A stretch of 64,000 nt of DNA, taken from the NCBI GenBank assembly GCA_902800645.1, contig CADCFC010000003.1, forward strand, positions 1,598 through 65,597, in the 5' to 3' direction. Position numbers and translations under genes: made by a program. Shown here one piece after another: positions 1 through 64,000 of this stretch; position 1 is the first letter of the stretch; each line of letters begins with the position of its first letter. Source of the DNA: an uncultured Erysipelotrichaceae bacterium (GTDB lineage Bacteria > Bacillota_I > Bacilli_A > RFN20 > CAG-826). A model generated the notes under the pieces. The model was not told the DNA's origin and did not search any database. It was given only the letters and a program-made list of their open reading frames with translations.

Positions 1-1693
1 CAGTAATTGTTGCAGAACCAGCAGCTACGCCAGTAACAACACCAGTTGACGAATCAACCGATGCTACATCAGCATTGCTACTACTCCATGTTAATGTCTT
101 ATTATTTGCATCAGCTGGCAAAGCTTCTGCAGTTAAAGTAATTGTTTCATTAACATTTACAGTAGAAACACTGCTAGTAATGTTAACACTTGTAACTTGT
201 TGAACAACATCTGAAACAGTAACGTTGCAACTTGCACTTTTTTCTATTCCAGTATGAGCATGATCTTCTGAATAACTTATAGTTAAATTATTGCTTCCTT
301 TAGTTAATGGTACACCTGCAGTAATTACTGCTTCTGATGTAACATCTGCGGTTGTTCCATCATCATATGTAACCGTCAAAGTAATTCCTAAATCAGAAAT
401 TGAAGGATTGTCTCCAGCATTAAATGAACCGCTAACCGCAGTTGAAGCCAATGAAGAAGGACTTTTTGAATAAGCATATCCTTCAGATATTTCTGCTTTA
501 GTGCCGTTATACATGAATGGTGATCCAAATACTGTAATTTGATTTCCATTAGCAATAATTGAATTAGCAAGTGTATCATTAAACCCAGTTTTATTAGCAT
601 CACCATATGTTTTATAACAATTCAATTTATCTGTAGCGTTTGCAGTATCACCCAAATCAAAATTGGCTGTATGTGACGTTGAGTAATATGTTTTGTTGAT
701 GATGTAACCGTGAACATAATAGTTAACCGAAGGATCATCGCTTCCAGCTCTATTAGCTATCAATAAAGCATCAGCAACAGAAAGTGGGTCTGCGCGTGTT
801 CCAGCATGTTCAACATCGACGACATGAATTGTAGAATAAGCAGGCTCATCGCAATCAGAGCAAACAGCTTTAATAACAGCATCTCCTACTGCTGTACCTG
901 TAACAACAATACTGTCTCCAGTATTTTGTGCTGGTAAAGAAACGTATTGCGATCCACTTTCAATTGTCCAAGTAACAGTTCCACTAGCGCCGTTGTTTTT
1001 GGTGGCACTTAAAGAAGCTGTCTTTGTGTTTGAACCGTAATCAATTGTCGCAGAAGTGGTAACAGAAATTGATTTCGGAGCTACTTCACTATCGTCATAA
1101 TAAAATGTGGCACTAGAAAAAGTAATATACTTGTTTGTGTTAGTCGTGTTGGCAGGCATAACAAAACCAATTTCAAAATACTTATTTGACCAATCTTTCC
1201 CAGCTGGACGATTAAATGTAACTGACGACTGCCAAGAGCCATTGCTTAAATTGCCATCAGTTGAATCTCCTGCAGAAGAACCAACTTTTAGAGTGATATC
1301 AGTCACATTAATATAATCAGAAGCGGGCTTTGCAGTTGAAATAACAACTTTAGTAATATTGCGAGTCGATACTGCGGTTGTAGATTGAATTTTTCGTACC
1401 ACACCAGCTTCTGACAAATCTGTCTTTTTTCCACCAATTTTCCATGGGGTGGCATATGAATTAGCCGTGACATTCCAAGAAACAGTTCCTTGCGTAGTGG
1501 ATGCGGTTTGGTAATATGAATTATGCGGACCAGTATTTGTTCCGGTTGCCGTCATGCCACTTAAAGTATACGCAGTTTGTTCGTCAGCTTTAACTTCGAT
1601 AGGTTCGCTAGCGCTGTTTATAGCCACACCCACTCCGACTGCCATAGCCATTCCAACGAAAGCTGTGGCGATCTTTGTAAATAATTTGTTCAT
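1..1693 (-). CDS. Surface adhesin-like protein (paralog of 35589..38411); N-terminus complete, C-terminus lies beyond window start
   Basis: Absent from the ORF track because it runs off the edge. ATG at 1693..1691 is preceded by GAAAGGAGAA. Hand translation MNKLFTKIATAFVGMAMAVGVGVAINSASEPIEVKADEQ... stays open down to codon 4..2. The signal/anchor helix is nearly identical to MNKLFTKIAGVAIGLTMAIGVGVSVG of the 940-aa ORF. The last ~45 codons read as a Big_2-type Ig repeat (ITLTAEALPADANNKTLTWSSSNADVASVDSSTGVVTGVAAGSATIT). Confidence 0.7.
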   Translation of the reverse strand, partial: MNKLFTKIATAFVGMAMAVGVGVAINSASEPIEVKADEQTAYTLSGMTATGTNTGPHNSYYQTASTTQGTVSWNVTANSYATPWKIGGKKTDLSEAGVVRKIQSTTAVSTRNITKVVISTAKPASDYINVTDITLKVGSSAGDSTDGNLSNGSWQSSVTFNRPAGKDWSNKYFEIGFVMPANTTNTNKYITFSSATFYYDDSEVAPKSISVTTSATIDYGSNTKTASLSATKNNGASGTVTWTIESGSQYVSLPAQNTGDSIVVTGTAVGDAVIKAVCSDCDEPAYSTIHVVDVEHAGTRADPLSVADALLIANRAGSDDPSVNYYVHGYIINKTYYSTSHTANFDLGDTANATDKLNCYKTYGDANKTGFNDTLANSIIANGNQITVFGSPFMYNGTKAEISEGYAYSKSPSSLASTAVSGSFNAGDNPSISDLGITLTVTYDDGTTADVTSEAVITAGVPLTKGSNNLTISYSEDHAHTGIEKSASCNVTVSDVVQQVTSVNITSSVSTVNVNETITLTAEALPADANNKTLTWSSSNADVASVDSSTGVVTGVAAGSATIT

Positions 1694-1719
1694 ACTTAAA
1701 ATTTCTCCTTTCTTTTATT

Positions 1720-1757
1720 CCTCCGAATGCGTTTTCAATAAATTTACATTCGTGAGG
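1720..1757 (-). promoter_or_regulatory. Conserved bulged-A leader hairpin 27 nt upstream of the surface-protein ATG
   Basis: Transcript sense: CCTCACGAATG-TAAATTTATTGAAAACG-CATTCGGAGG, a 10-bp stem with one bulged A. The same architecture with compensatory stem changes occurs at 38437..38470 upstream of the paralog. Confidence 0.4.
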
Positions 1758-2411
1758 TATATGAACAACATGAACTCACTAATGGATTTTTAGTTATTCG
1801 ATTAATAACCAAAAGATATATATTCCATCAGTGTGTTGTTTTGTCACTTATGCCTAAAAGTTTTGATTGTTAAGAATAATCAAATAGTTAAGATAAGTGA
1901 CTCTAAGGAGAGATATCTTTTATATTAAAGAGCAATGTGCACTCATGTTCTTTTATATTTATGATATATCTTCCTTATATAAGGATATTGATATTCTCTA
2001 TGTCTAACCACATCGACCACATGTGGTTATCCATATACATTATTTCTATATCCTTATACTAAAAGTATATTTATATATAATTGCTTTTTCAAAGACTATC
2101 TATAAGGGGTGCTATTTATAAATACATTGTATTTATAGATAAATAATTATTATTTAATAGTCTACTCACTACCAGATGTCTTTAAAGAACTGTAATTCCT
2201 ATTTTTTATTTACTACAAATTATTCCGACTATATCAATCTCAATTAGAGGTGTGTTGAGCTATATACTATATTATAATTAATATAGTGTGTTATTTGATG
2301 ATACACTTATAATAATGCAAAATTGAAAACTAAAGCAAAACTGATACGATTATATCAAAACTGCCTATATTCCAAATCATGAATGAGAACAGACCCACTA
2401 TGATCGCTAAT

Positions 2412-5400
2412 TTAAAATTTCTTCTTGCTGTGTTCCAAAAGTACTCCAATGCTATTGTTGTTTGAAATTTTATCAATAAAGTACTTCTTTTTATTTTCAA
2501 TTAAACTATCATAATTTTCAATGCAATACCTACGAGCTATTAACCTTACACAATTTTTGTTAAATTCGGTATTATTTTTATTGTCTATATAATTAATTAC
2601 GCTATCAATAAATTGGTTTTCCCTAGCAGAAAAAGACATTATCATGAATCTTTGAATATCCTTTACTGGATTAGCGTCGTCTCTTAATCTCTCACACAAT
2701 CTTTCGTTTAACATAGGATTATCTAGCGGCCTAGAACCAACATCATATATACTCAAAACGGTTGCTGTAACATACGATAAGAGCAAATCAAAAAAGCGGC
2801 TTATAAATTTTGTAGAGTATTTCTTATTATTGCTCTGTTCTCTTTGCATTTGAACATACATTTTTTCTAAATCGTCATTTGTAATTGTTATATATTTATC
2901 TACAACAATATTTGGTAGAGTCAGCGCAATTGATGTTAATTTATCTTTGATGCCTTTTGTCAATTTTGATGGAGCTGAATTCAATAAATTTGATACCACT
3001 TGCGACTTATTTAGTAAGTCGATCATTTCTTTCATTGTTTCACTTGCATCCTTTTCATAGAAGAAATCATCAGAATGTTCTAAATAATTTTCGCGTTGAA
3101 TTTGTTCTGCTTTACTGATGTCTTGCTTTATTTCGCTTATTCTATTCTCATCCAGTAGTTCAATTCTTTTTCTTTCGCTTTCAAAATATTTACTGATGGA
3201 ACTAAAATCTTTAAGTTCTAATTTAGCTCCACTAATTTTGTTGTAAAGATCGTTTGTAAAAAAATCAAGAATATCATCATAATTATAGTTATTAGAAATA
3301 TTTAGCAAAATATATGAATTTAATGACGAATAGAGTCCTCTTGAAAGAACTACTTCGATTTCTATTTTGCTGTGCTTATTGTGCAAACAATTTACTATGT
3401 ATTCACTTATAAAATAAGCAAAAATCTTTCTATTGATAAAAGAATAGCTAAAATCTTCGTTTTTCTTTAAAATATCTAAATCAATTAATTTTGAAAGATA
3501 AAGCTCAATCTTTTTTTGATCAAACGGAGGATCGTAAAGAGCAATTTCTCGATCGTAGACATCACAAAAGTCATCCTTGCTAAATGAATTATGTTTTTTC
3601 ATGTAGCAATCATATGCCATGTCACCAAGCATTCTTATGGAGTTAAATCTTCCACAATTAGCAAAACTTTTATCTTTTTCAATCAAATCTAGTTTACTAT
3701 CATATTTTGTTTTTTGATGAGACCAATTTTTATCTACGTTATGAACATCAACATCGAACAACATGCTTGTTGATAGGTCTAAAATACTTTTTGGATCAAT
3801 ACTATTCATCTTGTCCATTTTTTCGATGACTTTATCAAAAGTAGTAATAAAAGTATCTTTTTTAAAATTTTCCAAAATATCCGGTTTAATTTTTGCTGCA
3901 GTATTATAAATCAGTTGTAAAAATTCGTCCCTTTTTGCTTTATAAAGAACGTCAATCGCTAGAACTAAAACATTATCGTTTAAAGCTTCATCATTAGAGA
4001 AAAAATCACAAACGTGAGAATTGGACATTAAAATTATATTCCCAAATAACGTCGTTGAATCCATTATTCTTTTGAAATCAGCAACATCAGAATCGTCAAT
4101 AATAAGGATTCTGGATTTTTCCTCTGTGTTCCAGTACAATTGTTCGGCTGACTGATTGTTATAATTATCTTTTATAATTGAAGACATTAATAATTTAGCG
4201 CTTTTGTTGGTTGACACTTTTGTAAAATTATTCCCAGAAGTAATTAAAGGATTAAAGCCTCTACTGACGAACAAATGAAAAAGTCGATTTGCAAGCACAC
4301 TTTTGCCAGACTCATCATCACCTTTGATGATTACTATTTTCTTTTTCTTGATGGCTTCTACGAATTTGTCAAAAGTTGTTATTTTTTTCTTTTCAAAATT
4401 CAGGTATTTCTTTTCTGTTAAGTTTGGAAACACAAAAATATTAGATATATCGGTAGAGGTGTGACCAAACTTCACAAAGTTATTCTGATCTACTTGTTTC
4501 AAATTAACTCTTAGTTTATCTTTTGTTGCTTCTTTTCTTTTAAAATCTATGGCGTTAATGCCATTATCATTTATTTCTTCGTATACATAATCATTTTCAT
4601 TAAAAAGATATAGTTGATAATACATTTTATTATTATCTATATGAAACAGTGTAAAGCCGGATTGCCCATCGGAATATAATGCCGGCGCAGTAAGTTCAAT
4701 ATACCCAGCACTATTTGCGACAATAGAATCCTCATGAGTGTGTCCAGTAAAAACAACATCAATATTATTTGAAACAATTTGAGACAATTTTCCTTTTGTT
4801 TCTTTTCTTAAATAGGAAAATGGTATGTGCATAATCAAAAAGCTTAACGTTTCGTTTTCTCTCTCAATTTTCAAATGGTCAGGAGCTATATAAATATTTC
4901 CAATATTTGCGGCGTCGTCGCCTTCAGGGCTTGAATATGCTGACAATAATGAATTATTCAATGAATAGACGCTTACCTTATTATTGTCATAGGTAAAATT
5001 GAATTTTAACAAAACGTTATTTATCTGGCTTTTAGATTCGAAATTAGTATTTACGAAATCGTTATAATTATCATTTAAATACATTAATTCATTTATTTTT
5101 TCATCAAAATTGCTATCTTTGATGCTTTTAACGTATTCCGAATCAATTGTCTCTTCATTAAATTTTCTGTCATGGTTTCCTGGACAAATAGCTATTCTAA
5201 TTTTCTTTTTTATTTTTGCCTTAATTTCATTAATAAAATTTGAAAAAACTTCGTAATCTTCTTTTAAGCCACTTTGAACAGCATCTCCAGTGAATAAAAT
5301 TAAAACATTATTAGAAAAGTCATCATTATTAACAATATTTTTTATGCTATCGATTTTTTCATCAAGAAAAGTTAGCCTACGATATAAGTGTAAATCAGTA

Positions 5401-5432
5401 ATATGTAAAACTATTAATTTCATAAAAATCAC
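2412..5432 (-). CDS. Calcineurin-like metallophosphoesterase fused to a P-loop NTPase and a ~500-aa helical C-terminal region (STAND/Avs-like architecture)
   Basis: All five metallophosphoesterase motifs are present in order: HITDLH, FTGDAVQSG, CPGNHDR, LIMHIP, FTGHTHED. Walker A is IIKGDDESGKSVL (~aa 370) and Walker B is RILIIDDSDV (~aa 450); the rest is helical with no motif I recognise. The track start at 5432 is a GTG; the ATG at 5423 (MKLIVLHITDLH) is the more likely start. Confidence 0.75.
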   Translation of the reverse strand: MIFMKLIVLHITDLHLYRRLTFLDEKIDSIKNIVNNDDFSNNVLILFTGDAVQSGLKEDYEVFSNFINEIKAKIKKKIRIAICPGNHDRKFNEETIDSEYVKSIKDSNFDEKINELMYLNDNYNDFVNTNFESKSQINNVLLKFNFTYDNNKVSVYSLNNSLLSAYSSPEGDDAANIGNIYIAPDHLKIERENETLSFLIMHIPFSYLRKETKGKLSQIVSNNIDVVFTGHTHEDSIVANSAGYIELTAPALYSDGQSGFTLFHIDNNKMYYQLYLFNENDYVYEEINDNGINAIDFKRKEATKDKLRVNLKQVDQNNFVKFGHTSTDISNIFVFPNLTEKKYLNFEKKKITTFDKFVEAIKKKKIVIIKGDDESGKSVLANRLFHLFVSRGFNPLITSGNNFTKVSTNKSAKLLMSSIIKDNYNNQSAEQLYWNTEEKSRILIIDDSDVADFKRIMDSTTLFGNIILMSNSHVCDFFSNDEALNDNVLVLAIDVLYKAKRDEFLQLIYNTAAKIKPDILENFKKDTFITTFDKVIEKMDKMNSIDPKSILDLSTSMLFDVDVHNVDKNWSHQKTKYDSKLDLIEKDKSFANCGRFNSIRMLGDMAYDCYMKKHNSFSKDDFCDVYDREIALYDPPFDQKKIELYLSKLIDLDILKKNEDFSYSFINRKIFAYFISEYIVNCLHNKHSKIEIEVVLSRGLYSSLNSYILLNISNNYNYDDILDFFTNDLYNKISGAKLELKDFSSISKYFESERKRIELLDENRISEIKQDISKAEQIQRENYLEHSDDFFYEKDASETMKEMIDLLNKSQVVSNLLNSAPSKLTKGIKDKLTSIALTLPNIVVDKYITITNDDLEKMYVQMQREQSNNKKYSTKFISRFFDLLLSYVTATVLSIYDVGSRPLDNPMLNERLCERLRDDANPVKDIQRFMIMSFSARENQFIDSVINYIDNKNNTEFNKNCVRLIARRYCIENYDSLIENKKKYFIDKISNNNSIGVLLEHSKKKF

Positions 5433-5736
5433 CGCTTATTTAAAAATCTTTCATTAACATAATCAACCATTTATACATCTTTTGTCAATTCTATTGAGAT
5501 GGAATATGTATTTTTCAAAAACATAACTTTTATATGCCTGACTATCGTTTTTTTAACTGATAGTCTTAAATCTAACAATTCACTATTTTTTGACAATGAT
5601 ATGGATATATAAAAAGCTTTATTTTTCAGTTTTCGACACAAAATAGTGACGATGAATAATAAATATAACAATATTTTTATTCTCAATAATTAGTGTTATG
5701 GAAGGTCGAACATTGAATAAAATCTGGCTAAGGAAA

Positions 5737-5837
5737 CTATATAATCTCCCACTTATAGATATCTCGGCAAGTGTTTGTCTCCGCCAACTACTAACCACAT
5801 ACAATCTCTAAGACAAACACGAGGCATGTGTCGTTTT
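5737..5837. repeat. Island repeat, copy 1 (right-hand hairpin half; a degenerate left half may extend back to ~5590)
   Basis: About 85% identical by eye to 17342..17442: ctataWaatctcc...ttatagatatYYcggcaaGTGTTTGTCT-N30-AGACAAACACgag. The 10-bp stem is 5771..5780 / 5811..5820. Confidence 0.7.
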
Positions 5838-5898
5838 TTGCAAACGAAATATATGAATTGTCATTGTAAGTAATAATCAATTATTTTATGATTGATTT

Positions 5899-6882
5899 AT
5901 GGCAGATAAATTATTCTTAACAATCGATGAACAATTGAACCATTTATCATTAGATAAAGAGATTTCTTGTGGTGAAGCGCATAAAGAATCATTACTGAGA
6001 ATTGGTTATTTTAATTTGGTTAATGGTTATAAAACACCATTTACATCTAGTAAGGATGCTCAGGGTAATCATATATACGCTAAAGGGACAACATTAGATG
6101 AGCTGATTAATCTTAAAAACTTTGATGATGACTTGAGATATATTTTGATTAGAACATTAACCAAATGTGAAGAAGAAATAAAAACAATCGCTAGTTATAT
6201 ATTAGAAAAATATAAGCCAGCTAAAATAACTTGGAGAAGTACAAACGCATATAATAAGGCGCTAGATAAATCTAATATTGATAGAATTAATAAGCTTATA
6301 AGCAGAATGCAAAAGCAATTAAACGAAAGAGAAGATTTGGAATATGTAAAGTTTTATAAATCGTCTCATAAAGGAAAAATCCCTATGTGGGTAATTACAA
6401 AAGCAATATATTTTGGAACATTCATTGATTTAATAGAATTATCTAAACCAATAGTCGCAGAATCGCTTTGTGAATTATATAATATTAAAGACATAAACAA
6501 TGATAACGATATTAAATTATTAATTGGTTCACTACACTGGATAAGAATTTTTAGAAACGCCTGTGCACATAATGAAAGAATATATTGCTTAAAAGGTGCA
6601 GGTAGAATTTTTGATATAGAAATAAGAAAATTTGGAAACAGATATATGAGAATCAAAGAAAGAAAACTATTTGATCTTCTTGTCTATCTCCGTTACTACA
6701 TGCAGAAGAAAGAATATCAACAATTAATTAAAAACATCAAAGATAAATTAATAAAACTCCAGTCATCTATATCAGTGTACGCTTTTGATAACATAAGAGG
6801 TGGGATGGGTATTAAAAATTTAGAAGACTTAGATATATTATCTAAAGATGGATTTGATAACGGTTACATGAAATTATATTAA
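5899..6882 (+). CDS. Abi_2 family (AbiD/AbiF-like) abortive-infection protein
   Basis: Family landmarks: RIGYFNLVNGYK (the YYRLSxY-like segment), NLKNFDDDLRYIL, and the hallmark SLHWIRIFRNACAHNERIY (RNxxAHxxR motif). Confidence 0.8.
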   Translation: MADKLFLTIDEQLNHLSLDKEISCGEAHKESLLRIGYFNLVNGYKTPFTSSKDAQGNHIYAKGTTLDELINLKNFDDDLRYILIRTLTKCEEEIKTIASYILEKYKPAKITWRSTNAYNKALDKSNIDRINKLISRMQKQLNEREDLEYVKFYKSSHKGKIPMWVITKAIYFGTFIDLIELSKPIVAESLCELYNIKDINNDNDIKLLIGSLHWIRIFRNACAHNERIYCLKGAGRIFDIEIRKFGNRYMRIKERKLFDLLVYLRYYMQKKEYQQLIKNIKDKLIKLQSSISVYAFDNIRGGMGIKNLEDLDILSKDGFDNGYMKLY

Positions 6883-6960
6883 TTGTACGATTGTAGTTGA
6901 CAATAGGTATTAAATATTGATAGATTATTGATACAAGAGATATCCTTTATAGGATGAAAA

Positions 6961-6985
6961 GGTGCCGAGTAATCGACGCCTTTTT
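6961..6985 (+). terminator. Probable intrinsic terminator of the Abi_2 gene
   Basis: GGTGCCGA-GTAA-TCGACGCC (one mismatch, one wobble) followed by TTTTT, about 80 nt after the stop codon. Confidence 0.45.
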
Positions 6986-7020
6986 AATTTTAAATATTTA
7001 AATTAATGAGATGAACAACG

Positions 7021-7239
7021 CTATTTAAAAAGTTTTGGAGTTATATAAACAAAGAACGTAAAAAATAGTAATTGGTTATAATTCTTACTATTAGAGTGAA
7101 TAACATAAGTTGCTAATACTTTATGATTACCTTTAGTCAATATTCCTCTTTTTAATATTGTTAACCAGAAGATGTAGTCCTCATGACGGTTATATGTTTC
7201 ATCAAAATATAAATCACCTTTAACACTTCTAACATACAT
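7021..7239 (-). pseudogene. C-terminal stump of a family-2 glycosyltransferase
   Basis: DETYNRHEDYIFWLTILKRGILTKGNHKVLATYVIHSNS matches the post-catalytic EDYxxWL...Y(R/V)xxxxS segment of GT2 enzymes. The frame closes with TAA 13 codons upstream of the Met, and no catalytic N-terminal half is present. Confidence 0.55.
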
Positions 7240-7537
7240 AGTGGATAGGCAAGATAAAGGGTTACTCTTAATGAATGTTTATAGTTCGTTACCCATGGCA
7301 TTATAAAATACATGCACGAATTTCAGCTCGTCTTCTATAGCTTATGGAAATTAAAACTTCGTGTTCTATACTAAAAAACTAAGTCGAAAATCAAAATGGT
7401 ATTTTATTAATCGTATTATCGAGATCTTAAAATTTAATTTTTTTAAGAAGATTACATAAATCCTGGGTTTCTTGGGTTAGTGGTGCTATACTCACCGAAC
7501 GATTGTTCCTTCGTCAATCCTAAAAGAATAAATGCTT

Positions 7538-8785
7538 TTAAAATGAAAATGGATTTTTGATTGCACCCTTAGTAACAAACAACAATTCAAATTGTACAAT
7601 ATTGCCAGTCACCTCGAAGATATCATTAACAAAAAATAAACTTAGAAATATGCGATTGTTTTTCTCGTTTGTATAAATCAATTCCTTAACAGCAATGTTC
7701 AAGGTTTCTTTTTTAGTGTTTTCTATAACATAAAATGATAAGGTTGGGTCGTCGTTCATTTGTTCAATTCTTTTTATGGAGTTAATATCAATAATTATTT
7801 CGTTGTTCTTCAATATAGGCCTATTTCTAACAATGCTCATGAGGAATTGGTTGATTGAATTGTGGTTTCTAACAATATATTCTGGCTTTCTCAAAAGCCT
7901 ACCCAGCGCGCGTCTGATTCTTCTTTTATCGTACCAGTAGTTTAAATTTTTTCCATTAATCAAATTTAGTGACTCTTTAATTAAATCCTCACACACTTCT
8001 ATTCCAATCCTATCGTTCATTTCGAATTTAATAGATTTTTCAATCATCTCATAGACTGGTTCCAATTCAATATTGTCACTTGTATAAGATTTAATCTCAA
8101 AATCATAATCAATCCTTTCAATGCCGTCGTTGAATGAATAGTAACTTTTTTTCAATAAGGCATATACTGTTTTTGCAAAAGAATATACATCACTTGCATA
8201 ATATTTGTCGGTGTCTATGATTGTTCTGTCCATGAGTTCTGGTGGAGTAAAAGTATATGAACCCATCCTTGAATGGTTTGTTTCTCCACCCTCTTCACTA
8301 ATCAGTCCAAAATCACACAAAATCAAAACGTACCCATCACCATTATCTTTCTTCTCAAATAAAATATTTGTTGGTTTAATATCGCGATGAGCAAATCCTT
8401 GCGAGTGTATATATTTGATTGCGTCAATTAAGTCTAAACAGTATTGAAGAATAGTCTTATTCGTTGGATTTGAAGCATAAAAATCATTGATCGTTAAATA
8501 TTTTTTCATAACAAAAAATTCAGGACCATTCTTATAAGAGTCAATAAGTTTAGGAATATGAATGTCTTTATTTTGATGTTTCTTTAAAAAATCTATTTCT
8601 TTGTTAAATCTCTCTAATCTGATTGCTCTATCGGTTCTAATTTCGGCTACATTAAAAACCTTCGCGACAATCTCGTTGTTACATGCAACAGATCTAATAA
8701 CGCCATTCCCGCCTTTGGGGTCGTTTTCATTTTTTACAATTTTATATGATTGAATGTATCCGTTTAATATTTCTGAATTATTCAT
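7538..8785 (-). CDS. Hanks-type Ser/Thr protein kinase with an unassigned ~150-aa C-terminal domain
   Basis: G-loop KGGNGVIRSV, catalytic Lys in EIVAKVF, HRDIKPTNILF, CDFGL, TFTPPEL. The start is set at ATG 8785..8783, which overlaps the TAA (8780..8778) of the upstream ORF (ATGAATAA). The track's longer start at 8842 lies inside the upstream gene. Confidence 0.8.
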   Translation of the reverse strand: MNNSEILNGYIQSYKIVKNENDPKGGNGVIRSVACNNEIVAKVFNVAEIRTDRAIRLERFNKEIDFLKKHQNKDIHIPKLIDSYKNGPEFFVMKKYLTINDFYASNPTNKTILQYCLDLIDAIKYIHSQGFAHRDIKPTNILFEKKDNGDGYVLILCDFGLISEEGGETNHSRMGSYTFTPPELMDRTIIDTDKYYASDVYSFAKTVYALLKKSYYSFNDGIERIDYDFEIKSYTSDNIELEPVYEMIEKSIKFEMNDRIGIEVCEDLIKESLNLINGKNLNYWYDKRRIRRALGRLLRKPEYIVRNHNSINQFLMSIVRNRPILKNNEIIIDINSIKRIEQMNDDPTLSFYVIENTKKETLNIAVKELIYTNEKNNRIFLSLFFVNDIFEVTGNIVQFELLFVTKGAIKNPFSF

Positions 8786-11700
8786 TTTCTGCAAAACGTC
8801 TTTCTGATTCTGCATCATGATAAAAACAATCCGCGACATCATTTAAAATCAAGGCGCTTTTTGGAAAGCCTGTTTGTTTTAGCAAGCGTGACTCGCTCTT
8901 ATAATAATTGGCTTTAACAATAAGATCCGACCCATCGCCAATAGTCCTGACTCCAACACCATTCATTATCGAGGTACAATAACTCGATTTTAAATAATTA
9001 TAAGCCTTGTCATTTTGAATGTTTTCAATGAAATCGGCAACCTCTTTAGGAATTAGTAACCCCTCTTCTTTTTTTGAGTAAGCAAAAAGTTTCCCAAGGG
9101 ATGAATAAAATAGATAATCTTTTTCATCGAAGTCTGTTTTATAAATCAATTCACGATACTGATTAACCCATTGTTTAAATAAATTGCCATCAAAAACACC
9201 ATGATAATATCCAGGACAAAATTTTAAATCAAAATATAATAATCCAAACAGTGTTGCTTTTCTTTTAGAATCCTCTTCCTTCTTGATATAAACACTTTCA
9301 ATAAATTCAAAGTATGTCTCAGGGTGTTTACCTAAATGATTGTATAAACAAATCGGTTCGCACTCATGCGTTTTAATAGCCATGATTTCCAGAGAAGCAA
9401 TTTGAAGTTCAATTGTCTCGTTGTTTGTAGAGGAAAATCTTTCATGAAGGATGTCTAACAAAAGTGGAAGATACATTAAGTGACTAGATGAAATTGCACC
9501 TGGCTCTGCTTTTGTCAAGCATTCAAGTACAACATCGCCCAAATCGCTCCCTTTATAATTGTGAGCAAAAAAGTAAAGTGCTTCCAAAATTGGGCTTTTT
9601 AAAGAATTATCTCTTTTAAAAGCATCGTTTAAGCTTTCAATAGCAAATGTAATCGATTTAGGGTTGGAGCAATCAATATTCACATAACTTTTAAAATTTG
9701 ACCAATACAAATCTTGAACGCATCGCGGGAGGACCTGATACATACTAGCAAATTCATCATCATTAAGATTAAAAGGAACAACATACAAATACTCTAAAAG
9801 AGCTGATTCATTATTGGTGGCTTGTACTTGTTTTAAAATTGAATAGTAATTTTTCTTATCGTTGTAAAACAAATCTCTACCTAGATAAGAGAACAAAGCG
9901 CTAACATTAGGTGTCTTAGCTAATAAAACTTCAACAAATTGATTAAGACTTCTATTATTAACAGTCATTTCGAAATCTTTTGCAAAATAATAAAATCTGT
10001 CAAAAACATTCACTTTACCAGCATTTTCGTTAAAATGTTGATACAAATAATCTATCGAGAGTCTGTCTTTTTTAAATTTGGCATACACCGTTTCTAAGAA
10101 TTGTTCATTATTTTTTTCTTGAAGCGCATATGAATAATTATTGCTATCATAAACGACAGGATTCGGGTTTTTAATTTCAAAGGATGTAAAATAATCTATA
10201 TATTCGATTTCAGGATTATCCAATTTAATTTTTGGAATTAACAACTCAAAGTCCTTGATAACTTCTTCAGGCGCAGCCCACCCTGCATTAGCAAATTCTC
10301 TATTCTTATGTATAAATGATTTAATTCTATTTATAACAATCATTTTATCGTAATCATTAGCTTCCTTACATACAGACATTATCTTTTTAATAACCATTTC
10401 TCTTGCTTTATTGCCGAAATATACAAAAGAGTGTTTGTCTATAATCTCAGCAATCTGAGTGCAATTATTTGCATGCTCCAAAACAATATCATTGTAGAAA
10501 CTATACCTTTCAGAAATAACTTTGTTTGTTAGTTGTTGCTCTGGCATTTTAAATGTCAAATAGACTGGATGATTAAACGGCATCGCCGTATCTCCACCAC
10601 CCGAATATAAAAGATCTATGAACAAATTAAACGCCGCATTTGAATCAATTTTAAAAAGATGCCTGCAAAGTTCAGTTCTTTCTTCTTCTGTAGCAGGGGT
10701 TGCTTGAAACCACGCCAAGAAAAAAACATGTAAAGTAGACTTAGGCGAATTTGAAATCTGGTAGGAGAGATTAAGTTGATATAAAGAAAAGAGTGCTTCA
10801 ACGGCTTTTTTTCTTTCGCTATCGAAAAAGAGGATCTTTTCCAAACACCACAGAACATTTGTGTACCAATTTTTTCCAAATATAAAATCAGGTTTGGAAG
10901 ATTTGTTTAAAAATAGTTTGCATAGCCCTGACTTGTTTTTTATATCAGATGATATTTTGTCTATAGTTAAAGAAGCATTAATTTCAACAATCTTATCTAA
11001 ATAATCAGAAAGATACCTATAATGTTGATCTGTTTGATTCTCATCGATCCATTTAAAAAAAGTGTCAACAAGATTGGCTGTTTGATTTTTAAACTTTCCT
11101 TTTTCGTTCAAAAAGATTAACGAAATAAAAATGCTCTCGATAAGAGAAGGAGAATAAGAACTTTCGCTGTTTTTAAAGACTAAAGGACTATCTCCGTATT
11201 TATCCGGAAGTGTACATAAAACATTTTTTGCCAATTCAAAAAACTTATCTGCAATAGAAGATGAAATATCAGAATAAAATGATTCGAATGAGCCTTCATA
11301 ATCAAGAACGATGAGATTTGTTTGGTGAAAGTCTACTATTTCCTTTGCGTATGGAGTTTCCGATAAAGATGGCGGTTGTATCTCCTCAATATAATCACTA
11401 ATTCCAAGGCCACTTATCTTTTCGATAAAATCCGCATCAAGAGGATTATTAACTTGGAACTTTCTTATTAGTAAAGAAGTTGATAAAACACGGGACTTAA
11501 TTGACGACTTAATTCTCGCTTCAAATGTATCGGTTTCTTTGCATAGTATTCTGTAGAGATTTGGAAAAGTATTTTTTGATCTCCTCATCAAAGATGAAAT
11601 ATCATCACTCTTAAAATCACTCTTCTTCAATGCTTCTCTTGTTGATTTTGCAAGTCTAGGCCTCAAAGTGATTTGAACACCAGATACTTTCCATTTAGAG

Positions 11701-12482
11701 ACAATATGAATGTTCATATATTGTCTAAATGCAGGGATAGATTCATCGGTAAAAAATTCATTAATCAGAATAGAATTATTAGGCAAAGAATAATGCTGAA
11801 CATTTAAATAATCTGCTCGGCTATTAAAAATGAAAACTCTTGAATTATAATCATCAGGAAAAATCTTTTTAAGCTCGCATAACGTTGCATAAAGGGTTTC
11901 TAATTGATAAGTCCCTTTGATAAGCAGTGGATTATTAGGACCTCTAAGCGATTCACTTAATTCACCGGAAAAATGTGCATCCTGAAAATCAAATAAATCT
12001 AGAGTAAGTGGCTTATTTTTGTTGTCCCTTGAAGAACAAGAAAGATAGTTATTTAATTCATCAATGGTAAAGTAATTTAGATTATAATAATAGGACGATT
12101 TTAATTCTTCTAGTTCCTTATCAAGTTTTTGCTTATCTAGTTTTAGTTCTTCAATGCTGGAATGCATTAAATCCTGTTGAATCAAAACATATAATAATGG
12201 TTGACTAGCTTTAATTTTATCAAGCAATGAGGATAAAAAGGAATTAATATCACTGTCCAAATATCCCTTATTGATAAGTAATTCCTTTATTGCCTTCACC
12301 ACTTTAACAAGGCTTTGTCTATAAGTATATTTAGCGACATCTAAGACGGCATCATAATCTATGTTCTGATTTTCTTTTTGTGCAAGAATATAATAGCCTT
12401 CCCAAGACGCCTTGCTAGCAAACAATTCAATAGCTTTGTATAAAACTTTTATAATAGAGGGCGCCGCATCAATAAATTTCAT
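8778..12482 (-). CDS. 1234-aa predicted all-helical protein of unknown function, translationally coupled to the kinase
   Basis: Long uninterrupted ORF with a coiled-coil-like segment SSIEELKLDKQKLDKELEELK. I found no intact Walker A, TM or nuclease motif. Residues ~185-225 resemble a decayed P-loop core (PLLIKGTYQLETLYATL ... SRVFIFNS). Its stop overlaps the kinase start. Confidence 0.7.
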   Translation of the reverse strand: MKFIDAAPSIIKVLYKAIELFASKASWEGYYILAQKENQNIDYDAVLDVAKYTYRQSLVKVVKAIKELLINKGYLDSDINSFLSSLLDKIKASQPLLYVLIQQDLMHSSIEELKLDKQKLDKELEELKSSYYYNLNYFTIDELNNYLSCSSRDNKNKPLTLDLFDFQDAHFSGELSESLRGPNNPLLIKGTYQLETLYATLCELKKIFPDDYNSRVFIFNSRADYLNVQHYSLPNNSILINEFFTDESIPAFRQYMNIHIVSKWKVSGVQITLRPRLAKSTREALKKSDFKSDDISSLMRRSKNTFPNLYRILCKETDTFEARIKSSIKSRVLSTSLLIRKFQVNNPLDADFIEKISGLGISDYIEEIQPPSLSETPYAKEIVDFHQTNLIVLDYEGSFESFYSDISSSIADKFFELAKNVLCTLPDKYGDSPLVFKNSESSYSPSLIESIFISLIFLNEKGKFKNQTANLVDTFFKWIDENQTDQHYRYLSDYLDKIVEINASLTIDKISSDIKNKSGLCKLFLNKSSKPDFIFGKNWYTNVLWCLEKILFFDSERKKAVEALFSLYQLNLSYQISNSPKSTLHVFFLAWFQATPATEEERTELCRHLFKIDSNAAFNLFIDLLYSGGGDTAMPFNHPVYLTFKMPEQQLTNKVISERYSFYNDIVLEHANNCTQIAEIIDKHSFVYFGNKAREMVIKKIMSVCKEANDYDKMIVINRIKSFIHKNREFANAGWAAPEEVIKDFELLIPKIKLDNPEIEYIDYFTSFEIKNPNPVVYDSNNYSYALQEKNNEQFLETVYAKFKKDRLSIDYLYQHFNENAGKVNVFDRFYYFAKDFEMTVNNRSLNQFVEVLLAKTPNVSALFSYLGRDLFYNDKKNYYSILKQVQATNNESALLEYLYVVPFNLNDDEFASMYQVLPRCVQDLYWSNFKSYVNIDCSNPKSITFAIESLNDAFKRDNSLKSPILEALYFFAHNYKGSDLGDVVLECLTKAEPGAISSSHLMYLPLLLDILHERFSSTNNETIELQIASLEIMAIKTHECEPICLYNHLGKHPETYFEFIESVYIKKEEDSKRKATLFGLLYFDLKFCPGYYHGVFDGNLFKQWVNQYRELIYKTDFDEKDYLFYSSLGKLFAYSKKEEGLLIPKEVADFIENIQNDKAYNYLKSSYCTSIMNGVGVRTIGDGSDLIVKANYYKSESRLLKQTGFPKSALILNDVADCFYHDAESERRFAENE

Positions 12483-12499
12483 GTTAATTACCTAGTTTG

Positions 12500-12508
12500 A
12501 TTATATCA
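12500..12508 (-). promoter_or_regulatory. Possible extended -10 element (TGATATAAT) for the giant-protein/kinase operon
   Basis: The minus strand reads tTGATATAATcaaactAGGTaattaacATG. This would give a very short leader, and the -35 is poor. Confidence 0.3.
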
Positions 12509-12808
12509 AAATATCGTGGATGTATAAATATATCAAAATTAGGGAAAACTATATATAGAAATGATAATTGGAATTTTAAAGACTACTTTTAACCTTAAAA
12601 AACATAAAAGATTCATTTTATTGTATAAGTCATTATTATCACTTTACTTATTTTTTTATATAGCAAAAATCCATCTTACTTTTATCACAGATATACATTC
12701 ATCATATTTATTTATAGGTAAATTGACATCAACTTTGAAAGAATATCAAACTTAAAACGATATTTGTCCCCTTAAAGAAATAAAATCGAAAGACAAATGT
12801 ATTATGAA

Positions 12809-12847
12809 TCCTAAGTCTAGCGCGTCTGCAAGTTCCGCCACGCAAGC
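12809..12847 (-). pseudogene. Orphan 5' half of a tRNA-Leu(UAG)-like gene (acceptor strand, D-arm, 5' anticodon stem and loop only)
   Basis: Minus strand: GCTTGCG-TG-GCG-GAACTTGCAGA-CGC-G-CTAGA-CTTAGGA. This is colinear with the intact tRNA-Leu at 39550..39634 (GCGGATA-TG-GTG-GAATTGGTAGA-CAC-G-CAAGA-CTTAGAA). After the anticodon loop the sequence (TTCAT...) no longer pairs, and there is no variable arm, T-arm or CCA. Confidence 0.55.
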
Positions 12848-13011
12848 AAGATATTAAACGCGCAAACCTAATACCTTTCTAATTTATATCTTGAAAGATA
12901 AAATTAGCAAATGTTTTCTATAATTATATATAAAATATTGTTATAAAAAAACTCGGGTATCTAATCCCAAGTCGTTTATTCAACAATAAAATACAAGGAT
13001 ATAAATAAGCA

Positions 13012-13188
13012 CTAAAAATTAACAAACTTGCTCAACTCATCAATTGTGATTTGTTCTTCTTTATTATTGGTCGCACTTAAAACAACTGTGCCACTTTTTG
13101 TATATGTTAATTTAACGTACTTAGCGTTATTAGTTTTTTCTTCTTCTGCAGCACTTGGATTACTCAAAAGTTTGTCGATCTCGGACAT
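13012..13188 (-). CDS. 58-aa small hydrophilic protein, third gene of the AbiH-like operon
   Basis: Below the track's size cutoff. AGGAGTAAAAAA-ATG lies 24 nt after the stop of the 2-TM gene. Hand translation: MSEIDKLLSNPSAAEEEKTNNAKYVKLTYTKSGTVVLSATNNKEEQITIDELSKFVNF*. Confidence 0.45.
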   Translation of the reverse strand: MSEIDKLLSNPSAAEEEKTNNAKYVKLTYTKSGTVVLSATNNKEEQITIDELSKFVNF

Positions 13189-13212
13189 TTTTTTACTCCT
13201 AGAAATATAATA

Positions 13213-14061
13213 TCATTTCTTGTAATGTTCGCATAGCATTAATAGGCTTGGATAAGAAACATTACCTTCTTTTTTATAAATATCATAATAGAACAACTTA
13301 ACAACTTCTATAATGATATCTTTGAATTGAGCGTCCACCAATTCTCTGTCTAATAAATTGTTCATATATTGAATGGCCAAGCTCTCAAAGAAATTCAAAA
13401 CCTTTATTCTTCTTTCATGATAAATCCTTAACACTTGGGAACAACCAATCGTGTTTTTGTCTAATTTATATCCTTTTTCACCATTATAAACTTTGCTGAT
13501 GTGTTCAGAAAAACTATTACTCACAACATTAGGTTCAATAGTTAAAAACAAAATAGTCTTTTTAATTAAAAGGTTTTGATATTCATCTTCGTTTTCAAAT
13601 TCAGATTCAAACTTTTTAATTGCTTCTTCTTGAATCTCTAATGATGGCTCAACTTTTAATCTCGCCTTTTTAAGCGAACCCCTAACTTCAACTTGAACAT
13701 TTTTTGTGAAGCGATAAAGAGGGGTTGTACTGTAGTTAAATTCTTTGATTGCTTCAATAACTGCACCAAGCTTAGTTTCTTTCTCCTTCGCTCTTCGAGA
13801 ACGTTCATTAAATAAATACGTTCCAACCGCATTTAATAAAATACCGGCAGAAAATAGAGATCCAGCAATACCAATTGCAATCGTATGTAGTTCCTTTGTG
13901 TTAAAGTTCTTATTTTCTAGGAAAAAGAAAATCAATAAAACAACAATTGCAATAACACCAATAACGAGAAATGCTCCAACAAACACATAGAAAACAATTG
14001 TTGGAATCTTAATCTCGCGTTTATTTGTATCATAATTCTTTTTGTTATCTTTCATATACAT
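13213..14061 (-). CDS. Two-TM membrane protein with a cytoplasmic C-terminal domain (DUF4760-like by eye)
   Basis: Two hydrophobic helices: IPTIVFYVFVGAFLVIGVIAIVVLLIFFFL and TIAIGIAGSLFSAGILLNAVGTYLF. The C-terminal LNFFESLAIQYMNNLLDRELVDAQF...YPSLLMLCEHY resembles my memory of DUF4760-type proteins. It lies 43 nt downstream of the AbiH-like gene. Confidence 0.6.
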   Translation of the reverse strand: MYMKDNKKNYDTNKREIKIPTIVFYVFVGAFLVIGVIAIVVLLIFFFLENKNFNTKELHTIAIGIAGSLFSAGILLNAVGTYLFNERSRRAKEKETKLGAVIEAIKEFNYSTTPLYRFTKNVQVEVRGSLKKARLKVEPSLEIQEEAIKKFESEFENEDEYQNLLIKKTILFLTIEPNVVSNSFSEHISKVYNGEKGYKLDKNTIGCSQVLRIYHERRIKVLNFFESLAIQYMNNLLDRELVDAQFKDIIIEVVKLFYYDIYKKEGNVSYPSLLMLCEHYKK

Positions 14062-14104
14062 TATTATCTTATAACTTTATTCTACTGTCTATGTTAAATG
14101 GGGA

Positions 14105-15271
14105 TTAAATTTTTCTAATTTGTAGCCTGTTTTCCAATTGTAATCTGCTGATAATTGTAGTGACTTTTTCTTCACTTCCTGATTTTTTAGCGTAGTCGGT
14201 CAGTAATTTATAGACAGAAGAAACAAAAGCTGCTCTAATATTGGCGTTTTCTTCTTCGGTTTCTTTGTATTCTGTATAGCAAAATATAAGCGATATACCA
14301 CTATTGTAAATGTCATAATAATCAAACAACGAATGAAAATAAGAATAGTCCTGTGGGCCAAGAGAATGACCATAAATTTTGATTTTATTAATATTTTCTT
14401 TTTTAGGCAATTCATACGGCTTGTCGGATAGATTCATTTTTTGCCATGCTTTGCTCATTTTAATGCTCAAAGTTTCGTTGTCAGAAACATCACCTGAATC
14501 AAACCCAATAATAATTTCATTTTCTAAACTTCCGTGTATATTGTAATAATTTCTTTTGAATTCATGACTTTCCGAATCAACAAACCATTTCAATGGATTT
14601 GTGTAATTGAATGAAATAATTGAAGTTGGCTCAGAATAAAAGTTAATTAATTTGCTTAGCAGTTTTTTACAATTGTTGGTGTATTCAGTATCACTGACAA
14701 CACAATTACTAATATACTCCTTAAAATCGGCTTCAAACTTTAATAGTTCTAAATACAAATATGAGTATATATTAAAACCAGATACTTCTATTTTTATTTT
14801 ACGGAAATGTTTTTTGATTGAAACTAATTGACTACGTTCCCCAACAATGTATCCTGACATTCTTGTAGAAAACAAGGAATTCAAATAATCTAAGTAATTT
14901 GAGCAATTGATAGGGAGGTTTATATTCATCCATTTATCATCTTTTTTATTAAATGTAACAATCTTTTTAACGAAACTTTCAATATCCATCCAACGCGGAT
15001 TACTAATAGGAATTTTTTCAACAATTTGATTAAACTCGCTATCATAATAAGTTTCGTCGTAAAAAGCAAAATAAAACAACAAATACCAAATATTATCGCA
15101 CACAACGTTTAAATAAGTGTCAGCAGCGGATTTAATAGTTGAAATTTTTGTTTTAAAAAAATCATTAAAACTACTTTTAAGGCCACAGTTTAAATCAAAA
15201 CCATTGCCGATAACCAATAATGTTCCAATTATTTCATTTTCGCTTGGGCTAATTCTATTTTTTGTATTCAT
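14105..15271 (-). CDS. AbiH-like abortive-infection protein
   Basis: The N-terminal LLVIGNGFDLNCGLKSSFNDFF matches the AbiH signature (IIGNGFDLxHGLxTxYxDF). The C-terminal IKIYGHSLGPQDYSYFHSLF matches the second AbiH block (GHSLxxxDxxYF). Confidence 0.75.
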   Translation of the reverse strand: MNTKNRISPSENEIIGTLLVIGNGFDLNCGLKSSFNDFFKTKISTIKSAADTYLNVVCDNIWYLLFYFAFYDETYYDSEFNQIVEKIPISNPRWMDIESFVKKIVTFNKKDDKWMNINLPINCSNYLDYLNSLFSTRMSGYIVGERSQLVSIKKHFRKIKIEVSGFNIYSYLYLELLKFEADFKEYISNCVVSDTEYTNNCKKLLSKLINFYSEPTSIISFNYTNPLKWFVDSESHEFKRNYYNIHGSLENEIIIGFDSGDVSDNETLSIKMSKAWQKMNLSDKPYELPKKENINKIKIYGHSLGPQDYSYFHSLFDYYDIYNSGISLIFCYTEYKETEEENANIRAAFVSSVYKLLTDYAKKSGSEEKVTTIISRLQLENRLQIRKI

Positions 15272-15790
15272 TTCGTCATCATTATATATTACATGGCACT
15301 AGAATCATATTAATCTTAGTCATAAGATGGGCAAATTTATCAGTCCTCTAAAGTTTTTCATTACACAAAACAAAACTTAATAGTGCTAAATTATTTTTGA
15401 TTTAGTGGCATTCTTTTTCTTTGATTCTATCAGGCATAAGTATTTTATCTTTCTTGTATTTCTCTTATAAAAATTAAAGCATAACGAGTCACCCATTAAT
15501 AAATATTTAGGGACGACATTAATGTTATTTTTTAGAACTACGTAAAATAAGTCTTTCGTTTTCTTTTGCCATAAAACGCCCATCCAATTACATAGAATCA
15601 ACTTCTAATCCAATTTGTTCCTTGGGTTTTATGATAAATGTAATGCATATATCTAATTAGTTTTAATTTGTTTCTAGACTTACTGTTTTCTAATATACAA
15701 TTGATGTCATATCCGTATCTTTAAAGCAATTCCGACCGAAACAAATATTATTATTTTTTTCTTCAATTGATTTATAAATATATAGGAAAA

Positions 15791-15947
15791 AATAGATTCA
15801 TAATTGATAAGAATCAGCCATATAAATATAACATCGCCATCATCATTCTTGGTGAACTATTTAATGAAGGAATAATAGATATTTTTGATATAGCGGAATC
15901 TCTTATTAAATTAACAAAACTATATAATCTCCCAGTAATAGATATTT
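15791..15947. repeat. Island repeat, copy 2 (left-hand 157 nt only)
   Basis: Colinear without indels with 17213..17369 (about 85% identity by eye): aatagattcataattgataaRaatcagccatat...gatatttttgatatag...ctcttattaaatt... It diverges just before the hairpin half. Confidence 0.7.
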
Positions 15948-16208
15948 ATAAAAAAGAAAGTAATTCCACTACTTCAAAGCGGTTGCCATGGAAGGAACTT
16001 CCTGGGTAATTGCGCCTCCAAAAACGTTTAGCAAAATTTCTCATACATTAAAATAAAAAACAATAATTCTTTCATGGCAATCTAGTCATCTCCTTTCCTC
16101 TACTACCATCAAAAAATCCAACATAAAAATGTAGGTATTACCAAAAGCATTAATTTTTGATTTTTTATTCAGTAACGAAAAATAGTTTCCGACTGTAATA
16201 ATACAAAG

Positions 16209-17132
16209 CTAATCCTTTGACAAAATAAATGATTTGTTTGTTTTCTTTACTATAAAATTATTTGTCTTCTCACAGCAAACAAATCCGTCACTCCCAAAAG
16301 AAATTAGTTGAAATTTCATTTCTAGTTTTGGCTGTACCATGAAAAAATTTTGAAATGCAATAATTATATTAGGAATATTATCAACAAGAAATTTTTCCCA
16401 TTTAGCTGCCTCCTGACGATAAATGATTGATTTCAATGTTGAATCAATAGGGTTGCCGTTTGACATTGAACCACCACCAGCGTTAGTTAAAACCAAGCCA
16501 TTATCAAGAACGGCAAAACCATTGATATTACATTCTCTCAGGGCCTTTATGTCATTATTAGAAAGTTCTTTAGAAGCAACGCCATTAACAATAAATGGGC
16601 TTAATAAGTTTGGCCAATTCCGATATATTATTTCCAAATAATCCTTGTCCGTAAAGCAATGAATATCATTATGATCTTTTACGGTAATGAAATATACAAA
16701 ATAATCTGTAACCCATGCGATAATCAAATGGTTGCTTCTTTGAACTCTGCCATCAGTCCTATATCTCCTGGACAAATGAAAATGGAATAAATTCCAATCA
16801 TTCAGGATACCATCGTTGTAAGTAACGTCATCATACTTTTCAGTTAAAAAGGGTTTTAAATTGTCTCCGTTAATTATTTTTATTTCAAGTTCACTCAATG
16901 CCAGCTCATATCCAGACGGACAGACAAATGAATCAGACTTTTTAACTTGTCTAGGCATTGGTTTTATTGTTTTCTTCATCATCTTAAACATTTCAATAGG
17001 TGCATTTCGATTTACTGTTGGTGAAAACCCATTATTAACAATATTGCTTTTAGCAATTTTTTCACAATCTTTTTCGAAATCAATTTCAGCAATCCATAAA
17101 TATTTTTCAGGAATTTTGGCTTTGTAAATCAT
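16209..17132 (-). CDS. Hypothetical 307-aa protein (orphan cassette between two repeat copies)
   Basis: Clean ORF with no motif I can assign. It contains WNLFHFHLSRRYRTDGRVQRSNHLIIAWV. It is flanked by repeat copy 3 upstream and copy 2 downstream. Confidence 0.55.
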   Translation of the reverse strand: MIYKAKIPEKYLWIAEIDFEKDCEKIAKSNIVNNGFSPTVNRNAPIEMFKMMKKTIKPMPRQVKKSDSFVCPSGYELALSELEIKIINGDNLKPFLTEKYDDVTYNDGILNDWNLFHFHLSRRYRTDGRVQRSNHLIIAWVTDYFVYFITVKDHNDIHCFTDKDYLEIIYRNWPNLLSPFIVNGVASKELSNNDIKALRECNINGFAVLDNGLVLTNAGGGSMSNGNPIDSTLKSIIYRQEAAKWEKFLVDNIPNIIIAFQNFFMVQPKLEMKFQLISFGSDGFVCCEKTNNFIVKKTNKSFILSKD

Positions 17133-17212
17133 GAGTTAATTATAGGATAAATAAACTTGCAATATATCTTTTTTGATAAACTTATAGATATATGAGAAAG
17201 CAAAGAGAGATG

Positions 17213-17442
17213 AATAGATTCATAATTGATAAAAATCAGCCATATGGATATAACATCGCCATCATTATTTTTGGTAAACTACGTAATGAAGTAATGATAG
17301 ATATTTTTGATATAGTAAAAGCTCTTATTAAATTTAGGATACTATAAAATCTCCAAGTTATAGATATTCCGGCAAGTGTTTGTCTACGCCAACTACTAGC
17401 CATGAACAACCTCTAGGACAAACACGAGCCATATATCATTTT
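17213..17442. repeat. Island repeat, copy 3 (full length, ~230 nt)
   Basis: The left half matches copy 2 and the right half matches copy 1. The stem is GTGTTTGTC (17376..17384) / GACAAACAC (17417..17425) with a ~32-nt loop. Confidence 0.7.
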
Positions 17443-17553
17443 AGAATCCAACTGACATCCTAACGAATTCTAATGAATCCAAAGAATAAAATGCTTAACA
17501 TTAATCTCTTGATAACAAATAAATTATTATGGAGAGCATTACTCGACAATGTT

Positions 17554-19809
17554 TTAAAGACTATCTACTCTATCTTTGAATGATTTAATATCTCTCAACG
17601 AAATAGAAAGATATGGGGAAATCATCATTGTTGTAGCATGATCGATTGCGTTATACATGACTGAAAAATCATTATGAATTTGTTGGCATCTCTCAACAAA
17701 TGCATTTAATCCATGAACAGGTGTAGATTTATTTAACGAAGAAATAGAACTAATAATCGATTGGAGTCCACACGCTTTTTTCATTTTTACATCCATTATG
17801 CTTGAGGAAAAACAAGAATAACCTTTATCCACCACTTTTTTCTCAAACTCAAATTTGATAGTTTCAATCATTAATGCCTTTAAGAAGATATAGTTTATAA
17901 CATCAGAATATTTGTTGCTTCTAAACGAATTAAAAGGTCTTTTTGCAACATTCTCCCTAAATGTTACCATTAATCTAGAATCTCCATTGTAAGCTGATGG
18001 CACATTTTTATTACTATCGTGTGTCCTTACATAAAGCTGAGCCAAAGATGCTATTGTCAAAGTGCTTGTTCTATCCATATTTTTTCCCGCAAAATAATTA
18101 TTTGAACGATAATGTTCAAAACACGAAACAATCTTATCTTTAACATCATTACTCCAACCTACATCAATTTTTCCTGTTTTCGTTACAATTTCTAGATATT
18201 TCAACTTCTTAATTGTTTCTGTGTTTATGTTTCTTAGCGGAAGCGACATCGCGCAAAACATTAAATCAGGATCATAAGGGTACGTTGTCTTTTTGGTGGT
18301 AATAAAATCAACAAGAAAATACAAATCGTTTTTTCCAATCTTTTTTACCTCTTTGCTTGTGCATTTTTGATGCCAGTAATTATATGAGGAATCATTATAA
18401 ACATAATCTGGATCGTCTAAATAAAAGATGGCATCACATTTTTGAATCTCTGAGAGGTTATAAACGCATTCAAAATCATTAGTAAGCATATACCAATTAT
18501 GCAAACGCCTAAGTTTTAAAATCTTTTTTATATATTTAATGGCTAATAACTTAGTGTAATCATCATAGCTATCTATCGGATCATCAAGAATTAAAACGTC
18601 TGTGTCAGAAAAATATATTTCTGCGTAAAGCGTAACTAAAACCAATCTCTTAAATTCGCTTGTAGACAAGAATTCTTTGGCAGATTGTTTTTTGTTGTTG
18701 ATTTTAAAAACAAAGCCTTTCTTTCCATCAAGAGGTAAAATTTTAATATCATCATCAAGATGAATAATAGATCTAATCTCATTTATTACAAACAAATTAA
18801 AATTATTAATTTTTTTCAAATCTTTATTAGTTGTTCCATCTATTTCACCGATTTTGCTTTCAAGTTTATTTATTTTATCTAAACAACCAAAAATAGTGTC
18901 ATCTTCTTCTGGAATATTAATTTCTCCAATTTTATTAGACATCAAATATACATTGTCCATACATAATTGTATGTATAGCTTAAGAGCGATAAATAATTTT
19001 CTTTTATTGTTATTTGATTCTATACTATCAAATATTTTCTTAATTATTGGATTATCAGTTTTTTCCTTGAATAGAATCAGCCTTTTAACAAGGCTGTTCA
19101 TTTCTCTAACAGCGTTTTCATTTTTTATTATTTTTAATTGAGAATAGTGATTTTCAATATGTCTTATCAAAGAATTATAGTTTCTATACCTTTTTCCACA
19201 TAAAAGACATGTCTTAAAATGATTTAACTTTGAATAAAGTAGTATTGAAAAAACACTATCTTTAATCTCTTGATCTACATATAAATCATCTAGTTCGTCT
19301 TTCTCGATTTTGTCATAAGCATCATATCTATCAATAAACGATTTAATATCTAAATAAAGAGGATAATCTAAAGAAACATCCATATTTTCAATCGCACTAT
19401 CATCATAGTCTGCATATTTTTCCCTGATCCGACTTACATTCTTTTTAATGAGTTTAGGTTTATCACTTGCTTTGGTAACGTGATAAAACATTAAAACAAA
19501 ACTATTTTTAACAGCGGCCGTTAATGATTTTACCCCTAGCCCATTAACAAATGGTTTTGCTTTTTCGATTGACTCTTCGATGTGCTTCTTTTTTGTTTGC
19601 ATCTTCGCTGTTGAGCCAAGAAAAAATTCATCATCAAATTCATCAATTAAATCTTCAAGACTTTTGTTAGTAAATAATTTTACTTTTTTCCCATCTTTTC
19701 TTAGTTCATCTGCCATTTTAACGGAATTTGTAGTTTTTCCAAATCCATTAGGGGCATATATGATTGTTTTATTCCATTCTGTGAGAAAAGAGTTGCTATA
19801 TGGGTACAT
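17554..19809 (-). CDS. AAA_13-type ABC/SMC-like ATPase with a coiled-coil insert and CxxC, plus a ~340-aa C-terminal domain (RloC/PrrC-like architecture)
   Basis: Walker A is IIYAPNGFGKTT. A long helical insert contains CLLCGKRY. There is an ABC-signature-like LSTSEFKRLVLVTL, then Walker B/D-loop DVLILDDPIDSYDD. The C-terminal third is unassigned. Confidence 0.65.
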   Translation of the reverse strand: MYPYSNSFLTEWNKTIIYAPNGFGKTTNSVKMADELRKDGKKVKLFTNKSLEDLIDEFDDEFFLGSTAKMQTKKKHIEESIEKAKPFVNGLGVKSLTAAVKNSFVLMFYHVTKASDKPKLIKKNVSRIREKYADYDDSAIENMDVSLDYPLYLDIKSFIDRYDAYDKIEKDELDDLYVDQEIKDSVFSILLYSKLNHFKTCLLCGKRYRNYNSLIRHIENHYSQLKIIKNENAVREMNSLVKRLILFKEKTDNPIIKKIFDSIESNNNKRKLFIALKLYIQLCMDNVYLMSNKIGEINIPEEDDTIFGCLDKINKLESKIGEIDGTTNKDLKKINNFNLFVINEIRSIIHLDDDIKILPLDGKKGFVFKINNKKQSAKEFLSTSEFKRLVLVTLYAEIYFSDTDVLILDDPIDSYDDYTKLLAIKYIKKILKLRRLHNWYMLTNDFECVYNLSEIQKCDAIFYLDDPDYVYNDSSYNYWHQKCTSKEVKKIGKNDLYFLVDFITTKKTTYPYDPDLMFCAMSLPLRNINTETIKKLKYLEIVTKTGKIDVGWSNDVKDKIVSCFEHYRSNNYFAGKNMDRTSTLTIASLAQLYVRTHDSNKNVPSAYNGDSRLMVTFRENVAKRPFNSFRSNKYSDVINYIFLKALMIETIKFEFEKKVVDKGYSCFSSSIMDVKMKKACGLQSIISSISSLNKSTPVHGLNAFVERCQQIHNDFSVMYNAIDHATTMMISPYLSISLRDIKSFKDRVDSL

Positions 19810-20003
19810 AATATTGTTGTCTCCACTTCTTATATGATTATATCTTTAATTTGTTTGCTTAAGAAAGAGATATCTAAGGATGATTTTGGAAATTAATTCC
19901 TTATACCATTCAAAAAGAAAAAAGATTTGTCGAACCTCTTGAAACTAGAAAGAACGGGCAAATCAATAATTATAGATAGTCGGTTATTATAAATAAGTAA
20001 ATT

Positions 20004-21191
20004 CTATTTCTTCATTGACTCCAATGTGGAAATTAATTTATTCATAAAAATAGACTTACTATATTTGTTGAAGTAAACATTTTTAGAATGTTCACCAATC
20101 AATTGTAATTCTTTTGGGTTAAGATTCTTTATAAGATTCGCAAGCGATTCACTATCGCCAGATGGGCAAACAAATCCAACGTTATTATTCTTTATAAAAT
20201 TAGCACAACTCCCGTTGATAGCACCAATAATCGGCTTTCCAACCGCCATATAAGATTGAACTTTTCCTGGTATGGTCATGTTAGCATAAGGTTTATCTTC
20301 TAATGTAACAAGCATTGCATCAGCAATCTTATATAATCCTGGCATATCTTCTAATGGTCTTTGACCATAGAAAACAGCATTGTCTGTTTTTAATTCAGAA
20401 GCAAGTTTCTTAACATTATCTAATTCACTACCACTACCGACTATATGGAATTTAAAGTTTGGATCATCTTTTAATAACGCTGCTGCTCTTATAATAGTAT
20501 CTACTGATTGGGCTTTGCCAATATTCCCAGCAAACATTAGATCGATAACACCATTATCTTCGTTTTCAAAATCTGACTCTTCAAAAACAGTGTCAGCATA
20601 CTGAGGTAAATATCCAATATCTAATTCATTACAATTAGGTAATAATTTTATATAATCAATATGTTCTTTAGTACTAACCAAAATTTTGTCACACTTAGAA
20701 TATATATTAGATGATACTTTCTTATAGTGATTATAAATAAGCGAATCTTTTTTAATGCCACCCGCTAATAAGGACTCTGGCCATAAATCCATTTCATACA
20801 TCACTACTTTTTTATTATATTTCTTAGCATATTTAAGACCAGGATTAGCGCTCATAATAGGCGATAATTCATTAATTAAAACAACATCAAAATCTTTATC
20901 TAATTTATTAATTAACTTATTAGCATAGTGAGGAAAAGACCAATAGTTAAGAAATCTAAACAATATTCCATGTCTTCTCCCTATTTCTTTAGCGCGAATT
21001 ATCTTCACACCATTATGCTCTTGTACTCTATTTTTTCCGTGTTTGTAGTCATCAAAAATATATCCTTTTGGATAATTTGGGAGGCCACATAAAACAGTTA
21101 CTTGATGTCCTAAAGAAACTAAAGATTCCGCTATATCAGTAATACGGAAGTTTTCGGGCCAAAAGCGTTGCGAAATAATTAATATTTTCAT
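20004..21191 (-). CDS. GT-B (GT4, WbuB/WcaI-like) glycosyltransferase
   Basis: MKILIISQRFWPENFRITDIAESLVSLGHQVTVLCGLPNYPKG is a typical WbuB-like N-terminus. ATG 21191..21189 overlaps the upstream TGA (an ATGA junction); the track start at 21203 is an upstream in-frame alternative. Confidence 0.75.
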   Translation of the reverse strand: MKILIISQRFWPENFRITDIAESLVSLGHQVTVLCGLPNYPKGYIFDDYKHGKNRVQEHNGVKIIRAKEIGRRHGILFRFLNYWSFPHYANKLINKLDKDFDVVLINELSPIMSANPGLKYAKKYNKKVVMYEMDLWPESLLAGGIKKDSLIYNHYKKVSSNIYSKCDKILVSTKEHIDYIKLLPNCNELDIGYLPQYADTVFEESDFENEDNGVIDLMFAGNIGKAQSVDTIIRAAALLKDDPNFKFHIVGSGSELDNVKKLASELKTDNAVFYGQRPLEDMPGLYKIADAMLVTLEDKPYANMTIPGKVQSYMAVGKPIIGAINGSCANFIKNNNVGFVCPSGDSESLANLIKNLNPKELQLIGEHSKNVYFNKYSKSIFMNKLISTLESMKK

Positions 21192-22399
21192 TTTTTTATG
21201 CACAATAATTCTTTTATTAGATTCAAATAGTTTGTAAGCATTACCTGCTTTGAAAATAAAATATCATCCTGAAATGAATAATTTAATTCACCATTTGCCA
21301 TTTTTTGCATCATTTCAAATGCGCCAATATAATCACCTTTTTCAACAGCAAACCTTTGGTCAATCATTTCACACGAACCGCCGGTTTTGTAAGAAATAAC
21401 TGGGCATCCACAACAAAGCGCTTCTAAATTAACAGTTGGATAATTATCGTCGTAAGTTGGATTGAAAAACACGAAAGCAGACGAATATAACATCGCTAAT
21501 TCTTCTGGGCTATTCAGTCGATCAATGTGGTATATAGAATCAATTAACGGAATGTTGGGATTAATTTTCCCAACAATAATGATTTGAAAGTCATCTGAAA
21601 TTAGTTTTCCTAATGAAAGAATATCATTTAATCCTTTTTTTTCATTAAAAACACTGGCAACACATAAAATAATTTTCTTATCACTAAATTGTTTATTATC
21701 TTCAAAGTAGATATTTGTCTTATGGAATATTTTTGTATCAATCCCGTTGTTAATAACACGAATATCGTTTTTCTTAAAAAAGGATTCCTTTACAAGATTT
21801 GACATCCAAATAGAAGGAGTAACAATTACACCATCTTTGATCTTTGAAAATAAACTTTTTTTCAATAAATAATTGCGTTTTGAATTATCAAATAAAACCG
21901 AAGACGGATATTCATTTTTGCAAGGGCAACGATAGCATTGAGTTTTCCATTTTTCACATTTTTTATTGGCAAAATGCGCACAATGGCCTGTAAAATTCCA
22001 ACAATCATGAAAAACAAAAATGCTCTTTGTTTCACTATTAGCAATCCATTTTAAAAGAATCTTAATGTCTAAATAATATCCGTGCAAATTATGAGAGATA
22101 ATTAAATCGGGTTTAAATTTTGAAAGCATTTTAACTAATTTTTTTGTCGAAAAAAAAGAGCAAAAACCAGAATTGTCAAGTATTCTAGAGCTTAATGCGT
22201 GAATAGGCACCGAGAAGGGGAGCGAAAAGTTAGTTACATTTTTTTCTGTTTGTTTTACCTTCATTTTTCTTCCAAAAAAAACACGTGTTTCAAAACCACT
22301 CTTTTGAAGAAATTCATTAAGTTCAAAACATATTCTACCCGTTGACCCATATCGATAAACAGAGTTAATAATGGCAATTTTAAATTTCTTATTCATCAT
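21188..22399 (-). CDS. GT-B (GT4) glycosyltransferase
   Basis: C-terminal donor-binding region: FFNPTYDDNYPTVNLEALCCGCPVISYKTGG. Confidence 0.7.
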   Translation of the reverse strand: MMNKKFKIAIINSVYRYGSTGRICFELNEFLQKSGFETRVFFGRKMKVKQTEKNVTNFSLPFSVPIHALSSRILDNSGFCSFFSTKKLVKMLSKFKPDLIISHNLHGYYLDIKILLKWIANSETKSIFVFHDCWNFTGHCAHFANKKCEKWKTQCYRCPCKNEYPSSVLFDNSKRNYLLKKSLFSKIKDGVIVTPSIWMSNLVKESFFKKNDIRVINNGIDTKIFHKTNIYFEDNKQFSDKKIILCVASVFNEKKGLNDILSLGKLISDDFQIIIVGKINPNIPLIDSIYHIDRLNSPEELAMLYSSAFVFFNPTYDDNYPTVNLEALCCGCPVISYKTGGSCEMIDQRFAVEKGDYIGAFEMMQKMANGELNYSFQDDILFSKQVMLTNYLNLIKELLCIKK

Positions 22400-22883
22400 A
22401 TTCTTTGATTTCTTTTTGAAACGAACTGCCTACTAATGAATTAGGCTTAATATTTTTGTTTACAAAGCAACACGCCGCTACAACAGAAGAGTGTCCAATG
22501 ACTATATCTCCCAGCAATGTTGCTCTTGAACAAATCCAACAGCCATCTTCAATTACAATTGTAAGTTGATGACCAGCACCAGCCCTACGACTAGAATTTC
22601 CTATTTCGTGAGTTCCAGTTAATAAAACAACATGCGGGGCAACATCAACATTATTACCAATTTCAACGATACCATTTCCTTCGATTGAAAAGTCTCTTCC
22701 TATCCATGTTCCAGTCTTAACATAAAAGGAATTGATTTTTCCAAAAAAAATAGGTCCAACTATTTTAACATTCTTTTCTATTTTTACGTTTCTAATTGAA
22801 TTGAGCAAAAATCTTTTAAGTCTAAAGAATCTTGTTTTCGATAAAAAGTGATTTATAACAAATAAAACAAAGTTTCTCCACAT
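22389..22883 (-). CDS. Hexapeptide-repeat (LbH) sugar O-acetyltransferase, WcaF-like
   Basis: Hexapeptide-type repeats: IGNNVDVAPHVVLLTGTHE...IVIEDGCWICSRATLLGDIVIGHSSVVAACCFV. Confidence 0.75.
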   Translation of the reverse strand: MWRNFVLFVINHFLSKTRFFRLKRFLLNSIRNVKIEKNVKIVGPIFFGKINSFYVKTGTWIGRDFSIEGNGIVEIGNNVDVAPHVVLLTGTHEIGNSSRRAGAGHQLTIVIEDGCWICSRATLLGDIVIGHSSVVAACCFVNKNIKPNSLVGSSFQKEIKEYDE

Positions 22884-22984
22884 ATATTGAATTATACAAT
22901 AACCTTCTTTTTTTTAAAACAAATTATCTTTAAGATAAATGATATTTGAAATAATAATTAATGTATGATTAAATCAAATGTAGA

Positions 22985-24091
22985 ATGAAATCAAATGTCT
23001 TGTTAATAACTAATCTTCCATCATCATATTTTGTCGAATATGCAAATGAATTAGGCCGATATCTCGATTTAACAGTTGTTTTTGAGCGTGATTACGATTT
23101 GCACAAGAAGAAGGCGTCTGGTTACAATTTTGATAGCATGACTTTTAAGACTCTTTTTTTAACTAAAAGTAAAAGTAAAAAGGAAGATATCTTAACATTT
23201 AAATTAAGATTTTTCTTAAAGAAACAATATAGAAAATATAATAGAATTGTTTTTTGCAACCCTTGCTCTCCTACATCAATTCTTGCAGAACTATATTGTA
23301 TCAAAAAAAATATTCCCTATTGTGTCCAAAGCGAAGGAGGTTTCCCAAAAAACGGAAACGGTATCAAAGAAAAGATTAAAAAAATCATATATAAAAATGC
23401 ATCTTTATACCTAACAGGGATGCTTAATGAAAATAACTATTTTCTTCATTATGGTGCAAAAGAAAACAAACTTCGAAAGTACAATTTTTCTTCATTGCAT
23501 GAAAGCGATATACAAACCAGAGTTATCGCCGAAGAAGAAAAACAACAATTAAGGAAAAAACTCGGAATAAATGGAAAACGACTCGTACTGTGTGTAAGTC
23601 AAGTTATCCAAAGGAAAGGTATTGATACACTAATAAGGGCGGCTGCAGAGTTTAATGATGATGTTGCTTTTTATGTTATTGGAGGGAAACCAGATTATTA
23701 CTATTCTTCTCTAATTAAAGACTTAAAAATACGTAATTTTTATTTTGTTAAAAGAATATCTAAAGACTTGTTAAGCCTTTACTATAAGGCTGCTGATTTA
23801 TTTATATTGTTAACAAGGGAAGATGTGTGGGGTTTGGTTATAAACGAAGCAATGGCGTATGGGCTACCTGTTATAACAACAAACAAATGCCTTGCTGGTG
23901 TACAATTGATTAAGGATCTCGAAAATGGTTTTATAATTGATAGTGATGATTATAAATTGGCACGAGACAAAATTATTTTTTTACTCAACGATGAAAAGCT
24001 GAGAAAAAGGATTGCTATTGCAAATTTAAAAAAAATTAAAAATTACACGATTGAAAGAATGGCGGAAACAATTGCCAATTATCTCAAATAA
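22985..24091 (+). CDS. GT-B (GT4) glycosyltransferase
   Basis: RKGIDTLIRAAAEF...LLTREDVWGLVINEAMAYGLPVITTN (EX7E-type region). Confidence 0.75.
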   Translation: MKSNVLLITNLPSSYFVEYANELGRYLDLTVVFERDYDLHKKKASGYNFDSMTFKTLFLTKSKSKKEDILTFKLRFFLKKQYRKYNRIVFCNPCSPTSILAELYCIKKNIPYCVQSEGGFPKNGNGIKEKIKKIIYKNASLYLTGMLNENNYFLHYGAKENKLRKYNFSSLHESDIQTRVIAEEEKQQLRKKLGINGKRLVLCVSQVIQRKGIDTLIRAAAEFNDDVAFYVIGGKPDYYYSSLIKDLKIRNFYFVKRISKDLLSLYYKAADLFILLTREDVWGLVINEAMAYGLPVITTNKCLAGVQLIKDLENGFIIDSDDYKLARDKIIFLLNDEKLRKRIAIANLKKIKNYTIERMAETIANYLK

Positions 24092-24092
24092 T

Positions 24093-25265
24093 ATGAAAAA
24101 GATCGCTTTTTTTATGTCATCATTGAAAATTGCTGGTGTTGAGCAAGCGCTGGTCAACTACATTAATTTTCTCAACGATAGTTTTCCTTCACACCAAATA
24201 CATTTATATCTATTAAAAAAAGAAGGTGAACTTCTCAATGAGCTTAATTCCAATTGCCTTGTACACGAAATAATTATGGATAATCACGATAAAAAACTAC
24301 TTTTTTTGGGTGGATTTAAAGAATCGATCAAATATTATTTAAAGAGGTTAAAAATACTTTCTGCTCTTCGAATTGCTTTTAGAAGAATCGTTTTACACCG
24401 CATAGATTATGATTTAATAAACTTCGAAAAGATAGAAAGCATTACAAATCAATTTGATGTAGCAATTTGTTATATGGCTCACATGCCATTTTTGATAAAA
24501 TACGTTATTTCCAAAGTAACAGCTAAACAAAAATCTTTATTTATTCACAGTGACTTTGTTAAAACTGGTTATCGAATTGATTATTTTAAAAAATATATTA
24601 CTCTTTATGAAAACTTCTGCTGTGTTTCAAAAGACCTTGAGAAACAATTTTTAAATATTTATCCAGAATTAAAATCTAAGACTTGTGTAATTCATAATTT
24701 TTTTCCTTACAAAAAAATAATTTTAAACTCCAATAAAGAAACAATACAAAAGGACGCTAATAAATTAAATCTTTTGACCGTAGGTAATTTTACCAAAGAA
24801 AAAGGGTATGACATTGCGATTAAAACGGCCAACATTCTCAAGTCTCGCAACATTAATTTTTGCTGGACAATGATAGGCGACGGGAAAGAACTTAAAAAAA
24901 TGCTATCTCTAACAAAGAAATGGGGCTTATCTGATTATTTAGTTTTTAAAGGCAAATTGAGCAATCCATATCCATATTACAAAGCTTGCGATTTATATGT
25001 TCAAACTTCAAAAACAGAAGGTTATTGCACCACGGTCGTAGAATCAAAACTATTCAACAACAAAATTATTACAACTAATGCTCCAGGAATGAAAGAAATA
25101 TTGACTAACTATAAACAAGCAATCATATGCGACTCTTTTAATCCAACAACAATCGCTGATCAAATTGTTCTTTTATCAAATTATTCTGGTAGCAAATCAA
25201 TATTTGATCCAAAAGAGTACAACAACACTATTCTAAAAATTTCAAAAACCGTCTTCAACCTTTAG
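24093..25265 (+). CDS. GT-B (GT4) glycosyltransferase
   Basis: KEKGYDIAIKTA...VQTSKTEGYCTTVVESKLFNNKIITTN. The start is set at ATG 24093 (MKKIAFFMSSLKIAGVEQAL), directly after the TAA of the previous gene; the track start at 24051 overlaps that gene. Confidence 0.7.
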   Translation: MKKIAFFMSSLKIAGVEQALVNYINFLNDSFPSHQIHLYLLKKEGELLNELNSNCLVHEIIMDNHDKKLLFLGGFKESIKYYLKRLKILSALRIAFRRIVLHRIDYDLINFEKIESITNQFDVAICYMAHMPFLIKYVISKVTAKQKSLFIHSDFVKTGYRIDYFKKYITLYENFCCVSKDLEKQFLNIYPELKSKTCVIHNFFPYKKIILNSNKETIQKDANKLNLLTVGNFTKEKGYDIAIKTANILKSRNINFCWTMIGDGKELKKMLSLTKKWGLSDYLVFKGKLSNPYPYYKACDLYVQTSKTEGYCTTVVESKLFNNKIITTNAPGMKEILTNYKQAIICDSFNPTTIADQIVLLSNYSGSKSIFDPKEYNNTILKISKTVFNL

Positions 25266-26215
25266 ATGCGTTTTAAAATAAGTTTTAATTTAAGATATTT
25301 AATAAAGTATTTAATGCCTAGAGGCGCGTTTTTCTTAATTAGTAAAGTGGGATATGCATTTAGTGTCTTTCTCAGCTTTGCTTTTTCACTATCTGAGAGT
25401 AACGAAATCTTAATATGCCAGACAGTGTCAAGCAAAGTTTTTGAATAATTTTTCAATAAAAAAGAGAACAATTCATTATAATTATTAAGCGATAATTGCA
25501 TATTATTAATGTCCGAAATTCTTAACAAACAAGCTTGCTGCATGCCTATAGCTGTTTTGTTAGTAATTCTTTTTCTCAAAATAGAATCAGGGTTGTCCCT
25601 ATAGAAATACAAACTGCAGTCTAATACAGCAACCTTATTTGCATTTAAAAAGGTTTTATAAATTGTCGCAACATCTTCGTATAAGGAAATGTCTTCTGGA
25701 TAACGAACGGATTCCCAAAGATAAGCTTTGTACATCTTCACACAAGAAAAAGAAAAAATTTCATTTTTAAAAAGTTTAAGTAACGCTTCTTCTCTTTCAC
25801 AAACGCACATTAAACCGTTGTCCTCAAAACAATTTTCTATACACGTCACATTTCCTGTTGCAATATCGGAATTTGTGTTAATTATAATTTTCAAATAACT
25901 ATTAATAAAATGAGGAGATAAAACATCGTCCGAATCTAGAAAAACAAAATACGAATCTCGTATAATGTTGGCATATTTTTCAAAAATATAATTTAGAGCA
26001 AAATTTCTTGCTGAAGAACTGCCGCCGTTATTTTTATTAAGTATTACATAATTATCAAATTTTAAATAATTCTCCAAAATATAGTGTGAAGAATCAGTTG
26101 AACCGTCGTTAACACAAACAACAAAAATATTCTTATACGTTTGCGCAAATACGGAGTCCAAGCACTCTTTCAAATACTTCTCGCTGTTAAATACAGGAAT
26201 AATAACAAAAACCAT
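25262..26215 (-). CDS. Family-2 glycosyltransferase
   Basis: VIIPVFNSEKYLKECLDSVFAQTYKNIFVVCVNDGSTDSS and FLDSDD (DxD motif). Confidence 0.8.
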   Translation of the reverse strand: MVFVIIPVFNSEKYLKECLDSVFAQTYKNIFVVCVNDGSTDSSHYILENYLKFDNYVILNKNNGGSSSARNFALNYIFEKYANIIRDSYFVFLDSDDVLSPHFINSYLKIIINTNSDIATGNVTCIENCFEDNGLMCVCEREEALLKLFKNEIFSFSCVKMYKAYLWESVRYPEDISLYEDVATIYKTFLNANKVAVLDCSLYFYRDNPDSILRKRITNKTAIGMQQACLLRISDINNMQLSLNNYNELFSFLLKNYSKTLLDTVWHIKISLLSDSEKAKLRKTLNAYPTLLIKKNAPLGIKYFIKYLKLKLILKRI

Positions 26216-29055
26216 TAAATTGAAATCTCCAAATAAATATCGATAGTTTGTGGTTTTTTGGCAGAGCTAAATTCACACTGAAACAAGTTGAAACTATCTT
26301 TTTTAATTACATAAAGTAAAAGCCATATTAATGAAACAATAATTAATGGAATTGAAGAGAACAAAACAGGATAAAGAGCCTTTAAGATTAGAGATATCAC
26401 AATATTAATTATAACGACAGCCCCAACAAAAATAGCAGATAAATAAAGTTTTCTTTTTGCGGTTAATTCAAGGAATAGAACATAGCATATGACAGACATA
26501 AAATTAAAGAGAAAGGAACTGACAATTCGTATTTTTAGCAAGTAGTCATTATAAGAATAGTTTCGGCATATTATTCTATAATTTAAAGAAATAGATGGGT
26601 CTTTTTTGGAAACCAGTTCTACAGGAATACTGCCATAGGAGATAGCGGCTCTTGTTAAATAATTATCTACTATTCCATTTTTGTTGAAATAAGCTCTTCC
26701 TTCTGTTTGTCTAGCATCAAATCTCAAATCTTCCAATTCAACTGGATATATCTTCCCATTATCATATTCTATATAAACGTCGATTTTTTTAATCGTTCCA
26801 ATAGTCCACCAATAATCGTGGTTTATAAATTTGAGAGGTTTAATGGATTTAATATGAAAATTATATGTTTTAATAATATCGTTGTTAGACAATGATGCTA
26901 TTTTCAAAAATGCTTCACCACCGCCATTACATTTTATTTCCTTTGACAAAGGAAAGTAACTCAAGTTATTTGAATGCTCTACTTTTATGCCTTGATCAAC
27001 TTTACTACTTCCAAAAATGTCTGTTAGAGAAATAATATCCTTCTCGTATAAAGTATCTGGAATTACAAGATTGATTGATTCTGGAGGTATTAAAACGGTA
27101 TCAGAAACCGATAGGTGAATTTGGTTTGTGCTGTATACCGTATTATGTGGACCAACAATAGAAGCAGTAATAAAACAACTACCATTATTTTTGGTTCTTA
27201 AATAAGAATTATTAATTATTTCGCAGACATTGTTATCTGAAGAAGAAAAAGTAATATTGGCATTATAACCACAGTACTTTTCGTTATAAAATAAAGCCCG
27301 TGTCTCATTTATATCCATATCTATATGTTCGTCTAAAGAGAAAGATGTTGGATCTGTAGAAATGAGAAGATTATTCAATGAGTATTGTTCATAATCTACT
27401 ATTCTAACTACAATTTCCTTATATATTTTTTTTCTAAGTAAGGTTGCAGAAATTGTTACGCTTCCTGTTCTCTTTGCTTTCGCATTACCTGTCAATGGAT
27501 CAATTTCCAATATTGATGAATTGTAGCTTAGCCAAGACACCTCCTTATCTGTTGCTTCAGCAGGTGCTACAGAAGAAGTAAACAAGACTTCCTGACCAAC
27601 AAACATTTCTGATACAGAATTAATATCGATGGTTTTTGGCTCGATATATGTCGCGGGAGTTTTATCGGCTGGCAAAAAATCGACAACTTGCTTTGAAAGA
27701 GAGTTGTATTGAGGTGGAAGAAGCATAAAAGAAAAGGAGACAACACTTAAAATTCCCAACATTGTTGAAATAAATACTTTTTTAGAAGTAATCCGTTCAA
27801 CAATTCGATCATGATAAACCTTTTTGAATAGCACAGAATCAAAGCAATTTGATGAATATGAGATTCCTAACAACAACCAAAAAATAAAGATTTTAGCACC
27901 AGGACCATAAAAGCCATATCCTTCAAACAGTGAATTAAAAATAAAAAAGACGACAAGATTTTTTAATAAATAGCTTTCGTACGTATTTAGAGACGTATTT
28001 TTTTTCAGGAGGAAAAAGGGGGAGATTAAAATAGGGAGAAACATCAATGTTCCAATAATTCCGTAGCAACAAACAATCAAAATTGGCATGCAATCAACAT
28101 ATGTTGTGCCAGAACCAAGAAATGGTTGAAATTTAGAAAATTGATAGATAATTTCTTCGATTCTTCCAGATGATAAAGCGCTAATTACATCTGTTGTTTT
28201 GTTGTTTAACAAAATTTTAATAATAATCAAATTATTCAGATAAGGCACTGAAACAATTAAAGCAACTGCCGCAATCGCCAAAAAGCAAAACATCAGGCGA
28301 TAAAAAATTGACTTTACATAATCAAAATAAAATACAAACACATAAATGAATATGAAAAATATGACTGCGCGACATTTTAAAAGAAATATTATAGTAGAAA
28401 AAAACAATAGAACACCAACATCTAAAACAATGTTAAACCAAGATTTTGTTTTATATTTCAAAGTATAGAAGTGAAACAGAATAACGGCGATAAACAAAAT
28501 TGGCCCGGCTGAATTTTTTGATGAATAAGCGTAAATTTGTTTTGAAAGATCATAGCCAAATAGGCTACTCAAATAAATATAAATTGCTAATAACAAAGTT
28601 GAAACAACATAAATGATTATAATGTATTTGAGGTGAATGTCTTTATTTATAACATAACCAGCACAGCATCCGATAAGAAATAAAACCAATGAAACGAATA
28701 CAGTTCTAGTAAAACCGTTTGAATAAGATGGGACACCAGCAACGCCAGAAATTAATAAATACACCAAAAACGGAATCGCTATTGTAAAAACCAATAATAA
28801 AGATTTAAAAAATTTCTTATAGTTCAACAGTATAAGCGGAATTAAAGTAACTACCCAAATGACAATTGCCATAGAATTAAGATTTCGACTAACGAACACT
28901 GGCGCTTGTAGTGAGATAGTGGCAAAAGCAGAAATATAGATTAATAAAATAGAAGCAAAATAAAGACATTTTTGGTATTTGTTCCCTGTTGTACACAAAA
29001 ATGATTTAAAAAAATCAGTGAATCCTTTTTTAATTGAATTATTTAATAATTTCAT
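26215..29055 (-). CDS. Wzy/O-antigen-polymerase-like polytopic membrane protein fused to a ~400-aa Big_2-containing extracytoplasmic region and a C-terminal TM bundle
   Basis: The first ~440 aa are about a dozen hydrophobic helices. Then comes a soluble region including VGQEVLFTSSVAPAEATDKEVSWLSYNSSILEIDPLTGNAKAKRTGSVTISATL (Big_2-like). It ends with 2-3 further TM helices (VICYVLFLEL..., AIFVGAVVIINIVISLIL..., IPLIIVSLIWLLLYVI). Confidence 0.6.
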   Translation of the reverse strand: MKLLNNSIKKGFTDFFKSFLCTTGNKYQKCLYFASILLIYISAFATISLQAPVFVSRNLNSMAIVIWVVTLIPLILLNYKKFFKSLLLVFTIAIPFLVYLLISGVAGVPSYSNGFTRTVFVSLVLFLIGCCAGYVINKDIHLKYIIIIYVVSTLLLAIYIYLSSLFGYDLSKQIYAYSSKNSAGPILFIAVILFHFYTLKYKTKSWFNIVLDVGVLLFFSTIIFLLKCRAVIFFIFIYVFVFYFDYVKSIFYRLMFCFLAIAAVALIVSVPYLNNLIIIKILLNNKTTDVISALSSGRIEEIIYQFSKFQPFLGSGTTYVDCMPILIVCCYGIIGTLMFLPILISPFFLLKKNTSLNTYESYLLKNLVVFFIFNSLFEGYGFYGPGAKIFIFWLLLGISYSSNCFDSVLFKKVYHDRIVERITSKKVFISTMLGILSVVSFSFMLLPPQYNSLSKQVVDFLPADKTPATYIEPKTIDINSVSEMFVGQEVLFTSSVAPAEATDKEVSWLSYNSSILEIDPLTGNAKAKRTGSVTISATLLRKKIYKEIVVRIVDYEQYSLNNLLISTDPTSFSLDEHIDMDINETRALFYNEKYCGYNANITFSSSDNNVCEIINNSYLRTKNNGSCFITASIVGPHNTVYSTNQIHLSVSDTVLIPPESINLVIPDTLYEKDIISLTDIFGSSKVDQGIKVEHSNNLSYFPLSKEIKCNGGGEAFLKIASLSNNDIIKTYNFHIKSIKPLKFINHDYWWTIGTIKKIDVYIEYDNGKIYPVELEDLRFDARQTEGRAYFNKNGIVDNYLTRAAISYGSIPVELVSKKDPSISLNYRIICRNYSYNDYLLKIRIVSSFLFNFMSVICYVLFLELTAKRKLYLSAIFVGAVVIINIVISLILKALYPVLFSSIPLIIVSLIWLLLYVIKKDSFNLFQCEFSSAKKPQTIDIYLEISI

Positions 29056-31040
29056 TTTTGTGATTCCTCGGCAAGATTACGTTTAATAAAAGATATTGAA
29101 GGATTATTATTGACTTTTGCGTAAGTTTCTTTCAAATCAATAATCTTTTCATATTCTAAATCAACACATATTTCACTAAACAAAGAAATAATTCTAGAAT
29201 CCATACCTTCCCTTTTAATAATATAAACCTTCTTTCCATATATGATAGAGAAGACAATTGCGTGAAATGAATCAGTAATAATAAGCGACGATTCTTTTAT
29301 TAATTTAACAAAATCAAAATGATTAACTGAATTATACTTTGAGGATTTGTCTCGTAAATCAATGACGCTACTAGTTGAAATATTATCGATAATTTGTTTG
29401 TTTTCATCACCTAGTATATAAATAAGAGTGAAGTCGGACGGCAAATCAATTTTTGAATATTTTGTCAAAGCAACATCCCAATCAAACCGTTTCAATAATA
29501 ATGTAGGATCTAAAGTAAGCTGGCAAGGTACTTTTAATTTGTTTAAAATTGTCACACCGGCGCATTCTCTTACACCAATCGATTTAAAAGATGAAAAACC
29601 CTCAAGATAAAAACGTTTAATCTCTTCAGGCAAATACGAAACACCAAAAGAGGCTCCATAAGCTATTTTTTTGTTGTTATCCAAACCATCAACAATCCCC
29701 AATGTAAATAGTAAGTCAGTTGTATGATACGACCAATTCCAAATTTGGTCGCTACCATATATTAAATATTCAAACGAATTTAGCTGCTTTATTGAAGAAA
29801 CGGAGTTATTAAAATATGAGTTTTTTTCACCACTTTTGATTGAGGCTTTATAAATATGTTTATATTTCTTTGATTTAACAAAGCATTTCAAAAACCTTAT
29901 ATAATTCAATAGAGGAAAACACCATCTATCTGCCAATTCGTCATACTTAAGATTGTATGCAGAAAAACCCATCCGATTCAAAATAGTTCTCAAGGCATAG
30001 TTTTGCAATCTATTACCAAAATTCGAATAGCCAAAATCTGTTATAATTCCTATTTTTTTCTTATATTTATTTATTCGAATTGGTCTAGGAAACAAGCGAA
30101 TAATCGATGACAAAAATGATCTCATCACTCGCTTGCCATTATTAGTATTACCCCCTATAAACAGTTGAATCGTTTTAGCAAAACCATTTTTGTTTAATGA
30201 ATCATCAAAGTCGTTCTTATTACTTGGTCTAACAGCAGAAGAATAATACGAGATGTTAGGTTTTAAAGAAATTGAATAAGAAACTTCTCTCACCTTGCAT
30301 TTAAATTTCAAAGCATCTAATAAACCAAATTTATCGTTTCTAATAACAACTAAAGACACACCATGTTTATCATATAAAGATGGATAGGATTGTTTTATGC
30401 CCCAAAAATCTCCTAAAGTGATGTCTGAAAATCTATGTTCGCCTTTAAATTTGCAAGAATAACAAGATTCCATGAGAATATAGTCATGCAAAAAAGCTCT
30501 CATGTATGCATTACGGTTATGCCTTTGGCAAATACCATTTATTTCTACAAAATAGTTTTCCCAAGAATGTCTTTTTTTTCTAAAATTAGTACTATTTATG
30601 CAATTAATAGAACCAAACTTTTCTTTTATATACATATCCCAATATTTTTTTAGTGGAACTCCGTGGCAAATGGTATCACAAGTAACTAGATTATCCAGCG
30701 AAACATTTTTTAATTCTAGATATTTTTTTAGAGCATATATTTGGCAAGGTGTCCCCGCAAATAAAACTTTTTGATTGTTCTCTAAATCATGTAAGCATTC
30801 GTTAAACGTATGTTTTAGATCGCTTGCAACATACTTGGTTGACATAACTGAATATAAATCATCAATTGAAGAGACTCTTTTGTGAAAAACATTGCCATGT
30901 TCTATTGTGACACCATAAACAAAGCCTCCAGAAGTTAGTATTTTGCTTGCGAGATAATAAAAAGCTCCACCACTTGATGATTGGCTAAGTATCTTCTTAT
31001 TCTTCGATATTACAGCAAAGCATCTTGGAAGTTCGTTCAT
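29052..31040 (-). CDS. Fusion of an FrhB/FdhB-like (F420-hydrogenase beta-like Fe-S flavoprotein) domain and a polysaccharide pyruvyl transferase domain
   Basis: N-terminal half: SQSSSGGAFYYLA, CDTICHGVP, CYSCKFKG. C-terminal half: GSDQIWNWSY and a CsaB/WcaK-like tail. The ATGA junction couples it to the next gene. Confidence 0.65.
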   Translation of the reverse strand: MNELPRCFAVISKNKKILSQSSSGGAFYYLASKILTSGGFVYGVTIEHGNVFHKRVSSIDDLYSVMSTKYVASDLKHTFNECLHDLENNQKVLFAGTPCQIYALKKYLELKNVSLDNLVTCDTICHGVPLKKYWDMYIKEKFGSINCINSTNFRKKRHSWENYFVEINGICQRHNRNAYMRAFLHDYILMESCYSCKFKGEHRFSDITLGDFWGIKQSYPSLYDKHGVSLVVIRNDKFGLLDALKFKCKVREVSYSISLKPNISYYSSAVRPSNKNDFDDSLNKNGFAKTIQLFIGGNTNNGKRVMRSFLSSIIRLFPRPIRINKYKKKIGIITDFGYSNFGNRLQNYALRTILNRMGFSAYNLKYDELADRWCFPLLNYIRFLKCFVKSKKYKHIYKASIKSGEKNSYFNNSVSSIKQLNSFEYLIYGSDQIWNWSYHTTDLLFTLGIVDGLDNNKKIAYGASFGVSYLPEEIKRFYLEGFSSFKSIGVRECAGVTILNKLKVPCQLTLDPTLLLKRFDWDVALTKYSKIDLPSDFTLIYILGDENKQIIDNISTSSVIDLRDKSSKYNSVNHFDFVKLIKESSLIITDSFHAIVFSIIYGKKVYIIKREGMDSRIISLFSEICVDLEYEKIIDLKETYAKVNNNPSISFIKRNLAEESQK

Positions 31041-32554
31041 ATTTTTAAAACCTTCTTCATATATTCTTTTTCCTGTTTGTTAAGGCCAACCAGCCCAACC
31101 GAAATAAGATAAATAGAGGAAAAAGATAAAATGCTCTTTATAAATGTAAGCCAGTTAGAGTATCCGTTAATCATAAGCAAAACACCAATTGCAATTGGAA
31201 GGATAGTGGACGGCAAAGTTTTTAAAATATTCTTCCAAAAGAAAGCCATATCTATTTTTATATTTTTTTCATAATAAATATTCATAATAATGATGTTTGC
31301 TACAATAATTGAAATTGTTGTGCCAAACGCAACACCAACCACGCCAAAATAGTAGCAACATAAAATACTAATGCCAACATTAATAAAAGCCATTATCAAA
31401 TAAATAATGCTTCTAAATTGGTGTTTATTTTTGGCTCTTTGTATTTCTATTCCAGTATTCTGAATTAAAGGGACTATCTCGGGGACCATTAGCAACAAAG
31501 CAACATAATAGCTCTGTTCATAACCTGGTCCAGCCCAATGGTTAATAAAAAACTGACCAAAAAAAATAAAACCAGAAAGAATAAAAAACAAAACAAAAAA
31601 TTGAATGCGACCAACCTTGGTCATTAAATTTGTTAATTCTAAATCACAAGTCGCTTTGCCTTCACTAACAATTCTATTGATTCTAGGTGAGAACAATGAA
31701 GATATGGCAGTACTAAATTGAATAAAATATGTATTAAAAATTGCTCCAATAGCATAAATAGACACTGCAGAACTAGAAATCATACGCCCAAGTATTACTT
31801 TGTCTGTTTGCCAATTGATCTGATCAATTATTTGATTAATAGCAATAAAAATAGAAAATACAAAAATGTCCTTAAATAAACCTTTTTCAAATCCTTTTAT
31901 AGCAATTTTCATCTTAAGTTTTTTAAAGCAAAACAAAACGTTGATGATATCAACCGTAATTGAAACAAAAATAGTGATAGCAACCAAGCCTACTGAACCA
32001 TAACCAAAATATAAGGCAACAATAGAAAGAATGGGAGACAAAATCGTTTTCCCCATATTCAATAATTTTTCAAAAACGAATTGCTCTTGGCTGATAACGT
32101 ATCCTGAAAAAAGGCTCATCGGAAATGATATAGCTAAATTAATCGATAATAATATCATTAAATATTTAGCGGTATTTAGATTACTCTGGGTGTATGTTTC
32201 ATTAAAAAAAATTTTTACATTAAAAGAGAGGATTAATCCGGCGATAAGAGCCACTATTCCGATTCCACAAAAAACAACAAAATATAATCCGTTTAAACTC
32301 GCTATTTTATCAGGCTTGTTTTTTTTATATATCGAATAGAACCTTATATAACTAGCTCCAAGCCCAAGCGAAAATAAAGAAAGATAAGAAACTATTGATA
32401 TTGCAAGGTTATAAAGCCCATATTCAGACTGTCCTAAAATTTTAAGCATGAAAGGCGTATATACCAAACTAATTATTATGCTTAAAGCCATCTGAACGTA
32501 CTGAAGAATGCTTCCTAAACTTATTTGTCTATTCATGCTTACCTTCCACTTCAT
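31037..32554 (-). CDS. wzx: Wzx-type polysaccharide flippase (MOP superfamily)
   Basis: About 500 aa with ~12-14 TM helices and a typical oligosaccharide-flippase N-terminus (SLGSILQYVQMALSIIISLVYTPFMLKILGQSEYGLY). The likely start is the internal MNRQ at 32536. Confidence 0.7.
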   Translation of the reverse strand: MKWKVSMNRQISLGSILQYVQMALSIIISLVYTPFMLKILGQSEYGLYNLAISIVSYLSLFSLGLGASYIRFYSIYKKNKPDKIASLNGLYFVVFCGIGIVALIAGLILSFNVKIFFNETYTQSNLNTAKYLMILLSINLAISFPMSLFSGYVISQEQFVFEKLLNMGKTILSPILSIVALYFGYGSVGLVAITIFVSITVDIINVLFCFKKLKMKIAIKGFEKGLFKDIFVFSIFIAINQIIDQINWQTDKVILGRMISSSAVSIYAIGAIFNTYFIQFSTAISSLFSPRINRIVSEGKATCDLELTNLMTKVGRIQFFVLFFILSGFIFFGQFFINHWAGPGYEQSYYVALLLMVPEIVPLIQNTGIEIQRAKNKHQFRSIIYLIMAFINVGISILCCYYFGVVGVAFGTTISIIVANIIIMNIYYEKNIKIDMAFFWKNILKTLPSTILPIAIGVLLMINGYSNWLTFIKSILSFSSIYLISVGLVGLNKQEKEYMKKVLKI

Positions 32555-33152
32555 CTTTGCCTTTAAATGCTTGAAAAAAAGTTTTAAATACTATCAAACT
32601 GTCAAACCAAATATTGAATTTTTTAACGTATTCGCCATCAAGCTTGGCTTTTTCTGTTATTGGCAATGTATCTCTTCCGTTACATTGAGCCCAGCCAGAC
32701 AATCCTGGTTTGATATCATTTGCGCGATATTTATCCCTCTCCGCAATTAAGTCATCTTGATTCCAAAGAGCAGGTCTTGGTCCAACAACAGACATTTGTC
32801 CAACAAAAATATTAAAAGCTTGTGGAATTTCGTCGAGAGAAGTTTTTCTTAAAAATCTACCAATACCTGTTATATGTGATTCAGGGTTTTCAAGCATATG
32901 GGTAGGAATATCTTTTGGTGTATCGATTCTCATTGTTCTGAATTTCAAAATATTAAATGTCTTCTTGCTTTTTCCGATTCTTTTTTGCTTAAAAAATATA
33001 GGTCCTCTAGACGTCAGCTTTACAAGAATGGCTATTATCAAATAAAGAGGAGAAAAGACAACAATAGCTAGAAATGAACAAAGAATGTCAAAAAATCTTT
33101 TGAAAGGTAAATATATTTTCTGCCTGGTTGTTAGAAATGAATAATCGCTCAT
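32529..33152 (-). CDS. PglC/WcaJ-type small monotopic phosphoglycosyl transferase (bacterial sugar transferase)
   Basis: FKRFFDILCSFLAIVVFSPL...RIGKSKKTFNILKFRTM...SLDEIPQAFNIFVGQMSVVGPRPALWNQ...KPGLSGWAQ. Confidence 0.85.
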   Translation of the reverse strand: MSDYSFLTTRQKIYLPFKRFFDILCSFLAIVVFSPLYLIIAILVKLTSRGPIFFKQKRIGKSKKTFNILKFRTMRIDTPKDIPTHMLENPESHITGIGRFLRKTSLDEIPQAFNIFVGQMSVVGPRPALWNQDDLIAERDKYRANDIKPGLSGWAQCNGRDTLPITEKAKLDGEYVKKFNIWFDSLIVFKTFFQAFKGKDEVEGKHE

Positions 33153-33155
33153 ATT

Positions 33156-35051
33156 CTATTTTCTCTTCTTGCCTATTTTTTGATTATCGTTTTCAGTAAT
33201 TGTATAAGTAGTGATAAGAGATGCGAGTAATTCTTTGACACTTCTCTTATCATTCATGTTGAATGCATTTTTAACAACTTCAAGATCATTCATAACGTTT
33301 TCGTTAGTGACTTCTCTAGGTTCAATAAAGATCTTTCTATTTTCAGTTTTGATTTGGTTTTCTTTGTCTAAGAGAAGTTCTTCATAAAGTTTCTCACCAG
33401 GTCTTAGACCAATCTCAATAATCTTGATATCTTTATCAGGGACTTTACCGGCTTGACGAATAAGACGTTCCGCTAAATGGTAGATCATCACAGGTTGGCC
33501 CATATCAAGAATAAAGATCTCTCCCCCTTTAGCGAATAGTCCACATTGTAAGATTAAAGATACCGCTTCAGGAATAGTCATGAAGTATCTCACAATACGT
33601 TTATCTGTAATAGTGACTGGTCCGCCTTCTTCAATTTGTTTTTTAAATAGAGGAACAACACTACCGTTACTACCTAAAACATTACCGAATCTAACAGCAG
33701 CATATTTAGTAGTTTTGCTCTTCTCAGCGTAATATTGGATAATCATCTCAGCAAAGCGTTTAGTAGCACCCATTACATTAGTGGGTCTAACAGCTTTATC
33801 AGTAGAGACTAATACCATCTTCTTAACTCCATATTTATCAGCGAGTCTAGCAACGTTATAAGTACCAATAACATTAGTCCTAATCGCTTCAGCAGGACTA
33901 TCTTCCATTAGAGGAACATGTTTATATGCTGCCGCATGAAATATATAATCAGGACGATAAGTAGAGATAATTTGTTCCACTCTAAATTCGTTATATGTAG
34001 AACCGATTAATGTAACGAGATCAATATCATCAATATTCTCTTCTCTCATCTTTCTAGTGAGTTCCATTTGAATATCGTAAGTAGAGTTTTCATAGATATC
34101 AAAAAGAATAAGAGTTTTAGGATGAGTCTTAAATATTTGTCTAGTGAGTTCACTACCAATAGAGCCACCCGCTCCAGTAATCATCACCACTTTATTACCG
34201 AGCATATCATTAACTTCGTGGTTATCTAATATAACTGGATCACGGGATAATAAATCATTTAAATCAACATCAATGATTCTTGTATCGTTAGGACCTTCCA
34301 TTTCTGAAATCATTGGAAGTCTTCTAACTCTAACAGGACATTCATTAAGGATAGAAATAATCTCATGTAATCTTTCTTGAGAGATATCACTAATAGCGAT
34401 AATCACTTCTTCAATATCATAAAAATCAATAATAGTAGAAATCTTACTAATAGGTCCTTTTACTGGTAAACCACAGAAGTTGCCACCAATCTTATTAACG
34501 TCATCATCAACAAAAGCGATAACTTGGTTATGGTTAGATGCGTTTCTTCTTGATTCATCAACAACGATCTTTCCACTTACACCCGCGCCAATGACAAGAG
34601 TTCTAACTTTATCTTTCTTATGCAACATATGAAGTAAAAGATAGAACGCTCTAACAACAATTCTTAATCCTGGAAGAGTAAATGATAAAGTAGCCGCGTA
34701 TATAAACCAAGTCCAAACAAAATCAGTGAATCTTGGTAATTGAGGAACAAAAGCGATAACAAAGATAGATAGTAATAAACATCCTAAGGTAACCACCATC
34801 ATCTTTACGGTTTCATATAAACCGATATCGATAACTTGCATCCTATAAAATCTGAGTAATGCAAATATACCGCTAATAAAGAAAGACATACCGCCAGCAA
34901 AAGATAAAACAGCAATATAGTTTTTAACAAATCCGTTTAAGCCATAAAACGAAAGAAAAGCGATAAGAGTTATCGCAAAAATAACTATGATATCAACTGG
35001 GACAAATAATAGTTTTCTTTTCAGTTTTAAGAAATTATATCTCTCACTCAT
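33156..35051 (-). CDS. capD: Membrane-anchored CapD/PglF-like nucleotide-sugar 4,6-dehydratase
   Basis: Four N-terminal TM helices, a Rossmann motif VMITGAGGSIGSEL, and AAYKHVPLME. Confidence 0.85.
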   Translation of the reverse strand: MSERYNFLKLKRKLLFVPVDIIVIFAITLIAFLSFYGLNGFVKNYIAVLSFAGGMSFFISGIFALLRFYRMQVIDIGLYETVKMMVVTLGCLLLSIFVIAFVPQLPRFTDFVWTWFIYAATLSFTLPGLRIVVRAFYLLLHMLHKKDKVRTLVIGAGVSGKIVVDESRRNASNHNQVIAFVDDDVNKIGGNFCGLPVKGPISKISTIIDFYDIEEVIIAISDISQERLHEIISILNECPVRVRRLPMISEMEGPNDTRIIDVDLNDLLSRDPVILDNHEVNDMLGNKVVMITGAGGSIGSELTRQIFKTHPKTLILFDIYENSTYDIQMELTRKMREENIDDIDLVTLIGSTYNEFRVEQIISTYRPDYIFHAAAYKHVPLMEDSPAEAIRTNVIGTYNVARLADKYGVKKMVLVSTDKAVRPTNVMGATKRFAEMIIQYYAEKSKTTKYAAVRFGNVLGSNGSVVPLFKKQIEEGGPVTITDKRIVRYFMTIPEAVSLILQCGLFAKGGEIFILDMGQPVMIYHLAERLIRQAGKVPDKDIKIIEIGLRPGEKLYEELLLDKENQIKTENRKIFIEPREVTNENVMNDLEVVKNAFNMNDKRSVKELLASLITTYTITENDNQKIGKKRK

Positions 35052-35588
35052 AACATTACACTTTTATAAAGTGTTCATTTAATATAACTAGATTATAAGA
35101 CAAAAGTCAATAAAACGTTACATATATGCGCACATAACTAATTGGAATTATTAATCTTAAAATTATTAGATTATATCAATATTTGATACAAAAATAACAA
35201 CTATAAAAGACTCCATATCTATCTAACGGTCAATTAGAAGATTAATTAGGAGTCTTATTATTTCCGATACTAAGTATCGGCATTAGGTATCCTAATATAG
35301 TTCAACTATTAGGAATAGACAAATAAGTCACAACCACTATTGAATCAATAACCACTAGGGTAAGAAAGGAGATCAATAAGCGATTGCCCAAACATATATA
35401 ATGGATCCCACATTTAAATATATAGATATAGAAATGGATGCAATAGGATAACCATTATATTAGAGGAAACGTATATGTTCCTCCCTTACAGGTTTTAAAA
35501 ATAAATATATCTAAAGCCCATAAAGGAAGAAGGAACTCCCTAGTGGTCAAACCTAATAGAGTTCCTAATTTCTATTAATTAAAAATTA

Positions 35589-38411
35589 TTATTGTACTTT
35601 ACGTCTACGTAAGAAGAAGTAACCACCGATAGCGGATACTGAAATCATAGAAACGATGACAATGATTGTTGTAGCACTTGAATCGTTGACGGTATTCAAT
35701 AATGAATTAATTTTAGCTGAGCTAAATGCGCCGCTTTGTTCATTTAAAGTATCACCATTAATTCTTGCCCATTCGGACAACCTATTTTTAATTTCGTTGT
35801 AAGTGTACTTGTGTTCTCCAACAATTCCATATACAGATTTACTCTTTAAGATAATTTCTTTTTGAGCATCAGTAAGTTGGGTGAAATGGTATTTAGCACC
35901 ACTAGTTCCATTTTTATCATAATAATTAACGCAAGATCCATTACCACTGGTAGAACCAATAGTTCCACCGTTGTCATAGTCTAAGTGCATATAACCAGCA
36001 ACAAAGGCATCAACAGCATTAACATCGGATTCATCATGAACATAACTCCATGTGATAACAATTTCGTCAAGCCAAAGTGCTCCAGATTTAGAACGTAAAC
36101 CGATGTATTGATATTCACTATTAATATCAATTGTTTGGTCAGCTCCATCACTTAAAACTGCGCTACCAATTATTGTTCCTTGAAGAGAACTATTATATAA
36201 ATTTGTAGCTGCAGAATATGCAGTGTTTTTACCATAAATATCAACTTCTCTAGAAGTGTCAGTTGTGTGTTCGTTAAAAACAATTCTTACAGATTTAACA
36301 TACCCGTGTTGGCTAGTTGTAACAATTCCAGAATTTGAGTTGTTAGATCTTAATTGAATGGTGCTATATTGACTTGCTGTTTGAGCGACATAAGTTATAC
36401 CAGATTCATCACCATCATTTGTCCAATCTGCATAAGTTGTTCCAGCAGATTCAATTCCTGTAAATGCAAAATCAAGAGTATCAATTCTTTCTGTAATCAC
36501 TTCTCTTGGTTTAGAAACACTTACTAAAACATCAACTGAATCAGACGCTCCGCCAGCAGTTGCTGTAATAGTTAATACTCCAGCTTCATCTACTCCCATT
36601 GCAGCAGGCGTTTCTGGACTATATGTCCAAGCAATTTCACCAGAATAAGAGGTACCACTTTCCCATGATGCAGAGGCGGTAATACCATTGTGATTCCAAG
36701 AATCAGTTGTCAGGAAATCTGGGTTTGTTAATTCATCTCCAGAAATTGTTACTGATAAAACATCATCTTTAACTGTAATGGTGTCAATAGTAACTAAGAT
36801 TGAATTATCTTCTTTGTAAGTGCCAACGACATTTTGGCCAGCCACTAAAGTGCTCCATTCAAAATCAGAAGCAATAATTGTGGCAGGATCTGGGTTTGTT
36901 TTGTTGTAAATAGGTGTGAATGTTAAGCCTTCTGGATTAAATGCATTCCCAACATATTGTGTTTTGTGAGTTAATCCGGTCTGGTCAACTGTAATGCTTA
37001 CTAAAACAGGTGTGCTTGCGTCAACTGCAGTTAGAACAAGTGTTGCAGAAACACTACTTCCATCAGTAGCTGAGACAGTAATGGTTTGTGACCCAGAAGT
37101 TAAACCTTTACCTGTAACAGTAAAAGTGCCGTCCCCGGTCATAGAAGATTTACTGACTGTGGCAACATTTTCTCCGCCTTTATCAATTGTAAGAGCTAAA
37201 ACATCTGCATCATTTGGTTCAACATTTACTTCAATTGTTTGTGCAGATAAATTATCTGATAAAACATTCAATGCAGAAGGCGTTAAAGTAATAGACTCGA
37301 CTGGTTGAGTGCCTAAAGTAATCTCTACAGATTTTAAACGCCAATGGCCACTACCACTTGGACGAGTAAATGTAATAGCGTTAGACAATCCACTCCATTC
37401 GCCAGAACTTACAACGTAAGTACCAACACTAACATCAGTTGTATTGGCCGGTTTGTTACTTCCGTCCCATGTTGTTAAAATAGTGGCTATTTTTTTACTA
37501 TCCTTAGCAGTAATGGTAAAAGATCCGCCACCATAAGTCCTAATGCCAGAACCGGTCGTATAATACATGCCATCGTTATTGCCACCAGCAAACTCGATTG
37601 TAAAGTTTAAATAAGAACGGTCGCTGCCATCACTATCATCATCAGTTCCGAACAATGCGTATTGGACTCCATTTTCCAAGCCTTCTTCTGCAAAAATAAT
37701 TTTGTTTGGAGTGACGACCTTATTCCAGTGAGCGTATAAAGTTAAAGAGTTGTTTGTGCTAATTTCAGTAAGATCAACTTGTTCACCAAAATCATACACT
37801 TTCGCACCATTTTCGCTTGTTGCCCAACCATCAGTTGTATAACCAGAACGTGACATAGAACCAGCAACTGCTAATGTATAAGCTTCAGCATCTTCTTCAG
37901 AGATATTGATGTCATTTTCAGGAGCACCCTCACCGCTATTTGCGTTGTAATACACAGAATAGGTTGTGGTCTCGCCACCTTGTCCATCATCATATGTAAC
38001 TATAATAGATGTAATTCTTGCCTGTCCGGAAGTGGTAGTAGTCCAAGTTGTTTGATTTAATCCGCTAACATCCGACAATCCGCCTCCATACGAACCGCTA
38101 GTTGTAAAGTCAATTGCCGAAATATTACCTGCGCTTGAACTAATAGTTAATGTACCACCAGAATAAACCCTAAACTGAGTTGTTCCATATCCTTTATCTG
38201 TTGATACGGTAATTGAATCAATTGTTGCGCTACAAGATGAACCACTACCAGATGTACCTTGACCAGAGAAATTTGAAGGCGCAAAAGTAGCGGTCTGTGT
38301 TTCAGCGCGTACAGGTAGCGCTTCCTTATTACTTCCAACACTAACCCCAACTCCGATTGCCATAGTGAGACCAATCGCTACACCGGCAATCTTCGTAAAT
38401 AATTTATTCAT
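35589..38411 (-). CDS. 940-aa surface protein with a signal peptide, a Listeria-Bacteroides (Flg_new) repeat, Big_2-like repeats and a C-terminal TM anchor
   Basis: Signal peptide MNKLFTKIAGVAIGLTMAIGVGVSVG. Flg_new-like YSVYYNANSGEG...SGYTTDGWATSENGAKVYDFGEQV...LTLYAHW. Ig-like ITLTPSALNVLSDNLSAQTIEVNVEPNDADV... The C-terminus TTIIVIVSMISVSAIGGYFFLRRRKVQ is a hydrophobic helix plus a basic tail, with no LPXTG motif. Confidence 0.8.
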   Translation of the reverse strand: MNKLFTKIAGVAIGLTMAIGVGVSVGSNKEALPVRAETQTATFAPSNFSGQGTSGSGSSCSATIDSITVSTDKGYGTTQFRVYSGGTLTISSSAGNISAIDFTTSGSYGGGLSDVSGLNQTTWTTTTSGQARITSIIVTYDDGQGGETTTYSVYYNANSGEGAPENDINISEEDAEAYTLAVAGSMSRSGYTTDGWATSENGAKVYDFGEQVDLTEISTNNSLTLYAHWNKVVTPNKIIFAEEGLENGVQYALFGTDDDSDGSDRSYLNFTIEFAGGNNDGMYYTTGSGIRTYGGGSFTITAKDSKKIATILTTWDGSNKPANTTDVSVGTYVVSSGEWSGLSNAITFTRPSGSGHWRLKSVEITLGTQPVESITLTPSALNVLSDNLSAQTIEVNVEPNDADVLALTIDKGGENVATVSKSSMTGDGTFTVTGKGLTSGSQTITVSATDGSSVSATLVLTAVDASTPVLVSITVDQTGLTHKTQYVGNAFNPEGLTFTPIYNKTNPDPATIIASDFEWSTLVAGQNVVGTYKEDNSILVTIDTITVKDDVLSVTISGDELTNPDFLTTDSWNHNGITASASWESGTSYSGEIAWTYSPETPAAMGVDEAGVLTITATAGGASDSVDVLVSVSKPREVITERIDTLDFAFTGIESAGTTYADWTNDGDESGITYVAQTASQYSTIQLRSNNSNSGIVTTSQHGYVKSVRIVFNEHTTDTSREVDIYGKNTAYSAATNLYNSSLQGTIIGSAVLSDGADQTIDINSEYQYIGLRSKSGALWLDEIVITWSYVHDESDVNAVDAFVAGYMHLDYDNGGTIGSTSGNGSCVNYYDKNGTSGAKYHFTQLTDAQKEIILKSKSVYGIVGEHKYTYNEIKNRLSEWARINGDTLNEQSGAFSSAKINSLLNTVNDSSATTIIVIVSMISVSAIGGYFFLRRRKVQ

Positions 38412-38436
38412 TTTCTTTTCTCTCCTTTCAATAAGT

Positions 38437-38470
38437 CTCCTAAGCCGTTTTGGTTATTTAGCCTAGTGAG
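38437..38470 (-). promoter_or_regulatory. Conserved bulged-A leader hairpin 26 nt upstream of the surface-protein ATG
   Basis: Transcript sense: CTCACTAGGC-TAAATAACCAAAACG-GCTTAGGAG. It has the same bulged A, the same loop ends (TAAAT...AAAACG) and the same distance to the ATG as 1720..1757, with 3-4 compensatory stem substitutions. Confidence 0.4.
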
Positions 38471-38955
38471 CATGAATAAATTTTTTTGTTTGTTTATTTC
38501 GTTTAAACCTTTGAACATCCAATTTCAGTTCAAATAAAACGAAAAACAAACTTGTGTCATTCAAATTGGAATGACGTTTACTCTTAGGAGAGTTTATTAA
38601 GAGTCATGTGCACCGTGATTCTTGTTTTCTCTACCAAAAGTAAACAAAGAGAAATAACGATTATCTAAACTCTATTGACCACTCGAGTCTATCTAACGAA
38701 ATCCTCTTACGCTTTATATTCTATAAAGAAGAAGAAGAAGAAGCAAGCACTCACCAGTGTTGAGTGCTAATTATTAATACATAAGTATTAATAAGGTTTC
38801 ATTCTCATTCATATTTTTTTGTTGTTTTCATTATTTTTAGGTCTCTAACGTTCCAATATCTGTCAAATGTTTTTTTCTAGATTTTTGCTATAAGGAAAAA
38901 TCCCTATGTGACATAAGGGTAATGTGCTTAGGCGACAGGGTTATATTGCCTATAT

Positions 38956-39390
38956 ATGGGAAGATACACCTCAAAATTTAAAGTAGTCGCCTATCACCTA
39001 GATGGGAGAATATTTCGTATATATGATTCCGCTAGAAGAGCAGCAGTAAATAGACACGCTCATCCTCGAAGTATTGATAAATGTATCCGAGGAGAAAGTT
39101 TAACCGCATTTAATCTAATGTGGAGAAGATATCCGGTTGAATCAATACCAGAAAGAATTGATCCACTAGAAAAAACCATCACTAATCATTCACCTATCCC
39201 AATTGTAGAAATTGATAAAAAAGGAAACGTCATCCGTTATTTCAAATCCATAAAAAAAGCGAGTAAAGAATTGGGTATAGATTCTCACTCAATTAGAGAC
39301 AACTTAAAAGGTAAAATTAAAAAGACTAATGGTCATATGTTTAGATATCTAAACAGTGAAGAATTAAATGATCAAAATATACCAAAATAA
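38956..39390 (+). CDS. Stand-alone tandem NUMOD1/IENR-type DNA-binding protein (homing-endonuclease-associated module, no nuclease domain)
   Basis: Two repeats of the V..Y...G..I..F.S...A...LG.....I......G pattern: VVAYHLDGRIFRIYDSARRAAVNRHAHPRSIDKCIRGESLTAFNLMWRRY and IVEIDKKGNVIRYFKSIKKASKELGIDSHSIRDNLKGKIKKTNGHMFRYL. The RBS is weak. Confidence 0.5.
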   Translation: MGRYTSKFKVVAYHLDGRIFRIYDSARRAAVNRHAHPRSIDKCIRGESLTAFNLMWRRYPVESIPERIDPLEKTITNHSPIPIVEIDKKGNVIRYFKSIKKASKELGIDSHSIRDNLKGKIKKTNGHMFRYLNSEELNDQNIPK

Positions 39391-39549
39391 AAGTGATATA
39401 TTAACCATCATTCAATTGACTCTTGACAGGAAGTACATAAAACAATTTTCAAGCGTCAAAAAAACCGCTGAATCTTTAGGCAAACAAAAAAAGCGACAAT
39501 TTCATTCTATAATACTAAGTATTATGGTATTGTCGCAGTTTGCGCTTTT

Positions 39550-39634
39550 TGGTGCGGATAACAAGAATCGAACTTGCACGAGTTTCCTCACAAGATTCTA
39601 AGTCTTGCGTGTCTACCAATTCCACCATATCCGC
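39550..39634 (-). tRNA. tRNA-Leu (anticodon UAG), type II with long variable arm, CCA encoded
   Basis: GCGGATA-TG-GTG-GAATTGGTAGA-CAC-G-CAAGA-CTTAGAA-TCTTG-TGAGGAAACTCGT-GCAAG-TTCGATT-CTTGT-TATCCGC-A-CCA. Confidence 0.9.
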
Positions 39635-39680
39635 ATAAAAATAAAATAGTGACAATTAAGCCACTATTATTTTTTTTAAA

Positions 39681-39756
39681 TGGTGCCGTCTATCGGAATC
39701 GAACCAACAACCTACTGATTACAAATCAGTTGCTCTGCCAATTGAGCTAAGACGGC
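39681..39756 (-). tRNA. tRNA-Thr (anticodon UGU), CCA encoded
   Basis: GCCGTCT-TA-GCTC-AATTGGCA-GAGC-A-ACTGA-TTTGTAA-TCAGT-AGGTT-GTTGG-TTCGATT-CCGAT-AGACGGC-A-CCA. Confidence 0.9.
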
Positions 39757-39763
39757 AACTACT

Positions 39764-39838
39764 TGGTGGACACTACAGGGATCGAACCTGTGACCTCTTC
39801 CGTGTGAAGGAAGCGTTCTCCCGCTGAACTAAGTGTCC
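39764..39838 (-). tRNA. tRNA-Val (anticodon CAC), CCA encoded
   Basis: GGACACT-TA-GTTC-AGCGGGA-GAAC-G-CTTCC-TTCACAC-GGAAG-AGGTC-ACAGG-TTCGATC-CCTGT-AGTGTCC-A-CCA. Confidence 0.9.
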
Positions 39839-39894
39839 CTATAGTGTGCTTAATTTAATTAAAGCCCTAACTAAAGGGCTTCTATACGCGAATT

Positions 39895-39971
<77 letters not shown>

Positions 39972-39987
39972 GAATACGCGCTTAAAT

Positions 39988-40016
39988 AATATACAATAAT
40001 GAAATATATAAATCAA
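39988..40016 (-). promoter_or_regulatory. Sigma-70-type promoter for the tRNA cluster
   Basis: Minus strand: TTGATT (40016..40011), a 17-nt spacer, then TATATT (39993..39988). It sits ~16 nt upstream of tRNA-Ile and just downstream of the rpsI terminator. Confidence 0.4.
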
Positions 40017-40025
40017 CAAGAAATC

Positions 40026-40060
40026 TTAAAAACAAAAAGGAAGCAAAATTTTGCTTCCTT
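40026..40060 (-). terminator. Intrinsic terminator after rpsI
   Basis: Minus strand: AAGGAAGCAAAATTTTGCTTCCTT (a perfect 24-nt palindrome) followed by TTTGTTTTTAA. Confidence 0.65.
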
Positions 40061-40105
40061 AATTGTCTTTTTCTTGTTTCTGATATCAAAGATATCAAAT
40101 AAAGA

Positions 40106-40507
40106 TTAACGCTTAGAGAATTGTGGAGCTTTTCTAGCAGCTTTGAGACCGTATTTCTTTCTTTCCTTCTTACGGGAATCTCTAGAAACAAGTCCTGCTA
40201 CTTTTAAGACCTTACGGTCGCATCCAGCTTCGAGTAAAGCGCGTGTAATGCCAAGTCTAATCGCACCAGCTTGACCGGTGAATCCACCACCCTTAACTTC
40301 ACATTTGACATCATATTTGTCTTCAGTACCTGTTAAGACGAGTGGCTGTTTAAGATCCATGACTAAGGTAGCGTATGGCATATATTCACTCACATCTCTA
40401 CCATTAACAACGATCTTGCCACTTCCTTGAAGGACATAAACACGAGCAATAGATGATTTTCTTCTACCAGTACCGTAGTATTGGAGAGTTGACTTCTTAG
40501 TTGCCAT
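40106..40507 (-). CDS. rpsI: 30S ribosomal protein S9
   Basis: [16 protein letters not shown]...[19 protein letters not shown]...[22 protein letters not shown]. Confidence 0.95.
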
Positions 40508-40521
40508 TATTAATTTCCTCC

Positions 40522-40962
40522 TTAGAATTTGAGCTCAAGAACTTCTGGTTTTTGAGCTTCGTGCTTGTGATCTGGTCCAGCGTAGACAAATAATTTCTTT
40601 TCAATTTGTCTTCCTAAACGGCCTTTTGGCACCATACCGTGAACACTTCTCTCAATCATTTCACAAGGGAATTCTTTGAGCATTGTGCCCGCAGTTCTTG
40701 TTCTAAGACCGCCATCATAACCAGAAACGTTATAATATTTCTTGTTGTGGATTTTATCTCCAGATAAGCTCACTTTTTCAGCGTTGATAATGATGACATA
40801 ATCACCACAGTCAACATTTGGTGTCCATGTTGGTTTCACCTTTCCTGTTAAAACTTGAGCAACTTGGGAGACTAATCTACCTAATGGTTTGTCAGTGGCA
40901 TCAACGACATACCATTTTCTTTGGATTTCATTTGCTTTTGCAATAGTAGTTTGACGTTGCAT
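40522..40962 (-). CDS. rplM: 50S ribosomal protein L13
   Basis: [49 protein letters not shown]...[11 protein letters not shown]. Confidence 0.95.
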
Positions 40963-41203
40963 ACAATTAATCCTCCTTTACCAAACTAACTTATTCCTTA
41001 CCGGGGACTTCATTATTTTTGGCTTGTGCCGTGTTAAATCATACTATCATTTAATAAAATAAATCAATTTATTTTTCATAAATATATCAAAATGTAGGTT
41101 TTGAATATCTCTTTTTAAGAGTTGCTTGTAACAAAAAATATTTTAACGCTTAGGAAAAACAACTAATTATATACTATGTATATAAAAAAGAGATTAGCAT
41201 TTT

Positions 41204-41551
41204 CTAATCCCTATTTTCACTTAGTATCTTCTTGCAATATTCATTTAATGGCGGAATATCTAACAAGGCTGTGTTCCACACTCTATCTAAATCAATAGTG
41301 CCATATCCGTGTCCTATTTTGTCTCTCATTCCTTTAATATGCTTCCAAGGAACTCCACCATATCTATTAATGAATTCTTGATCGAAGTTTTTTGCAAGTT
41401 CACCAATTTGAAAGATATTAAAACAAATAATTTCTCTTATATCTTCATCTTCATCGAATGATTTTCGATCCAAAGTTGCTATTTTAGCGCTTATCTTCTC
41501 GCAATGTTTAACTATATTGATTAGAAGACCTTTTTCTTTAACTGTTAACAT
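41204..41551 (-). CDS. hepT: HepT (DUF86/HEPN) toxin of a type VII MNT-HepT module
   Basis: The Rx4HxY HEPN motif is present in MRDKIGHGYGTIDLDRVW. It overlaps the MNT gene by 7 nt. Confidence 0.8.
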   Translation of the reverse strand: MLTVKEKGLLINIVKHCEKISAKIATLDRKSFDEDEDIREIICFNIFQIGELAKNFDQEFINRYGGVPWKHIKGMRDKIGHGYGTIDLDRVWNTALLDIPPLNEYCKKILSENRD

Positions 41552-42000
41552 AGTTTTATCATATCACTTTCTAATTGTGCTTTAAAATAATCATCCATCA
41601 GTGAGCCAATAAAGACTATATCTACTTTCTTATTAAGGGCGTTTTCTAATTCGTCTTCGAAAAGTCCTTGTTCAATAAGTGTTTGAATGTCCCCACTTTC
41701 ACAATATATATCTATATCACTATGACTATTAGCTTCTCCCCTAGCGTAACTACCAAATAGATATATCTCACTAATATTATGTTTGGCCATAATAGGTTTA
41801 ATCCTATCCTTGATTTCTTTAATTGATAAAACCGATGAATTGATATCATTTTCAATCAAACCAACAATATACTTGTTCTTATTAGAAACACTATTAAGTT
41901 TATTAATTACACTCATATTATCTTTTCTAACCCTAAAAGGAAACATCTTATATGTTTCTTTGTTAAACTCATCTATATATTTTATTTGATTAAACGCCAT
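41545..42000 (-). CDS. mntA: MNT-type nucleotidyltransferase antitoxin with a ~65-aa N-terminal extension (RHH-like by eye)
   Basis: IYLFGSYARGEANSHSDIDIY (GSxxRG...DxD). The N-terminal MFPFRVRKDNMSVINKLNSVSNKNKYIVGLIENDI resembles a strand-helix-helix (Arc/CopG-like) module. Confidence 0.75.
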   Translation of the reverse strand: MAFNQIKYIDEFNKETYKMFPFRVRKDNMSVINKLNSVSNKNKYIVGLIENDINSSVLSIKEIKDRIKPIMAKHNISEIYLFGSYARGEANSHSDIDIYCESGDIQTLIEQGLFEDELENALNKKVDIVFIGSLMDDYFKAQLESDMIKLC

Positions 42001-42013
42001 AAGATATCCTCAA

Positions 42014-42031
42014 ACATATGCTATCATATGT
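42014..42031. promoter_or_regulatory. Perfect 7+7 palindrome abutting the MNT RBS (candidate operator)
   Basis: ACATATG-CTAT-CATATGT lies 14-31 nt upstream of the MNT ATG, immediately 5' of the GAGGA Shine-Dalgarno. Confidence 0.35.
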
Positions 42032-42234
42032 AAAACAATTGTTCAACAAAATACCTCCTAACGTTTTATTTTCGTTAAGAGGATTTTTAAATCAAACAAT
42101 AATTTCTATGCATATTACGATCTTTTTTAGCTGTATTTTTTCATTCTTAATATGGTCTCAATCTTAATCCTCATTTCTTATAAATATCTTATAAAAAAAT
42201 AAAGAGGTCATTTCCTACCTCTACTTTTTTCGGT

Positions 42235-42341
42235 CCCCGCTTAGTGGTGGGGGCTCACCGCTTTTTTAGGTTCTCTGTTATGGTCGAGACTCGCCGCTTT
42301 TTTAGGGCCCCGCTTAGTGGTGGAGGCGCACCGCTTTTTTA
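42235..42341 (+). repeat. Tandem GC-rich terminator-like repeats (two full 34-nt copies plus one partial)
   Basis: CCCCGCTTAGTGGTGGGGGCTCACCGCTTTTTTA (42235..42268) and CCCCGCTTAGTGGTGGAGGCGCACCGCTTTTTTA (42308..42341), with a partial CTCGCCGCTTTTTTA at 42290..42304. Each full copy folds as AGTGGTG-N6-CACCGCT plus a T6 run on the + strand. Confidence 0.6.
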
Positions 42342-42465
42342 TAGATAGATTTCTATCTACATATTTAATATATAAATATTTATTTATTGAGTCAAATAGA
42401 ATTTAGTTTTACGTTCATTTTAAAAGCGGATCAAGTTTGACCCGCTTCTATATATTTAATTTTGA

Positions 42466-43797
42466 TTACGATTTTTGTCTTTTAGCTAAGATGCGTTCAA
42501 CAATAATCGCGGTACTCATAAGAATGACAAACACTAAAGTCACTACCGCTGAAGGACCAGCACCAAAACCAGAAAGAGTTACTCCACCATATTGTTTAGA
42601 GAACATATCTTGGAAGAAGCTAGCTGATAAGATACCACTAGCAAGAGTAAGTCCACCACTAATGATCATTAATGGAATGGCAAATACTCCTTTTTTAAAG
42701 GCAACTGCTAAATAGGTTGAAACAAATAAGAATCCCCATGAAACCATACCGAAGACATAAGAGACAATAGCGGCCCCACCATTAAGATTGCTACCAGTAG
42801 AGGATGAATAGTAATTAATTGCACCGTTAGAACACATTGTGCCATTATAGAAAACTCCATAAGTGTATCCATTAGCGCTAGCAACACTAGCTAAAGCAGT
42901 GACAGCGATAATAGGTAAAGCAATTGTGACAAATCCTCTTAATAAAGTTGAAGCAATATTCTTTCTTTCAAATATCGCGACAAATAATTCATATAAGAAC
43001 ATGAGCGATAGACCAGCGATCATTGCCCCAAATAGCATACCAACTCCCCAGCCAGGTTGAGTACTTATAAATGTGGTTCCAATACTCATCTTGAGATTAT
43101 ATCTCATGTAGATAAGACACATATAAGGAACATAAGAAGTAATTGCTAGAGCAAAAAACTTAAAGTCAGGTTTTTTATTTGCACCAGCTATAGCTGATTT
43201 GATGTTTTTAAAGACTGAAAAACCAAGGAAAGTAAACATTCCAATTAATCCTAAGTAATAGAAGACATATTCAATAATCGTCTCTGCTATTATCATTCCG
43301 TTACTATTAGAGGAACTAATATTTCTAAACGCTCCACCAAACATGTAATCAATGGTTTCACTATTAAGAGTTCTACCCATAGCATCTTTAGCGCAAGCAA
43401 CATCGCCAAATGAACCAACGATTAATAAAATTAAAACGATGAACGAAGTAAAGATAAAACTAAGATTTAGAATCTTGTTTACGTTACTTACATTTGTAAC
43501 TGGTTCAGCAACATTTTTGTTTTCAACTTTAGCTTCGCTCTTAATAAATCCACCCTCATCAATTTTTGCTCCACACTTAGAGCAAAATTTCGCATCACCT
43601 TCTAAGTGAGCACCACATTGAGGACATACTTTTTCTCTAACAAGTTTGTGCCCACAAGATGGACAAAATTTAGCGTTAGCGTCAACTGGCGCACCACATT
43701 CTGGGCAAACATCCTTGCTTAATAATTTGTTTCCACATTCAGGACAAAACTTAACACTATCATCAAAAGTCTTGTTGCATTTATCGCAATATTTCAT
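42466..43797 (-). CDS. Quadruple zinc-ribbon N-terminus fused to a polytopic membrane domain
   Basis: Four successive CxxC...CxxC pairs: CDKC..CPEC, CPEC..CPSC, CPQC..CSKC. About 8-9 hydrophobic helices follow. Confidence 0.7.
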   Translation of the reverse strand: MKYCDKCNKTFDDSVKFCPECGNKLLSKDVCPECGAPVDANAKFCPSCGHKLVREKVCPQCGAHLEGDAKFCSKCGAKIDEGGFIKSEAKVENKNVAEPVTNVSNVNKILNLSFIFTSFIVLILLIVGSFGDVACAKDAMGRTLNSETIDYMFGGAFRNISSSNSNGMIIAETIIEYVFYYLGLIGMFTFLGFSVFKNIKSAIAGANKKPDFKFFALAITSYVPYMCLIYMRYNLKMSIGTTFISTQPGWGVGMLFGAMIAGLSLMFLYELFVAIFERKNIASTLLRGFVTIALPIIAVTALASVASANGYTYGVFYNGTMCSNGAINYYSSSTGSNLNGGAAIVSYVFGMVSWGFLFVSTYLAVAFKKGVFAIPLMIISGGLTLASGILSASFFQDMFSKQYGGVTLSGFGAGPSAVVTLVFVILMSTAIIVERILAKRQKS

Positions 43798-43954
43798 TAT
43801 CTGATTCTCCTATTTACGATTATAGAAATTATAAAAAGAATATGTGTTTATATCAATAAGGAAAAGATAGATTGTAACACCGTGAATTTGTGTATATTCG
43901 CTATTTAGGCAAAAAGAAAAGAGGCATAGCCTCTTATAGAAATATATTTTTTTA

Positions 43955-44659
43955 CTATTTAACGTTATGATAAACGTTTTGGACGTCTTGAAGCTCATCA
44001 AGCATGTCACATAGCTCATCAAATTTTCTTTGATCTTCAGGATCAGTGATCTCAATTGGATCATTTGCTAAGAAGGTAATTTCAGCGGTTTCAAATTCTG
44101 TAATACCCATTCCATTAAGAACTTCTCTAGCTTGTCCAAATGCGGTTGGTTCAACAAGAACTTCAATCATTCCATCTTCTTCAGTTACTTCTCTAACGTC
44201 AACATCACTTAAGATAAGAGTTTCTTCGACTTCATCACGGTTAGTGCCATTGAAATCAAAGACACCAGTTTCAGTGAAGTTAAAGATAGTAGAACCTAAG
44301 TGACCACCTTTTTTAGTAACAGCAGTACGAACTTCCACTAAAGCACGATTAGTGTTATCGGTTAAGGTATCAATAATAAATAAACTTCCACCTGGACCAA
44401 ACGCTTCATATCTACCAGTTTCATAACTTTCAGCAGATCCACCTTTAGCCTTTTGGATTGCTCTTTCAATAACATCTTTAGTGACGTGTTGAGATTTCCA
44501 TTTTTCAATCGCAGAGCGTAACGCTAAGTTACTATCTGGATCAGGAACTCCACTTTTCGCAGCCATATAAATTTCTTTACTGGCTCTCATAAATAATGCA
44601 CTTCTAGCAGCTGCAGTAGCCGCCATTGCTTTAGCTCTTACTTCGTGTGCTCTTCCCAT
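43955..44659 (-). CDS. yebC: YebC/PmpR family DNA-binding regulator
   Basis: MGRAHEVRAKAMAATAAARSALFMRASKEIYMAAKSGVPDPDSNLALRSAIEKWKSQHVTKDVIERAI. Confidence 0.85.
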   Translation of the reverse strand: MGRAHEVRAKAMAATAAARSALFMRASKEIYMAAKSGVPDPDSNLALRSAIEKWKSQHVTKDVIERAIQKAKGGSAESYETGRYEAFGPGGSLFIIDTLTDNTNRALVEVRTAVTKKGGHLGSTIFNFTETGVFDFNGTNRDEVEETLILSDVDVREVTEEDGMIEVLVEPTAFGQAREVLNGMGITEFETAEITFLANDPIEITDPEDQRKFDELCDMLDELQDVQNVYHNVK

Positions 44660-44758
44660 AATATAAAACCTTCTTTTATATAAATTTCCTTAAAATAATA
44701 TCACAATGTCTTTTTTCTGTTAATAAATAAGTAAGAAACACGCGCGTGCGAAGATTTG

Positions 44759-45085
44759 TTAACGATCATATCTTTTTATTAGTTTGTCAATCTCTTTTAT
44801 CTCTTTAAGATACATTCTTTTTCTTTTTTCTAAAGCTTTTCTATTTTGAATATCAAGTTTAATTCTATCAATTTTTTCCTTGCTTAAATCTTTTCCTAAA
44901 TACAAAGAAACAGTCTTACCGTGGTCATAGTATTTTAAGTAAAAATAATTATTAATAACAAACAACGAACCTTTTCTATATTTGGGTATACGTTCATCAA
45001 TTCGCTCAATAAGTGAAACCAAATTCTCTTTAACTAGTTTAAGTTCGAAAGCAATATCTTTTCTATACATAAATTTATTGTACAA
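44759..45085 (-). CDS. Hypothetical basic 108-aa protein
   Basis: ORF only, inserted between truA and yebC. It has a Lys/Arg-rich helical tail. Confidence 0.45.
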   Translation of the reverse strand: MYNKFMYRKDIAFELKLVKENLVSLIERIDERIPKYRKGSLFVINNYFYLKYYDHGKTVSLYLGKDLSKEKIDRIKLDIQNRKALEKRKRMYLKEIKEIDKLIKRYDR

Positions 45086-45123
45086 GGTTTATTAAGATTA
45101 GCAACATTTCTTGTACAAAGATT

Positions 45124-45870
45124 TTAGTATTCAACATCCACTAAAGTTAAACCTTGTGGAGGAGCTTTAAAAGCAACAACATTTCTAGGCGCATTATCAT
45201 CTAATAATTCATCAATAATTAAAGGTGAAAGATCTTTGTCAACAATTCTAATAGACATACCGACAATAAGGCGAACCATATATCTCATAAATCCATTACC
45301 TTTTAAGATGATATAGATTAATCCATTATTTTCATTAACTTCTATTGAATATATTTCTCTAATAAAATTGTCTTTATCTTCTTCTTTCGAAGTGAAGTTT
45401 TTAAAGTTATGAACACCAACAAAGTGGGTTAGTGTTTCTCTTAATTTATCAATATTAATTTTATTAGGATGAAGGAACGTTGTTTCATATAAAAAAGGAT
45501 CTTTACTATCTTCCAAAATGCAATATGAATAAGTTTTACTTTTAGCGGAAAATCTCGCGTGAAATGATTCGTCAACTTCTTCAATATCATCTATTTTAAT
45601 ATCGTTTGGTAACATTTGATTTATTGAATAAATTAAACGATCTAAATCAACTTCATCAACATCAATATCAAAATGGAATTTTTGACCAAAAGCGTGCACT
45701 CCAGCGTCAGTTCTTCCCGCTCCATAAATCGTAATTTCACGATTAAAATATTGAGATAATTTATCTTCGATTACTTCTTGAACAGTGATGACATTTGGCT
45801 GTCTTTGCCAGCCGAAGTAATTTGTTCCTTTATAGTACACACTTGCAAATAATCTCATAAAATTCTCCAC
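45124..45870 (-). CDS. truA: tRNA pseudouridine(38-40) synthase
   Basis: YYKGTNYFGWQRQPN...GAGRTDAGVHAFGQKFHFD. The true start may be the MRLF Met at 45858. Confidence 0.9.
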   Translation of the reverse strand: MENFMRLFASVYYKGTNYFGWQRQPNVITVQEVIEDKLSQYFNREITIYGAGRTDAGVHAFGQKFHFDIDVDEVDLDRLIYSINQMLPNDIKIDDIEEVDESFHARFSAKSKTYSYCILEDSKDPFLYETTFLHPNKINIDKLRETLTHFVGVHNFKNFTSKEEDKDNFIREIYSIEVNENNGLIYIILKGNGFMRYMVRLIVGMSIRIVDKDLSPLIIDELLDDNAPRNVVAFKAPPQGLTLVDVEY

Positions 45871-46754
45871 TAAAATAAAGGTTTTGCACCAAAAATCCAG
45901 TAGATGAAGTCAATTTTAATAATATAACCATCATAAATTCGTAAAGTTAAGAAGCCTGCAAAAATCGCTCCAACAATAATAAAAGCGAATAAATCAGAAA
46001 GGTGGAACTTTAATACACGATATCTGCTTCGCTTCGCATATGGATCATATCCTCTAGCTTCCATCGCGTTAGAAAGCTCTTCACTACGAGAGATCGCACT
46101 TACAAATAAAGGAATAATTAAAGAGATAATCGCTCCCACTCTTTTAAATAAGCCTCCGCGATTAAAATCAACGCCTCTACTCGCTTGAGCTTTCATAATA
46201 CGTTGTGTCTCATCAAGTAAAGTAGGAATAAATCTTAAAGCAATGCTTAAAGTCATTGCTACGATATGAGCGGGGAATTTAACTAGTTTTAATGGCGTCA
46301 TATACCACTCTAAAGCATAGGTTAAATCCATAGGTGAAGTAGTACTAGTTAAAATCATGGTAATCATCACCATTAAAATAAGTCGGAAAATGATATAACC
46401 GCTCTGATAAAAAGCGTCATAATTAACTCCATACGTTCCTATATAAAAAGCAATATGATTTGGATTATAACTTGGATTAGGAATAAAAACATAAATCACC
46501 ATTAAGATGATAATTAAAAACCACATTGTGGAAAGTGATTTAAATAAATCTAAAAATCTAATCTTACTGATAATCATGACGATTACTAAAAATAAGAAAA
46601 TGAATCCAGTTAATATTAAAGTTGTTGACCAGCTATCTACTTTTAAAAAGATAGAAACCATAAGTAAAAGCATCATAAAGATCTTGTTTCTTGGATCTAA
46701 ACGATGGACACAAGTATTAAAAGGAGAATATCGACCAAATGTTAAATTATTCAT
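45870..46754 (-). CDS. ecfT: ECF transporter transmembrane (T) component
   Basis: CVHRLDPRNKIFMMLLLMV... and the ARG motif region MEARGYD. Synteny with ecfA1-ecfA2. Confidence 0.9.
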   Translation of the reverse strand: MNNLTFGRYSPFNTCVHRLDPRNKIFMMLLLMVSIFLKVDSWSTTLILTGFIFLFLVIVMIISKIRFLDLFKSLSTMWFLIIILMVIYVFIPNPSYNPNHIAFYIGTYGVNYDAFYQSGYIIFRLILMVMITMILTSTTSPMDLTYALEWYMTPLKLVKFPAHIVAMTLSIALRFIPTLLDETQRIMKAQASRGVDFNRGGLFKRVGAIISLIIPLFVSAISRSEELSNAMEARGYDPYAKRSRYRVLKFHLSDLFAFIIVGAIFAGFLTLRIYDGYIIKIDFIYWIFGAKPLF

Positions 46755-47596
46755 TTGATCTCCTTTAGTTGATTAATTAAATCATCAACATTTTTAATCT
46801 TCTCAATATCGATATTTAATTGATGCTCTTTAAGTAATAAAGCAAATTTAAATAATTCTGGTATTTCAATTGAATAGTTAGAAACATCTCTAGTAAATAG
46901 TTCACTAGGAGTGCCTTTAAAAGACAAAGTACTATCATTTAAAACAATTACGTAATCACTATGGTTTAAAACAATATTCATATCATGGGTAACTAGAATT
47001 ATTGTTTTGCCATTACGATTAAGTTCTTTAATTAAATTTAAAATTAACTCACTCCCTTTAGGGTCAAGTCCCGCGGTAGGTTCGTCTAATATTAATATTT
47101 CTGGATCGATCGCTAATATGCCTGCGATTGCTACTCTTCTCTTTTCTCCTCCAGATAGTTCAAATGGAGAACGTTTATAAAATGATTTATCAAGTCCTAC
47201 TTCTTTTAAAGCAAGATGAGCTTTTTCTATCGATTCATTTTCTTTAAGTCCATAGTTTTTAAGTCCAAAGGCTACATCTTTTTCTACTGTCTCTTCAAAA
47301 AGTTGATATTCAGGGAATTGGAAAACAATAGAAACATGTTTTCTAAGGTCTTTGATTCTTTTATTCTTTCTTTTTTCACTCGTAACTTTAAAGTCATCAA
47401 TTTCTAAAAAGCCACTATCAGGGAGAAGCAAGCCATTTAACATTTGAATTAAAGTAGATTTTCCGCTACCGGTGTGACCAATAATAGAAGTAATCTTACC
47501 TTTAGGTATTTCAAAAGAAACATGGTCGAGTGCCTTCACTTCATTAGGAGTCTTTTTTAAATAAGAGAAAGATACGTCATTTATTTTGATTGCCAT
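46751..47596 (-). CDS. ecfA2: ECF transporter ATPase component 2
   Basis: GHTGSGKSTL, LSGGEKRRVAIAGILA, ILILDEPTAGLD. It is second in the operon. Confidence 0.9.
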   Translation of the reverse strand: MAIKINDVSFSYLKKTPNEVKALDHVSFEIPKGKITSIIGHTGSGKSTLIQMLNGLLLPDSGFLEIDDFKVTSEKRKNKRIKDLRKHVSIVFQFPEYQLFEETVEKDVAFGLKNYGLKENESIEKAHLALKEVGLDKSFYKRSPFELSGGEKRRVAIAGILAIDPEILILDEPTAGLDPKGSELILNLIKELNRNGKTIILVTHDMNIVLNHSDYVIVLNDSTLSFKGTPSELFTRDVSNYSIEIPELFKFALLLKEHQLNIDIEKIKNVDDLINQLKEIK

Positions 47597-48402
47597 ATCT
47601 TTTCTCCAATCTCATTTAATGAAGAAGAATCATCAATATCATATCCGAGATCTTTTAATCTCATCTTTAGCTCAACAATAAAAGGAACAGAGAGATTATA
47701 TTTTTTAATTATCTCTCTATTTTTAAATAATTCATTAGGTAAACAAGAAAGCACTATTTCACCTTCATTAAGTAAAATAATACGGTCGCTTAAATAAGCT
47801 TCTTCAATATCGTGAGTAATAGAAATAATAGTTAAAGAAGGATTCTCTTTTCGCATTTCTCTAACTAAAGAAAGAATCTCAGCTTTACCATTAGGATCAA
47901 GCATAGAAGTAGCTTCATCTAAAATTAAGATATCAGGTCTTCTAATTAAAGCGTCAGCGATCGCCACTCTTTGTTTTTGTCCACCAGAAAGATAAGAAGG
48001 TTCTTTATTTAAGAATTCAAGCATCCCCACCTTTTTAGCGTATTCCCTTACTAGAGGAATCATTTCATTTCTAGGAACATTATCATTTTCTAAAGAGAAG
48101 GCGATATCATCTTCAACAGTAACACCAATAAATTGATTATCAGGGTTTTGGAAAACAATCGCCACTTTATGACGAATATCATTTAACGTGTCTTTATTTA
48201 GTTCCACTCCATCAATAATGATTGAGCCACTATTTTTTTCTAATAAACCAATCATGAGTTTGCATAATGTCGATTTTCCTGAGCCATTATGCCCCACGAT
48301 TGATACATATTCACCTTTATCAATAGTTAAAGATAAATCTTTAATAACAGGTGTATTAACGTTATATGAATAGTTTAAGTTTTTAATTTCGACGCTTTTC
48401 AC
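47581..48402 (-). CDS. ecfA1: ECF transporter ATPase component 1
   Basis: GHNGSGKSTL, LSGGQKQRVAIADAL, ILILDEATSMLD. Confidence 0.9.
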   Translation of the reverse strand: MKSVEIKNLNYSYNVNTPVIKDLSLTIDKGEYVSIVGHNGSGKSTLCKLMIGLLEKNSGSIIIDGVELNKDTLNDIRHKVAIVFQNPDNQFIGVTVEDDIAFSLENDNVPRNEMIPLVREYAKKVGMLEFLNKEPSYLSGGQKQRVAIADALIRRPDILILDEATSMLDPNGKAEILSLVREMRKENPSLTIISITHDIEEAYLSDRIILLNEGEIVLSCLPNELFKNREIIKKYNLSVPFIVELKMRLKDLGYDIDDSSSLNEIGEKIWQSK

Positions 48403-48428
48403 GTCGCTTATTATACACGATATTTTGA

Positions 48429-49034
48429 TTATTCTTTAGAATTATACAAAATATTTATCACTTTCGCTTTAACGCTATTGATTCTTCTTCTAATAGTAGC
48501 TTCTTTAAGATGAAACAGATTCACTAATTGAGCGATTGAATATCCTTCAAAATAAAATAGTTCAAATTGAACTACATATTCTTTTCTTAAATCACTTTTA
48601 GGATCATGAAGAATCTTCTTAATAAAGTCTAATTCGATTTTCGCGTTAACTTCTCTTTTAACATCATCCTCACTAGCGAGCACTCCTTCAATTTCATCAA
48701 CGCTCCCTAGATAATAGAACGCTCTCTTATTTTCATAAAAGAGGAGATTATTTTTAACCATAGCAATAATCTCATTTTTAGCAATCACATTAAAATAAGA
48801 TTTAAAGTGATTACCGTTTAAATCAAATTTCTTTGCTGCGTTAAATAAGGTGAAATAAAGAGTTGAAACAACTTCATCAAAATCTAAATCGCAAATATAC
48901 CCATATTCGCATTTTGAAGAATTAGCGATTTTGAAAATAATGCCTTTATATCTTTCTAAAAGCAAATTAAAAGCGGAGTTATCTCCACTTTGAAAAGATT
49001 TAACTAATTCTTCATCAGTCTTTTTTGGTTCCAT
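48429..49034 (-). CDS. Sigma-70 family factor, SigH-like by synteny (cysS-rlmB-sigma)
   Basis: The N-terminal LVKSFQSGDNSAFNLLLERYKGIIFKIA is region-2-like. The C-terminal GYSIAQLVNLFHLKEATIRRRINSVKAKV is a region-4 HTH. Confidence 0.6.
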   Translation of the reverse strand: MEPKKTDEELVKSFQSGDNSAFNLLLERYKGIIFKIANSSKCEYGYICDLDFDEVVSTLYFTLFNAAKKFDLNGNHFKSYFNVIAKNEIIAMVKNNLLFYENKRAFYYLGSVDEIEGVLASEDDVKREVNAKIELDFIKKILHDPKSDLRKEYVVQFELFYFEGYSIAQLVNLFHLKEATIRRRINSVKAKVINILYNSKE

Positions 49035-49078
49035 AAAAAAACCTCCTAGTTTCTTAGGAGAAATCTTTTAGGAGGTTT
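49035..49078 (-). terminator. Hairpin plus U-run after rlmB whose 3' arm is the Shine-Dalgarno of the sigma gene
   Basis: Minus strand: AAACCTCCTA-N20-TAGGAGGTTT-TTTT-ATG. It is a 10-bp perfect stem, and the GGAGG sits 7 nt before the sigma ATG. Confidence 0.5.
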
Positions 49079-49086
49079 CTTACGCT

Positions 49087-49815
49087 TTAATTGGAACGAA
49101 TTCTAGCAAGGAGTATACCGCACGCCACAGAAGCATTGAGTGAATTGACATGTCCATATTGAGGGATCTTCACTACGTAATCAGAATTCTTGATTACGAG
49201 AGGAGAAACACCATTACCTTCACTACCAACCACCAAGGCAACAGGAAAATCGTACTTAATTTTTGAATAATCAAGTGTGGCGCTCCCATCAGTAGAAACA
49301 ATCCAGAATCCATTATCTTTTAATTTCTGAATAGTTTGATTGACACTACCGATTTGAGCAACTGGAACATAATTAATTGCACCAGCGCTAGATTTCGCTA
49401 CAGTCGCATTCAAAGGAACTTGATTATGTTTTGAAATAAGAACTCCGGTAACATTAAAGACATCACAGCATCTTAATATTGCACCAAGATTATGGGTGTC
49501 GTTAATTCCATCTAAAATGACGATAACAGGGACTTCTACTTTTCTAGATCGACGAATAATTTCATCTAAATCAAGGTACTCATAAGGCTTTATTTCTGCC
49601 GCGATTCCTTGATGAACTCCGCCTTTAGACATAGAAGATAATTCGCCCTCTTTAACTACTTTAATAAGAGGTTTATATTCTTTGAAAAGTTGGTTAATTT
49701 CTTTATCGGAAAAATTCGGTAGAATAAAGACCTTAGTAACGCGATTAGAGCGTAAAGCCTCCTTTACTGGATTTCTCCCAAAAATAAGACCATTATGTTC
49801 GTTAGAATTCTTCAT
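49087..49815 (-). CDS. rlmB: TrmH-family 23S rRNA 2'-O-methyltransferase (RlmB-like)
   Basis: The SpoU fold tail is LVVGSEGNGVSPLV...IPQYGHVNSLNASVACGILL. There is an N-terminal substrate-binding domain. Confidence 0.85.
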   Translation of the reverse strand: MKNSNEHNGLIFGRNPVKEALRSNRVTKVFILPNFSDKEINQLFKEYKPLIKVVKEGELSSMSKGGVHQGIAAEIKPYEYLDLDEIIRRSRKVEVPVIVILDGINDTHNLGAILRCCDVFNVTGVLISKHNQVPLNATVAKSSAGAINYVPVAQIGSVNQTIQKLKDNGFWIVSTDGSATLDYSKIKYDFPVALVVGSEGNGVSPLVIKNSDYVVKIPQYGHVNSLNASVACGILLARIRSN

Positions 49816-49823
49816 ATTTCCTC

Positions 49824-51161
49824 CTACATAATGCCTAAATCTATAAGTTCTTGACGGAGAATATCTGATTGTTCAAAGTTTTTATTTTCTCGAGATTCGA
49901 GGTATTTTTGATATAATTTTTTATCGTTTTCAGTCATTTTCACGTATTTAATATCTAAGCCTAAAATGGAGAACATATCTTCTAAAGTCTTTAAAATATT
50001 ATTTAAGTCAACAAGGTCTACTTCTTTAGATCTAACAAGTTGATTGCCCTTCTTAATTACTTCATACATCTCGCTTAACGCGTTTGCAGTATTTAAGTCG
50101 TCCGCTAAAGAGGATAAGAAACATTCAATGTAGGTTGGCTTACCTTCGCTTAAATTAACATCATTGCTTTGAAGTTTTAAAGCTATTTGTTTTATTGCCA
50201 TACTCATTTTATTTACTTCTTGAATCGCCGCGTTAACAGTCTCTTCAGTAAAGTTAACTGGTTGACGATAGTGAGCGCTTAAAATAACAAGACGAGTAAC
50301 GGGTCCGCCATATTTTTCAATCATGTCTTTCGCGTAGACGACATTACCTAAGCTCTTAGACATCTTTTCATTTCCAAAATTAATGAAAGCGTTATGAATC
50401 CAATATTTCGCAATTTTATTTCCATGAGTGGCTTCACTTTGTGCAATTTCATTTTCATGATGTGGGAATTTTAAATCGTATCCACCACCATGAATATCGA
50501 TATAGTGTTCTGGGAATATTGTGTCGATCATGACGCAGCATTCAGTGTGCCAACCAGGCCTACCATTTCCCCACGGAGAAGGCCAGTTAATGCCTTCACT
50601 AGTTTTCTTCCATAAAGCAAAATCTAAAGGAGATTCTTTTTGAGAATTCTCTTCGATTCTCGCTCCAACAATTAAGTCATCAATATTAATGCCGCTTAAA
50701 GAACCATAATCTTTAATTTTGTTTACTCTAAAATAGACATCTCCATCAATAACGTACGCTGCACCTATTTTTACTAAATTATCAACATAAGAAATGATCT
50801 TATTAATATATTCAGTTACTTTAGGGGTAATTGAAGGAATATCACTTCCGATAGCCCTAGTGGCCTTTTTAAATTCTTGAATATAGAATTCAGTTAATTC
50901 TTTTTCAGTTTTGTTTTCTTTCTTTGCTTCTTTAATGATTTTGTCATCAACATCAGTAAAGTTAGAAACATATGTAACTTTATAGCCAACATAAGTTAAA
51001 AACTTTCTAAGAACATCAAAAACCACAACAGGACGCATATTTCCTATATGAGGATAGTTATAGACTGTTGGTCCACAAACATACATTGAAACTTCCCCTT
51101 TTTTAAGAGGAATAAATGGTTCAATTTTATTTGATAATGAGTTATATATTTTAATTTCCAT
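49824..51161 (-). CDS. cysS: Cysteinyl-tRNA synthetase
   Basis: MYVCGPTVYNYPHIGN (HIGH motif), KMSKSLGN, WHTECC. Confidence 0.95.
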   Translation of the reverse strand: MEIKIYNSLSNKIEPFIPLKKGEVSMYVCGPTVYNYPHIGNMRPVVVFDVLRKFLTYVGYKVTYVSNFTDVDDKIIKEAKKENKTEKELTEFYIQEFKKATRAIGSDIPSITPKVTEYINKIISYVDNLVKIGAAYVIDGDVYFRVNKIKDYGSLSGINIDDLIVGARIEENSQKESPLDFALWKKTSEGINWPSPWGNGRPGWHTECCVMIDTIFPEHYIDIHGGGYDLKFPHHENEIAQSEATHGNKIAKYWIHNAFINFGNEKMSKSLGNVVYAKDMIEKYGGPVTRLVILSAHYRQPVNFTEETVNAAIQEVNKMSMAIKQIALKLQSNDVNLSEGKPTYIECFLSSLADDLNTANALSEMYEVIKKGNQLVRSKEVDLVDLNNILKTLEDMFSILGLDIKYVKMTENDKKLYQKYLESRENKNFEQSDILRQELIDLGIM

Positions 51162-51219
51162 AATTCAACAATGTGATTATAACACGATAATTAAATATTA
51201 TTTAATATATTAATAATAA

Positions 51220-51248
51220 TTTAAAAGGCCTATCAATTAAGATAGACC
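51220..51248 (-). terminator. Intrinsic terminator after hydA
   Basis: Minus strand: GGTCTATC-TTAATT-GATAGGCC (one wobble), then TTTTAAATT. Confidence 0.5.
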
Positions 51249-51268
51249 ATTTTAAGATATAAAGTTAA

Positions 51269-53032
51269 TTACTTAACATCAGGGAACTTTTCGCGATTTG
51301 CATTATAAGTTGTGTGTAATAACTCTTCTGCAATTTCACTACCAGGTTCACCGAGGAATTCTTTATAAAGCTTTTGAATGTCTTTATTGTTGTGAGATTG
51401 TCTAACAACTTGTCGCTCATCTTCACTATATAAGACACTCGCTCTTTTAGCCTTGTAAGTCTCTAAGATATTATCATCTTCATTTGGCAAGAAGAGAGGT
51501 TTAACAAATGGTTGACCACCACCGTTAATACATCCACCAGGACAGCCCATGATCTCAATAAAGGCATAATCACTCTTACCCGCTTTGACATCATCAAGTA
51601 ACTTCTTAGCATTGCTCATACCAGAAGTAACAGCGACTTTAATAACTGTTCCGTTAATATCAAGCGAAGCTTCTTTAACGCCTTCTAAGCCACGAACAGA
51701 TTCAAAAGCAATCTTTTCATGCTCTTTACCAGTGAGCCAATAATAAGCAGTTCTTAAGGCCGCTTCCATAACTCCACCAGTAACACCGAAGATAACACCC
51801 GCACCACTATATTCGCCGAGTAAATCATCATCAAATTCTTCTTCAGGGAGTCTAGCCCAATTAATACCATTACGTTTAATGAGTTTAGCGAGTTCTCTAG
51901 TAGTAAGAACTGCGTCGACGTCATTAGGCATCTCTTCTCTTTGTCTTTCATATTTTTTCGCAATACAAGGCATAATGGAAACGACAAAGATATCGTTAGG
52001 ATCAATCTCATGAGTTTTTGCGAAATATGACTTAATAATCGCACCCATCATCATATGTGGGGATTTGCAGCTAGAAACATGAGGAATGACTTCTGGATAA
52101 TAATATTCAAGATAATTAATCCATCCTGGAGAACAGGAAGTAATTTGAGGAAGAACACCTTTATTTTTGATTCTCATCATCAATTCATGAGCTTCTTCCA
52201 TAATGGTTAAGTCGGCGGCAAAGTTTGTATCAAAGACACGGTAGAAACCAAGTCTATGAAGCGCGGCAACCATTTTACCAGTACCAGGAGTACCAATTCT
52301 TTCACCGAACTCTTCAGCGATAGCCGCTCTAACAGCAGGAGCGGTTTGAACAATGACTTTCTTACCCGCTTTCATCGCCGCGTCAACTTTATCAATTTCA
52401 GAGTGCTCCATTAAAGCACCAGTAGGACAGACGTTAACACATTGACCACATTGAATACATGGAGAAGTAGCAAAGCTACGATTTCCAACAGGAGAGACAA
52501 TCGTCTTAAATCCTCTATTTTCAAAACCTAAGATAGAAATACCTTGGGCTTCTTTACATCTTTCAATACATCTACCACAAAGAATACATTTAGAAGTGTC
52601 TCTAATTAAGCCTGGAGCAAGAGTGTCCAATGTTGAAGGAGTTTGTTCACCTTCATACATATGATCTCTAGCACCGACGAGTTTAGAAACTTCAAGTAAT
52701 TCACAGTGACCGTTTTTCTCACATTGTAAACAGTTTTTGTGATGGTTAGAAAGAATGAGTTCAACACTTGCTCTTCTCGCTTCAGTTGCTTTTTGAGAAG
52801 AGATAGTAATTTCCATTCCTTCCGCTACTGGATAAACACAGCTAGCGACAAGTCCACGTGCACCTTTAACTTCAACTAAACAAACTCTACAGCTTGCTCT
52901 AGAACATTTTCCGTTATTAAACGCACATAAAGAAGGAATGTTATATCCGCATTTTCTTGCGGCTTCTAAGATCGTAAGACCACTTTCAACTTGGTAAGCT
53001 TGGCCTTCAATTTTAATATTAACTAACGCCAT
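51269..53032 (-). CDS. hydA: [FeFe]-hydrogenase catalytic subunit
   Basis: An N-terminal 2Fe-2S ferredoxin domain plus Fe-S Cys clusters. H-cluster motifs are ITSCSPGW, MPCIAKKYE and EIMGCPGGCINGGGQP. Confidence 0.9.
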   Translation of the reverse strand: MALVNIKIEGQAYQVESGLTILEAARKCGYNIPSLCAFNNGKCSRASCRVCLVEVKGARGLVASCVYPVAEGMEITISSQKATEARRASVELILSNHHKNCLQCEKNGHCELLEVSKLVGARDHMYEGEQTPSTLDTLAPGLIRDTSKCILCGRCIERCKEAQGISILGFENRGFKTIVSPVGNRSFATSPCIQCGQCVNVCPTGALMEHSEIDKVDAAMKAGKKVIVQTAPAVRAAIAEEFGERIGTPGTGKMVAALHRLGFYRVFDTNFAADLTIMEEAHELMMRIKNKGVLPQITSCSPGWINYLEYYYPEVIPHVSSCKSPHMMMGAIIKSYFAKTHEIDPNDIFVVSIMPCIAKKYERQREEMPNDVDAVLTTRELAKLIKRNGINWARLPEEEFDDDLLGEYSGAGVIFGVTGGVMEAALRTAYYWLTGKEHEKIAFESVRGLEGVKEASLDINGTVIKVAVTSGMSNAKKLLDDVKAGKSDYAFIEIMGCPGGCINGGGQPFVKPLFLPNEDDNILETYKAKRASVLYSEDERQVVRQSHNNKDIQKLYKEFLGEPGSEIAEELLHTTYNANREKFPDVK

Positions 53033-53049
53033 AATAGTTGTCTCCTCTC

Positions 53050-54954
53050 TTAGTCCTTAATAACTGCACCGAAGCGGCAGTTAGATTGACATAATCCACA
53101 CTTAACACAGTTAGATGGATCAATTCTATGAACACGAAGTGGTAAGCTTGGATTTTTACCAACTGGAACGATATCTGTCTTAACGATTGTGTTAGCAGGA
53201 CAATTACGAGCGCACATACCACAACCGACACATTTCTCTTCAATAATCTTATATTGCATTAAAGTCTTACAAACGTGAGCAGGACACTTCTTATCAACGA
53301 TATGCGCAACATATTCATCATAGAAGGCATTCATCGTAGAAAGAATTGGGTTAGGAGCAGTTTGACCTAAGCCACAAAGTGAATTGCTCTTAATGACATT
53401 AGCGAGATTCTTGAGTTCTTCAAGATCTTCCATAGTGCCTTTACCGTCAGTAATCTTTGTTAAGATTTCTAAACAACGTTTAGTACCGATACGACATGGA
53501 GAACATTTACCACAGCTTTCATCGCAAATAAATGTCATATAGAATTTCGCGACGTCAACCATACAGTTGTCTTCATCCATAACGATCGCGCCACCACTAC
53601 CCATCATTGAGCCAGCAGCGACAAGGTTATCATAATCAATAGGAGTGTCTAAATCTTTTTCAGTTAAACATCCTCCAGATGGTCCACCGGTTTGAATGGC
53701 TTTAAATTTCTTACCGTTAGGAATTCCTCCACCAATATCAAAGATGAGTTGTCTTAATGTAATTCCCATAGGAACTTCAACTAGACCAACATTATTAACT
53801 TTTCCACCTAAAGCGAAAACCTTAGTTCCTTTACTTCTTTCAGTACCAATTGCAGCGTATTCTTTCGCACCATGGAGAAGAATAAATGGAACGTTAGCGA
53901 GTGTTTCAACGTTATTGATAACAGATGGTTTTCCCCATAAACCTTTAACAGCAGGGAAAGGTGGACGAGGACGAGGCATACCTCTTTGACCTTCGATAGA
54001 ATTAAGAAGAGCGGTCTCTTCACCACAAACGAAGGCACCAGCGCCAAGTCTAATATGACATCTAAAGGAGAAATCAGTTCCTAAAATGTTATCACCAAGT
54101 AAACCGAGTTCTTCACATTGTTTAATTGCGTTTTTAAGTCTATTAACAGCGATAGGATATTCAGCACGAATATAGAAGTAACCATTTTTAGCACCGATCG
54201 CGTATGCTTCAATCATCATACCTTCGATAACGTTAATTGGGTTACCTTCGATAATGGAACGATCCATGAATGCACCTGGATCACCTTCATCACCATTACA
54301 GACGACATATTTTTCATCGCTTTGAACGTCATAAGCAAATTGCCACTTTCTTCCAGTTGGGAAGCCAGCGCCACCTCTACCACGAAGTCCACTATTAAGA
54401 ACTTCAGTGATGACTTCTTGTCTACTCATATGGAGTGCTTTATTTAAAGCGAGGAATGCACCTTGACCAATTGCTTCATTAATATCTTCAGGGTTAATTT
54501 CAGCGTTACCCTTTAAAGCGATATCACGTTTTTGTAATTTGTAGAAATTAATTTCGTGTTGTTTCGCCACTCTTTGTTTACTTTGAGGATCAATAAAGAG
54601 TAATCTTTCAACAACTTCTCCACCAATAATATCTTTTTGAATAATTTCTTCAGCGTCTTCAACTTTAACTTTTGTGTATAAAGTTTCTTCAGGGAAGATT
54701 TTAACGAATGGACCTTGGCTACAGAATCCAAAGCAACCAACAATATTCGCGGTTACTCTATCTTCAAGTCCGTTTTCTTTAATAAGTTCTTGTAATCTTA
54801 ATAGGAGATCATGACTATTTGAGGATAAACATCCTGTACCACCACAAACAACGATTGCGCGTTTGCCTTCTTCGCAGTGGAATTTCATATCGAGTTCACT
54901 AGCAAACTTCTTATGAGATTTAATTAATTCTTCAGAGGTTTTAATTTTAACCAT
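53050..54954 (-). CDS. hydB: NuoF-like flavoprotein subunit of a bifurcating hydrogenase
   Basis: GLRGRGGAGFPTGRKW, ESCGKCSPCRIG, and two C-terminal 4Fe-4S motifs (CVGCGMCARNCP, CVKCGLCQSNC). Confidence 0.9.
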   Translation of the reverse strand: MVKIKTSEELIKSHKKFASELDMKFHCEEGKRAIVVCGGTGCLSSNSHDLLLRLQELIKENGLEDRVTANIVGCFGFCSQGPFVKIFPEETLYTKVKVEDAEEIIQKDIIGGEVVERLLFIDPQSKQRVAKQHEINFYKLQKRDIALKGNAEINPEDINEAIGQGAFLALNKALHMSRQEVITEVLNSGLRGRGGAGFPTGRKWQFAYDVQSDEKYVVCNGDEGDPGAFMDRSIIEGNPINVIEGMMIEAYAIGAKNGYFYIRAEYPIAVNRLKNAIKQCEELGLLGDNILGTDFSFRCHIRLGAGAFVCGEETALLNSIEGQRGMPRPRPPFPAVKGLWGKPSVINNVETLANVPFILLHGAKEYAAIGTERSKGTKVFALGGKVNNVGLVEVPMGITLRQLIFDIGGGIPNGKKFKAIQTGGPSGGCLTEKDLDTPIDYDNLVAAGSMMGSGGAIVMDEDNCMVDVAKFYMTFICDESCGKCSPCRIGTKRCLEILTKITDGKGTMEDLEELKNLANVIKSNSLCGLGQTAPNPILSTMNAFYDEYVAHIVDKKCPAHVCKTLMQYKIIEEKCVGCGMCARNCPANTIVKTDIVPVGKNPSLPLRVHRIDPSNCVKCGLCQSNCRFGAVIKD

Positions 54955-54956
54955 AA

Positions 54957-55442
54957 CTAGTTAGCCTCCTTATTTCTATATTCATTAATAATGTTTTCAA
55001 CTTGTCCAACTTGCACCATTGGGAAAACTTTACCGTTAATAGAAACCGCTGGAGCAATCGCGCACGCTCCAACACATCTAAGTGCATCAAGTGTAAATAA
55101 ACCATCTTCACTAGTTTCACCTGGTTTAATTTTTAAGAGCTCTTCAAATTTGTCTAAAACGAGTTGAGAACCTTTAACGTAACAAGCAGTACCTAAACAG
55201 ACACCGATGACGTATTTTCCTTTTGGGGTAAGAGAGAAGAATGAATAAAAAGTGACAACACCATAAATCTCACTCACTGGAATACCAGTAAGAGAGGAGA
55301 CGAGTTCTTGAACTTCAAGAGGAATATAACCGTATTCCTTTTGAATATCAGAAAGAATCATCATAAGAGGTGTGCCTTCGTCTTTATAACGATTAACAAT
55401 CTCTGTAATTTGCTTCCTAGCAGCGTCTTGTAAACGAGCCAT
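54957..55442 (-). CDS. hydC: NuoE-like thioredoxin-fold [2Fe-2S] subunit
   Basis: VCLGTACYVKG...LRCVGACAIAP. Confidence 0.85.
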   Translation of the reverse strand: MARLQDAARKQITEIVNRYKDEGTPLMMILSDIQKEYGYIPLEVQELVSSLTGIPVSEIYGVVTFYSFFSLTPKGKYVIGVCLGTACYVKGSQLVLDKFEELLKIKPGETSEDGLFTLDALRCVGACAIAPAVSINGKVFPMVQVGQVENIINEYRNKEAN

Positions 55443-55547
55443 AGAGTTCCTCCTATTTATTACAAACGTAATAATTAATCGATATTATTTTATGTTATAG
55501 ATATTATCTATTCAATATAAAAAAACTAGAAGGATAATGTGGATACA

Positions 55548-56723
55548 CTACAATCTAGTTTTAATAATATTTTGAATTGTTTCAATCTGCTTAGAAATCT
55601 CATTGTATTGAGATTTGTAATTATCTAGTTCTTTTAAAATAATATCGGCCTCTTTTTTAAGCAAGTCATTCGCTTCTATTTTTGTATATGAGAAATATTC
55701 TGCTATCTCAATTATTCCTTCCTTATTATCTTTTAGACCAAATGAAAGAGCAAAATCACCTTCAAATAATGATGGATTAACATCAAACATTGGAGAAAGC
55801 TTATATCCTTTCTCTTCCATAATAAATGCATGGTTTCTTAAGTGATTATCAGTATTATTAATCAAATAGGTAAATATGATCCTACGATATAATTCTTTTA
55901 AATCTTCCTTAACATTAACACCGTTAGACCTAATAAAATTCACTAAATCTAAATATGAATATAAGTCGCTTCTACCGTCATTAGTTGCTAGAGCAGTCAC
56001 GCCACTGAGATAGTGAATTCGATTATTACCATCACGATCAAATCTTTTAACAAGAAGTGTGTAACCATTTTTAGAAAGCTTTTGAGCGTTACAATCAGGA
56101 ACATTTATCCCACATAATTTTGCGATTCTTAAAGTAATATATTCCAAAAGCTCAACATCGTAATCATCGCCTTTTGAAGGAAACTTAGCAATATATACTT
56201 CATCATTAAAATAGATATTACTTTTAGGCCTAGCCCCACCAAGAGAAGAGCCAGGAAGAAGTAGCTTCCTAAATAATTCATCTTTTATAGTTTCCTCTTT
56301 TTCGAGTTCATAAGAAGCTTGCTCGATATCTCTTAAATAGATATATGGAGGAATTGCGTCTTTCTTTTCATTTATAAACGGGCCATCTATCGCTTCTTTT
56401 ACTCTTAAAGCACCCATTCTCGATAAATCATTAACTCTAACTAGATAGTCAAAAGAGTTTAACTTTCGATTACTTTTTTCTTCTATATCAATTAATCTTT
56501 TTCCAAATCTATCAGGGATCATATCCTCAATGAAGCCAAAACTAAGTTCATCTGGATATTGCCTTCCAAAATACTTTTTAATAAGCGGATCAATAATGGG
56601 AAGATTAGGATTTTCTATATATTCACTTGAACACTCAAAAGAAAAGATTCCACTAGTGTAATAAATATCACCAATGTAATAATCTTTACCTTTGAAATTT
56701 AAAAATAGTTTTAATGAATTCAT
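55548..56723 (-). CDS. hipA: HipA-family Ser/Thr kinase toxin
   Basis: LPGSSLGGARPKSNI and NNTDNHLRNHAF (the HipA catalytic motif). Confidence 0.85.
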   Translation of the reverse strand: MNSLKLFLNFKGKDYYIGDIYYTSGIFSFECSSEYIENPNLPIIDPLIKKYFGRQYPDELSFGFIEDMIPDRFGKRLIDIEEKSNRKLNSFDYLVRVNDLSRMGALRVKEAIDGPFINEKKDAIPPYIYLRDIEQASYELEKEETIKDELFRKLLLPGSSLGGARPKSNIYFNDEVYIAKFPSKGDDYDVELLEYITLRIAKLCGINVPDCNAQKLSKNGYTLLVKRFDRDGNNRIHYLSGVTALATNDGRSDLYSYLDLVNFIRSNGVNVKEDLKELYRRIIFTYLINNTDNHLRNHAFIMEEKGYKLSPMFDVNPSLFEGDFALSFGLKDNKEGIIEIAEYFSYTKIEANDLLKKEADIILKELDNYKSQYNEISKQIETIQNIIKTRL

Positions 56724-57031
56724 TTTCTTGCTCTTCTTGGTGTTTTAATATTCAAATCTTGTAAGGTTCTACCAAGTTTATCTTCCTTCATGATATTACA
56801 AAACTCGATATCGTTATTACCTATTGCATTTAACACAGCAGCATAAATCCCAATAGAGACATCAGGAGAACCTTTTTCAACACGCATTAAAGTAGGACGA
56901 GAAATACCCGCTCTATCACAAATTAAAGTAGTAGATAAATTTCTTCTTAATCTAGCAATGCGGATATTATTTCCCATGATTTCTAAATTTTTTAAAATAT
57001 TGGGTAGTAATGGATTTTTAACGGTTCTCAT
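56720..57031 (-). CDS. hipB: XRE-family HTH antitoxin (HipB-like)
   Basis: IRIARLRRNLSTTLICDRAGISRPTLMRVEKGSPDVSIGIYAAVL. It overlaps hipA by 4 nt. Confidence 0.75.
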   Translation of the reverse strand: MRTVKNPLLPNILKNLEIMGNNIRIARLRRNLSTTLICDRAGISRPTLMRVEKGSPDVSIGIYAAVLNAIGNNDIEFCNIMKEDKLGRTLQDLNIKTPRRARK

Positions 57032-57163
57032 TTTAATCTCCTAATGATAAATATATTTTACACTTAGACGGTTAAATATTAAATATATTTTACATTACGT
57101 TTTTATTTTTAATTATAAAAAAGGGATGAAAACAAATTCATCCCAATTTCAATTTAATTAATA

Positions 57164-58411
57164 TTATAGTCTAATATCTTTTATCTTTCTTCCGGGTTTC
57201 GCTGTCTTTTTAAAGACAATCTCACCTTGAGAAATCGCACCTACTGGGCAGACGTGTCCACAGAGTAAACAGCCAACACATTTATCGTGATTACATGTAG
57301 GTCTACGACTATCTTCATCCCATTCCATGGCTTGATGCGCGCCATCGTAACATGAGATATAGCATCTACCACAGCCAACACATTTATCCTTATCGATTTC
57401 TGGATAAACGATATAGTCTCTATCGAGATCTTCAGCAGGAATAATATTTTTATTAGCTAAACCTACTAGTTGCTCTAAATGATCAACTTTTTGTTCTTCC
57501 ATATAATGCATTAAACCGTTTTTCATATCTTCAACGATACGATAACCATATTGCATAATACCGGTAGTAACTTGAATAGTTCTTGAACCAACTAAAATAA
57601 ATTCCGCTGCATCTTCCCAAGTTTCACAGCCTCCAATACCAGAGATCTCCACTCCTGGAATACCCATTCTTAATTGTTGAATAAATCTTAAGGCAACTGG
57701 TTTAACAGCTTTACCACTATATCCAGAAATAGAAGATTTACCGTTAACAATTGGCATACCAATCTTCTTATTTAAATCAACATTACAAATAGATTTAATC
57801 GTGTTAATCGCAGCAATACCATCCGCTCCACCTTCTAAACACGCTTTAGCGACTTCTACCATATCAGTGATATTTGGAGTCATCTTCGCCATCATTGGAA
57901 GCTTACTTCCGCGTTTAACAGCTTGACAATATCTCTTACAGAGTTCTGGATTACTACCAACATCGCTACCCATCGCATGAGAAGTCATTTGAGGACATGA
58001 TAAGTTCATTTCAATCATATCCGCGCCAGCTTCAGTAACTTTACGAGCGAGATCTTCCCAAGTTGCTTCGTCGTTTCCCATAATAGAAGCGATAAGAACT
58101 TGATTTGGATATTCTTTCTTTAATCTTGCTAAATCAGCAAGATTTTCTTCTAATGAGTGCTCAGCGATTTGTTCCATATTCTTAAAGCCAACGAATGGTT
58201 CGGCTTCTTTTGATAAGGTATCAAATCTAGGAGAGACTTCGTTAATTACATATGATTTAGGACCGATGGTCTTAAAGACAATTCCACCCCATCCGACATC
58301 ATATGCTTTTTTACACATGTCATAATCATTTCCTACTGGAGAAGATGATAGACAGAAAGGATTAGGGAACTTAACACCTAAGAAGGTAATAGATAAATCT
58401 TTCTTAACCAT
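57164..58411 (-). CDS. preA: PreA-type dihydropyrimidine dehydrogenase subunit (DHOD-like barrel plus 2x[4Fe-4S])
   Basis: The N-terminal [11 protein letters not shown] is DHOD-like. The C-terminal Fe-S motifs are [11 protein letters not shown] and [12 protein letters not shown]. Confidence 0.8.
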
Positions 58412-58413
58412 AA

Positions 58414-59622
58414 TTATTTACCTCCTAAATATTTCTTCACTGCATACGCAGTTTCTTTAGCGCTTCTAACCGCATATACCACTGTCTTTTCTCCGCTTGG
58501 AGAGACATCGCCACATACGAATAAATTACCTTTCGCATTGGTAACTTGTTGTAACTTATCAACTTCTAAACCAAGTAGACCCGCTTCAGTATATTGACCA
58601 ACAGCGAGAATAATTAAATCTGCTTTAACTTCAAGCTTTGCAGGGATGAAACGATGATTAAAGACAACTTTCTTTCCTTTTAAAGCAACTGGAACATAGC
58701 CGTCAATAATAGAGACATGCTCGTCTTGAGCGCCTTGAAGTTCTTTCTTACTCGCTTTAAATTCATCAAATGTTTCATAAACCACATCAGTGACTTGTTT
58801 AACACCGAGTAATCTTAAAGTGGTAACGGTATCCATAGCGACATCTCCGCCACCAATAACTAAAACATTTTCAGGAACTTTCACATTTCCTTTCTTGCGT
58901 TTAACATCGTGTAAGAAATCAACTGCGGTCTTTACAAAATGTTTGCCCGCAAACATTGGAAGCATCTTACCTTTAGAGTGACCAACCGCGACAACTACCG
59001 CATCATTTTCTTTCTTTAAAGATTCTAAGTCTTCAACTGGAGTATTGAGTAAAATCTCAACACCAATTTTTTGAATTCTCTTAATTTCTTTATCAACGAC
59101 AGTAGAAGGTAGACGATATTCAGGAATGCCATATCTTAGATATCCACCTGCTTTAGCTTCTTTTTCATATACTTTAACTATGTAGCCTTCACTAGCAAGA
59201 AGTCCCGCAACTGATAAACCAGCAGGACCACTACCAACGACTGTAACCTTTTTACCGTTAAGTGGTTTCTTTTCTAAGATATCCATCTTCATCGCGTCTT
59301 CAAAATCAGTGACATATCTTTGGATTCTTCCAATATCAATTGGTTTATCAATACCACTTCTAGAACAACCTTGTTGACAATATCTTTCGGTAGGACACAC
59401 TCTCGCGCATATCGCTCCTAAGATGTTATTAATACGAACCGTTTCTGCCGCTCCTTTAAAGTTTCTAAAACGGACAGAACGAATAAATTTAGCTGGATCT
59501 GTTCCAGCTGGACAAGCTTTAGAACATGGGGCGTCATGACAAAGAAGACAACGGCTTGCCTCTTCCATCACGAGTTTAGGAGTGTATCCCGCCTCATATT
59601 CTTTCATGTACTTTTCGGACAT
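58414..59622 (-). CDS. preT: PreT-type (GltD-like) NAD(P)H oxidoreductase subunit
   Basis: [43 protein letters not shown]. Confidence 0.8.
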
Positions 59623-59927
59623 TAAAAATCCTCCTATGAAAGTATAAAAGTATTTAGATGTAATAATTTTAATACAAAATTAAGGTTTTATTCAATATAG
59701 CGATTACCTGATAGGATGAAGAAAAATGCAAATTTTTTATAGTTATCTATAACTATTTTAATTTTTTTTGAAACTTTTTCTTAATTCGACCCTATTTAAT
59801 ATATGAGGGGGAAAAATTACCTCCAAATATAGTCGGCTAGTCGAAATATCGATTCGTCGAAACTTCTTTCTGTGATTTCTTATATCGGCGTAACCACTAG
59901 TCGACAAATAGAAAGGAGATGATGCTT

Positions 59928-59993
59928 ATGAGTGAATTCTTAATCTTTTTATTCATCATTTATTTGATAATAATAGAAAAAAAGAACCGCTAA
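59928..59993 (+). CDS. Candidate 21-aa hydrophobic peptide (type I toxin-like)
   Basis: AAAGGAG lies 9 nt before the ATG. The peptide is MSEFLIFLFIIYLIIIEKKNR*, one TM-length hydrophobic stretch plus a basic tail. It is below the ORF-track cutoff. Confidence 0.3.
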   Translation: MSEFLIFLFIIYLIIIEKKNR

Positions 59994-60003
59994 GTAAGCG
60001 ATT
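59977..60003 (-). terminator. Intrinsic terminator of the GT4-fusion gene, antisense to the 3' end of the small ORF
   Basis: Minus strand: AATCGCT-TACTT-AGCGGTT followed by CTTTTTTTC. Confidence 0.5.
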
Positions 60004-60066
60004 CGAAACTCTATTTATAGTAAATCACAAGGAAGGAGGTTAGTCAACTCCCCCTCAATGATTTGT

Positions 60067-62004
60067 TCATTTGTTAATTTCGATATAAATGTCGCTGATC
60101 TTTTTCGCCCATTTATCTGGTGCGAATTGTTTCATGGTGTCTTTAGCTTTATCGATAATCTTTTTGTTATTAGTAAATAAGGCTTTCTCAATTCTTTCAA
60201 CCCATTGATAGAAGTCTTTATAGATATAAGCGTTTTCTCCGTCTATAAAGATGCCTTCTAACGCTTTATCTTCTTTAGCGAGGATTGGGGTCCCACAAGT
60301 CGCGGCTTCAAAATAAGTTAAACCTTGGGTTTCAAAATTTGATGCAGTCACAAAAACGTCAAGCATACCGTAATAATATTTAAGTTTTGCATTTTCCACT
60401 TCACCAACAAAAATAACATCATCTTCTAATTTAAGTTTCTTAGTTAATTTTTTAAGTGGCTTAACTGCGTCTCCATCTCCAACAATGACAAAGGCAATAT
60501 TAGGAATCTCATTTTTAACATTAGCAACATATTCAAGAGTTTCCGCGATATTCTTTTCACTACTAACTCTACCGATATAACCAATTACTTTCTTCTTTTC
60601 TAAATGATATTGTTCTTTAAGCGACTTAATGATTTTTTGATCGTCTTTTGTAATAGTAAAGCGATCAAAGGCAATTGAAGAAGGAATGACTCTAATATCT
60701 TTAACTCCACTATCAGCGTCGAGTATTTCATAAGTCTTTTGACTTGGAACAATAACTACAGGACATTCTTTATAGATACGAGAAAATAAGAGGTCTCTTG
60801 CGGTGTTATAGGTAAAATCGCCAGCGAATTTACCAAACTTCTTCTCGTAATACATCTTCCATAAAGTGTGATAGCTATAAACCATTTTAATGCCAGTAAA
60901 TTTAGCGAGGAATAAAGCGATTTGACCGATTGAATATTCAGTGTGTAAATGTAAATAATCAAAGCCAAACATCGAAAGCATCTTCGCATTCTTTTGGAAG
61001 ACAAAGCTTCTTAATAGATGAAGTTCCCTATGTCCTTTAATTAAAGAAGCACTACGGCCGCTAACTGGAATATAATCAGCGGGTAATTTCTCTAGAGGAA
61101 CTTTCTTATCCCATAAGGCGATAATATAAGTTTCATAACCCATCTTATCGAGTTCTTCTTTCAATAGATTAACTACTGTAATCACTCCATTAATAAATAA
61201 TGGGAAAACATCAGTGAGTAAAGCCACTCTCTTTTTAAATGGTTTATCTTCAAGTACTAAAAATAAATGTTCAAAGAAACGAATGTTATATTTAGCTTCA
61301 CTTACCATAGGAATTTCTTTAATTCGATAATCGCTACCAGTAACTAAATCAATTCCTTTATAACGATATTCATCTTCTAATGAAATCGATAAAGCGGCTT
61401 CATAATATAAGAAATATCCGACATTAGGATAAGAAGAGAAAAACACCTTCTTATTCGTATGACCATTTTCAAAAATAGAATAACGGCTATCGATATTATT
61501 TACCGAATCATTCTGTCCATAAAAGATATAAGTTGGAATAGAGAAAGTCTTAATATCTCTAGCGATAAAATAATCATCTTTATAGTGATTAAGAGGGCTA
61601 AGTAAAATGAACTTAGAAATACGTTTAATCTTAGTCTTTTCTAAATAAGACGCAATCGTTGCTCCAGCGCCAAAGCCCATAACAATTAATTCTTCTTTTT
61701 TAATGTAATTATGTTTGATGCATTCGTTAATTAAAAATTCAAAAGCCTTCGCGTAATAATTTAAAAATAACGCTCGATCACCTTTAGATAATAAATTAAA
61801 GGTAAAGACTTTATATCCCTTTTCTATAATCGGATTAAGTAAATCTAAAAATTGATTATCTCCGTTATAGTGAAAAATCGGGAAAAGAATTATTTTTCCA
61901 TTACTTTTATTTGGGCTATAAACCGAAACTTCATATGGATTATGATCGATATCAAATTTATAAGTCACAGGAGCTTTTTTAACGTTAATAGAAACTTTCA
62001 CCAT
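60067..62004 (-). CDS. Alpha/beta-hydrolase-fold domain (nucleophile Ser apparently replaced) fused to a GT4 glycosyltransferase
   Basis: The C-terminal GT4 is RVSSEKNI...FVTASNFETQGLTYFEAATCGTPILA (EX7E). The N-terminal ~280 aa are hydrolase-like, with VMGFGAGATIA where GxSxG is expected. The start is set at ATG 62004 (MVKVSINV) because the track's TTG-initiated extension covers the rplQ terminator. Confidence 0.7.
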   Translation of the reverse strand: MVKVSINVKKAPVTYKFDIDHNPYEVSVYSPNKSNGKIILFPIFHYNGDNQFLDLLNPIIEKGYKVFTFNLLSKGDRALFLNYYAKAFEFLINECIKHNYIKKEELIVMGFGAGATIASYLEKTKIKRISKFILLSPLNHYKDDYFIARDIKTFSIPTYIFYGQNDSVNNIDSRYSIFENGHTNKKVFFSSYPNVGYFLYYEAALSISLEDEYRYKGIDLVTGSDYRIKEIPMVSEAKYNIRFFEHLFLVLEDKPFKKRVALLTDVFPLFINGVITVVNLLKEELDKMGYETYIIALWDKKVPLEKLPADYIPVSGRSASLIKGHRELHLLRSFVFQKNAKMLSMFGFDYLHLHTEYSIGQIALFLAKFTGIKMVYSYHTLWKMYYEKKFGKFAGDFTYNTARDLLFSRIYKECPVVIVPSQKTYEILDADSGVKDIRVIPSSIAFDRFTITKDDQKIIKSLKEQYHLEKKKVIGYIGRVSSEKNIAETLEYVANVKNEIPNIAFVIVGDGDAVKPLKKLTKKLKLEDDVIFVGEVENAKLKYYYGMLDVFVTASNFETQGLTYFEAATCGTPILAKEDKALEGIFIDGENAYIYKDFYQWVERIEKALFTNNKKIIDKAKDTMKQFAPDKWAKKISDIYIEINK

Positions 62005-62036
62005 CTTTATATAATAAAAATAATATAGTAGAGAAG

Positions 62037-62074
62037 CAAAAACAACAAAAAACCTACCGGAAATAACCGATAGG
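62037..62074 (-). terminator. Strong intrinsic terminator after rplQ
   Basis: Minus strand: CCTATCGG-TTATTT-CCGGTAGG followed by TTTTTTGTTGTTTTT. Confidence 0.7.
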
Positions 62075-62098
62075 TAATTGTTTTTAATAAATACTTTA

Positions 62099-62500
62099 TT
62101 AATCAACCCAAGTGACTAAGACCACTGGAGCGTCATCACCACGACGATTTTCAAGTTTTAATCTACGGGTGTAACCACCATTTCTAGCCTTCATCTTTGG
62201 ACCGATGGTGTTGAAGAGTTTATCAAGCGCGGAGACTCCTTCACTAGCGTCGATATTTCTAACGAATCTACTAGCTTGTCTTTTCGCATTCATAACATCT
62301 TCTTTTTTGGTTAAAGAGACTAAACGATCAGCTTCTTTAACAACATCACGCGCAACGGCTTCGGTAACCTTCACGGATTCGTGAATGATTAAATCGGTAA
62401 CGACATTGCGGAGCATGTTTTCATATTTACTCTTGGTATAAGCGGCTTTAAATCTAACACCGGTTTTACCATGAACATTTTTACGACCTTGTGCTGGCAT
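62099..62500 (-). CDS. rplQ: 50S ribosomal protein L17
   Basis: LRNVVTDLIIHESVKVTEAVARDV...NGGYTRRLKLENRRGD. Confidence 0.95.
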   Translation of the reverse strand: MPAQGRKNVHGKTGVRFKAAYTKSKYENMLRNVVTDLIIHESVKVTEAVARDVVKEADRLVSLTKKEDVMNAKRQASRFVRNIDASEGVSALDKLFNTIGPKMKARNGGYTRRLKLENRRGDDAPVVLVTWVD

Positions 62501-62517
62501 TTTGTTTTCCTCCTAAA

Positions 62518-63483
62518 TTATTCGAAATCCCTGAATGATAAACCAATCGCAGCAAGTTTCTCTTTAATTTCTTTAAGAGATTTCTTACCGAGATTTTTGA
62601 CTTTCATCATATCATCTTCACTTCTCTCAGTTAATTCGAGAACTGTGGAGATTTGCGCTCTCTTTAAGCAGTTATAGCTTCTAACAGATAAGTCGAGATC
62701 TTCAATCGCGATATTTTCGTATTTATTTTCTTCGACTTTTTCTTCTTCTTTCTCGATATTGATATCTTGAGTGATTTCACCGAGATTGAGGAATTTTTCT
62801 AAGTGTTTAATTAATAATTCCGCAGCCCAAGTAACGGCTTCTTGAGGAAGGATAGAACCATCTGTCCAGACTTCAAGAGTGAGCTTATCAAATTTAGAAT
62901 CGTGACCAACACGGGTGTTATCAACGACGTAATTTGCTTTTCTAACTGGGGAATAATTGCTATCAGTAGCGATAACTCCAACGGCGAAGTTTGGATGGAG
63001 AACTTTATTTTGTTCACCAGTGACATAACCTCTACCATTACGAGCGTGAAGAACAGCGTGGAGTTTTCCACCTTCAGCGATATGGGCGAGTTCAACGTCT
63101 TTATTAACAACAGTGACACCAGTTGGGCAAACGATATCTGCACCAGTGACCACTTTTGGTCCTTCGACATTGATTTCAAGTCTCTTATTCGCGTTTTCTT
63201 CGTCTTCAATTTTTAAGACTAAGTCTTTTAAATTTAAAATGATGTTTGTAACGTCTTCTTCAACTCCTGGAAGAGCAGAGAATTCGTGTTGAGCACCTTC
63301 AACTTCAATAGCGTAAACGCTTGCTCCAGGAAGAGCAGAGAGAAGGACTCTTCTAAGGGCGTTACCAAGAGTTAAACCAAAACCTCTTTCGAGTGGTTCG
63401 ATGATGAATCTGCCATAGTTTTCATTTCCATCATAGTCTGCTTGGGTAATGCCAAATCTTTCAAAAGGATTAGCGATATTCAT
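62518..63483 (-). CDS. rpoA: DNA-directed RNA polymerase alpha subunit
   Basis: GRFIIEPLERGFGLTLGNALRRVLLSALPGASV...LDLSVRSYNCLKRA. Confidence 0.95.
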   Translation of the reverse strand: MNIANPFERFGITQADYDGNENYGRFIIEPLERGFGLTLGNALRRVLLSALPGASVYAIEVEGAQHEFSALPGVEEDVTNIILNLKDLVLKIEDEENANKRLEINVEGPKVVTGADIVCPTGVTVVNKDVELAHIAEGGKLHAVLHARNGRGYVTGEQNKVLHPNFAVGVIATDSNYSPVRKANYVVDNTRVGHDSKFDKLTLEVWTDGSILPQEAVTWAAELLIKHLEKFLNLGEITQDINIEKEEEKVEENKYENIAIEDLDLSVRSYNCLKRAQISTVLELTERSEDDMMKVKNLGKKSLKEIKEKLAAIGLSFRDFE

Positions 63484-63503
63484 TTTTTGATCCTCCTAAT
63501 ATA

Positions 63504-63893
63504 TTATCCACGTGGGCGTTTTGGTGGACGGCAACCATTATGTGGAATTGGGGTTGTATCAACGATACTTAAGACTTGTAAGCCACTGACAGCGAGAGAA
63601 CGGATTGCGCCTTCTCTACCTGGGCCTGGGCCTTTGACATCAACATCAACTTGTCTAATACCTTGATCATAAGCGCTCTTAGCAGCAGCTTCAGCAGCTT
63701 GTTGAGCAGCAAATGGAGTAGATTTCTTCGCACCTTTGAATCCTAATGCACCAGCGCTAGACCAGGCAATTGCGTTACCTTGGCTATCGGTGATAGTGAC
63801 AATGGTGTTATTGAAAGTTGAATGAATGTGAGCAACGCCTTTAGTAAAGGAACGTTTGACTTTCTTTTTACGAGTAGTTGTTTTACTTGCCAT
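63504..63893 (-). CDS. rpsK: 30S ribosomal protein S11
   Basis: [46 protein letters not shown]...[15 protein letters not shown]. Confidence 0.95.
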
Positions 63894-63911
63894 GATTCTA
63901 TTCTCCTTTCA

Positions 63912-64000
63912 TTAACCTTGTGGAGCGCTCTTCTTATTGGCGATTGTCTTACGAGGACCTTTTCTAGTACGGGCGTTAGTCTTGGTTCTTTGACCACGGA
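63912..64000 (-). CDS. rpsM: 30S ribosomal protein S13, C-terminal end only (gene continues beyond the window)
   Basis: Minus-strand translation: ...RGQRTKTNARTRKGPRKTIANKKSAPQG*, with the TAA at 63914..63912. Confidence 0.85.
   Translation of the reverse strand, partial: RGQRTKTNARTRKGPRKTIANKKSAPQG

Follow-up and report, generated by a model that had tools for sequence, protein, structure and literature searches.

A giant pseudo-AAA+/solenoid protein translationally coupled to a Hanks-type kinase: a candidate two-gene anti-phage defence system

The kinase Stk2 reportedly senses a phage protein and then phosphorylates host proteins, according to work by Depardieu in 2016, and NTPase-centred conflict systems, in which effectors are recruited in trans by effector-associated domains, are said to have been described by Kaur, Burroughs, Iyer and Aravind in 2020-2021. 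Avs8/PD-lambda-4 comprises an N-terminal Mrr nuclease, a STAND module and a repeat sensor, to which the major capsid protein of the phage binds; its homolog KpAvs8 has degenerate Walker motifs, and the partner Avs8B is dispensable and not a kinase (10.1101/2025.07.02.662641; 10.64898/2026.01.04.697583). Sensors of the DSR2 type carry an N-terminal SIR2 effector and a large HEAT-like C-terminal sensor (see PMC11087589).

Here we describe a gene pair from a 64,000-nt stretch of DNA of an uncultured Erysipelotrichaceae bacterium (hereafter the window), which combines a giant protein with a Hanks-type kinase. A sequence-only reading had put this pair forward as a candidate undescribed two-gene defence system, and as a candidate it holds: the pairing is conserved, the kinase motifs are intact and the wider family of the giant is found in defence loci. 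The pair and its surroundings comprise the following features.

5899-6882: Abi_2/AbiD gene, from profile scans
7024..7341 (approx.), minus strand: family-2 glycosyltransferase (GT2) pseudogene fragment with an internal stop, just downstream of the kinase gene
7538..8785, minus strand: Hanks-type Ser/Thr kinase gene, 415 aa, Pfam Pkinase; proposed effector
8778..8785, minus strand: 8-nt stop/start overlap of giant and kinase genes, ATGAATAA, with the kinase ATG (8785..8783) inside it
8778..12482, minus strand: giant gene, 1234 aa, from the ORF and its translation; proposed sensor/scaffold
12497..12536, minus strand: promoter-like region of the two-gene unit, from a consensus scan (TTTATA, 17 nt, TG-TATAAT at 12528-12500)
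12806..12843, minus strand: tRNA-Leu(TAG)-like 5' half, on the upstream side of the two-gene unit
12950..12973, minus strand: terminator-like hairpin (8-bp stem, then a run of T), from a consensus scan
14105-15271: AbiH gene, from profile scans

The giant ORF ends in GAA AAT GAA TAA with the next ATG inside this tail, as had been read from the letters and as the ORF check and the overlap confirm. An alternative kinase start, an ATG further upstream at 8842, would give a protein of 434 aa; in two related loci (L001 and L089) there is no in-frame kinase start other than the overlapping ATG. Neither ORF is a chance product, because both are long frames in DNA of about 30% G+C, evolve at dN/dS values of 0.10-0.18 and keep their overlap in seven lineages. 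The 40-nt promoter-like stretch, which may act as the promoter of the pair, is 85% identical in L001, and the remaining upstream DNA of L001 is unrelated. The hairpin at 12950..12973 probably closes the upstream transcription unit.

The position of the pair between Abi_2 and AbiH genes, with a glycosyltransferase stump at one flank and half a tRNA at the other, was likewise recovered. Profile scans identify both Abi genes, and tblastn aligns the GT2 stump with annotated GT2 proteins at 46% identity over 68 aa (E 2e-9). The tRNA-like half is supported by its alignment with the 5' half of the tRNA-Leu at 39550-39634, with no call by ARAGORN or Rfam. Further defence genes in the window encode PD-T4-7 and a PDC-S60-like metallophosphatase-STAND protein. 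A capsule/exopolysaccharide cluster lies beside the pair at 20004-35051, and in L001 the pair comes after an epimerase gene.

The kinase assignment is firm. Pfam Pkinase (PF00069) matches residues 29-263 at 89.5 bits, above its cut-off of 31.7 (E 3e-25), PDB sequence matches are eukaryotic-type kinases, and every Hanks catalytic element that had been picked out by eye is in place (KGGNGVIRSV, EIVAKVF, HRDIKPTNILF, CDFGL, TFTPPEL). GGNGV, K42, E63, H133-R134-D135, K137, N140, D158-F-G160 and PPE183 do not vary among four orthologs. The rest of the protein had been called unassigned, and it stays so: its last ~150 aa have no match in Pfam or PDB sequences.

7541..7990, minus strand: kinase C-terminal domain, residues ~266-415, conserved within the clade

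A blank PADLOC result had been anticipated for the pair, which turned out right for the giant but not for the kinase. The kinase domain is matched by the mad6 (E 2.5e-27) and MkoA (E 5e-24) models as top matches, followed by PD-T4-6 (E 4e-19) and Stk2 (E 2e-9), and the tool might therefore label the kinase alone. The PD-T4-6 match covers the generic kinase domain only, and mad6 and MkoA score higher.

Giant and kinase are retained together over deep divergence, in line with the co-conservation expected of a functional unit by the earlier reading. Overlaps of 8-11 nt equivalent to that of the window occur in L001, L006, L008, L089, L090, L102 and L103, seven lineages reached via either gene, whose giants are 22-92% and whose kinases are 32-93% identical to ours. 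A giant gene stands upstream of every kinase of more than 32% identity, and no third conserved gene accompanies the pair. The dN/dS values, 0.08-0.18 across every region of both proteins (giant 0.095 in comparison with L001, its N-terminal domain 0.11, kinase gene 0.14), indicate that both genes are under purifying selection. This kinase-linked clade is rare and patchily distributed: the patterns used found no match in 185,579 GTDB species genomes, JGI metagenomes or IMG/VR, and its additional members came from the protein collection as their only source. For this clade, informative gene context comes from the window only, the remaining contigs being short.

The giant itself has no match in Pfam, NCBIfam or PADLOC scans, and PDB sequence searches with profiles of its family returned noise only. 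A match to a cell-envelope or cell-cycle family, which would have spoken against a defence role, was absent from Pfam, NCBIfam and PDB sequences. In structure prediction, a model of residues 35-1234 (AF2; pLDDT 79.6, pTM 0.66) and a separate one of residues 150-430 (pLDDT 86.5, pTM 0.81) suggest three parts.

12003..12482, minus strand: clade-specific helical N-terminal domain, residues 1-160; proposed adaptor for the kinase
11307..11927, minus strand: AAA+-fold pseudo-NTPase module, residues ~186-393, from AF2 and Foldseek
8781..11150, minus strand: C-terminal alpha-solenoid, residues ~445-1234, from AF2; proposed ligand-sensing surface

The pseudo-NTPase module consists of an alpha/beta core (186-272), a helical lid (278-339) and a winged helix (341-393). 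Its AAA+ fold becomes visible with the separate model and not in Foldseek searches of the whole model; the best matches are RFC small subunits (E 1e-5), RuvB and ORC1/Cdc6, and the only STAND protein among the matches is 6mfv at rank 19 (E 2.6e-4). The decayed P-loop that had been suspected at residues 185-225 corresponds to an AAA+-like fold that lacks Walker A. At the equivalent position, the motif GxxxxGK[ST] is absent from the window giant, which has LIKGTYQLETLYAT there, and from 145 of 147 relatives; the family reads V.A.S..EA.AF at this place. We propose that canonical nucleotide binding was lost family-wide; without Walker A, the usual nucleotide-driven switch would be impossible. The solenoid (~790 aa) is predicted to be all-helical, mostly at pLDDT above 85, and shows the strongest conservation within the family, distant homologs included. 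Foldseek with the whole model returns generic HEAT/ARM solenoids only (CRM1, importin-beta, CAND1; TM ~0.2). The initial description of the giant as helical-repeat-like was hence correct for the solenoid, but the protein is not simply a helical orphan, since it also has a pseudo-AAA+ module and a winged helix and is part of a family that numbers about 7,600 clusters.

This family became apparent in an exhaustive profile search, which gave 7,607 cluster representatives (clusters at 50% identity) from bacteria and archaea, mostly full length. It has no Pfam, NCBIfam or PADLOC model, and PGAP labels its members 'hypothetical' or 'HTH regulator'. The window giant aligns colinearly with distant members over residues 160-1234 (pairwise E 1e-17 to 1e-37) and is a divergent member of this unnamed family of ~1250-aa pseudo-AAA+/solenoid proteins. 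Most relatives are stand-alone genes. Some are embedded in type I R-M operons, where the overlaps are 4 nt long, or in type 1 BREX between PglX and PglZ, others adjoin HEPN/MNT, YobI-ATPase, HEPN_AbiU2, Schlafen or Fic genes, and plasmids and 6 viral contigs of IMG/VR carry relatives as well. A kinase was found in none of 80 sampled genomic loci of other family members within 8 kb on each side. The coupling to a kinase is therefore peculiar to the rare clade, the majority of relatives being without one and bearing different modules at the N-terminus.

The N-terminus is where the family varies. The domain of residues 1-160, modelled at low AF2 confidence and without a Pfam match, is common to kinase-linked giants only and sits where other members carry other modules. 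A GWDG..WExG domain, whose invariant residues include acidic and basic ones, occupies this place in 161 of 216 sampled family members and is without a match in Pfam or among PDB sequences. A subfamily of ~1180 aa has a different N-terminus, for which whole-protein Pfam scans and PDB sequence searches gave no match; the label 'nuclease-like' for this N-terminus and for GWDG..WExG is based on motifs seen by eye. The N-terminus of relative P0105 is a PNP/UDP nucleosidase domain (PNP_UDP_1). A CBASS-type effector model matches this domain too, and it is the sole database match among these modules. Some members have an extra HTH domain. Judged by position, the modules of the relatives would be built-in effectors. 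A homotypic adaptor pair, with the N-domain of the giant equivalent to the C-terminal domain of the kinase, was excluded (hhalign probability 0.2%).

We consider the chances about even that the pair is a two-gene anti-phage module, in which the giant, an NLR/Avs-like intracellular sensor, turns on the kinase as its effector. The conserved chassis of the family would be made up of the pseudo-AAA+ module, the winged helix and the ~790-aa solenoid, with a helical adaptor of ~160 aa in the N-terminal slot and the output provided by a separate, translationally coupled Hanks kinase. We infer the functional steps as follows: a phage protein or infection cue would be bound by the solenoid, and the chassis would alter its conformation or oligomerise. 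The N-domain could then engage the kinase, probably at its orphan C-terminal domain, and switch it on. Phosphorylation of host and/or phage proteins would finally halt growth or phage replication, an abortive infection as for Stk2. Points that count against this reading are the low confidence of the N-domain model, the lack of homology between this domain and the C-terminal domain of the kinase, a fold nearer to clamp loaders and RuvB than to STAND, the negligible sequence relation to Avs8, the missing Walker A and the scarcity of the clade in the collections searched.

The wiring could also run in reverse, with a kinase that senses infection, as Stk2 senses a phage protein, and phosphorylates the giant. 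The giant would then act without catalysis, for instance by trapping a structural or replication protein of the phage on its solenoid. No recognisable catalytic domain is present in the window giant, the kinase C-terminal domain could bind a ligand, and stand-alone defence kinases exist, those of PD-T4-6 and Stk2 having models that match ours. We nevertheless regard this order as rather unlikely, because the constant solenoid chassis and variable N-terminal module of the relatives reflect the usual polarity of sensor and effector, and because the kinase occurs exactly where the N-terminal module was replaced. Another possibility is two independent single-gene defences that are neighbours by chance, a PD-T4-6-like kinase and a member of the giant family whose N-terminal module was lost. 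PD-T4-6 is indeed a single-gene kinase system whose models match at E 4e-19, and the majority of the family do without a partner gene; an overlap of 8-11 nt and pairing in all seven lineages, a giant upstream of every kinase above 32% identity and a specific N-domain common to the paired giants make such a coincidence quite improbable.

A function outside immunity, in host physiology (envelope, polysaccharide, stress), with the pair as a signalling or scaffold module in a variable polysaccharide locus, would fit the capsule/exopolysaccharide cluster and GT2 stump nearby, the epimerase gene in L001 and the frequent regulation of the envelope by Hanks kinases. Yet the pair is patchy, rare and missing from species-representative genomes, Abi and PD-T4-7 genes lie directly next to it, relatives reside in R-M and BREX operons, and Pfam and NCBIfam detect no transmembrane or PASTA sensor domain, which makes a role outside immunity quite improbable. 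Tight translational coupling and fixed gene order furthermore resemble toxin-antitoxin operons, and the island looks mobile with its tRNA half and gene stump, so that a toxin kinase restrained by the giant might stabilise the island as an addiction module. This we find very hard to credit: a 1234-aa antitoxin that shares its solenoid chassis with thousands of stand-alone proteins is unparsimonious, and the putative antitoxin is encoded first and is much larger than any known one.

If the pair defends against phage, it would represent a sensor-plus-kinase arrangement that matches no 2023 PADLOC, Pfam or NCBIfam model, and it could be an entry point to thousands of unannotated ~1250-aa proteins within R-M and BREX loci. 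A kinase output would leave directly readable phosphorylation marks and thereby make the discovery of trigger and target practical, while the family-wide loss of Walker A raises the question of how an NLR-like chassis is activated without a nucleotide cycle. More tentatively, and with doubt prevailing, the family of the giant may be a very large group of immune sensors in prokaryotes that has gone unrecognised, with no fewer than 7,600 clusters, AAA+/NLR-like, without canonical nucleotide binding and with swapping N-terminal outputs. The window clade would then be the first with a separately encoded Hanks kinase, engaged via a non-homotypic adaptor in a receptor-to-kinase relay.

Among described systems, Avs proteins appear to resemble the giant in the order of their parts, with an N-terminal output, a central P-loop-fold module with winged helix and a C-terminal helical repeat sensor, and Avs8 in particular shares the size of ~1250 aa and the two-gene operon. 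A C-terminal repeat sensor is present in the window giant by fold (the ~790-aa predicted solenoid); a STAND P-loop NTPase with Walker A and B is not, nor is a fused N-terminal effector, residues 1-160 being helical without catalytic signature. By fold, the AAA+-like core, lid and winged helix of the giant come closest to clamp-loader and RuvB AAA+ proteins, with STAND ranking lower. Degenerate Walker motifs occur in the homolog KpAvs8, whereas Walker A is missing throughout the giant's family and not in single members, and the output of Avs8 is a fused nuclease, that of the window a kinase from a separate gene. The relation to Avs8A (WP_000963924.1), judged via the PD-Lambda-4_A model, appears negligible at sequence level: the model does not match the window giant at E<=0.01, and P0003 is the one relative to give a match, weak but colinear (E 0.01).

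DSR2 shares the long alpha-solenoid as sensing surface and the output at the N-terminus, and is not in the top 50 Foldseek matches of the giant model. DSR2 is not known to contain an AAA+-like or winged-helix module and carries its effector as a fusion. NTPase-centred conflict systems offer a parallel in that an N-terminal adaptor on the chassis would recruit an effector from a neighbouring gene; they use homotypic adaptors on both proteins, whereas the N-domain of the giant and the C-terminal domain of the kinase are unrelated.

PglW, MAD6 and the kinase-bearing MkoA likewise place a kinase domain inside a defence system. The kinase reaches 31.6 bits with NCBIfam PglW (BREX type 2/Pgl; cut-off 990) and 33.7 bits with NCBIfam MAD6 (MADS; cut-off 460), and the MkoA match comprises model positions 8-312 of 1112, the kinase part only. 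PglX/Y/Z, whose absence had been asserted before, the MADS methyltransferase set and the Mokosh helicase are all missing among the scanned neighbours (Pfam, PADLOC), and neither giant nor kinase has a helicase domain (Pfam, PADLOC). Closest in output are Stk2 and PD-T4-6, in which a Hanks-type kinase is the active defence component. The C-terminal domain of the window kinase has no known relatives in Pfam or PDB sequences. PD-T4-6 is a single-gene system, whereas the window kinase gene always overlaps with a giant gene in seven lineages. Stk2 and PD-T4-6 kinases act alone and sense via their own extra domains; the window kinase is coupled to a 1230-aa partner.

We found that the genes of the giant, a 1234-aa protein, and of the Hanks-type kinase downstream of it run in the same direction and share their junction:

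7538-8785, minus strand: kinase ORF, 415-aa product from ATG 8785-8783
8778-12482, minus strand: giant ORF, open reading frame of 1234 aa

The sequence-only reading had noted that the giant ends in GAA AAT GAA TAA with the next ATG inside this tail. This observation is confirmed: in the window, the kinase ATG lies within ATGAATAA, which gives an 8-nt overlap. An alternative ATG at 8842 would extend the kinase to 434 aa; in two loci of relatives (L001 and L089), the overlapping ATG is the sole in-frame kinase start. Consensus scans place a promoter-like element immediately 5' of the giant and a terminator-like hairpin at the end of the preceding transcription unit, and of the upstream DNA only the promoter stretch is kept in L001.

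Starting from either gene, we recovered giants at 92%, 77% and 44% identity, each with an overlapping Pkinase gene directly downstream, and kinases at 50%, 43% and 32% identity, preceded by a giant or, where the contig breaks off, by its C-terminal portion. Compared with the window giant, these preceding genes show 70%, 39-42% and 22% identity, respectively. Every giant-kinase junction overlaps by 8-11 nt, and the anticipated co-conservation thus extends, overlap included, down to 22% giant and 32% kinase identity. Kinases more distant still (30% identity or lower) stand next to other genes instead of a giant. Measured against L001, the giant has a dN/dS of 0.095 and the kinase one of 0.143, and the ratio stays at 0.08-0.16 in each sub-region, including the giant N-domain (residues 1-160) and the kinase C-terminal domain; a third conserved gene was sought and none was found. 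The retained pairing and overlaps, the low dN/dS and the lack of a conserved third gene together indicate, at the sequence level, that the two genes form a single selected unit.

The kinase is, judged by its sequence, a bona fide Hanks kinase: Pfam Pkinase matches residues 29-263 with 89.5 bits (cut-off 31.7), and all motifs quoted in the sequence-only reading are present in the translated ORF. Its last ~150 residues, described there as unassigned, indeed have no match in Pfam or in PDB sequence searches. A homotypic adaptor pair was ruled out, as this domain and the giant N-domain are unrelated by hhalign. That the pair would draw no PADLOC match proved right for the giant, which has zero matches in Pfam, NCBIfam and PADLOC profile scans, but not for the kinase, whose kinase domain alone is matched by the mad6, MkoA, PD-T4-6, Stk2 and PglW models; NCBIfam equivalog scores are far under their cut-offs. 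Profile scans of the window neighbours found no partner genes of mad6-, MkoA- or PglW-type systems around the kinase, in line with the claim that the obligatory partners of known kinase systems are absent. Next in similarity come 579-aa kinases at 30% identity (L094:2046-7448 and L095:1174-5649), which adjoin a class I SAM-dependent methyltransferase; the L094 locus also has an ADP-ribosyl exotoxin-like gene and a HATPase_c_3 gene nearby. This context differs from the giant-linked one and possibly represents another conflict system.

An AlphaFold2 model of giant residues 35-1234 (pLDDT 79.6, pTM 0.66) runs from an ill-defined helical N-terminus through an alpha/beta domain, a helical lid and a winged helix to a solenoid that is long and made of helices throughout. 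For this model, Foldseek gave generic HEAT/ARM solenoids only; for a second model, confined to residues 150-430 (pLDDT 86.5, pTM 0.81), it gave AAA+ ATPases, namely RFC small subunits (E 1e-5), RuvB and ORC1/Cdc6, and one STAND protein. The Walker A position reads LIKGTYQLETLYAT in the window giant and V.A.S..EA.AF in the family consensus, with the Glu 98% conserved, and a motif scan of the first 600 residues found no GxxxxGK[ST] in 145 of 147 relatives. The suspected decayed P-loop is therefore borne out as an AAA+-fold match without Walker A, and the loss reaches the whole family; by the Walker A criterion, the giant falls outside STAND or AAA+ NTPases.

A word-indexed search with the giant gave a handful of relatives only. 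When a profile of the chassis (residues 160-1234) was searched exhaustively with HMMER, 7,607 representatives of 50%-identity clusters came up, of which 4,229 reach E<=1e-30; the majority measure ~1250-1265 aa and match the full profile length. At least 290 confirmed loci in species-representative genomes span nearly all bacterial phyla and a methanogen, six viral contigs carry members, and plasmid-borne members are labelled either 'hypothetical protein' or 'HTH transcriptional regulator'. The family appears undescribed in the libraries and literature searched, which reach to 2023 for defence-system models and take in part of the recent preprints.

Family members combine a constant chassis with a variable N-terminus. 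A ~185-aa N-domain with invariant GWDG, WExG and K/R residues occurs in 161 of 216 sampled members, some of which bear an extra HTH domain in front. One 1498-aa relative (P0105) carries at residues ~50-400 a PNP_UDP_1 nucleosidase, which also matches PADLOC PDC-M60C and the CBASS 'PN-superfamily' effector model. A ~1180-aa subfamily has an N-terminus (NPFSTGGGGxHFE...DGFDTDDLVVVVEN...LLGQVKHS) unlike that of the main family, which looks PD-(D/E)xK-like by eye; PDB sequence searches gave no support for nuclease folds in the GWDG/WExG or ~1180-aa N-termini. In the kinase-linked clade, whose giants precede an overlapping kinase gene, a common ~160-aa helical N-domain replaces the usual N-terminal module.

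Most family members have no conserved neighbour gene. Members of the ~1180-aa subfamily lie within type I R-M operons (L050:5185-13249, L080:1953-9957, L054:5179-15456). In L050 and L080, hsdS and hsdR flank the member with overlaps of 4 nt; in L054, hsdS overlaps the member from upstream and an hsdR-sized ORF follows two genes downstream. In an Arenicellales MAG (OZ244867.1, L039:3079-12431), a 1178-aa member of this subfamily sits between PglX and PglZ, with a 4-nt overlap, in a complete type 1 BREX locus ordered BrxC ... PglX-[member]-PglZ-BrxL. A 577-aa gene between BrxC and PglX in this locus has weak SIR2/pAgo-associated matches. Other members adjoin HEPN/MNT, YobI-ATPase, HEPN_AbiU2, Schlafen, Fic and integrase genes. 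At none of 80 genomic family loci did a kinase turn up within 8 kb; giant homologs are thus not always accompanied by a kinase, and the kinase link is peculiar to the rare clade. With the search patterns used, genome, metagenome and viral collections gave no member of this clade.

The pair belongs to a wider island (2412-19809) that adjoins a polysaccharide cluster:

2412-5432, minus strand: 1006-aa protein, N-terminal calcineurin-like metallophosphatase and nSTAND3 NTPase, resembling PADLOC candidate PDC-S60
5899-6882: Abi_2/AbiD, profile match
~7024-7341, minus strand: family-2 glycosyltransferase stump with internal stop, pseudogene fragment
12806-12843, minus strand: tRNA-Leu-like 5' half, by alignment
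13213-14061, minus strand: 282-aa protein, 43 nt downstream of AbiH, weak membrane-anchor family matches only
14105-15271, minus strand: AbiH, profile match
16209-17132, minus strand: PD-T4-7 homolog, 307 aa (E 6e-32), no Pfam match
17554-19809, minus strand: 751-aa protein, flanked by the PD-T4-7 homolog and glycosyltransferase genes, a single weak match to a C2H2 zinc finger

The flanking Abi_2, AbiH and glycosyltransferase stump named in the sequence-only reading were all located; its tRNA half aligns with a tRNA-Leu 5' half, but ARAGORN and Rfam make no call. Because the tRNA half and the glycosyltransferase fragment bracket the pair, they suggest that the cassette entered a polysaccharide locus by insertion or was rearranged inside one. 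The metallophosphatase-STAND protein is probably a further defence gene of the island, and AbiH and the 282-aa protein may form a two-gene AbiH unit. Elsewhere in the window, a four-tRNA cluster (Ile-GAT, Val-CAC, Thr-TGT, Leu-TAG) occupies 39550-39971 on the minus strand.

The layout, read as variable N-terminal output, P-loop-fold switch with winged helix and repeat sensor, is that of NLR-like antiviral STAND proteins. By analogy, the solenoid may, as in Avs8, sense a phage component, upon which the chassis would rearrange or oligomerise; the clade-specific N-domain could next engage the kinase, which, with Stk2 as a model, might phosphorylate host or phage proteins and thereby halt infection. 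We infer each of these functional steps, and give the sensor-to-kinase mechanism an even chance. The wiring could also be reversed, with the kinase sensing and the giant acting, which we consider improbable: the giant is preferred as sensor because the overlap is conserved and the kinase takes the position of the N-terminal module. The same two features oppose two independent systems that are merely adjacent, a reading that we rate as rather less probable still, on a par with a non-immune signalling module; an addiction module is the least likely of these explanations. The reading of the pair as a two-gene defence system is supported as a candidate.

The nearest described case to the giant is Avs8/PD-lambda-4, in which an Mrr nuclease and a STAND module are joined to sensor repeats; these bind the major capsid protein of the phage and thereby switch on DNA cleavage, and one Avs8 homolog has degenerate Walker motifs (10.1101/2025.07.02.662641; 10.64898/2026.01.04.697583). 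The giant lies outside Avs8 by the PADLOC model, and is like STAND/AAA+ NTPases in fold and logic only, as its Walker A is missing. We file the pair, by this analogy, as a putative NLR-like sensor with exchangeable output, the output here being a kinase encoded in trans.

What the first reader, a model, noticed from the sequence alone, without database searches (positions are those of the whole stretch)
13012..15271. AbiH-like gene operonic with a 2-TM DUF4760-like protein and a 58-aa ORF
AbiH is usually treated as a single-gene abortive-infection determinant. Here the AbiH-like ORF carries both signature blocks (IGNGFDLNCGLKSSFNDFF and YGHSLGPQDYSYF). It is followed after 43 nt by a 282-aa protein with two TM helices and a cytoplasmic domain. 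After a further 24 nt comes a well-placed RBS (AGGAGT) and a 58-aa acidic ORF that the six-frame track misses.

The tight same-strand spacing suggests a three-gene unit in which the membrane protein could be the killing effector and AbiH the sensor/enzyme. It could equally be an independent membrane effector module.
Basis: partly seen in the sequence, partly recalled or inferred. Interest (0 to 1): 0.6.

Follow-up and report, generated by a model that had tools for sequence, protein, structure and literature searches.

The report
AbiH beside an independent two-gene module
The three genes are real, but they are two separate units parked side by side in a phage-defence island of an uncultured rumen bacterium: an ordinary one-gene AbiH, and a rare, undescribed pair (a membrane-anchored protein plus a ~58-residue partner) that always travels together and never otherwise with AbiH.

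Summary
On the minus strand lie an AbiH-family gene (14105-15271, Pfam AbiH 69.7 bits), a 282-aa 2-TM protein (13213-14061) after 43 nt, and a 58-aa ORF (13012-13188) after 24 nt with an AGGAGT RBS. A hairpin plus U7 terminator follows.

The three-gene-system reading is not supported.
- The 2-TM gene and the small ORF are strictly linked in all 12 loci examined. Gaps range from -8 to +29 nt, plus one of about 50 nt. The small ORF has dN/dS of 0.08-0.18.
- AbiH is adjacent only in the window's own strain.
- None of 29 other AbiH loci in the order has the pair. Nor do the closest AbiH homologs (62-69% identity) or two plasmid AbiH genes.
- Two genomes carry the pair but have no AbiH at all.

AbiH is therefore a stand-alone abortive-infection gene. 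The literature calls it sirtuin-like.

The pair is an independent mobile cassette and is very rare: about 15 full-length 50%-identity clusters among 1.84 billion representatives. It is only remotely DUF4760-like, has no solved-structure match, and is absent from PADLOC, PHROGs and NCBIfam. It nearly always sits beside known defence genes. It is most likely a membrane effector held in check or triggered by its small partner (defence or toxin-antitoxin-like), but this is untested.

The parts
14105..15271 (-). AbiH-family gene (388 aa), a stand-alone abortive-infection gene. Invariant motifs: G22-N23-G24-x-D26, F221-N222-Y223-T224, H246-G247, Y300-G301-H302-S303-L304-G305.
   Evidence: Pfam PF14253 69.7 bits against a 30.9 cut-off. 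PADLOC AbiH E 1.3e-6. 472 homologs, all carrying PF14253. Invariant columns in a 37-sequence alignment. AF2 model pLDDT 86.8, pTM 0.85. About 30% identity over the full length to annotated 'AbiH family protein' genes on plasmids.
14062..14104 (-). 43-nt spacer between AbiH and the 2-TM gene. It has no terminator. A sigma-70-like TAGACA-17-GATAAT motif ends 2 nt before the ATG.
   Evidence: Folding energy -0.1 kcal/mol. The number of promoter-like sites in the region is not above the shuffled expectation (21 found against 25.5 expected), so the promoter is unproven.
13213..14061 (-). First gene of the pair: a 282-aa membrane protein. It has an N-in/C-in helical hairpin (TM at about 21-47 and 60-80), a long stalk helix to about residue 129, and a cytoplasmic all-helical domain that is remotely DUF4760-like. 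Invariant residues: N109, R218, N223, E226, F246, Y262, E265, Y270, P271, L273.
   Evidence: Only 18 hits among 1.84 billion representatives. No fold match in the PDB or BFVD. No PADLOC, PHROGs or NCBIfam family.
13195..13200 (-). Shine-Dalgarno AGGAGT, 6 nt upstream of the small ORF's ATG.
   Evidence: SD-like motifs occupy the same position in 6 of 8 loci, and one locus has an 8-nt overlap instead.
13012..13188 (-). Second gene of the pair: a 58-aa soluble protein with the invariant core Y-V-x3-Y-T-x-S-G-x2-V-L-x-A-T (KYVKLTYTKSGTVVLSATNN in the window).
   Evidence: Homologs follow the 2-TM gene in 12 of 12 loci. dN/dS 0.08-0.18. The family has only 12 clusters at 90% identity. No Pfam or PDB relative.
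12943..12973 (-). Intrinsic-terminator-like hairpin (8 bp, 4 G-C pairs) followed by U7. It marks the end of the transcription unit.
12806..12847 (-). Orphan 5' half of a tRNA-Leu(UAG), probably an old integration seam. It marks the downstream edge of the AbiH-plus-pair block.
   Evidence: Alignment to the intact tRNA-Leu at 39550-39634. It matches through the anticodon loop and then diverges.
15791..15946 (.). Island repeat copy, 87% identical to 17213-17368. It marks the upstream edge of the AbiH-plus-pair block.

Best explanation
Two independent units lie head to tail in a defence island at the variable end of a polysaccharide locus. The host is an uncultured rumen Bacilli bacterium with a genome of about 1.3 Mb.

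Unit 1 is an ordinary single-gene AbiH. The literature describes AbiH as a sirtuin (SIR2)-like protein that may abort infection by consuming NAD+. It would therefore carry its own effector activity and need no membrane partner.

Unit 2 is a self-contained, horizontally mobile two-gene cassette.
- A helical hairpin anchors the 282-aa protein in the membrane. Its all-helical, remotely DUF4760-like domain, which has a set of invariant polar residues, faces the cytoplasm.
- The ~58-aa protein is made from the same mRNA by translational coupling.

Most likely mechanism of unit 2 (inferred, not shown): the small protein binds the cytoplasmic domain and either keeps the membrane protein inactive or reports infection. 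When phage infection removes or alters that control, the membrane protein damages the membrane or otherwise halts the cell, as in abortive infection or a toxin-antitoxin module.

Shown here: gene reality, strict pair linkage, independence from AbiH, and residence in defence islands.
Inferred: physical interaction of the two proteins, toxicity, and an anti-phage role.

My odds: the pair is independent of AbiH, 0.9. The pair is a defence or toxin-antitoxin-like module, about 0.55.
For: Pair linkage:
- The small ORF follows the 2-TM gene in all 12 loci, at 22-29 nt, 12 nt, about 50 nt, or with an 8-nt overlap. This holds down to 28-30% identity of the large protein.
- A search starting from the small protein recovers only loci that also have the 2-TM gene.
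- The small ORF is under purifying selection.

Independence from AbiH:
- AbiH is found only in the window's own strain among the pair loci.
- 0 of 29 other AbiH loci in the order carry either pair gene within 1.5 kb.
- No membrane partner recurs downstream of AbiH.
- The closest AbiH homologs (62-69% identity) are followed by glycosyltransferases, or by a 650-nt gap and then an unrelated module.
- AbiH on plasmids stands alone.
- AbiH occurs in 47 of 401 genomes of the order, whereas the full-length pair occurs in about 3.
- G012 and G341 have the pair but no AbiH.
- No third gene recurs with the pair.

Defence context of the pair:
- Its neighbours within about 5 kb are a type II-A retron, a Tmn-like gene, Abi_2, a CBASS-type SAVED effector, an AriA/GajA-like ATPase, PDC-S31, PDC-S47 and a TIR protein.
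- In the window they are AbiH, a PD-T4-7 homolog and a DS8-like gene.

AbiH as a single gene and sirtuin-like: the review PMC13064643. In my alignment, the invariant N222 and H246-G247 align with the N-Y-D and H-G motifs of a SIR2_2 family.
Against: - There is no terminator between AbiH and the pair, and only 43 nt separate them, so in this strain they are probably co-transcribed. A strain-specific functional coupling cannot be excluded.
- No experiment or transcript data could be obtained.
- The defence role of the pair rests only on its neighbourhood.
- Neither pair protein has a recognisable catalytic or pore-forming domain, and the fold has no match.
- Several pair loci lie in polysaccharide gene clusters, which allows an envelope-related role.
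- The SIR2 likeness of AbiH was not reproduced by Foldseek (best E 0.33; ThsA at E 0.95). It was only weak by hhalign (E 1.2e-3, probability 20%).
Confidence: 0.72

Rival explanations
1. A genuine three-gene AbiH system. AbiH senses infection or makes a signal, and the 2-TM protein executes cell killing under control of the small protein, at least in this lineage.
For: The three genes are on the same strand with 43-nt and 24-nt gaps. The only terminator follows the third gene. The block lies between an island repeat and a tRNA remnant, with no seam visible between AbiH and the pair. Every near-identical copy, on 13 contigs, keeps the arrangement wherever the contig reaches far enough upstream.
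Against: Those 13 contigs are the same strain or species, with 100% identical protein. In every independent lineage the linkage is absent, from both sides. G012 and G341 have the pair but no AbiH. AbiH works as a single cloned gene in Lactococcus and is predicted to be its own NADase-type effector (PMC13064643).
Confidence: 0.06
2. The pair is a toxin-antitoxin or addiction module that only stabilises the island, with no direct anti-phage role. The membrane protein is the toxin and the small protein the antitoxin.
For: The layout is a two-gene, translationally coupled arrangement with a small partner. Distribution is sporadic and looks horizontally transferred (about 3 of 500 genomes). The pair sits next to a transposase, in mobile contexts and in different flanks while the proteins stay identical (L076 against L077, L078).
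Against: The small protein shows no DNA-binding domain typical of type II antitoxins. Toxin-antitoxin and defence roles are not exclusive. The strong enrichment of defence neighbours fits defence at least as well.
Confidence: 0.2
3. The pair serves the cell envelope or polysaccharide locus, for example as a regulator or accessory of capsule or teichoic-acid synthesis, and is unrelated to phage defence.
For: In the window, L001, L002 and L018 the pair lies within or at the edge of polysaccharide gene clusters, next to epimerase or transferase genes.
Against: Other loci have no polysaccharide genes: L017 lies between aminotransferases, L021 beside a retron and a KAP NTPase, L076 beside a GajA-like ATPase, and L078 beside Abi_2 and a transposase. 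In this lineage polysaccharide loci are themselves the hot spots where defence genes, including AbiH relatives, are inserted. The pair is absent from about 99% of related genomes that have such loci.
Confidence: 0.07

Closest known systems
AbiH of Lactococcus lactis S94 (Prevots et al. 1996; Pfam PF14253; single-gene 'AbiH' in PADLOC and DefenseFinder)
   Same: The 388-aa protein passes the Pfam AbiH threshold and matches PADLOC AbiH. It is co-linear over 96-97% of its length with annotated AbiH family proteins (about 30% identity). It keeps the family's invariant GNGFD, NYT, HG and YGHSLG motifs. Like them, it lies in mobile or defence contexts with no conserved partner.
   Different: It is a divergent branch found in rumen Bacilli MAGs. 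Here it happens to be followed at 43 nt by an unrelated two-gene cassette. No phenotype has been tested.
DUF4760 (Pfam PF15956), membrane-anchored proteins of unknown function in bacteria and phages
   Same: The C-terminal helical domain (about residues 120-260) gives consistent sub-threshold matches to DUF4760 in 14 of 18 family members (best E 6.5e-5). Both are membrane-anchored with a soluble helical domain. Earlier unverified notes of this scan report that canonical DUF4760 genes in prophage hot spots also travel with a tiny partner gene.
   Different: No member reaches Pfam's 25-bit cut-off. This family has a two-helix hairpin and is about 280 aa long, whereas Pfam (from memory) describes DUF4760 proteins as 147-190 aa. 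According to those notes, the partner of canonical DUF4760 is a 10-11-codon peptide gene upstream of a terminator. Here the partner is a 58-65-aa protein encoded downstream. The pair has no tblastn match in the phage or plasmid collections.
Membrane effectors of abortive-infection systems, such as the 2-TM effectors of CBASS, Pycsar and retrons, or lambda RexB controlled by RexA (from general knowledge)
   Same: It is a small membrane-anchored protein encoded in defence islands together with a controlling partner. The presumed outcome is membrane damage and arrest of the infected cell.
   Different: There is no cyclase, SAVED, RT or other sensor gene. The only partner is a ~58-aa protein. The membrane protein carries a large conserved cytoplasmic domain rather than being a bare TM effector. 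No homology to any of these was detected.

Membership tests
AbiH (PF14253) | Score above Pfam's gathering threshold over most of the model | tested here: met
   69.7 bits against 30.9, model positions 1-249 of 260. PADLOC AbiH E 1.3e-6.
AbiH (PF14253) | Full-length co-linearity with proteins annotated as AbiH, and conservation of the N-terminal GNGFD and C-terminal GHSLG blocks | tested here: met
   tblastn gives 96-97% coverage and about 30% identity to 'AbiH family protein' genes on Lactobacillales plasmids. Invariant G22, N23, G24, D26, G301, S303 and L304 in 37 sequences.
AbiH (PF14253) | Acts as a single gene, with no obligatory partner | tested here: met
   No conserved neighbour on either side in 32 AbiH loci or in two plasmid records. 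Single-gene cloning is cited in PMC13064643.
AbiH (PF14253) | Abortive-infection phenotype against phages | not testable with these tools
   Needs a phage challenge.
SIR2 / sirtuin-like NADase fold (as proposed for AbiH) | Structural or profile similarity to the SIR2 fold, with catalytic Asn and His | tested here: inconclusive
DUF4760 (PF15956) | Score above Pfam's gathering threshold (25 bits) | tested here: not met
   The window protein scores 18.2 bits. The highest bit score seen among the members listed individually was 21.8. 14 of 18 members hit below threshold (best E 6.5e-5). This is a remote relative, not a member.
Known anti-phage systems (PADLOC 2.0, NCBIfam 20.0, PHROGs 4) | Either pair protein matches a model of a described or candidate defence protein | tested here: not met
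   No PADLOC hit at E <= 0.1. There were only low-scoring NCBIfam hits over the N-terminal membrane region (residues 24-146), far below the cut-offs. No PHROG.
Type II toxin-antitoxin module | A two-gene operon in which a small partner neutralises a toxic protein; the antitoxin usually has a DNA-binding fold | tested here: inconclusive
   The two-gene coupled layout is met. No DNA-binding or known antitoxin domain was found in the small protein. Toxicity and neutralisation are not testable here.

The most novel reading that the evidence does not exclude
The 2-TM protein and its ~58-aa partner found an undescribed two-component anti-phage (abortive-infection) system of gut and rumen Bacilli. 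Earlier unverified notes of this scan describe cassettes of DUF4760 plus a micropeptide gene in proteobacterial prophages. Taken together with those, the pair would show that DUF4760-superfamily proteins are in general membrane-anchored switches, each controlled by a dedicated small protein or peptide.
Probability: 0.3. Interest if true: 0.65.

Novelty: new variant of a known kind. Interest (0 to 1): 0.4.

Why it matters
For AbiH the result is a caution. Tight spacing and a shared terminator in a defence island do not make a system, and AbiH remains a one-gene determinant here.

The useful product is the pair. It is a strictly linked, selection-maintained two-gene cassette with no described family and no structural match, and it almost always sits among known defence genes. 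It is small (about 1.05 kb) and easy to clone and test. If it protects against phages it would add a new minimal membrane-based system, and it would give a first functional handle on the DUF4760 superfamily. Its extreme rarity limits its general importance.

Tried and rejected
- The search for related loci with single proteins found no relatives in genome contigs. With the 18-sequence alignment it failed because the alignment was too divergent for pattern search. I used the genome search and the look-up of encoding contigs instead.
- Foldseek of both AF2 models against the PDB, and of the 2-TM model against BFVD, gave nothing significant.
- Profile searches of both pair proteins against PDB sequences gave nothing. 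For AbiH there was only a spurious Hsp104 hit.
- PHROGs, PADLOC and NCBIfam have no family for the pair. There was no tblastn hit in phage or plasmid records.
- Only one paper in the library mentions DUF4760, and only in passing.
- Many AbiH genes appeared to have a conserved ~470-aa upstream partner. This was an artefact: those ORFs run off the 1.5-kb flank, which caps their length, and they are not homologous to one another.
- In the window the small ORF is in frame with the 2-TM ORF, and reading through the TGA gives a 349-aa fusion. I considered programmed read-through and rejected it, because the gaps elsewhere are 22, 23 or 25 nt or a -8 overlap.
- I considered folding that fusion to test docking. 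I dropped the idea because the structure tool reports no contacts and the mixed alignment was poor.
- Aligning the DNA upstream of the pair across loci showed no conserved promoter.
Full report
**1. The observation**

The minus strand of 13012-15271 carries three ORFs exactly as described.
- A 388-aa ORF lies at 14105-15271.
- A 282-aa ORF lies at 13213-14061, after a 43-nt gap.
- A 58-aa ORF lies at 13012-13188, after a 24-nt gap, with AGGAGT 6 nt before its ATG.

The first protein contains both quoted blocks. It scores 69.7 bits against Pfam AbiH (cut-off 30.9) and matches PADLOC AbiH.

The only terminator-like element is a hairpin plus U7 at 12973-12943, directly after the third ORF. The 43-nt spacer is unstructured.

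The 282-aa protein has two hydrophobic helices with K/R-rich flanks on the N-terminal tail and after TM2. This gives an N-in/C-in topology with a cytoplasmic domain of about 195 aa. An AF2 model (pLDDT 87.3, pTM 0.71) shows a long helical hairpin followed by a helical bundle.

**2. The small ORF is a real gene and part of a strict pair**

The 2-TM protein has only three relatives at 51-63% identity among 5.8 billion clusters. A profile search of 1.84 billion representatives finds 18 hits, about 15 of them full length.

In every locus I could fetch, the 2-TM gene is followed by an ORF of 58-65 aa. The spacing is 22-29 nt, 12 nt, about 50 nt, or an 8-nt overlap.

The small proteins are homologous. 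They are 62-67% identical among close loci and still alignable at 30-40%. The core Y-V-x3-Y-T-x-S-G-x2-V-L-x-A-T is invariant.

Codon-level comparison gives pN 0.19-0.26 against pS 0.65-0.80, so dN/dS is about 0.08-0.18.

I then searched from the other side with the small-protein profile. It finds only 12 clusters. Three new ones that I looked up again sit 12-29 nt behind a homolog of about 280 aa. Profile scans confirm both genes in all 12 loci.

Acidity is not conserved across the small proteins (pI 4.2-9.0).

In the window the two ORFs share a frame. The gap lengths elsewhere show this is coincidence.

**3. AbiH is not part of it**

- Among the 12 pair loci, AbiH is present only in the window. 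The 13 contigs with a 100% identical protein represent the same strain.
- Upstream of the pair elsewhere lie an NAD-dependent epimerase (L001, L002), a broken sugar transferase (L018), an aminotransferase (L017) or unknown genes.
- AbiH is common in this order: 47 of 401 genomes.
- Of 30 AbiH loci with 1.5-kb flanks, only the window's own contains either pair gene.
- No membrane protein recurs downstream of AbiH.
- An apparent ~470-aa upstream partner was an artefact of the flank length.
- The closest AbiH homologs (62-69% identity) are followed by glycosyltransferase genes, or by a 650-nt gap and an M78-peptidase module.
- Two annotated plasmid AbiH genes stand alone.
- G012 (same genus) and G341 (another genus) carry the pair but have no AbiH anywhere.
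- No third gene recurs with the pair.

**4. Where these units live**

The window's genes from 2.4 to 19.8 kb form a stack of defence genes:
- a DS8-like phosphoesterase-STAND protein;
- an Abi_2 gene;
- a giant protein plus a kinase;
- the pair;
- AbiH;
- a PD-T4-7 homolog;
- a P-loop/zinc-finger protein.

These rest. The stack abuts a polysaccharide locus that starts at 20 kb. This agrees with earlier notes of this scan.

The AbiH-plus-pair block lies between an island repeat (15791-15946) and an orphan 5' half of a tRNA-Leu (about 12806-12847).

In relatives, both AbiH and the pair are inserted into polysaccharide clusters or other variable spots.

PADLOC identifies these neighbours of the pair elsewhere (Pfam):
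- a type II-A retron (L021);
- a Tmn-like gene plus Abi_2 (L018);
- a CBASS-type SAVED effector (L017);
- an AriA/AbiL/GajA-like ATPase (L076);
- PDC-S31 plus Abi_2 (L078);
- PDC-S47 plus a TIR protein (L001).

So seven of the eight loci with at least about 5 kb of flank have recognised defence genes next to the pair. The exception is L019, whose neighbours I did not scan against PADLOC and whose precomputed Pfam annotations show no defence family. The adjacency to AbiH is best explained as island stacking.

The organism belongs to uncultured rumen and gut Bacilli MAGs. These are labelled Bacillales UBA or Erysipelotrichaceae RUG in the records. The genome is about 1.3 Mb.

**5. What the pair is**

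- The cytoplasmic domain is a remote relative of DUF4760. 14 of 18 members hit that model below threshold (best E 6.5e-5), and no other family is hit by more than two members. None reaches the 25-bit cut-off, so the family is not a Pfam member.
- Ten residues are invariant across 18 sequences: N109, R218, N223, E226, F246, Y262, E265, Y270, P271 and L273 (first methionine excluded). F108, Q144, N234, Q245 and G266 are nearly invariant. This pattern fits a binding or catalytic pocket better than a bare pore-former.
- Neither protein has a relative among PDB sequences.
- The AF2 model has no significant Foldseek match in the PDB or BFVD.
- There is no PADLOC, NCBIfam or PHROGs family.
- There is no tblastn hit in the phage or plasmid collections.

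I commit to this mechanism as an inference. The small protein is made in step with the membrane protein and binds its cytoplasmic domain. Loss or alteration of that control during infection activates the membrane protein, which arrests or kills the cell. A pure toxin-antitoxin role and an envelope role are the rivals.

**6. AbiH mechanism**

My own tests are inconclusive.
- The AF2 model is confident (pLDDT 86.8, pTM 0.85), but Foldseek finds nothing significant. ThsA appears at E 0.95.
- hhalign against a SIR2_2 family gives E 1.2e-3 and 20% probability. It does, however, align the invariant N222-Y-T with N-Y-D, H246-G with H-G, and GHSLGPQD with GISLTDPD. Single-sequence comparisons keep finding the same two motifs.

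If AbiH is an NADase it is its own effector, which also argues against a need for a membrane executor.

**7. Verdict**

- The three-gene interpretation is not supported, and the independent-module alternative is.
- AbiH is a new member of a known family.
- The pair is an undescribed, very rare two-gene cassette that is a reasonable candidate for a new small defence or toxin-antitoxin-like system.

Noticed in passing
window 5899-6882 (+) and L078:944-1927: The window's 327-aa plus-strand ORF is 94.5% identical to an Abi_2-family gene in L078. There it lies about 2 kb from a pair that is only about 30% identical to the window's pair. This points to recent exchange of individual defence genes between these rumen bacteria. 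Abi_2 is also near the pair in L018.
   Followed up: partly
window 16209-17132 (-): The 307-aa 'orphan' between two copies of the island repeat is a clear PD-T4-7 homolog (PADLOC E 6e-32). The repeats are at 15791-15946 and 17213-17368 (87% identical). 5731-5837 matches 17336-17442 (84%).
   Followed up: partly
L066 (G149:C31), also G231:C17: A 508-aa SIR2_2-domain protein lies 17 nt upstream of a short (279-aa) AbiH-family gene. A second genome has SIR2_2 and AbiH hits about 2 kb apart. This could be a two-gene SIR2-plus-AbiH arrangement in a subset of AbiH genes.
   Followed up: no
L067, L068, L071-L075 (order-wide): A ~435-aa protein family with a SIR2_2 domain (N-terminus ...SFGFHFDP...) accounts for most of the SIR2_2 matches, which occur in 73 of 251 genomes of the order. 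That is far more common than expected for a defence gene, and its role is unknown.
   Followed up: no
L018:8500-9078 (G012): Directly upstream of the pair, a priming sugar transferase (Bac_transf) is split into 68-aa and 111-aa fragments. The pair seems to sit in a decayed part of the polysaccharide locus.
   Followed up: no
L076 versus L077: The small proteins are identical and the 2-TM C-termini are identical over the 96 residues visible in L077, yet the flanking gene orders differ. The desulfoferrodoxin gene is upstream in one and downstream in the other, and each has a ~1000-aa unknown gene downstream. This fits recent mobility or rearrangement of the cassette.
   Followed up: no
window 13189-13215 (-): In this strain only, the small ORF is in the same frame as the 2-TM ORF with no further stop. 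Reading through the single TGA would give a 349-aa fusion. The frame relation is not conserved elsewhere.
   Followed up: yes
L021:65-2105: A complete type II-A retron (NDT protein plus RT, PADLOC E 5e-29 and 1e-51) lies about 2.7 kb upstream of a pair homolog, and a KAP NTPase lies downstream.
   Followed up: no

Follow-up and report, generated by a model that had tools for sequence, protein, structure and literature searches.

A candidate stand-alone defence protein from a rare family of probable relatives of the anticodon nuclease RloC

PrrC, RloC, Lamassu and PARIS are ATPase-gated suicide nucleases, which form a major theme of phage defence. To our knowledge, only a few effector domains of such nucleases have been characterized. 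The Geobacillus kaustophilus protein is the prototype of RloC, a Rad50-like, wobble-nucleotide-excising anticodon nuclease (PMC2610378, PMC3458546), which, like the protein described here, is a single polypeptide, usually with no restriction-modification (RM) partner. The nuclease triad of RloC is a C-terminal Arg-x3-Glu-x36-52-His, often with a serine before the histidine (PMC2610378). In LmuB, the SMC/Rad50-like sensor of Lamassu (LmuACB/DdmABC), the Walker B motif is a variant one, and it has been proposed that ATP binding counts there over hydrolysis (bioRxiv 10.1101/2025.03.14.643221).

Below, we describe a gene from a stretch of 64,000 nucleotides (the window) of an uncultured gut bacterium of the Erysipelotrichaceae. 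On balance we favour the view that its product is a stand-alone, single-polypeptide defence protein of the abortive-infection type, belonging to an undescribed and rare family related to RloC. The family is plausibly a new variant of the RloC/Lamassu kind, with a putative effector chemistry. Pfam, NCBIfam, PADLOC and PHROGs have no entry for it, and its C-terminal tail is structurally unmatched and has a catalytic-looking Arg/His/His core.

The gene, its relatives and their genomic setting

The gene and the candidate signals upstream of it are as follows.

17554..19809, minus strand (19809→17554): complete gene (P0001), ATG to stop, 751 aa plus stop
19821-19824, minus strand: candidate Shine-Dalgarno sequence GGAG, 11 nt before the ATG; a consensus match only
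19837-19842, minus strand: TATAAT-like hexamer, candidate promoter signal read from the sequence; a consensus match only

It is confirmed that this open reading frame is a real, intact gene. A frame of 751 codons is preserved in DNA of 28% GC and the opposite (plus) strand is full of stops. Given the length of the frame at this base composition, together with 17 full-length homologues (24-90% identity) and approximately 50 representative clusters, the ORF lies far beyond chance. Translation of the exact coordinates yields the 751-aa protein that an earlier note on this DNA had placed here without giving a strand. The gene is present in a single copy in the 1.3-Mb genome, and the two candidate signals (19821..19842) sit in an intergenic gap of 194 nt. 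A separate SMC-like ORF of 1178 aa (L005) is found elsewhere in the same genome.

The family is rare and unannotated; its ~50 clusters all encode proteins of about 705-806 aa. The gene was found in two of the 399 genomes of the phylum and in none of three genomes of the same genus, and at least one homologue occurs in a Muribaculaceae metagenome-assembled genome, from another phylum. There were no homologues among 72,556 plasmid records and 50,697 phage records, and no PHROG was matched. Its neighbours encode a PD-T4-7-like product and a glycosyltransferase; the defence genes of the window comprise a PDC-S60/DS-8-like STAND gene, AbiD, a kinase pair, AbiH and PD-T4-7. No RM gene adjoins the target within the window, as the earlier note had stated, and its island contains no hsd genes. 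The island is variable and is punctuated by repeats.

Nine to ten of the 11 homologue loci lie in defence islands, in the company of genes for a Thoeris-type TIR protein, Shedu SduA_C, KAP NTPase, NOV_C, AAA_15/21, an SLFN-like helicase, HNH, Fic, Abi_2 and a methyltransferase. At one locus (L001), the homologue stands alone between metabolic genes, and in one subclade (L011, L013/L014) a KAP NTPase is encoded directly upstream. One homologue has a fragment of IS66 TnpB close by. Neither a conserved partner gene nor a small adjacent ORF recurs across the 11 loci. The family is thus patchily distributed, horizontally transferred and resident in defence islands. It is guilt by association, and that alone, which makes a defence role plausible.

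The same distribution might be expected of a gene that serves a mobile element, for example as an ABC ATPase associated with plasmid, integrative element or island maintenance, partition, addiction or conjugation. Some AAA_13 members are annotated in this way, and the patchy, horizontal spread, the repeats that punctuate a variable island and the IS66 remnant would all fit. We nevertheless regard such a role as very unlikely: the plasmid, phage and PHROG searches were empty, the neighbours are defence genes rather than transfer or replication genes, and in L001 the gene has only metabolic genes around it.

The ATPase head, its arm and the hook

The first ~483 residues form an ATPase head that is interrupted by a helical arm, with the following features.

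19609..19809, minus strand: N-lobe of the ABC head, residues 1-67 (AlphaFold2 (AF2) model, family alignment and translation)
19729-19755, minus strand: Walker A, APNGFGKTT, residues 19-27 (translation; N21, G24 and K25 invariant in 50/50)
18766..19608, minus strand: helical arm that interrupts the head, residues 68-348 (AF2 secondary structure; Foldseek matches to LmuB, SMC and Rad50)
19195..19209, minus strand: CxxCG zinc-hook motif at the arm apex, C201-L-L-C204-G205 (translation, family alignment)
18361..18765, minus strand: C-lobe of the ABC head, residues 349-483 (AF2; hhalign to RloC-type proteins over 342-446)
18655-18669, minus strand: signature LSTSE, residues 381-385 (translation, family alignment)
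18559-18594, minus strand: Walker B/D-loop, LILDDPIDSYDD, residues 406-417 (translation, family alignment)
18478-18483, minus strand: H-loop position, T443-N444, with Asn in place of the switch His

In the family alignment, which comprises 50 sequences, N21, G24, K25, S384, D409, D410, P411, S414 and D416 are invariant. The earlier note had read from the sequence a Walker A near the N-terminus, a signature-like LSTSEF, a motif following it and, in the zinc-hook position, CLLCGKRY; each of these was found at the residues listed (CLLCG as 201-205, at the arm apex) and is conserved in the family. The helical insertion is also present, although it is about 280 aa long (68-348 in the AF2 model) and not the ~370 aa that had been estimated; it is made up of many short and medium helices. 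The switch (linchpin) histidine expected after Walker B (THN) is missing from the target, which has T443-N444. Across the family this position is Asn in 30 of the 50 sequences and His in the other 20. The Asn could mean a poor ATPase, and since it replaces the H-loop His in the subfamily to which the target belongs, the switch may depend more on ATP binding than on hydrolysis.

There is evidence from profiles that the ATPase is closest to RloC. An hhalign comparison of the family ATPase with four RloC-type AAA_13 proteins gave 97.9% (E 3e-13) from the signature to the H-loop, which is higher than the 93.7% (E 2e-7) obtained with an LmuB-like set, and the nearest outgroups of the family profile are AAA_13 proteins. 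The ABC motifs of the AAA_13 clade (GxNGxGK[ST], an LSxGE-type signature and hhhhDDPxxSxD) have their counterparts in APNGFGKTT, LSTSE and LILDDPIDSYDD; those of the RloC-type proteins used for comparison are GPNGSGKS, LSEGE and DDPISSLD. A distant full-length relative, P0094, aligns with the family over 684 columns (99.2%); it is tagged PF13166 (PF13166.13) in the database and scores 34.5 bits on AAA_13, for which the Pfam gathering cut-off is 36 bits. A second AAA_13 genome sweep for more RloC-profile sequences returned the same loci again.

It should be noted that the target itself has no AAA_13 match: the model is absent from an hmmscan of the protein even at E<=1, a six-frame AAA_13 search of the genome did not pick up the gene, and weak matches occur in only five of 50 family members (best E 1.4e-4). 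Some members give weak SMC_N and RecF-type matches. No significant match was obtained in Pfam, NCBIfam, PADLOC or PHROGs for the target or for the 50 family members. Thus, the AAA_13 layout proposed in the earlier note holds as an RloC-type arrangement, but membership of the AAA_13 family formally fails because the target lacks the Pfam match.

The AF2 model of the full-length protein (pLDDT 85.9) has an SMC/Rad50-type ABC head. Its top Foldseek match in the PDB is LmuB (9hqx_B, E 3.2e-4, prob 1.00), followed by Smc2, cohesin and condensin heads and Rad50, and the LmuB structures 9hqu_A/B are matched as well. These fold matches, and the weak SMC_N and RecF-type matches of some members, could be taken to indicate a housekeeping protein of DNA repair or chromosome maintenance (SMC/Rad50/SbcC/RecN-like). 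The earlier note had weighed a grouping with SMC, RecF or RecN; the fold does match SMC and Rad50, whereas the profile lies nearest to RloC-type AAA_13 proteins. A housekeeping role is strongly disfavoured. The gene is missing from all but two of those 399 genomes and from the three of its own genus, no Mre11/SbcD-type nuclease gene is adjacent, the genome has its separate SMC-like ORF, the arm is much shorter than those of Rad50 or SMC, and a catalytic-looking extra tail is not known from repair SMCs.

The hook lies between helices 180-196 and 211-224 of the model, and C201 and C204 are kept in 48 and 49 of the 50 sequences, respectively. Sub-threshold matches to the Pfam Rad50_zn_hook model were seen in 12 of the 50 members. 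The PADLOC search called for by the earlier note gave no significant match to the target, its LmuB model reaching the hook at a sub-threshold E of 0.0029. In the target, CLLCGKRYRNYNSLIRHIENH makes up a complete C-x2-C-x12-H-x3-H pattern (C201, C204, H217 and H221), to which Pfam zf-C2H2 is matched below its cut-off (E 0.0025). H217 occurs in five of 50 sequences and H221 in eight, and both together only in the closest relatives P0001-P0003; it is therefore CxxCG that is the family feature. A C2H2 zinc finger as a family trait, in which CLLCGKRY and the two histidines would be read together, was ruled out as these histidines are not conserved.

The C-terminal tail

Because the head strands of the AF2 model (438-443, 460-465 and 478-483) continue to about residue 483, the tail is taken as residues 484-751, that is 268 aa and not the 340 aa given in the earlier note. 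Conservation in the tail was counted over 54 sequences.

17557..18360, minus strand: all-alpha C-terminal domain specific to the family (residues 484-751), a candidate effector (domain model)
18112..18234, minus strand: first conserved tail pair, R526 (18232-18234) and H566 (18112-18114), invariant in 54/54
17842..17856, minus strand: K652-F-E-F-E656, a [K/R]-x3-E motif in the long helix 635-666 (54-sequence comparison)
17638..17652, minus strand: N720-A-I-D-H724, an N-x2-[S/D]-H motif where helix 701-727 ends (54-sequence comparison)

The domain model of the tail is all-alpha and of high confidence (pLDDT 88.2, pTM 0.88). H724 is found in all 54 sequences and N720 in 51, and P732-Y733 follow this motif; position 652 is basic in 52 of 54 sequences and position 656 acidic in every one. 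Arg618, [Lys/Arg]652-x3-Glu656, Lys685 and Asn720 are near-invariant, at a mean column identity in the tail of 29%. A family profile search placed the tail in no other architecture.

The tail matched nothing in Pfam, NCBIfam, PADLOC or PHROGs at a significant level, and a fold search with the isolated domain against the PDB and BFVD gave nothing below an E of ~1. PDB sequences were also searched with the protein and with profiles of the family and of the tail; all that came back were chance matches to C2H2 and SusD entries. The description of this domain as unrecognizable therefore stands for all libraries and folds tried, and the match to a non-defence function that the earlier note had also envisaged did not appear in the sequence or fold searches. 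HepT/SO_3166 HEPN toxins came up in the fold search at ranks 5, 21 and 38 (E 2.9-7.9, TM 0.18-0.38). The HEPN motif Rx4-6H was sought, and the alignment has no conserved Arg at 5-7 residues ahead of either H566 or H724. Two AAA_13 proteins, P0091 and P0112, have Rx6H HEPN tails, and a relationship to these was considered and rejected (hhalign prob only 0.2%); a search for further sequences of the P0091/P0112 type returned only the query itself. Nor was an internal duplication found when the first half of the tail was compared with the second.

The tail was also compared with the RloC triad. The RloC-type proteins that we compared have R-x3-E-x37-49-S-H with an 'N-D-G-S-H' motif. The target has K652-x3-E656-x67-D-H724, in which the spacing of 67 falls outside the 36-52 of RloC and Lys stands in place of Arg, as it does in most of the family; outgroup members have R-x3-E, with a spacing of x46 in P0092. 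The family falls into two subfamilies, which differ at the switch residue (His or Asn) and at the position preceding the putative catalytic His (Ser or Asp), and subfamily B has 'N-D-Y-S-H' in the tail and keeps the H-loop His, as in RloC. In hhalign, N-x2-[S/D]-H of the tail pairs with (I/V)N(D/E)GSH of RloC. For the tail of the whole family, alignment with the C-domain of RloC falls short of significance (prob 0.4-2.7%, P 0.017-0.14). With the insertion 667-700 deleted, K652, E656, N720 and H724 pair with the R, E, N and H of RloC at P ~0.017. With subfamily B, the two His motifs are aligned at P 0.0012-0.003 (reversed control, 0.2), and this better-scoring alignment does not put K652/E656 on the R/E of RloC. 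No solved structure of RloC or PrrC exists with which the tail could be compared. Taken together, the resemblance of the tail's [K/R]-x3-E … N-x2-[S/D]-H to the RloC nuclease triad (P about 0.001-0.02) is weak and only suggestive. The possibility of a different effector, raised in the earlier note, is in keeping with the unmatched tail, but the pattern in the last ~120 residues, with its suggestive statistics, may point back to RloC.

Alternatively, the same ATPase switch might control a tail of other chemistry (for example, hydrolysis of the nucleotide or NAD type, or DNA cleavage), or the tail might be a phage sensor or adaptor, with the toxic output coming from a partner acting in trans or from a DNA-clamping ATPase. 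The failure of the tail to match HEPN or any nuclease fold significantly, and that of the whole-family alignment to reach significance, would be accounted for, as would a length of 268 aa, twice that of the RloC/PrrC nuclease domain (~130-150 aa), and an invariant R526/H566/R618 block of the tail's own that RloC lacks. The KAP NTPase directly upstream in one subclade could be such a partner. Against this, invariant Arg/His/His with Lys/Glu/Asn, in a domain otherwise poorly conserved (29% mean column identity), are what would be expected of a catalytic site and not of a binding surface, the 11 loci share no partner gene, and the N-x2-S-H motif, together with the covarying RloC-like states of subfamily B, argues for descent from an RloC-type nuclease. 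We consider this alternative a serious one, albeit rather unlikely.

A possible mechanism and comparison with known systems

If the protein is an ATPase-gated nuclease of the RloC kind, its action may be pictured by analogy with RloC (PMC2610378, PMC3458546) and LmuB (bioRxiv 10.1101/2025.03.14.643221). The CxxC tips would bind zinc and either join two protomers or lock the arm, and in the resting state the zinc-bound hook would keep the tail inactive. Release of the tail would then follow from ATP-driven engagement of the heads combined with a phage-linked signal, for instance DNA ends or abnormal DNA. The released tail could be a metal-independent phosphodiesterase, most likely an RNase and possibly one that cuts tRNA in its anticodon loop. 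Its active residues would be His724, Glu656 and Lys652, perhaps joined by His566 and Arg526. The translation stop that would follow may abort the infection.

A bolder proposal is that the tail combines a diverged RloC-type His/Glu/Lys core (~635-751) with a new module (484-630, with Arg526, His566 and Arg618) in a composite two-His site under the control of a hook ATPase, and that in the target lineage the switch has come to depend on ATP binding only and the zinc hook has become an intramolecular C2H2-type finger. As a whole, this is doubtful. If true, the family would show the stepwise rewiring of a Rad50-like sensor-nuclease, and bacterial immunity would gain a new catalytic fold. The His/Asn difference at the switch and the Ser/Asp split between the subfamilies form a natural experiment. 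Should the protein prove active, the RloC paradigm would come to include a new effector architecture, found in gut Bacillota and Bacteroidota; should it not, the gene simply joins the other unannotated genes of such islands. As the family is rare and the cataloguing of many RloC-like variants is already under way, the finding has modest practical value.

Among known systems, the ABC-HEPN fusions APECO1_4465 and ERFG_01251 (Anantharaman et al. 2013, PMC3710099) also combine an ABC ATPase at the N-terminus with a putative all-alpha RNase at the C-terminus, and occur in mobile defence contexts. They have a recognizable Rx4-6H motif (YRxVSPxxHDD, for example, in P0091 and P0112), whereas the target tail shows neither the motif nor detectable similarity. 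The anticodon nuclease PrrC of E. coli (prr/EcoprrI) provides the example of an ABC NTPase that regulates a C-terminal RNase with an Arg-Glu-His triad in abortive infection. However, PrrC (~396 aa) has no coiled-coil or hook insertion and is always encoded inside the type Ic hsd locus that silences it, whereas the target, with 751 aa, has an arm of 280 aa with a hook and no adjacent RM genes.

The best structural matches to the full target model are provided by LmuB of Lamassu (PDB 9hqx, 9hqu), with which it shares an SMC/Rad50-like head, a hook-tipped arm and a defence context. LmuB-like proteins (alignment A5) have the hook CPLCG, the same consensus as the target family, and a substitution expected to slow hydrolysis is present in both, being E to Q in Walker B of LmuB and H to N in the H-loop of the target. 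Three genes encode Lamassu, in which the effector, LmuA, is a separate protein and LmuC is kleisin-like; the target, in contrast, has no conserved partner and a candidate effector fused in cis. The arm of the target is also shorter than that of LmuB, and the profile-profile score is lower than to RloC.

RloC differs from the target in its hook (CPFCQ, against CPLCG/CLLCG), in the H-loop His that is Asn in the target's subfamily, in a Glu-to-His spacing of 36-52 rather than 67, and in a tail of about half the length, without the extra N-terminal module that carries R526, H566 and R618; the target, for its part, lacks the AAA_13 model match. RloC is nevertheless the closest profile-profile relative of the target ATPase. 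In each, the ABC head has Walker A, an LSxxE signature and a DDPxxSxD Walker B/D-loop and is interrupted by helices that bear a CxxC hook. Each also ends in an all-alpha domain with a basic-x3-Glu ... N-x2-(S/D)-His pattern, a likeness only suggestive of homology, and both are encoded by laterally transferred accessory genes.

The gene, its family and its distribution

The gene encoding P0001, the protein under study, is a reading frame of 751 codons without interruption on the minus strand (17554–19809), the plus strand of that interval being rich in stops; it is single-copy in the genome (1.3 Mb, 60 contigs, approximately 30% GC). In the 194-nt intergenic gap upstream are a TATAAT-like hexamer and, 11 nt before the ATG, a GGAG, which makes a dedicated promoter probable. 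The class of this genome also holds small genomes in which TGA encodes Trp, and the organism is therefore regarded as a Mollicutes-like member of the Bacilli. The earlier note had described the gene correctly, apart from its strand, tail size and hook, and all the motifs quoted there are present when the exact coordinates are translated:

Residues 19–27: APNGFGKTT
Residues 201–205: CLLCG
Residues 381–385: LSTSE
Residues 406–417: LILDDPIDSYDD

A search of 5.8 billion proteins gave 17 relatives (16 of 734–760 aa and a 549-aa fragment) with full-length identities of 24–90%; all are unnamed and lack any Pfam domain. Among 1.84 billion cluster representatives, searched exhaustively with a profile, there were 105 matches, approximately 47 of them full-length (705–781 aa) and the others fragments; in none is the tail joined to another architecture. 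In the 50-sequence family alignment, numbered as in P0001, N21, G24, K25, G65, S384, D409, D410, P411, S414, D416, R526, H566, H724 and P732 are invariant, and C201, C204, G205, E385, K387, R388, R618, K652, E656, N720 and Y733 nearly so. Four farther full-length relatives (P0094, P0128, P0129 and P0092) preserve the architecture and the tail motifs. Two members of the P0010 cluster, P0125 (481 aa) and P0127 (269 aa), lie on one 756-kb contig and are apparently one homologue split in two ORFs, probably a frameshifted, decaying copy.

Two genomes in a sample of 399 from across the phylum have the gene, and three from the same genus lack it. A Muribaculaceae MAG, hence a member of a different phylum, carries one relative; phage and plasmid collections contained none.

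The ATPase head, the hook and the H-loop

P0001 has no significant match in Pfam, NCBIfam or PADLOC, its sole sub-threshold matches being to zf-C2H2 and, at the hook, to PADLOC LmuB, and a six-frame AAA_13 search of its own genome did not pick up the gene. The nearest outgroups of the family profile are nevertheless AAA_13 proteins (P0091, P0095, P0104 and P0112), together with LmuB-like ABC-3C proteins (P0089 and P0097). P0094, whose alignment with the family spans 684 columns (99.2%), reaches 34.5 bits on AAA_13, for which the cut-off is 36, and has PF13166 as a precomputed tag. For comparison we used RloC-type AAA_13 proteins (L019–L027) from genomes of the same class, which have a CPFC hook, LSEGE, DDPISSLD, THN and R-x3-E-x37-49-S-H, the RloC signature of Davidov and Kaufmann (PMC2610378). 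In profile–profile comparison the family matches these at 97.9% (E 3e-13), the alignment running from the signature to the H-loop, and LmuB-like proteins at 93.7% (E 2e-7). The AlphaFold2 model of P0001 is confident (pLDDT 85.9, pTM 0.70), and in the PDB it is best matched by Lamassu LmuB (9hqx_B, E 3e-4), by the heads of SMC, cohesin and condensin, and by Rad50. In the model the head ends at approximately residue 483, and the arm (residues 68–348) consists of many short or medium helices rather than a single long coiled coil. From sequence and model, the ATPase is a Rad50/SMC-type ABC head, closest by sequence to RloC-type proteins; its assignment to AAA_13 in the earlier note thus holds for layout and nearest kin but not for formal Pfam membership.

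In the 767-aa RloC-type AAA_13 protein L022 (G058:C17) the triad His is replaced by Ala (NDSSA in place of NDGSH) with R-x3-E kept, and this may be a nuclease-dead RloC. Two AAA_13-related hook ATPases of genome G222 (L028 and L030) have DDPxSSYD and lack both the THN H-loop and the RloC triad; they are additional tail variants on the same ATPase chassis.

The family hook is CxxCG, with the consensus CPLCG to which that of the LmuB-like set is identical. The pattern C-x2-C-x12-H-x3-H is found in full only in P0001–P0003 (residues 201–221; window 19147–19209), where a beta-hairpin and a helix are predicted by AlphaFold2. Because the two downstream His co-occur only in these proteins, the ancestral state is taken to be a Rad50-type two-Cys hook; as a speculation, an intermolecular zinc hook may have become an intramolecular C2H2-type finger in this clade.

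The family splits cleanly in two by the H-loop (switch) residue, which is Asn in P0001, and the residue preceding His724. Subfamily A (31 members, including P0001) has Asn and mostly Asp, respectively, and subfamily B (19 members) His and mostly Ser; A looks derived, because B has the RloC states. The near-clean covariation of residues 444 and 723 (Asn with Asp, His with Ser) hints at functional coupling of the ATPase to the tail active site. Activation of the RloC nuclease requires ATP hydrolysis (PMC3458546), and LmuB has a Walker B variant that impairs hydrolysis (bioRxiv 10.1101/2025.03.14.643221); by analogy, P0001 may resemble LmuB in this respect.

The tail and the RloC nuclease

The C-terminal domain, put at 340 aa in the earlier note, is instead a tail of residues 484–751, which was rightly called unrecognisable. 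As an isolated domain it is modelled with confidence (pLDDT 88.2, pTM 0.88) and is all-alpha. Its fold has no significant match in the PDB (best E 0.98; three HEPN toxins at E 3–8) or BFVD (best E 2.5), nor has its sequence in the PDB or in the Pfam, NCBIfam, PADLOC and PHROGs libraries; neither an internal duplication nor a canonical Rx4-6H motif was found. With outgroups included, R526, H566 and H724 occur in 54 of 54 sequences, and a [K/R]-x3-E on a long helix is formed by position 652 (Lys/Arg in 52/54) and position 656 (acidic in 54/54). N720 (51/54) gives an N-x2-[S/D]-H that closes the penultimate long helix, and P732 (53/54) follows the His724 motif.

RloC-type proteins have N-x2-R-x3-E and then (I/V)-N-(D/E)-G-S-H, and subfamily B has L-I-N-D-Y-S-H-G. 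The order of elements is apparently common to the family tail and RloC, as far as the RloC side can be read by eye from sequence: a basic-x3-Glu helix, short helices, a helix ending in N-x3-H, a loop and a last helix. Profile comparison with the RloC C-domain is weak, both for the whole family (probability 0.4–2.7%, P 0.017–0.14) and for subfamily B with outgroups (P 0.0012–0.003; reversed control 0.2). The subfamily B alignment pairs the His motifs but places K652/E656 off the Arg and Glu of RloC, and the Glu-to-His spacing is 67 residues in P0001 as against 36–52 in RloC and 46 in P0092. Since the PDB holds no RloC or PrrC structure, the negative fold search is compatible with an RloC-like tail fold. 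The last 120 or so residues may thus be a diverged RloC-type nuclease core, a reading to which we give somewhat less than an even chance; the RloC-like signature of the effector is weak. The first 145 or so residues of the tail, with the conserved R526, H566 and R618, have a counterpart nowhere.

Genomic setting and proposed function

The first 20 kb of the window are a run of stacked defence genes, of which the gene for P0001 is the last, adjoining a polysaccharide-synthesis cluster:

First 20 kb: phosphoesterase–STAND protein (PDC-S60)
First 20 kb: AbiD/Abi_2
First 20 kb: large protein and kinase pair
First 20 kb: AbiH
16209–17132, minus strand: PD-T4-7-like gene, 307 aa (PADLOC PD-T4-7 models, E 6e-32), by sequence a recognisable defence candidate

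Directly downstream of the P0001 gene is a repeat of approximately 230 nt (17213–17442), with partial copies in the same orientation at 15791–15946 (87% identity) and 5731–5837 (84%); copies flank the PD-T4-7-like gene in the fashion of cassette boundaries.

Across 11 distinct loci, including the window, there is no conserved neighbour gene, and defence-type neighbours are present in nine or ten. These include Abi_2 with a methyltransferase, Fic, an SLFN-like helicase with HNH, KAP NTPase, NOV_C, AAA_15/21, three ThsB-type TIR genes with Shedu SduA_C, and an AAA_21 pair with ResIII; at L001 the gene stands alone amid metabolic genes. One subclade has a KAP-family NTPase gene 28–29 nt upstream of the homologue (L011 428–1699; L013 7658–8973), intact in L011 and split in L013 and L014; this gene could be either a partner in a local operon or simply a conserved neighbour. 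Capsule and polysaccharide genes (glycosyltransferases, Wzy, epimerases, LicD) abut the gene and its defence island at five of the 11 loci (window 20004–35051; L002, L003, L013 and L016), and defence islands in these gut bacteria seem to gather along the variable margins of the loci for surface polysaccharides.

Distribution and context together are those of an autonomous defence gene that moves horizontally, and from them we infer a defence phenotype. A repair SMC was considered and rejected; the pattern is unlike that of one, and the genome has a separate SMC-like ORF of 1178 aa.

A mechanism can be modelled on RloC and Lamassu. Hook-mediated zinc joints, with presumed zinc binding and dimerization, would keep the protein silent until a putative trigger (a DNA end or a phage cue) combined with ATP-dependent engagement of the head to open it. 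The tail would then cut a phosphodiester, with RNA or tRNA as the most plausible substrate, by means of a His/Glu/Lys(Arg) constellation of conserved, putatively catalytic residues, and the infection would be aborted. The interpretation with which the analysis began is supported in part: P0001 resembles RloC both in layout and in nearest kin, the protein is not formally AAA_13, and its putative effector, which bears a weak RloC-like signature, has no assignment.
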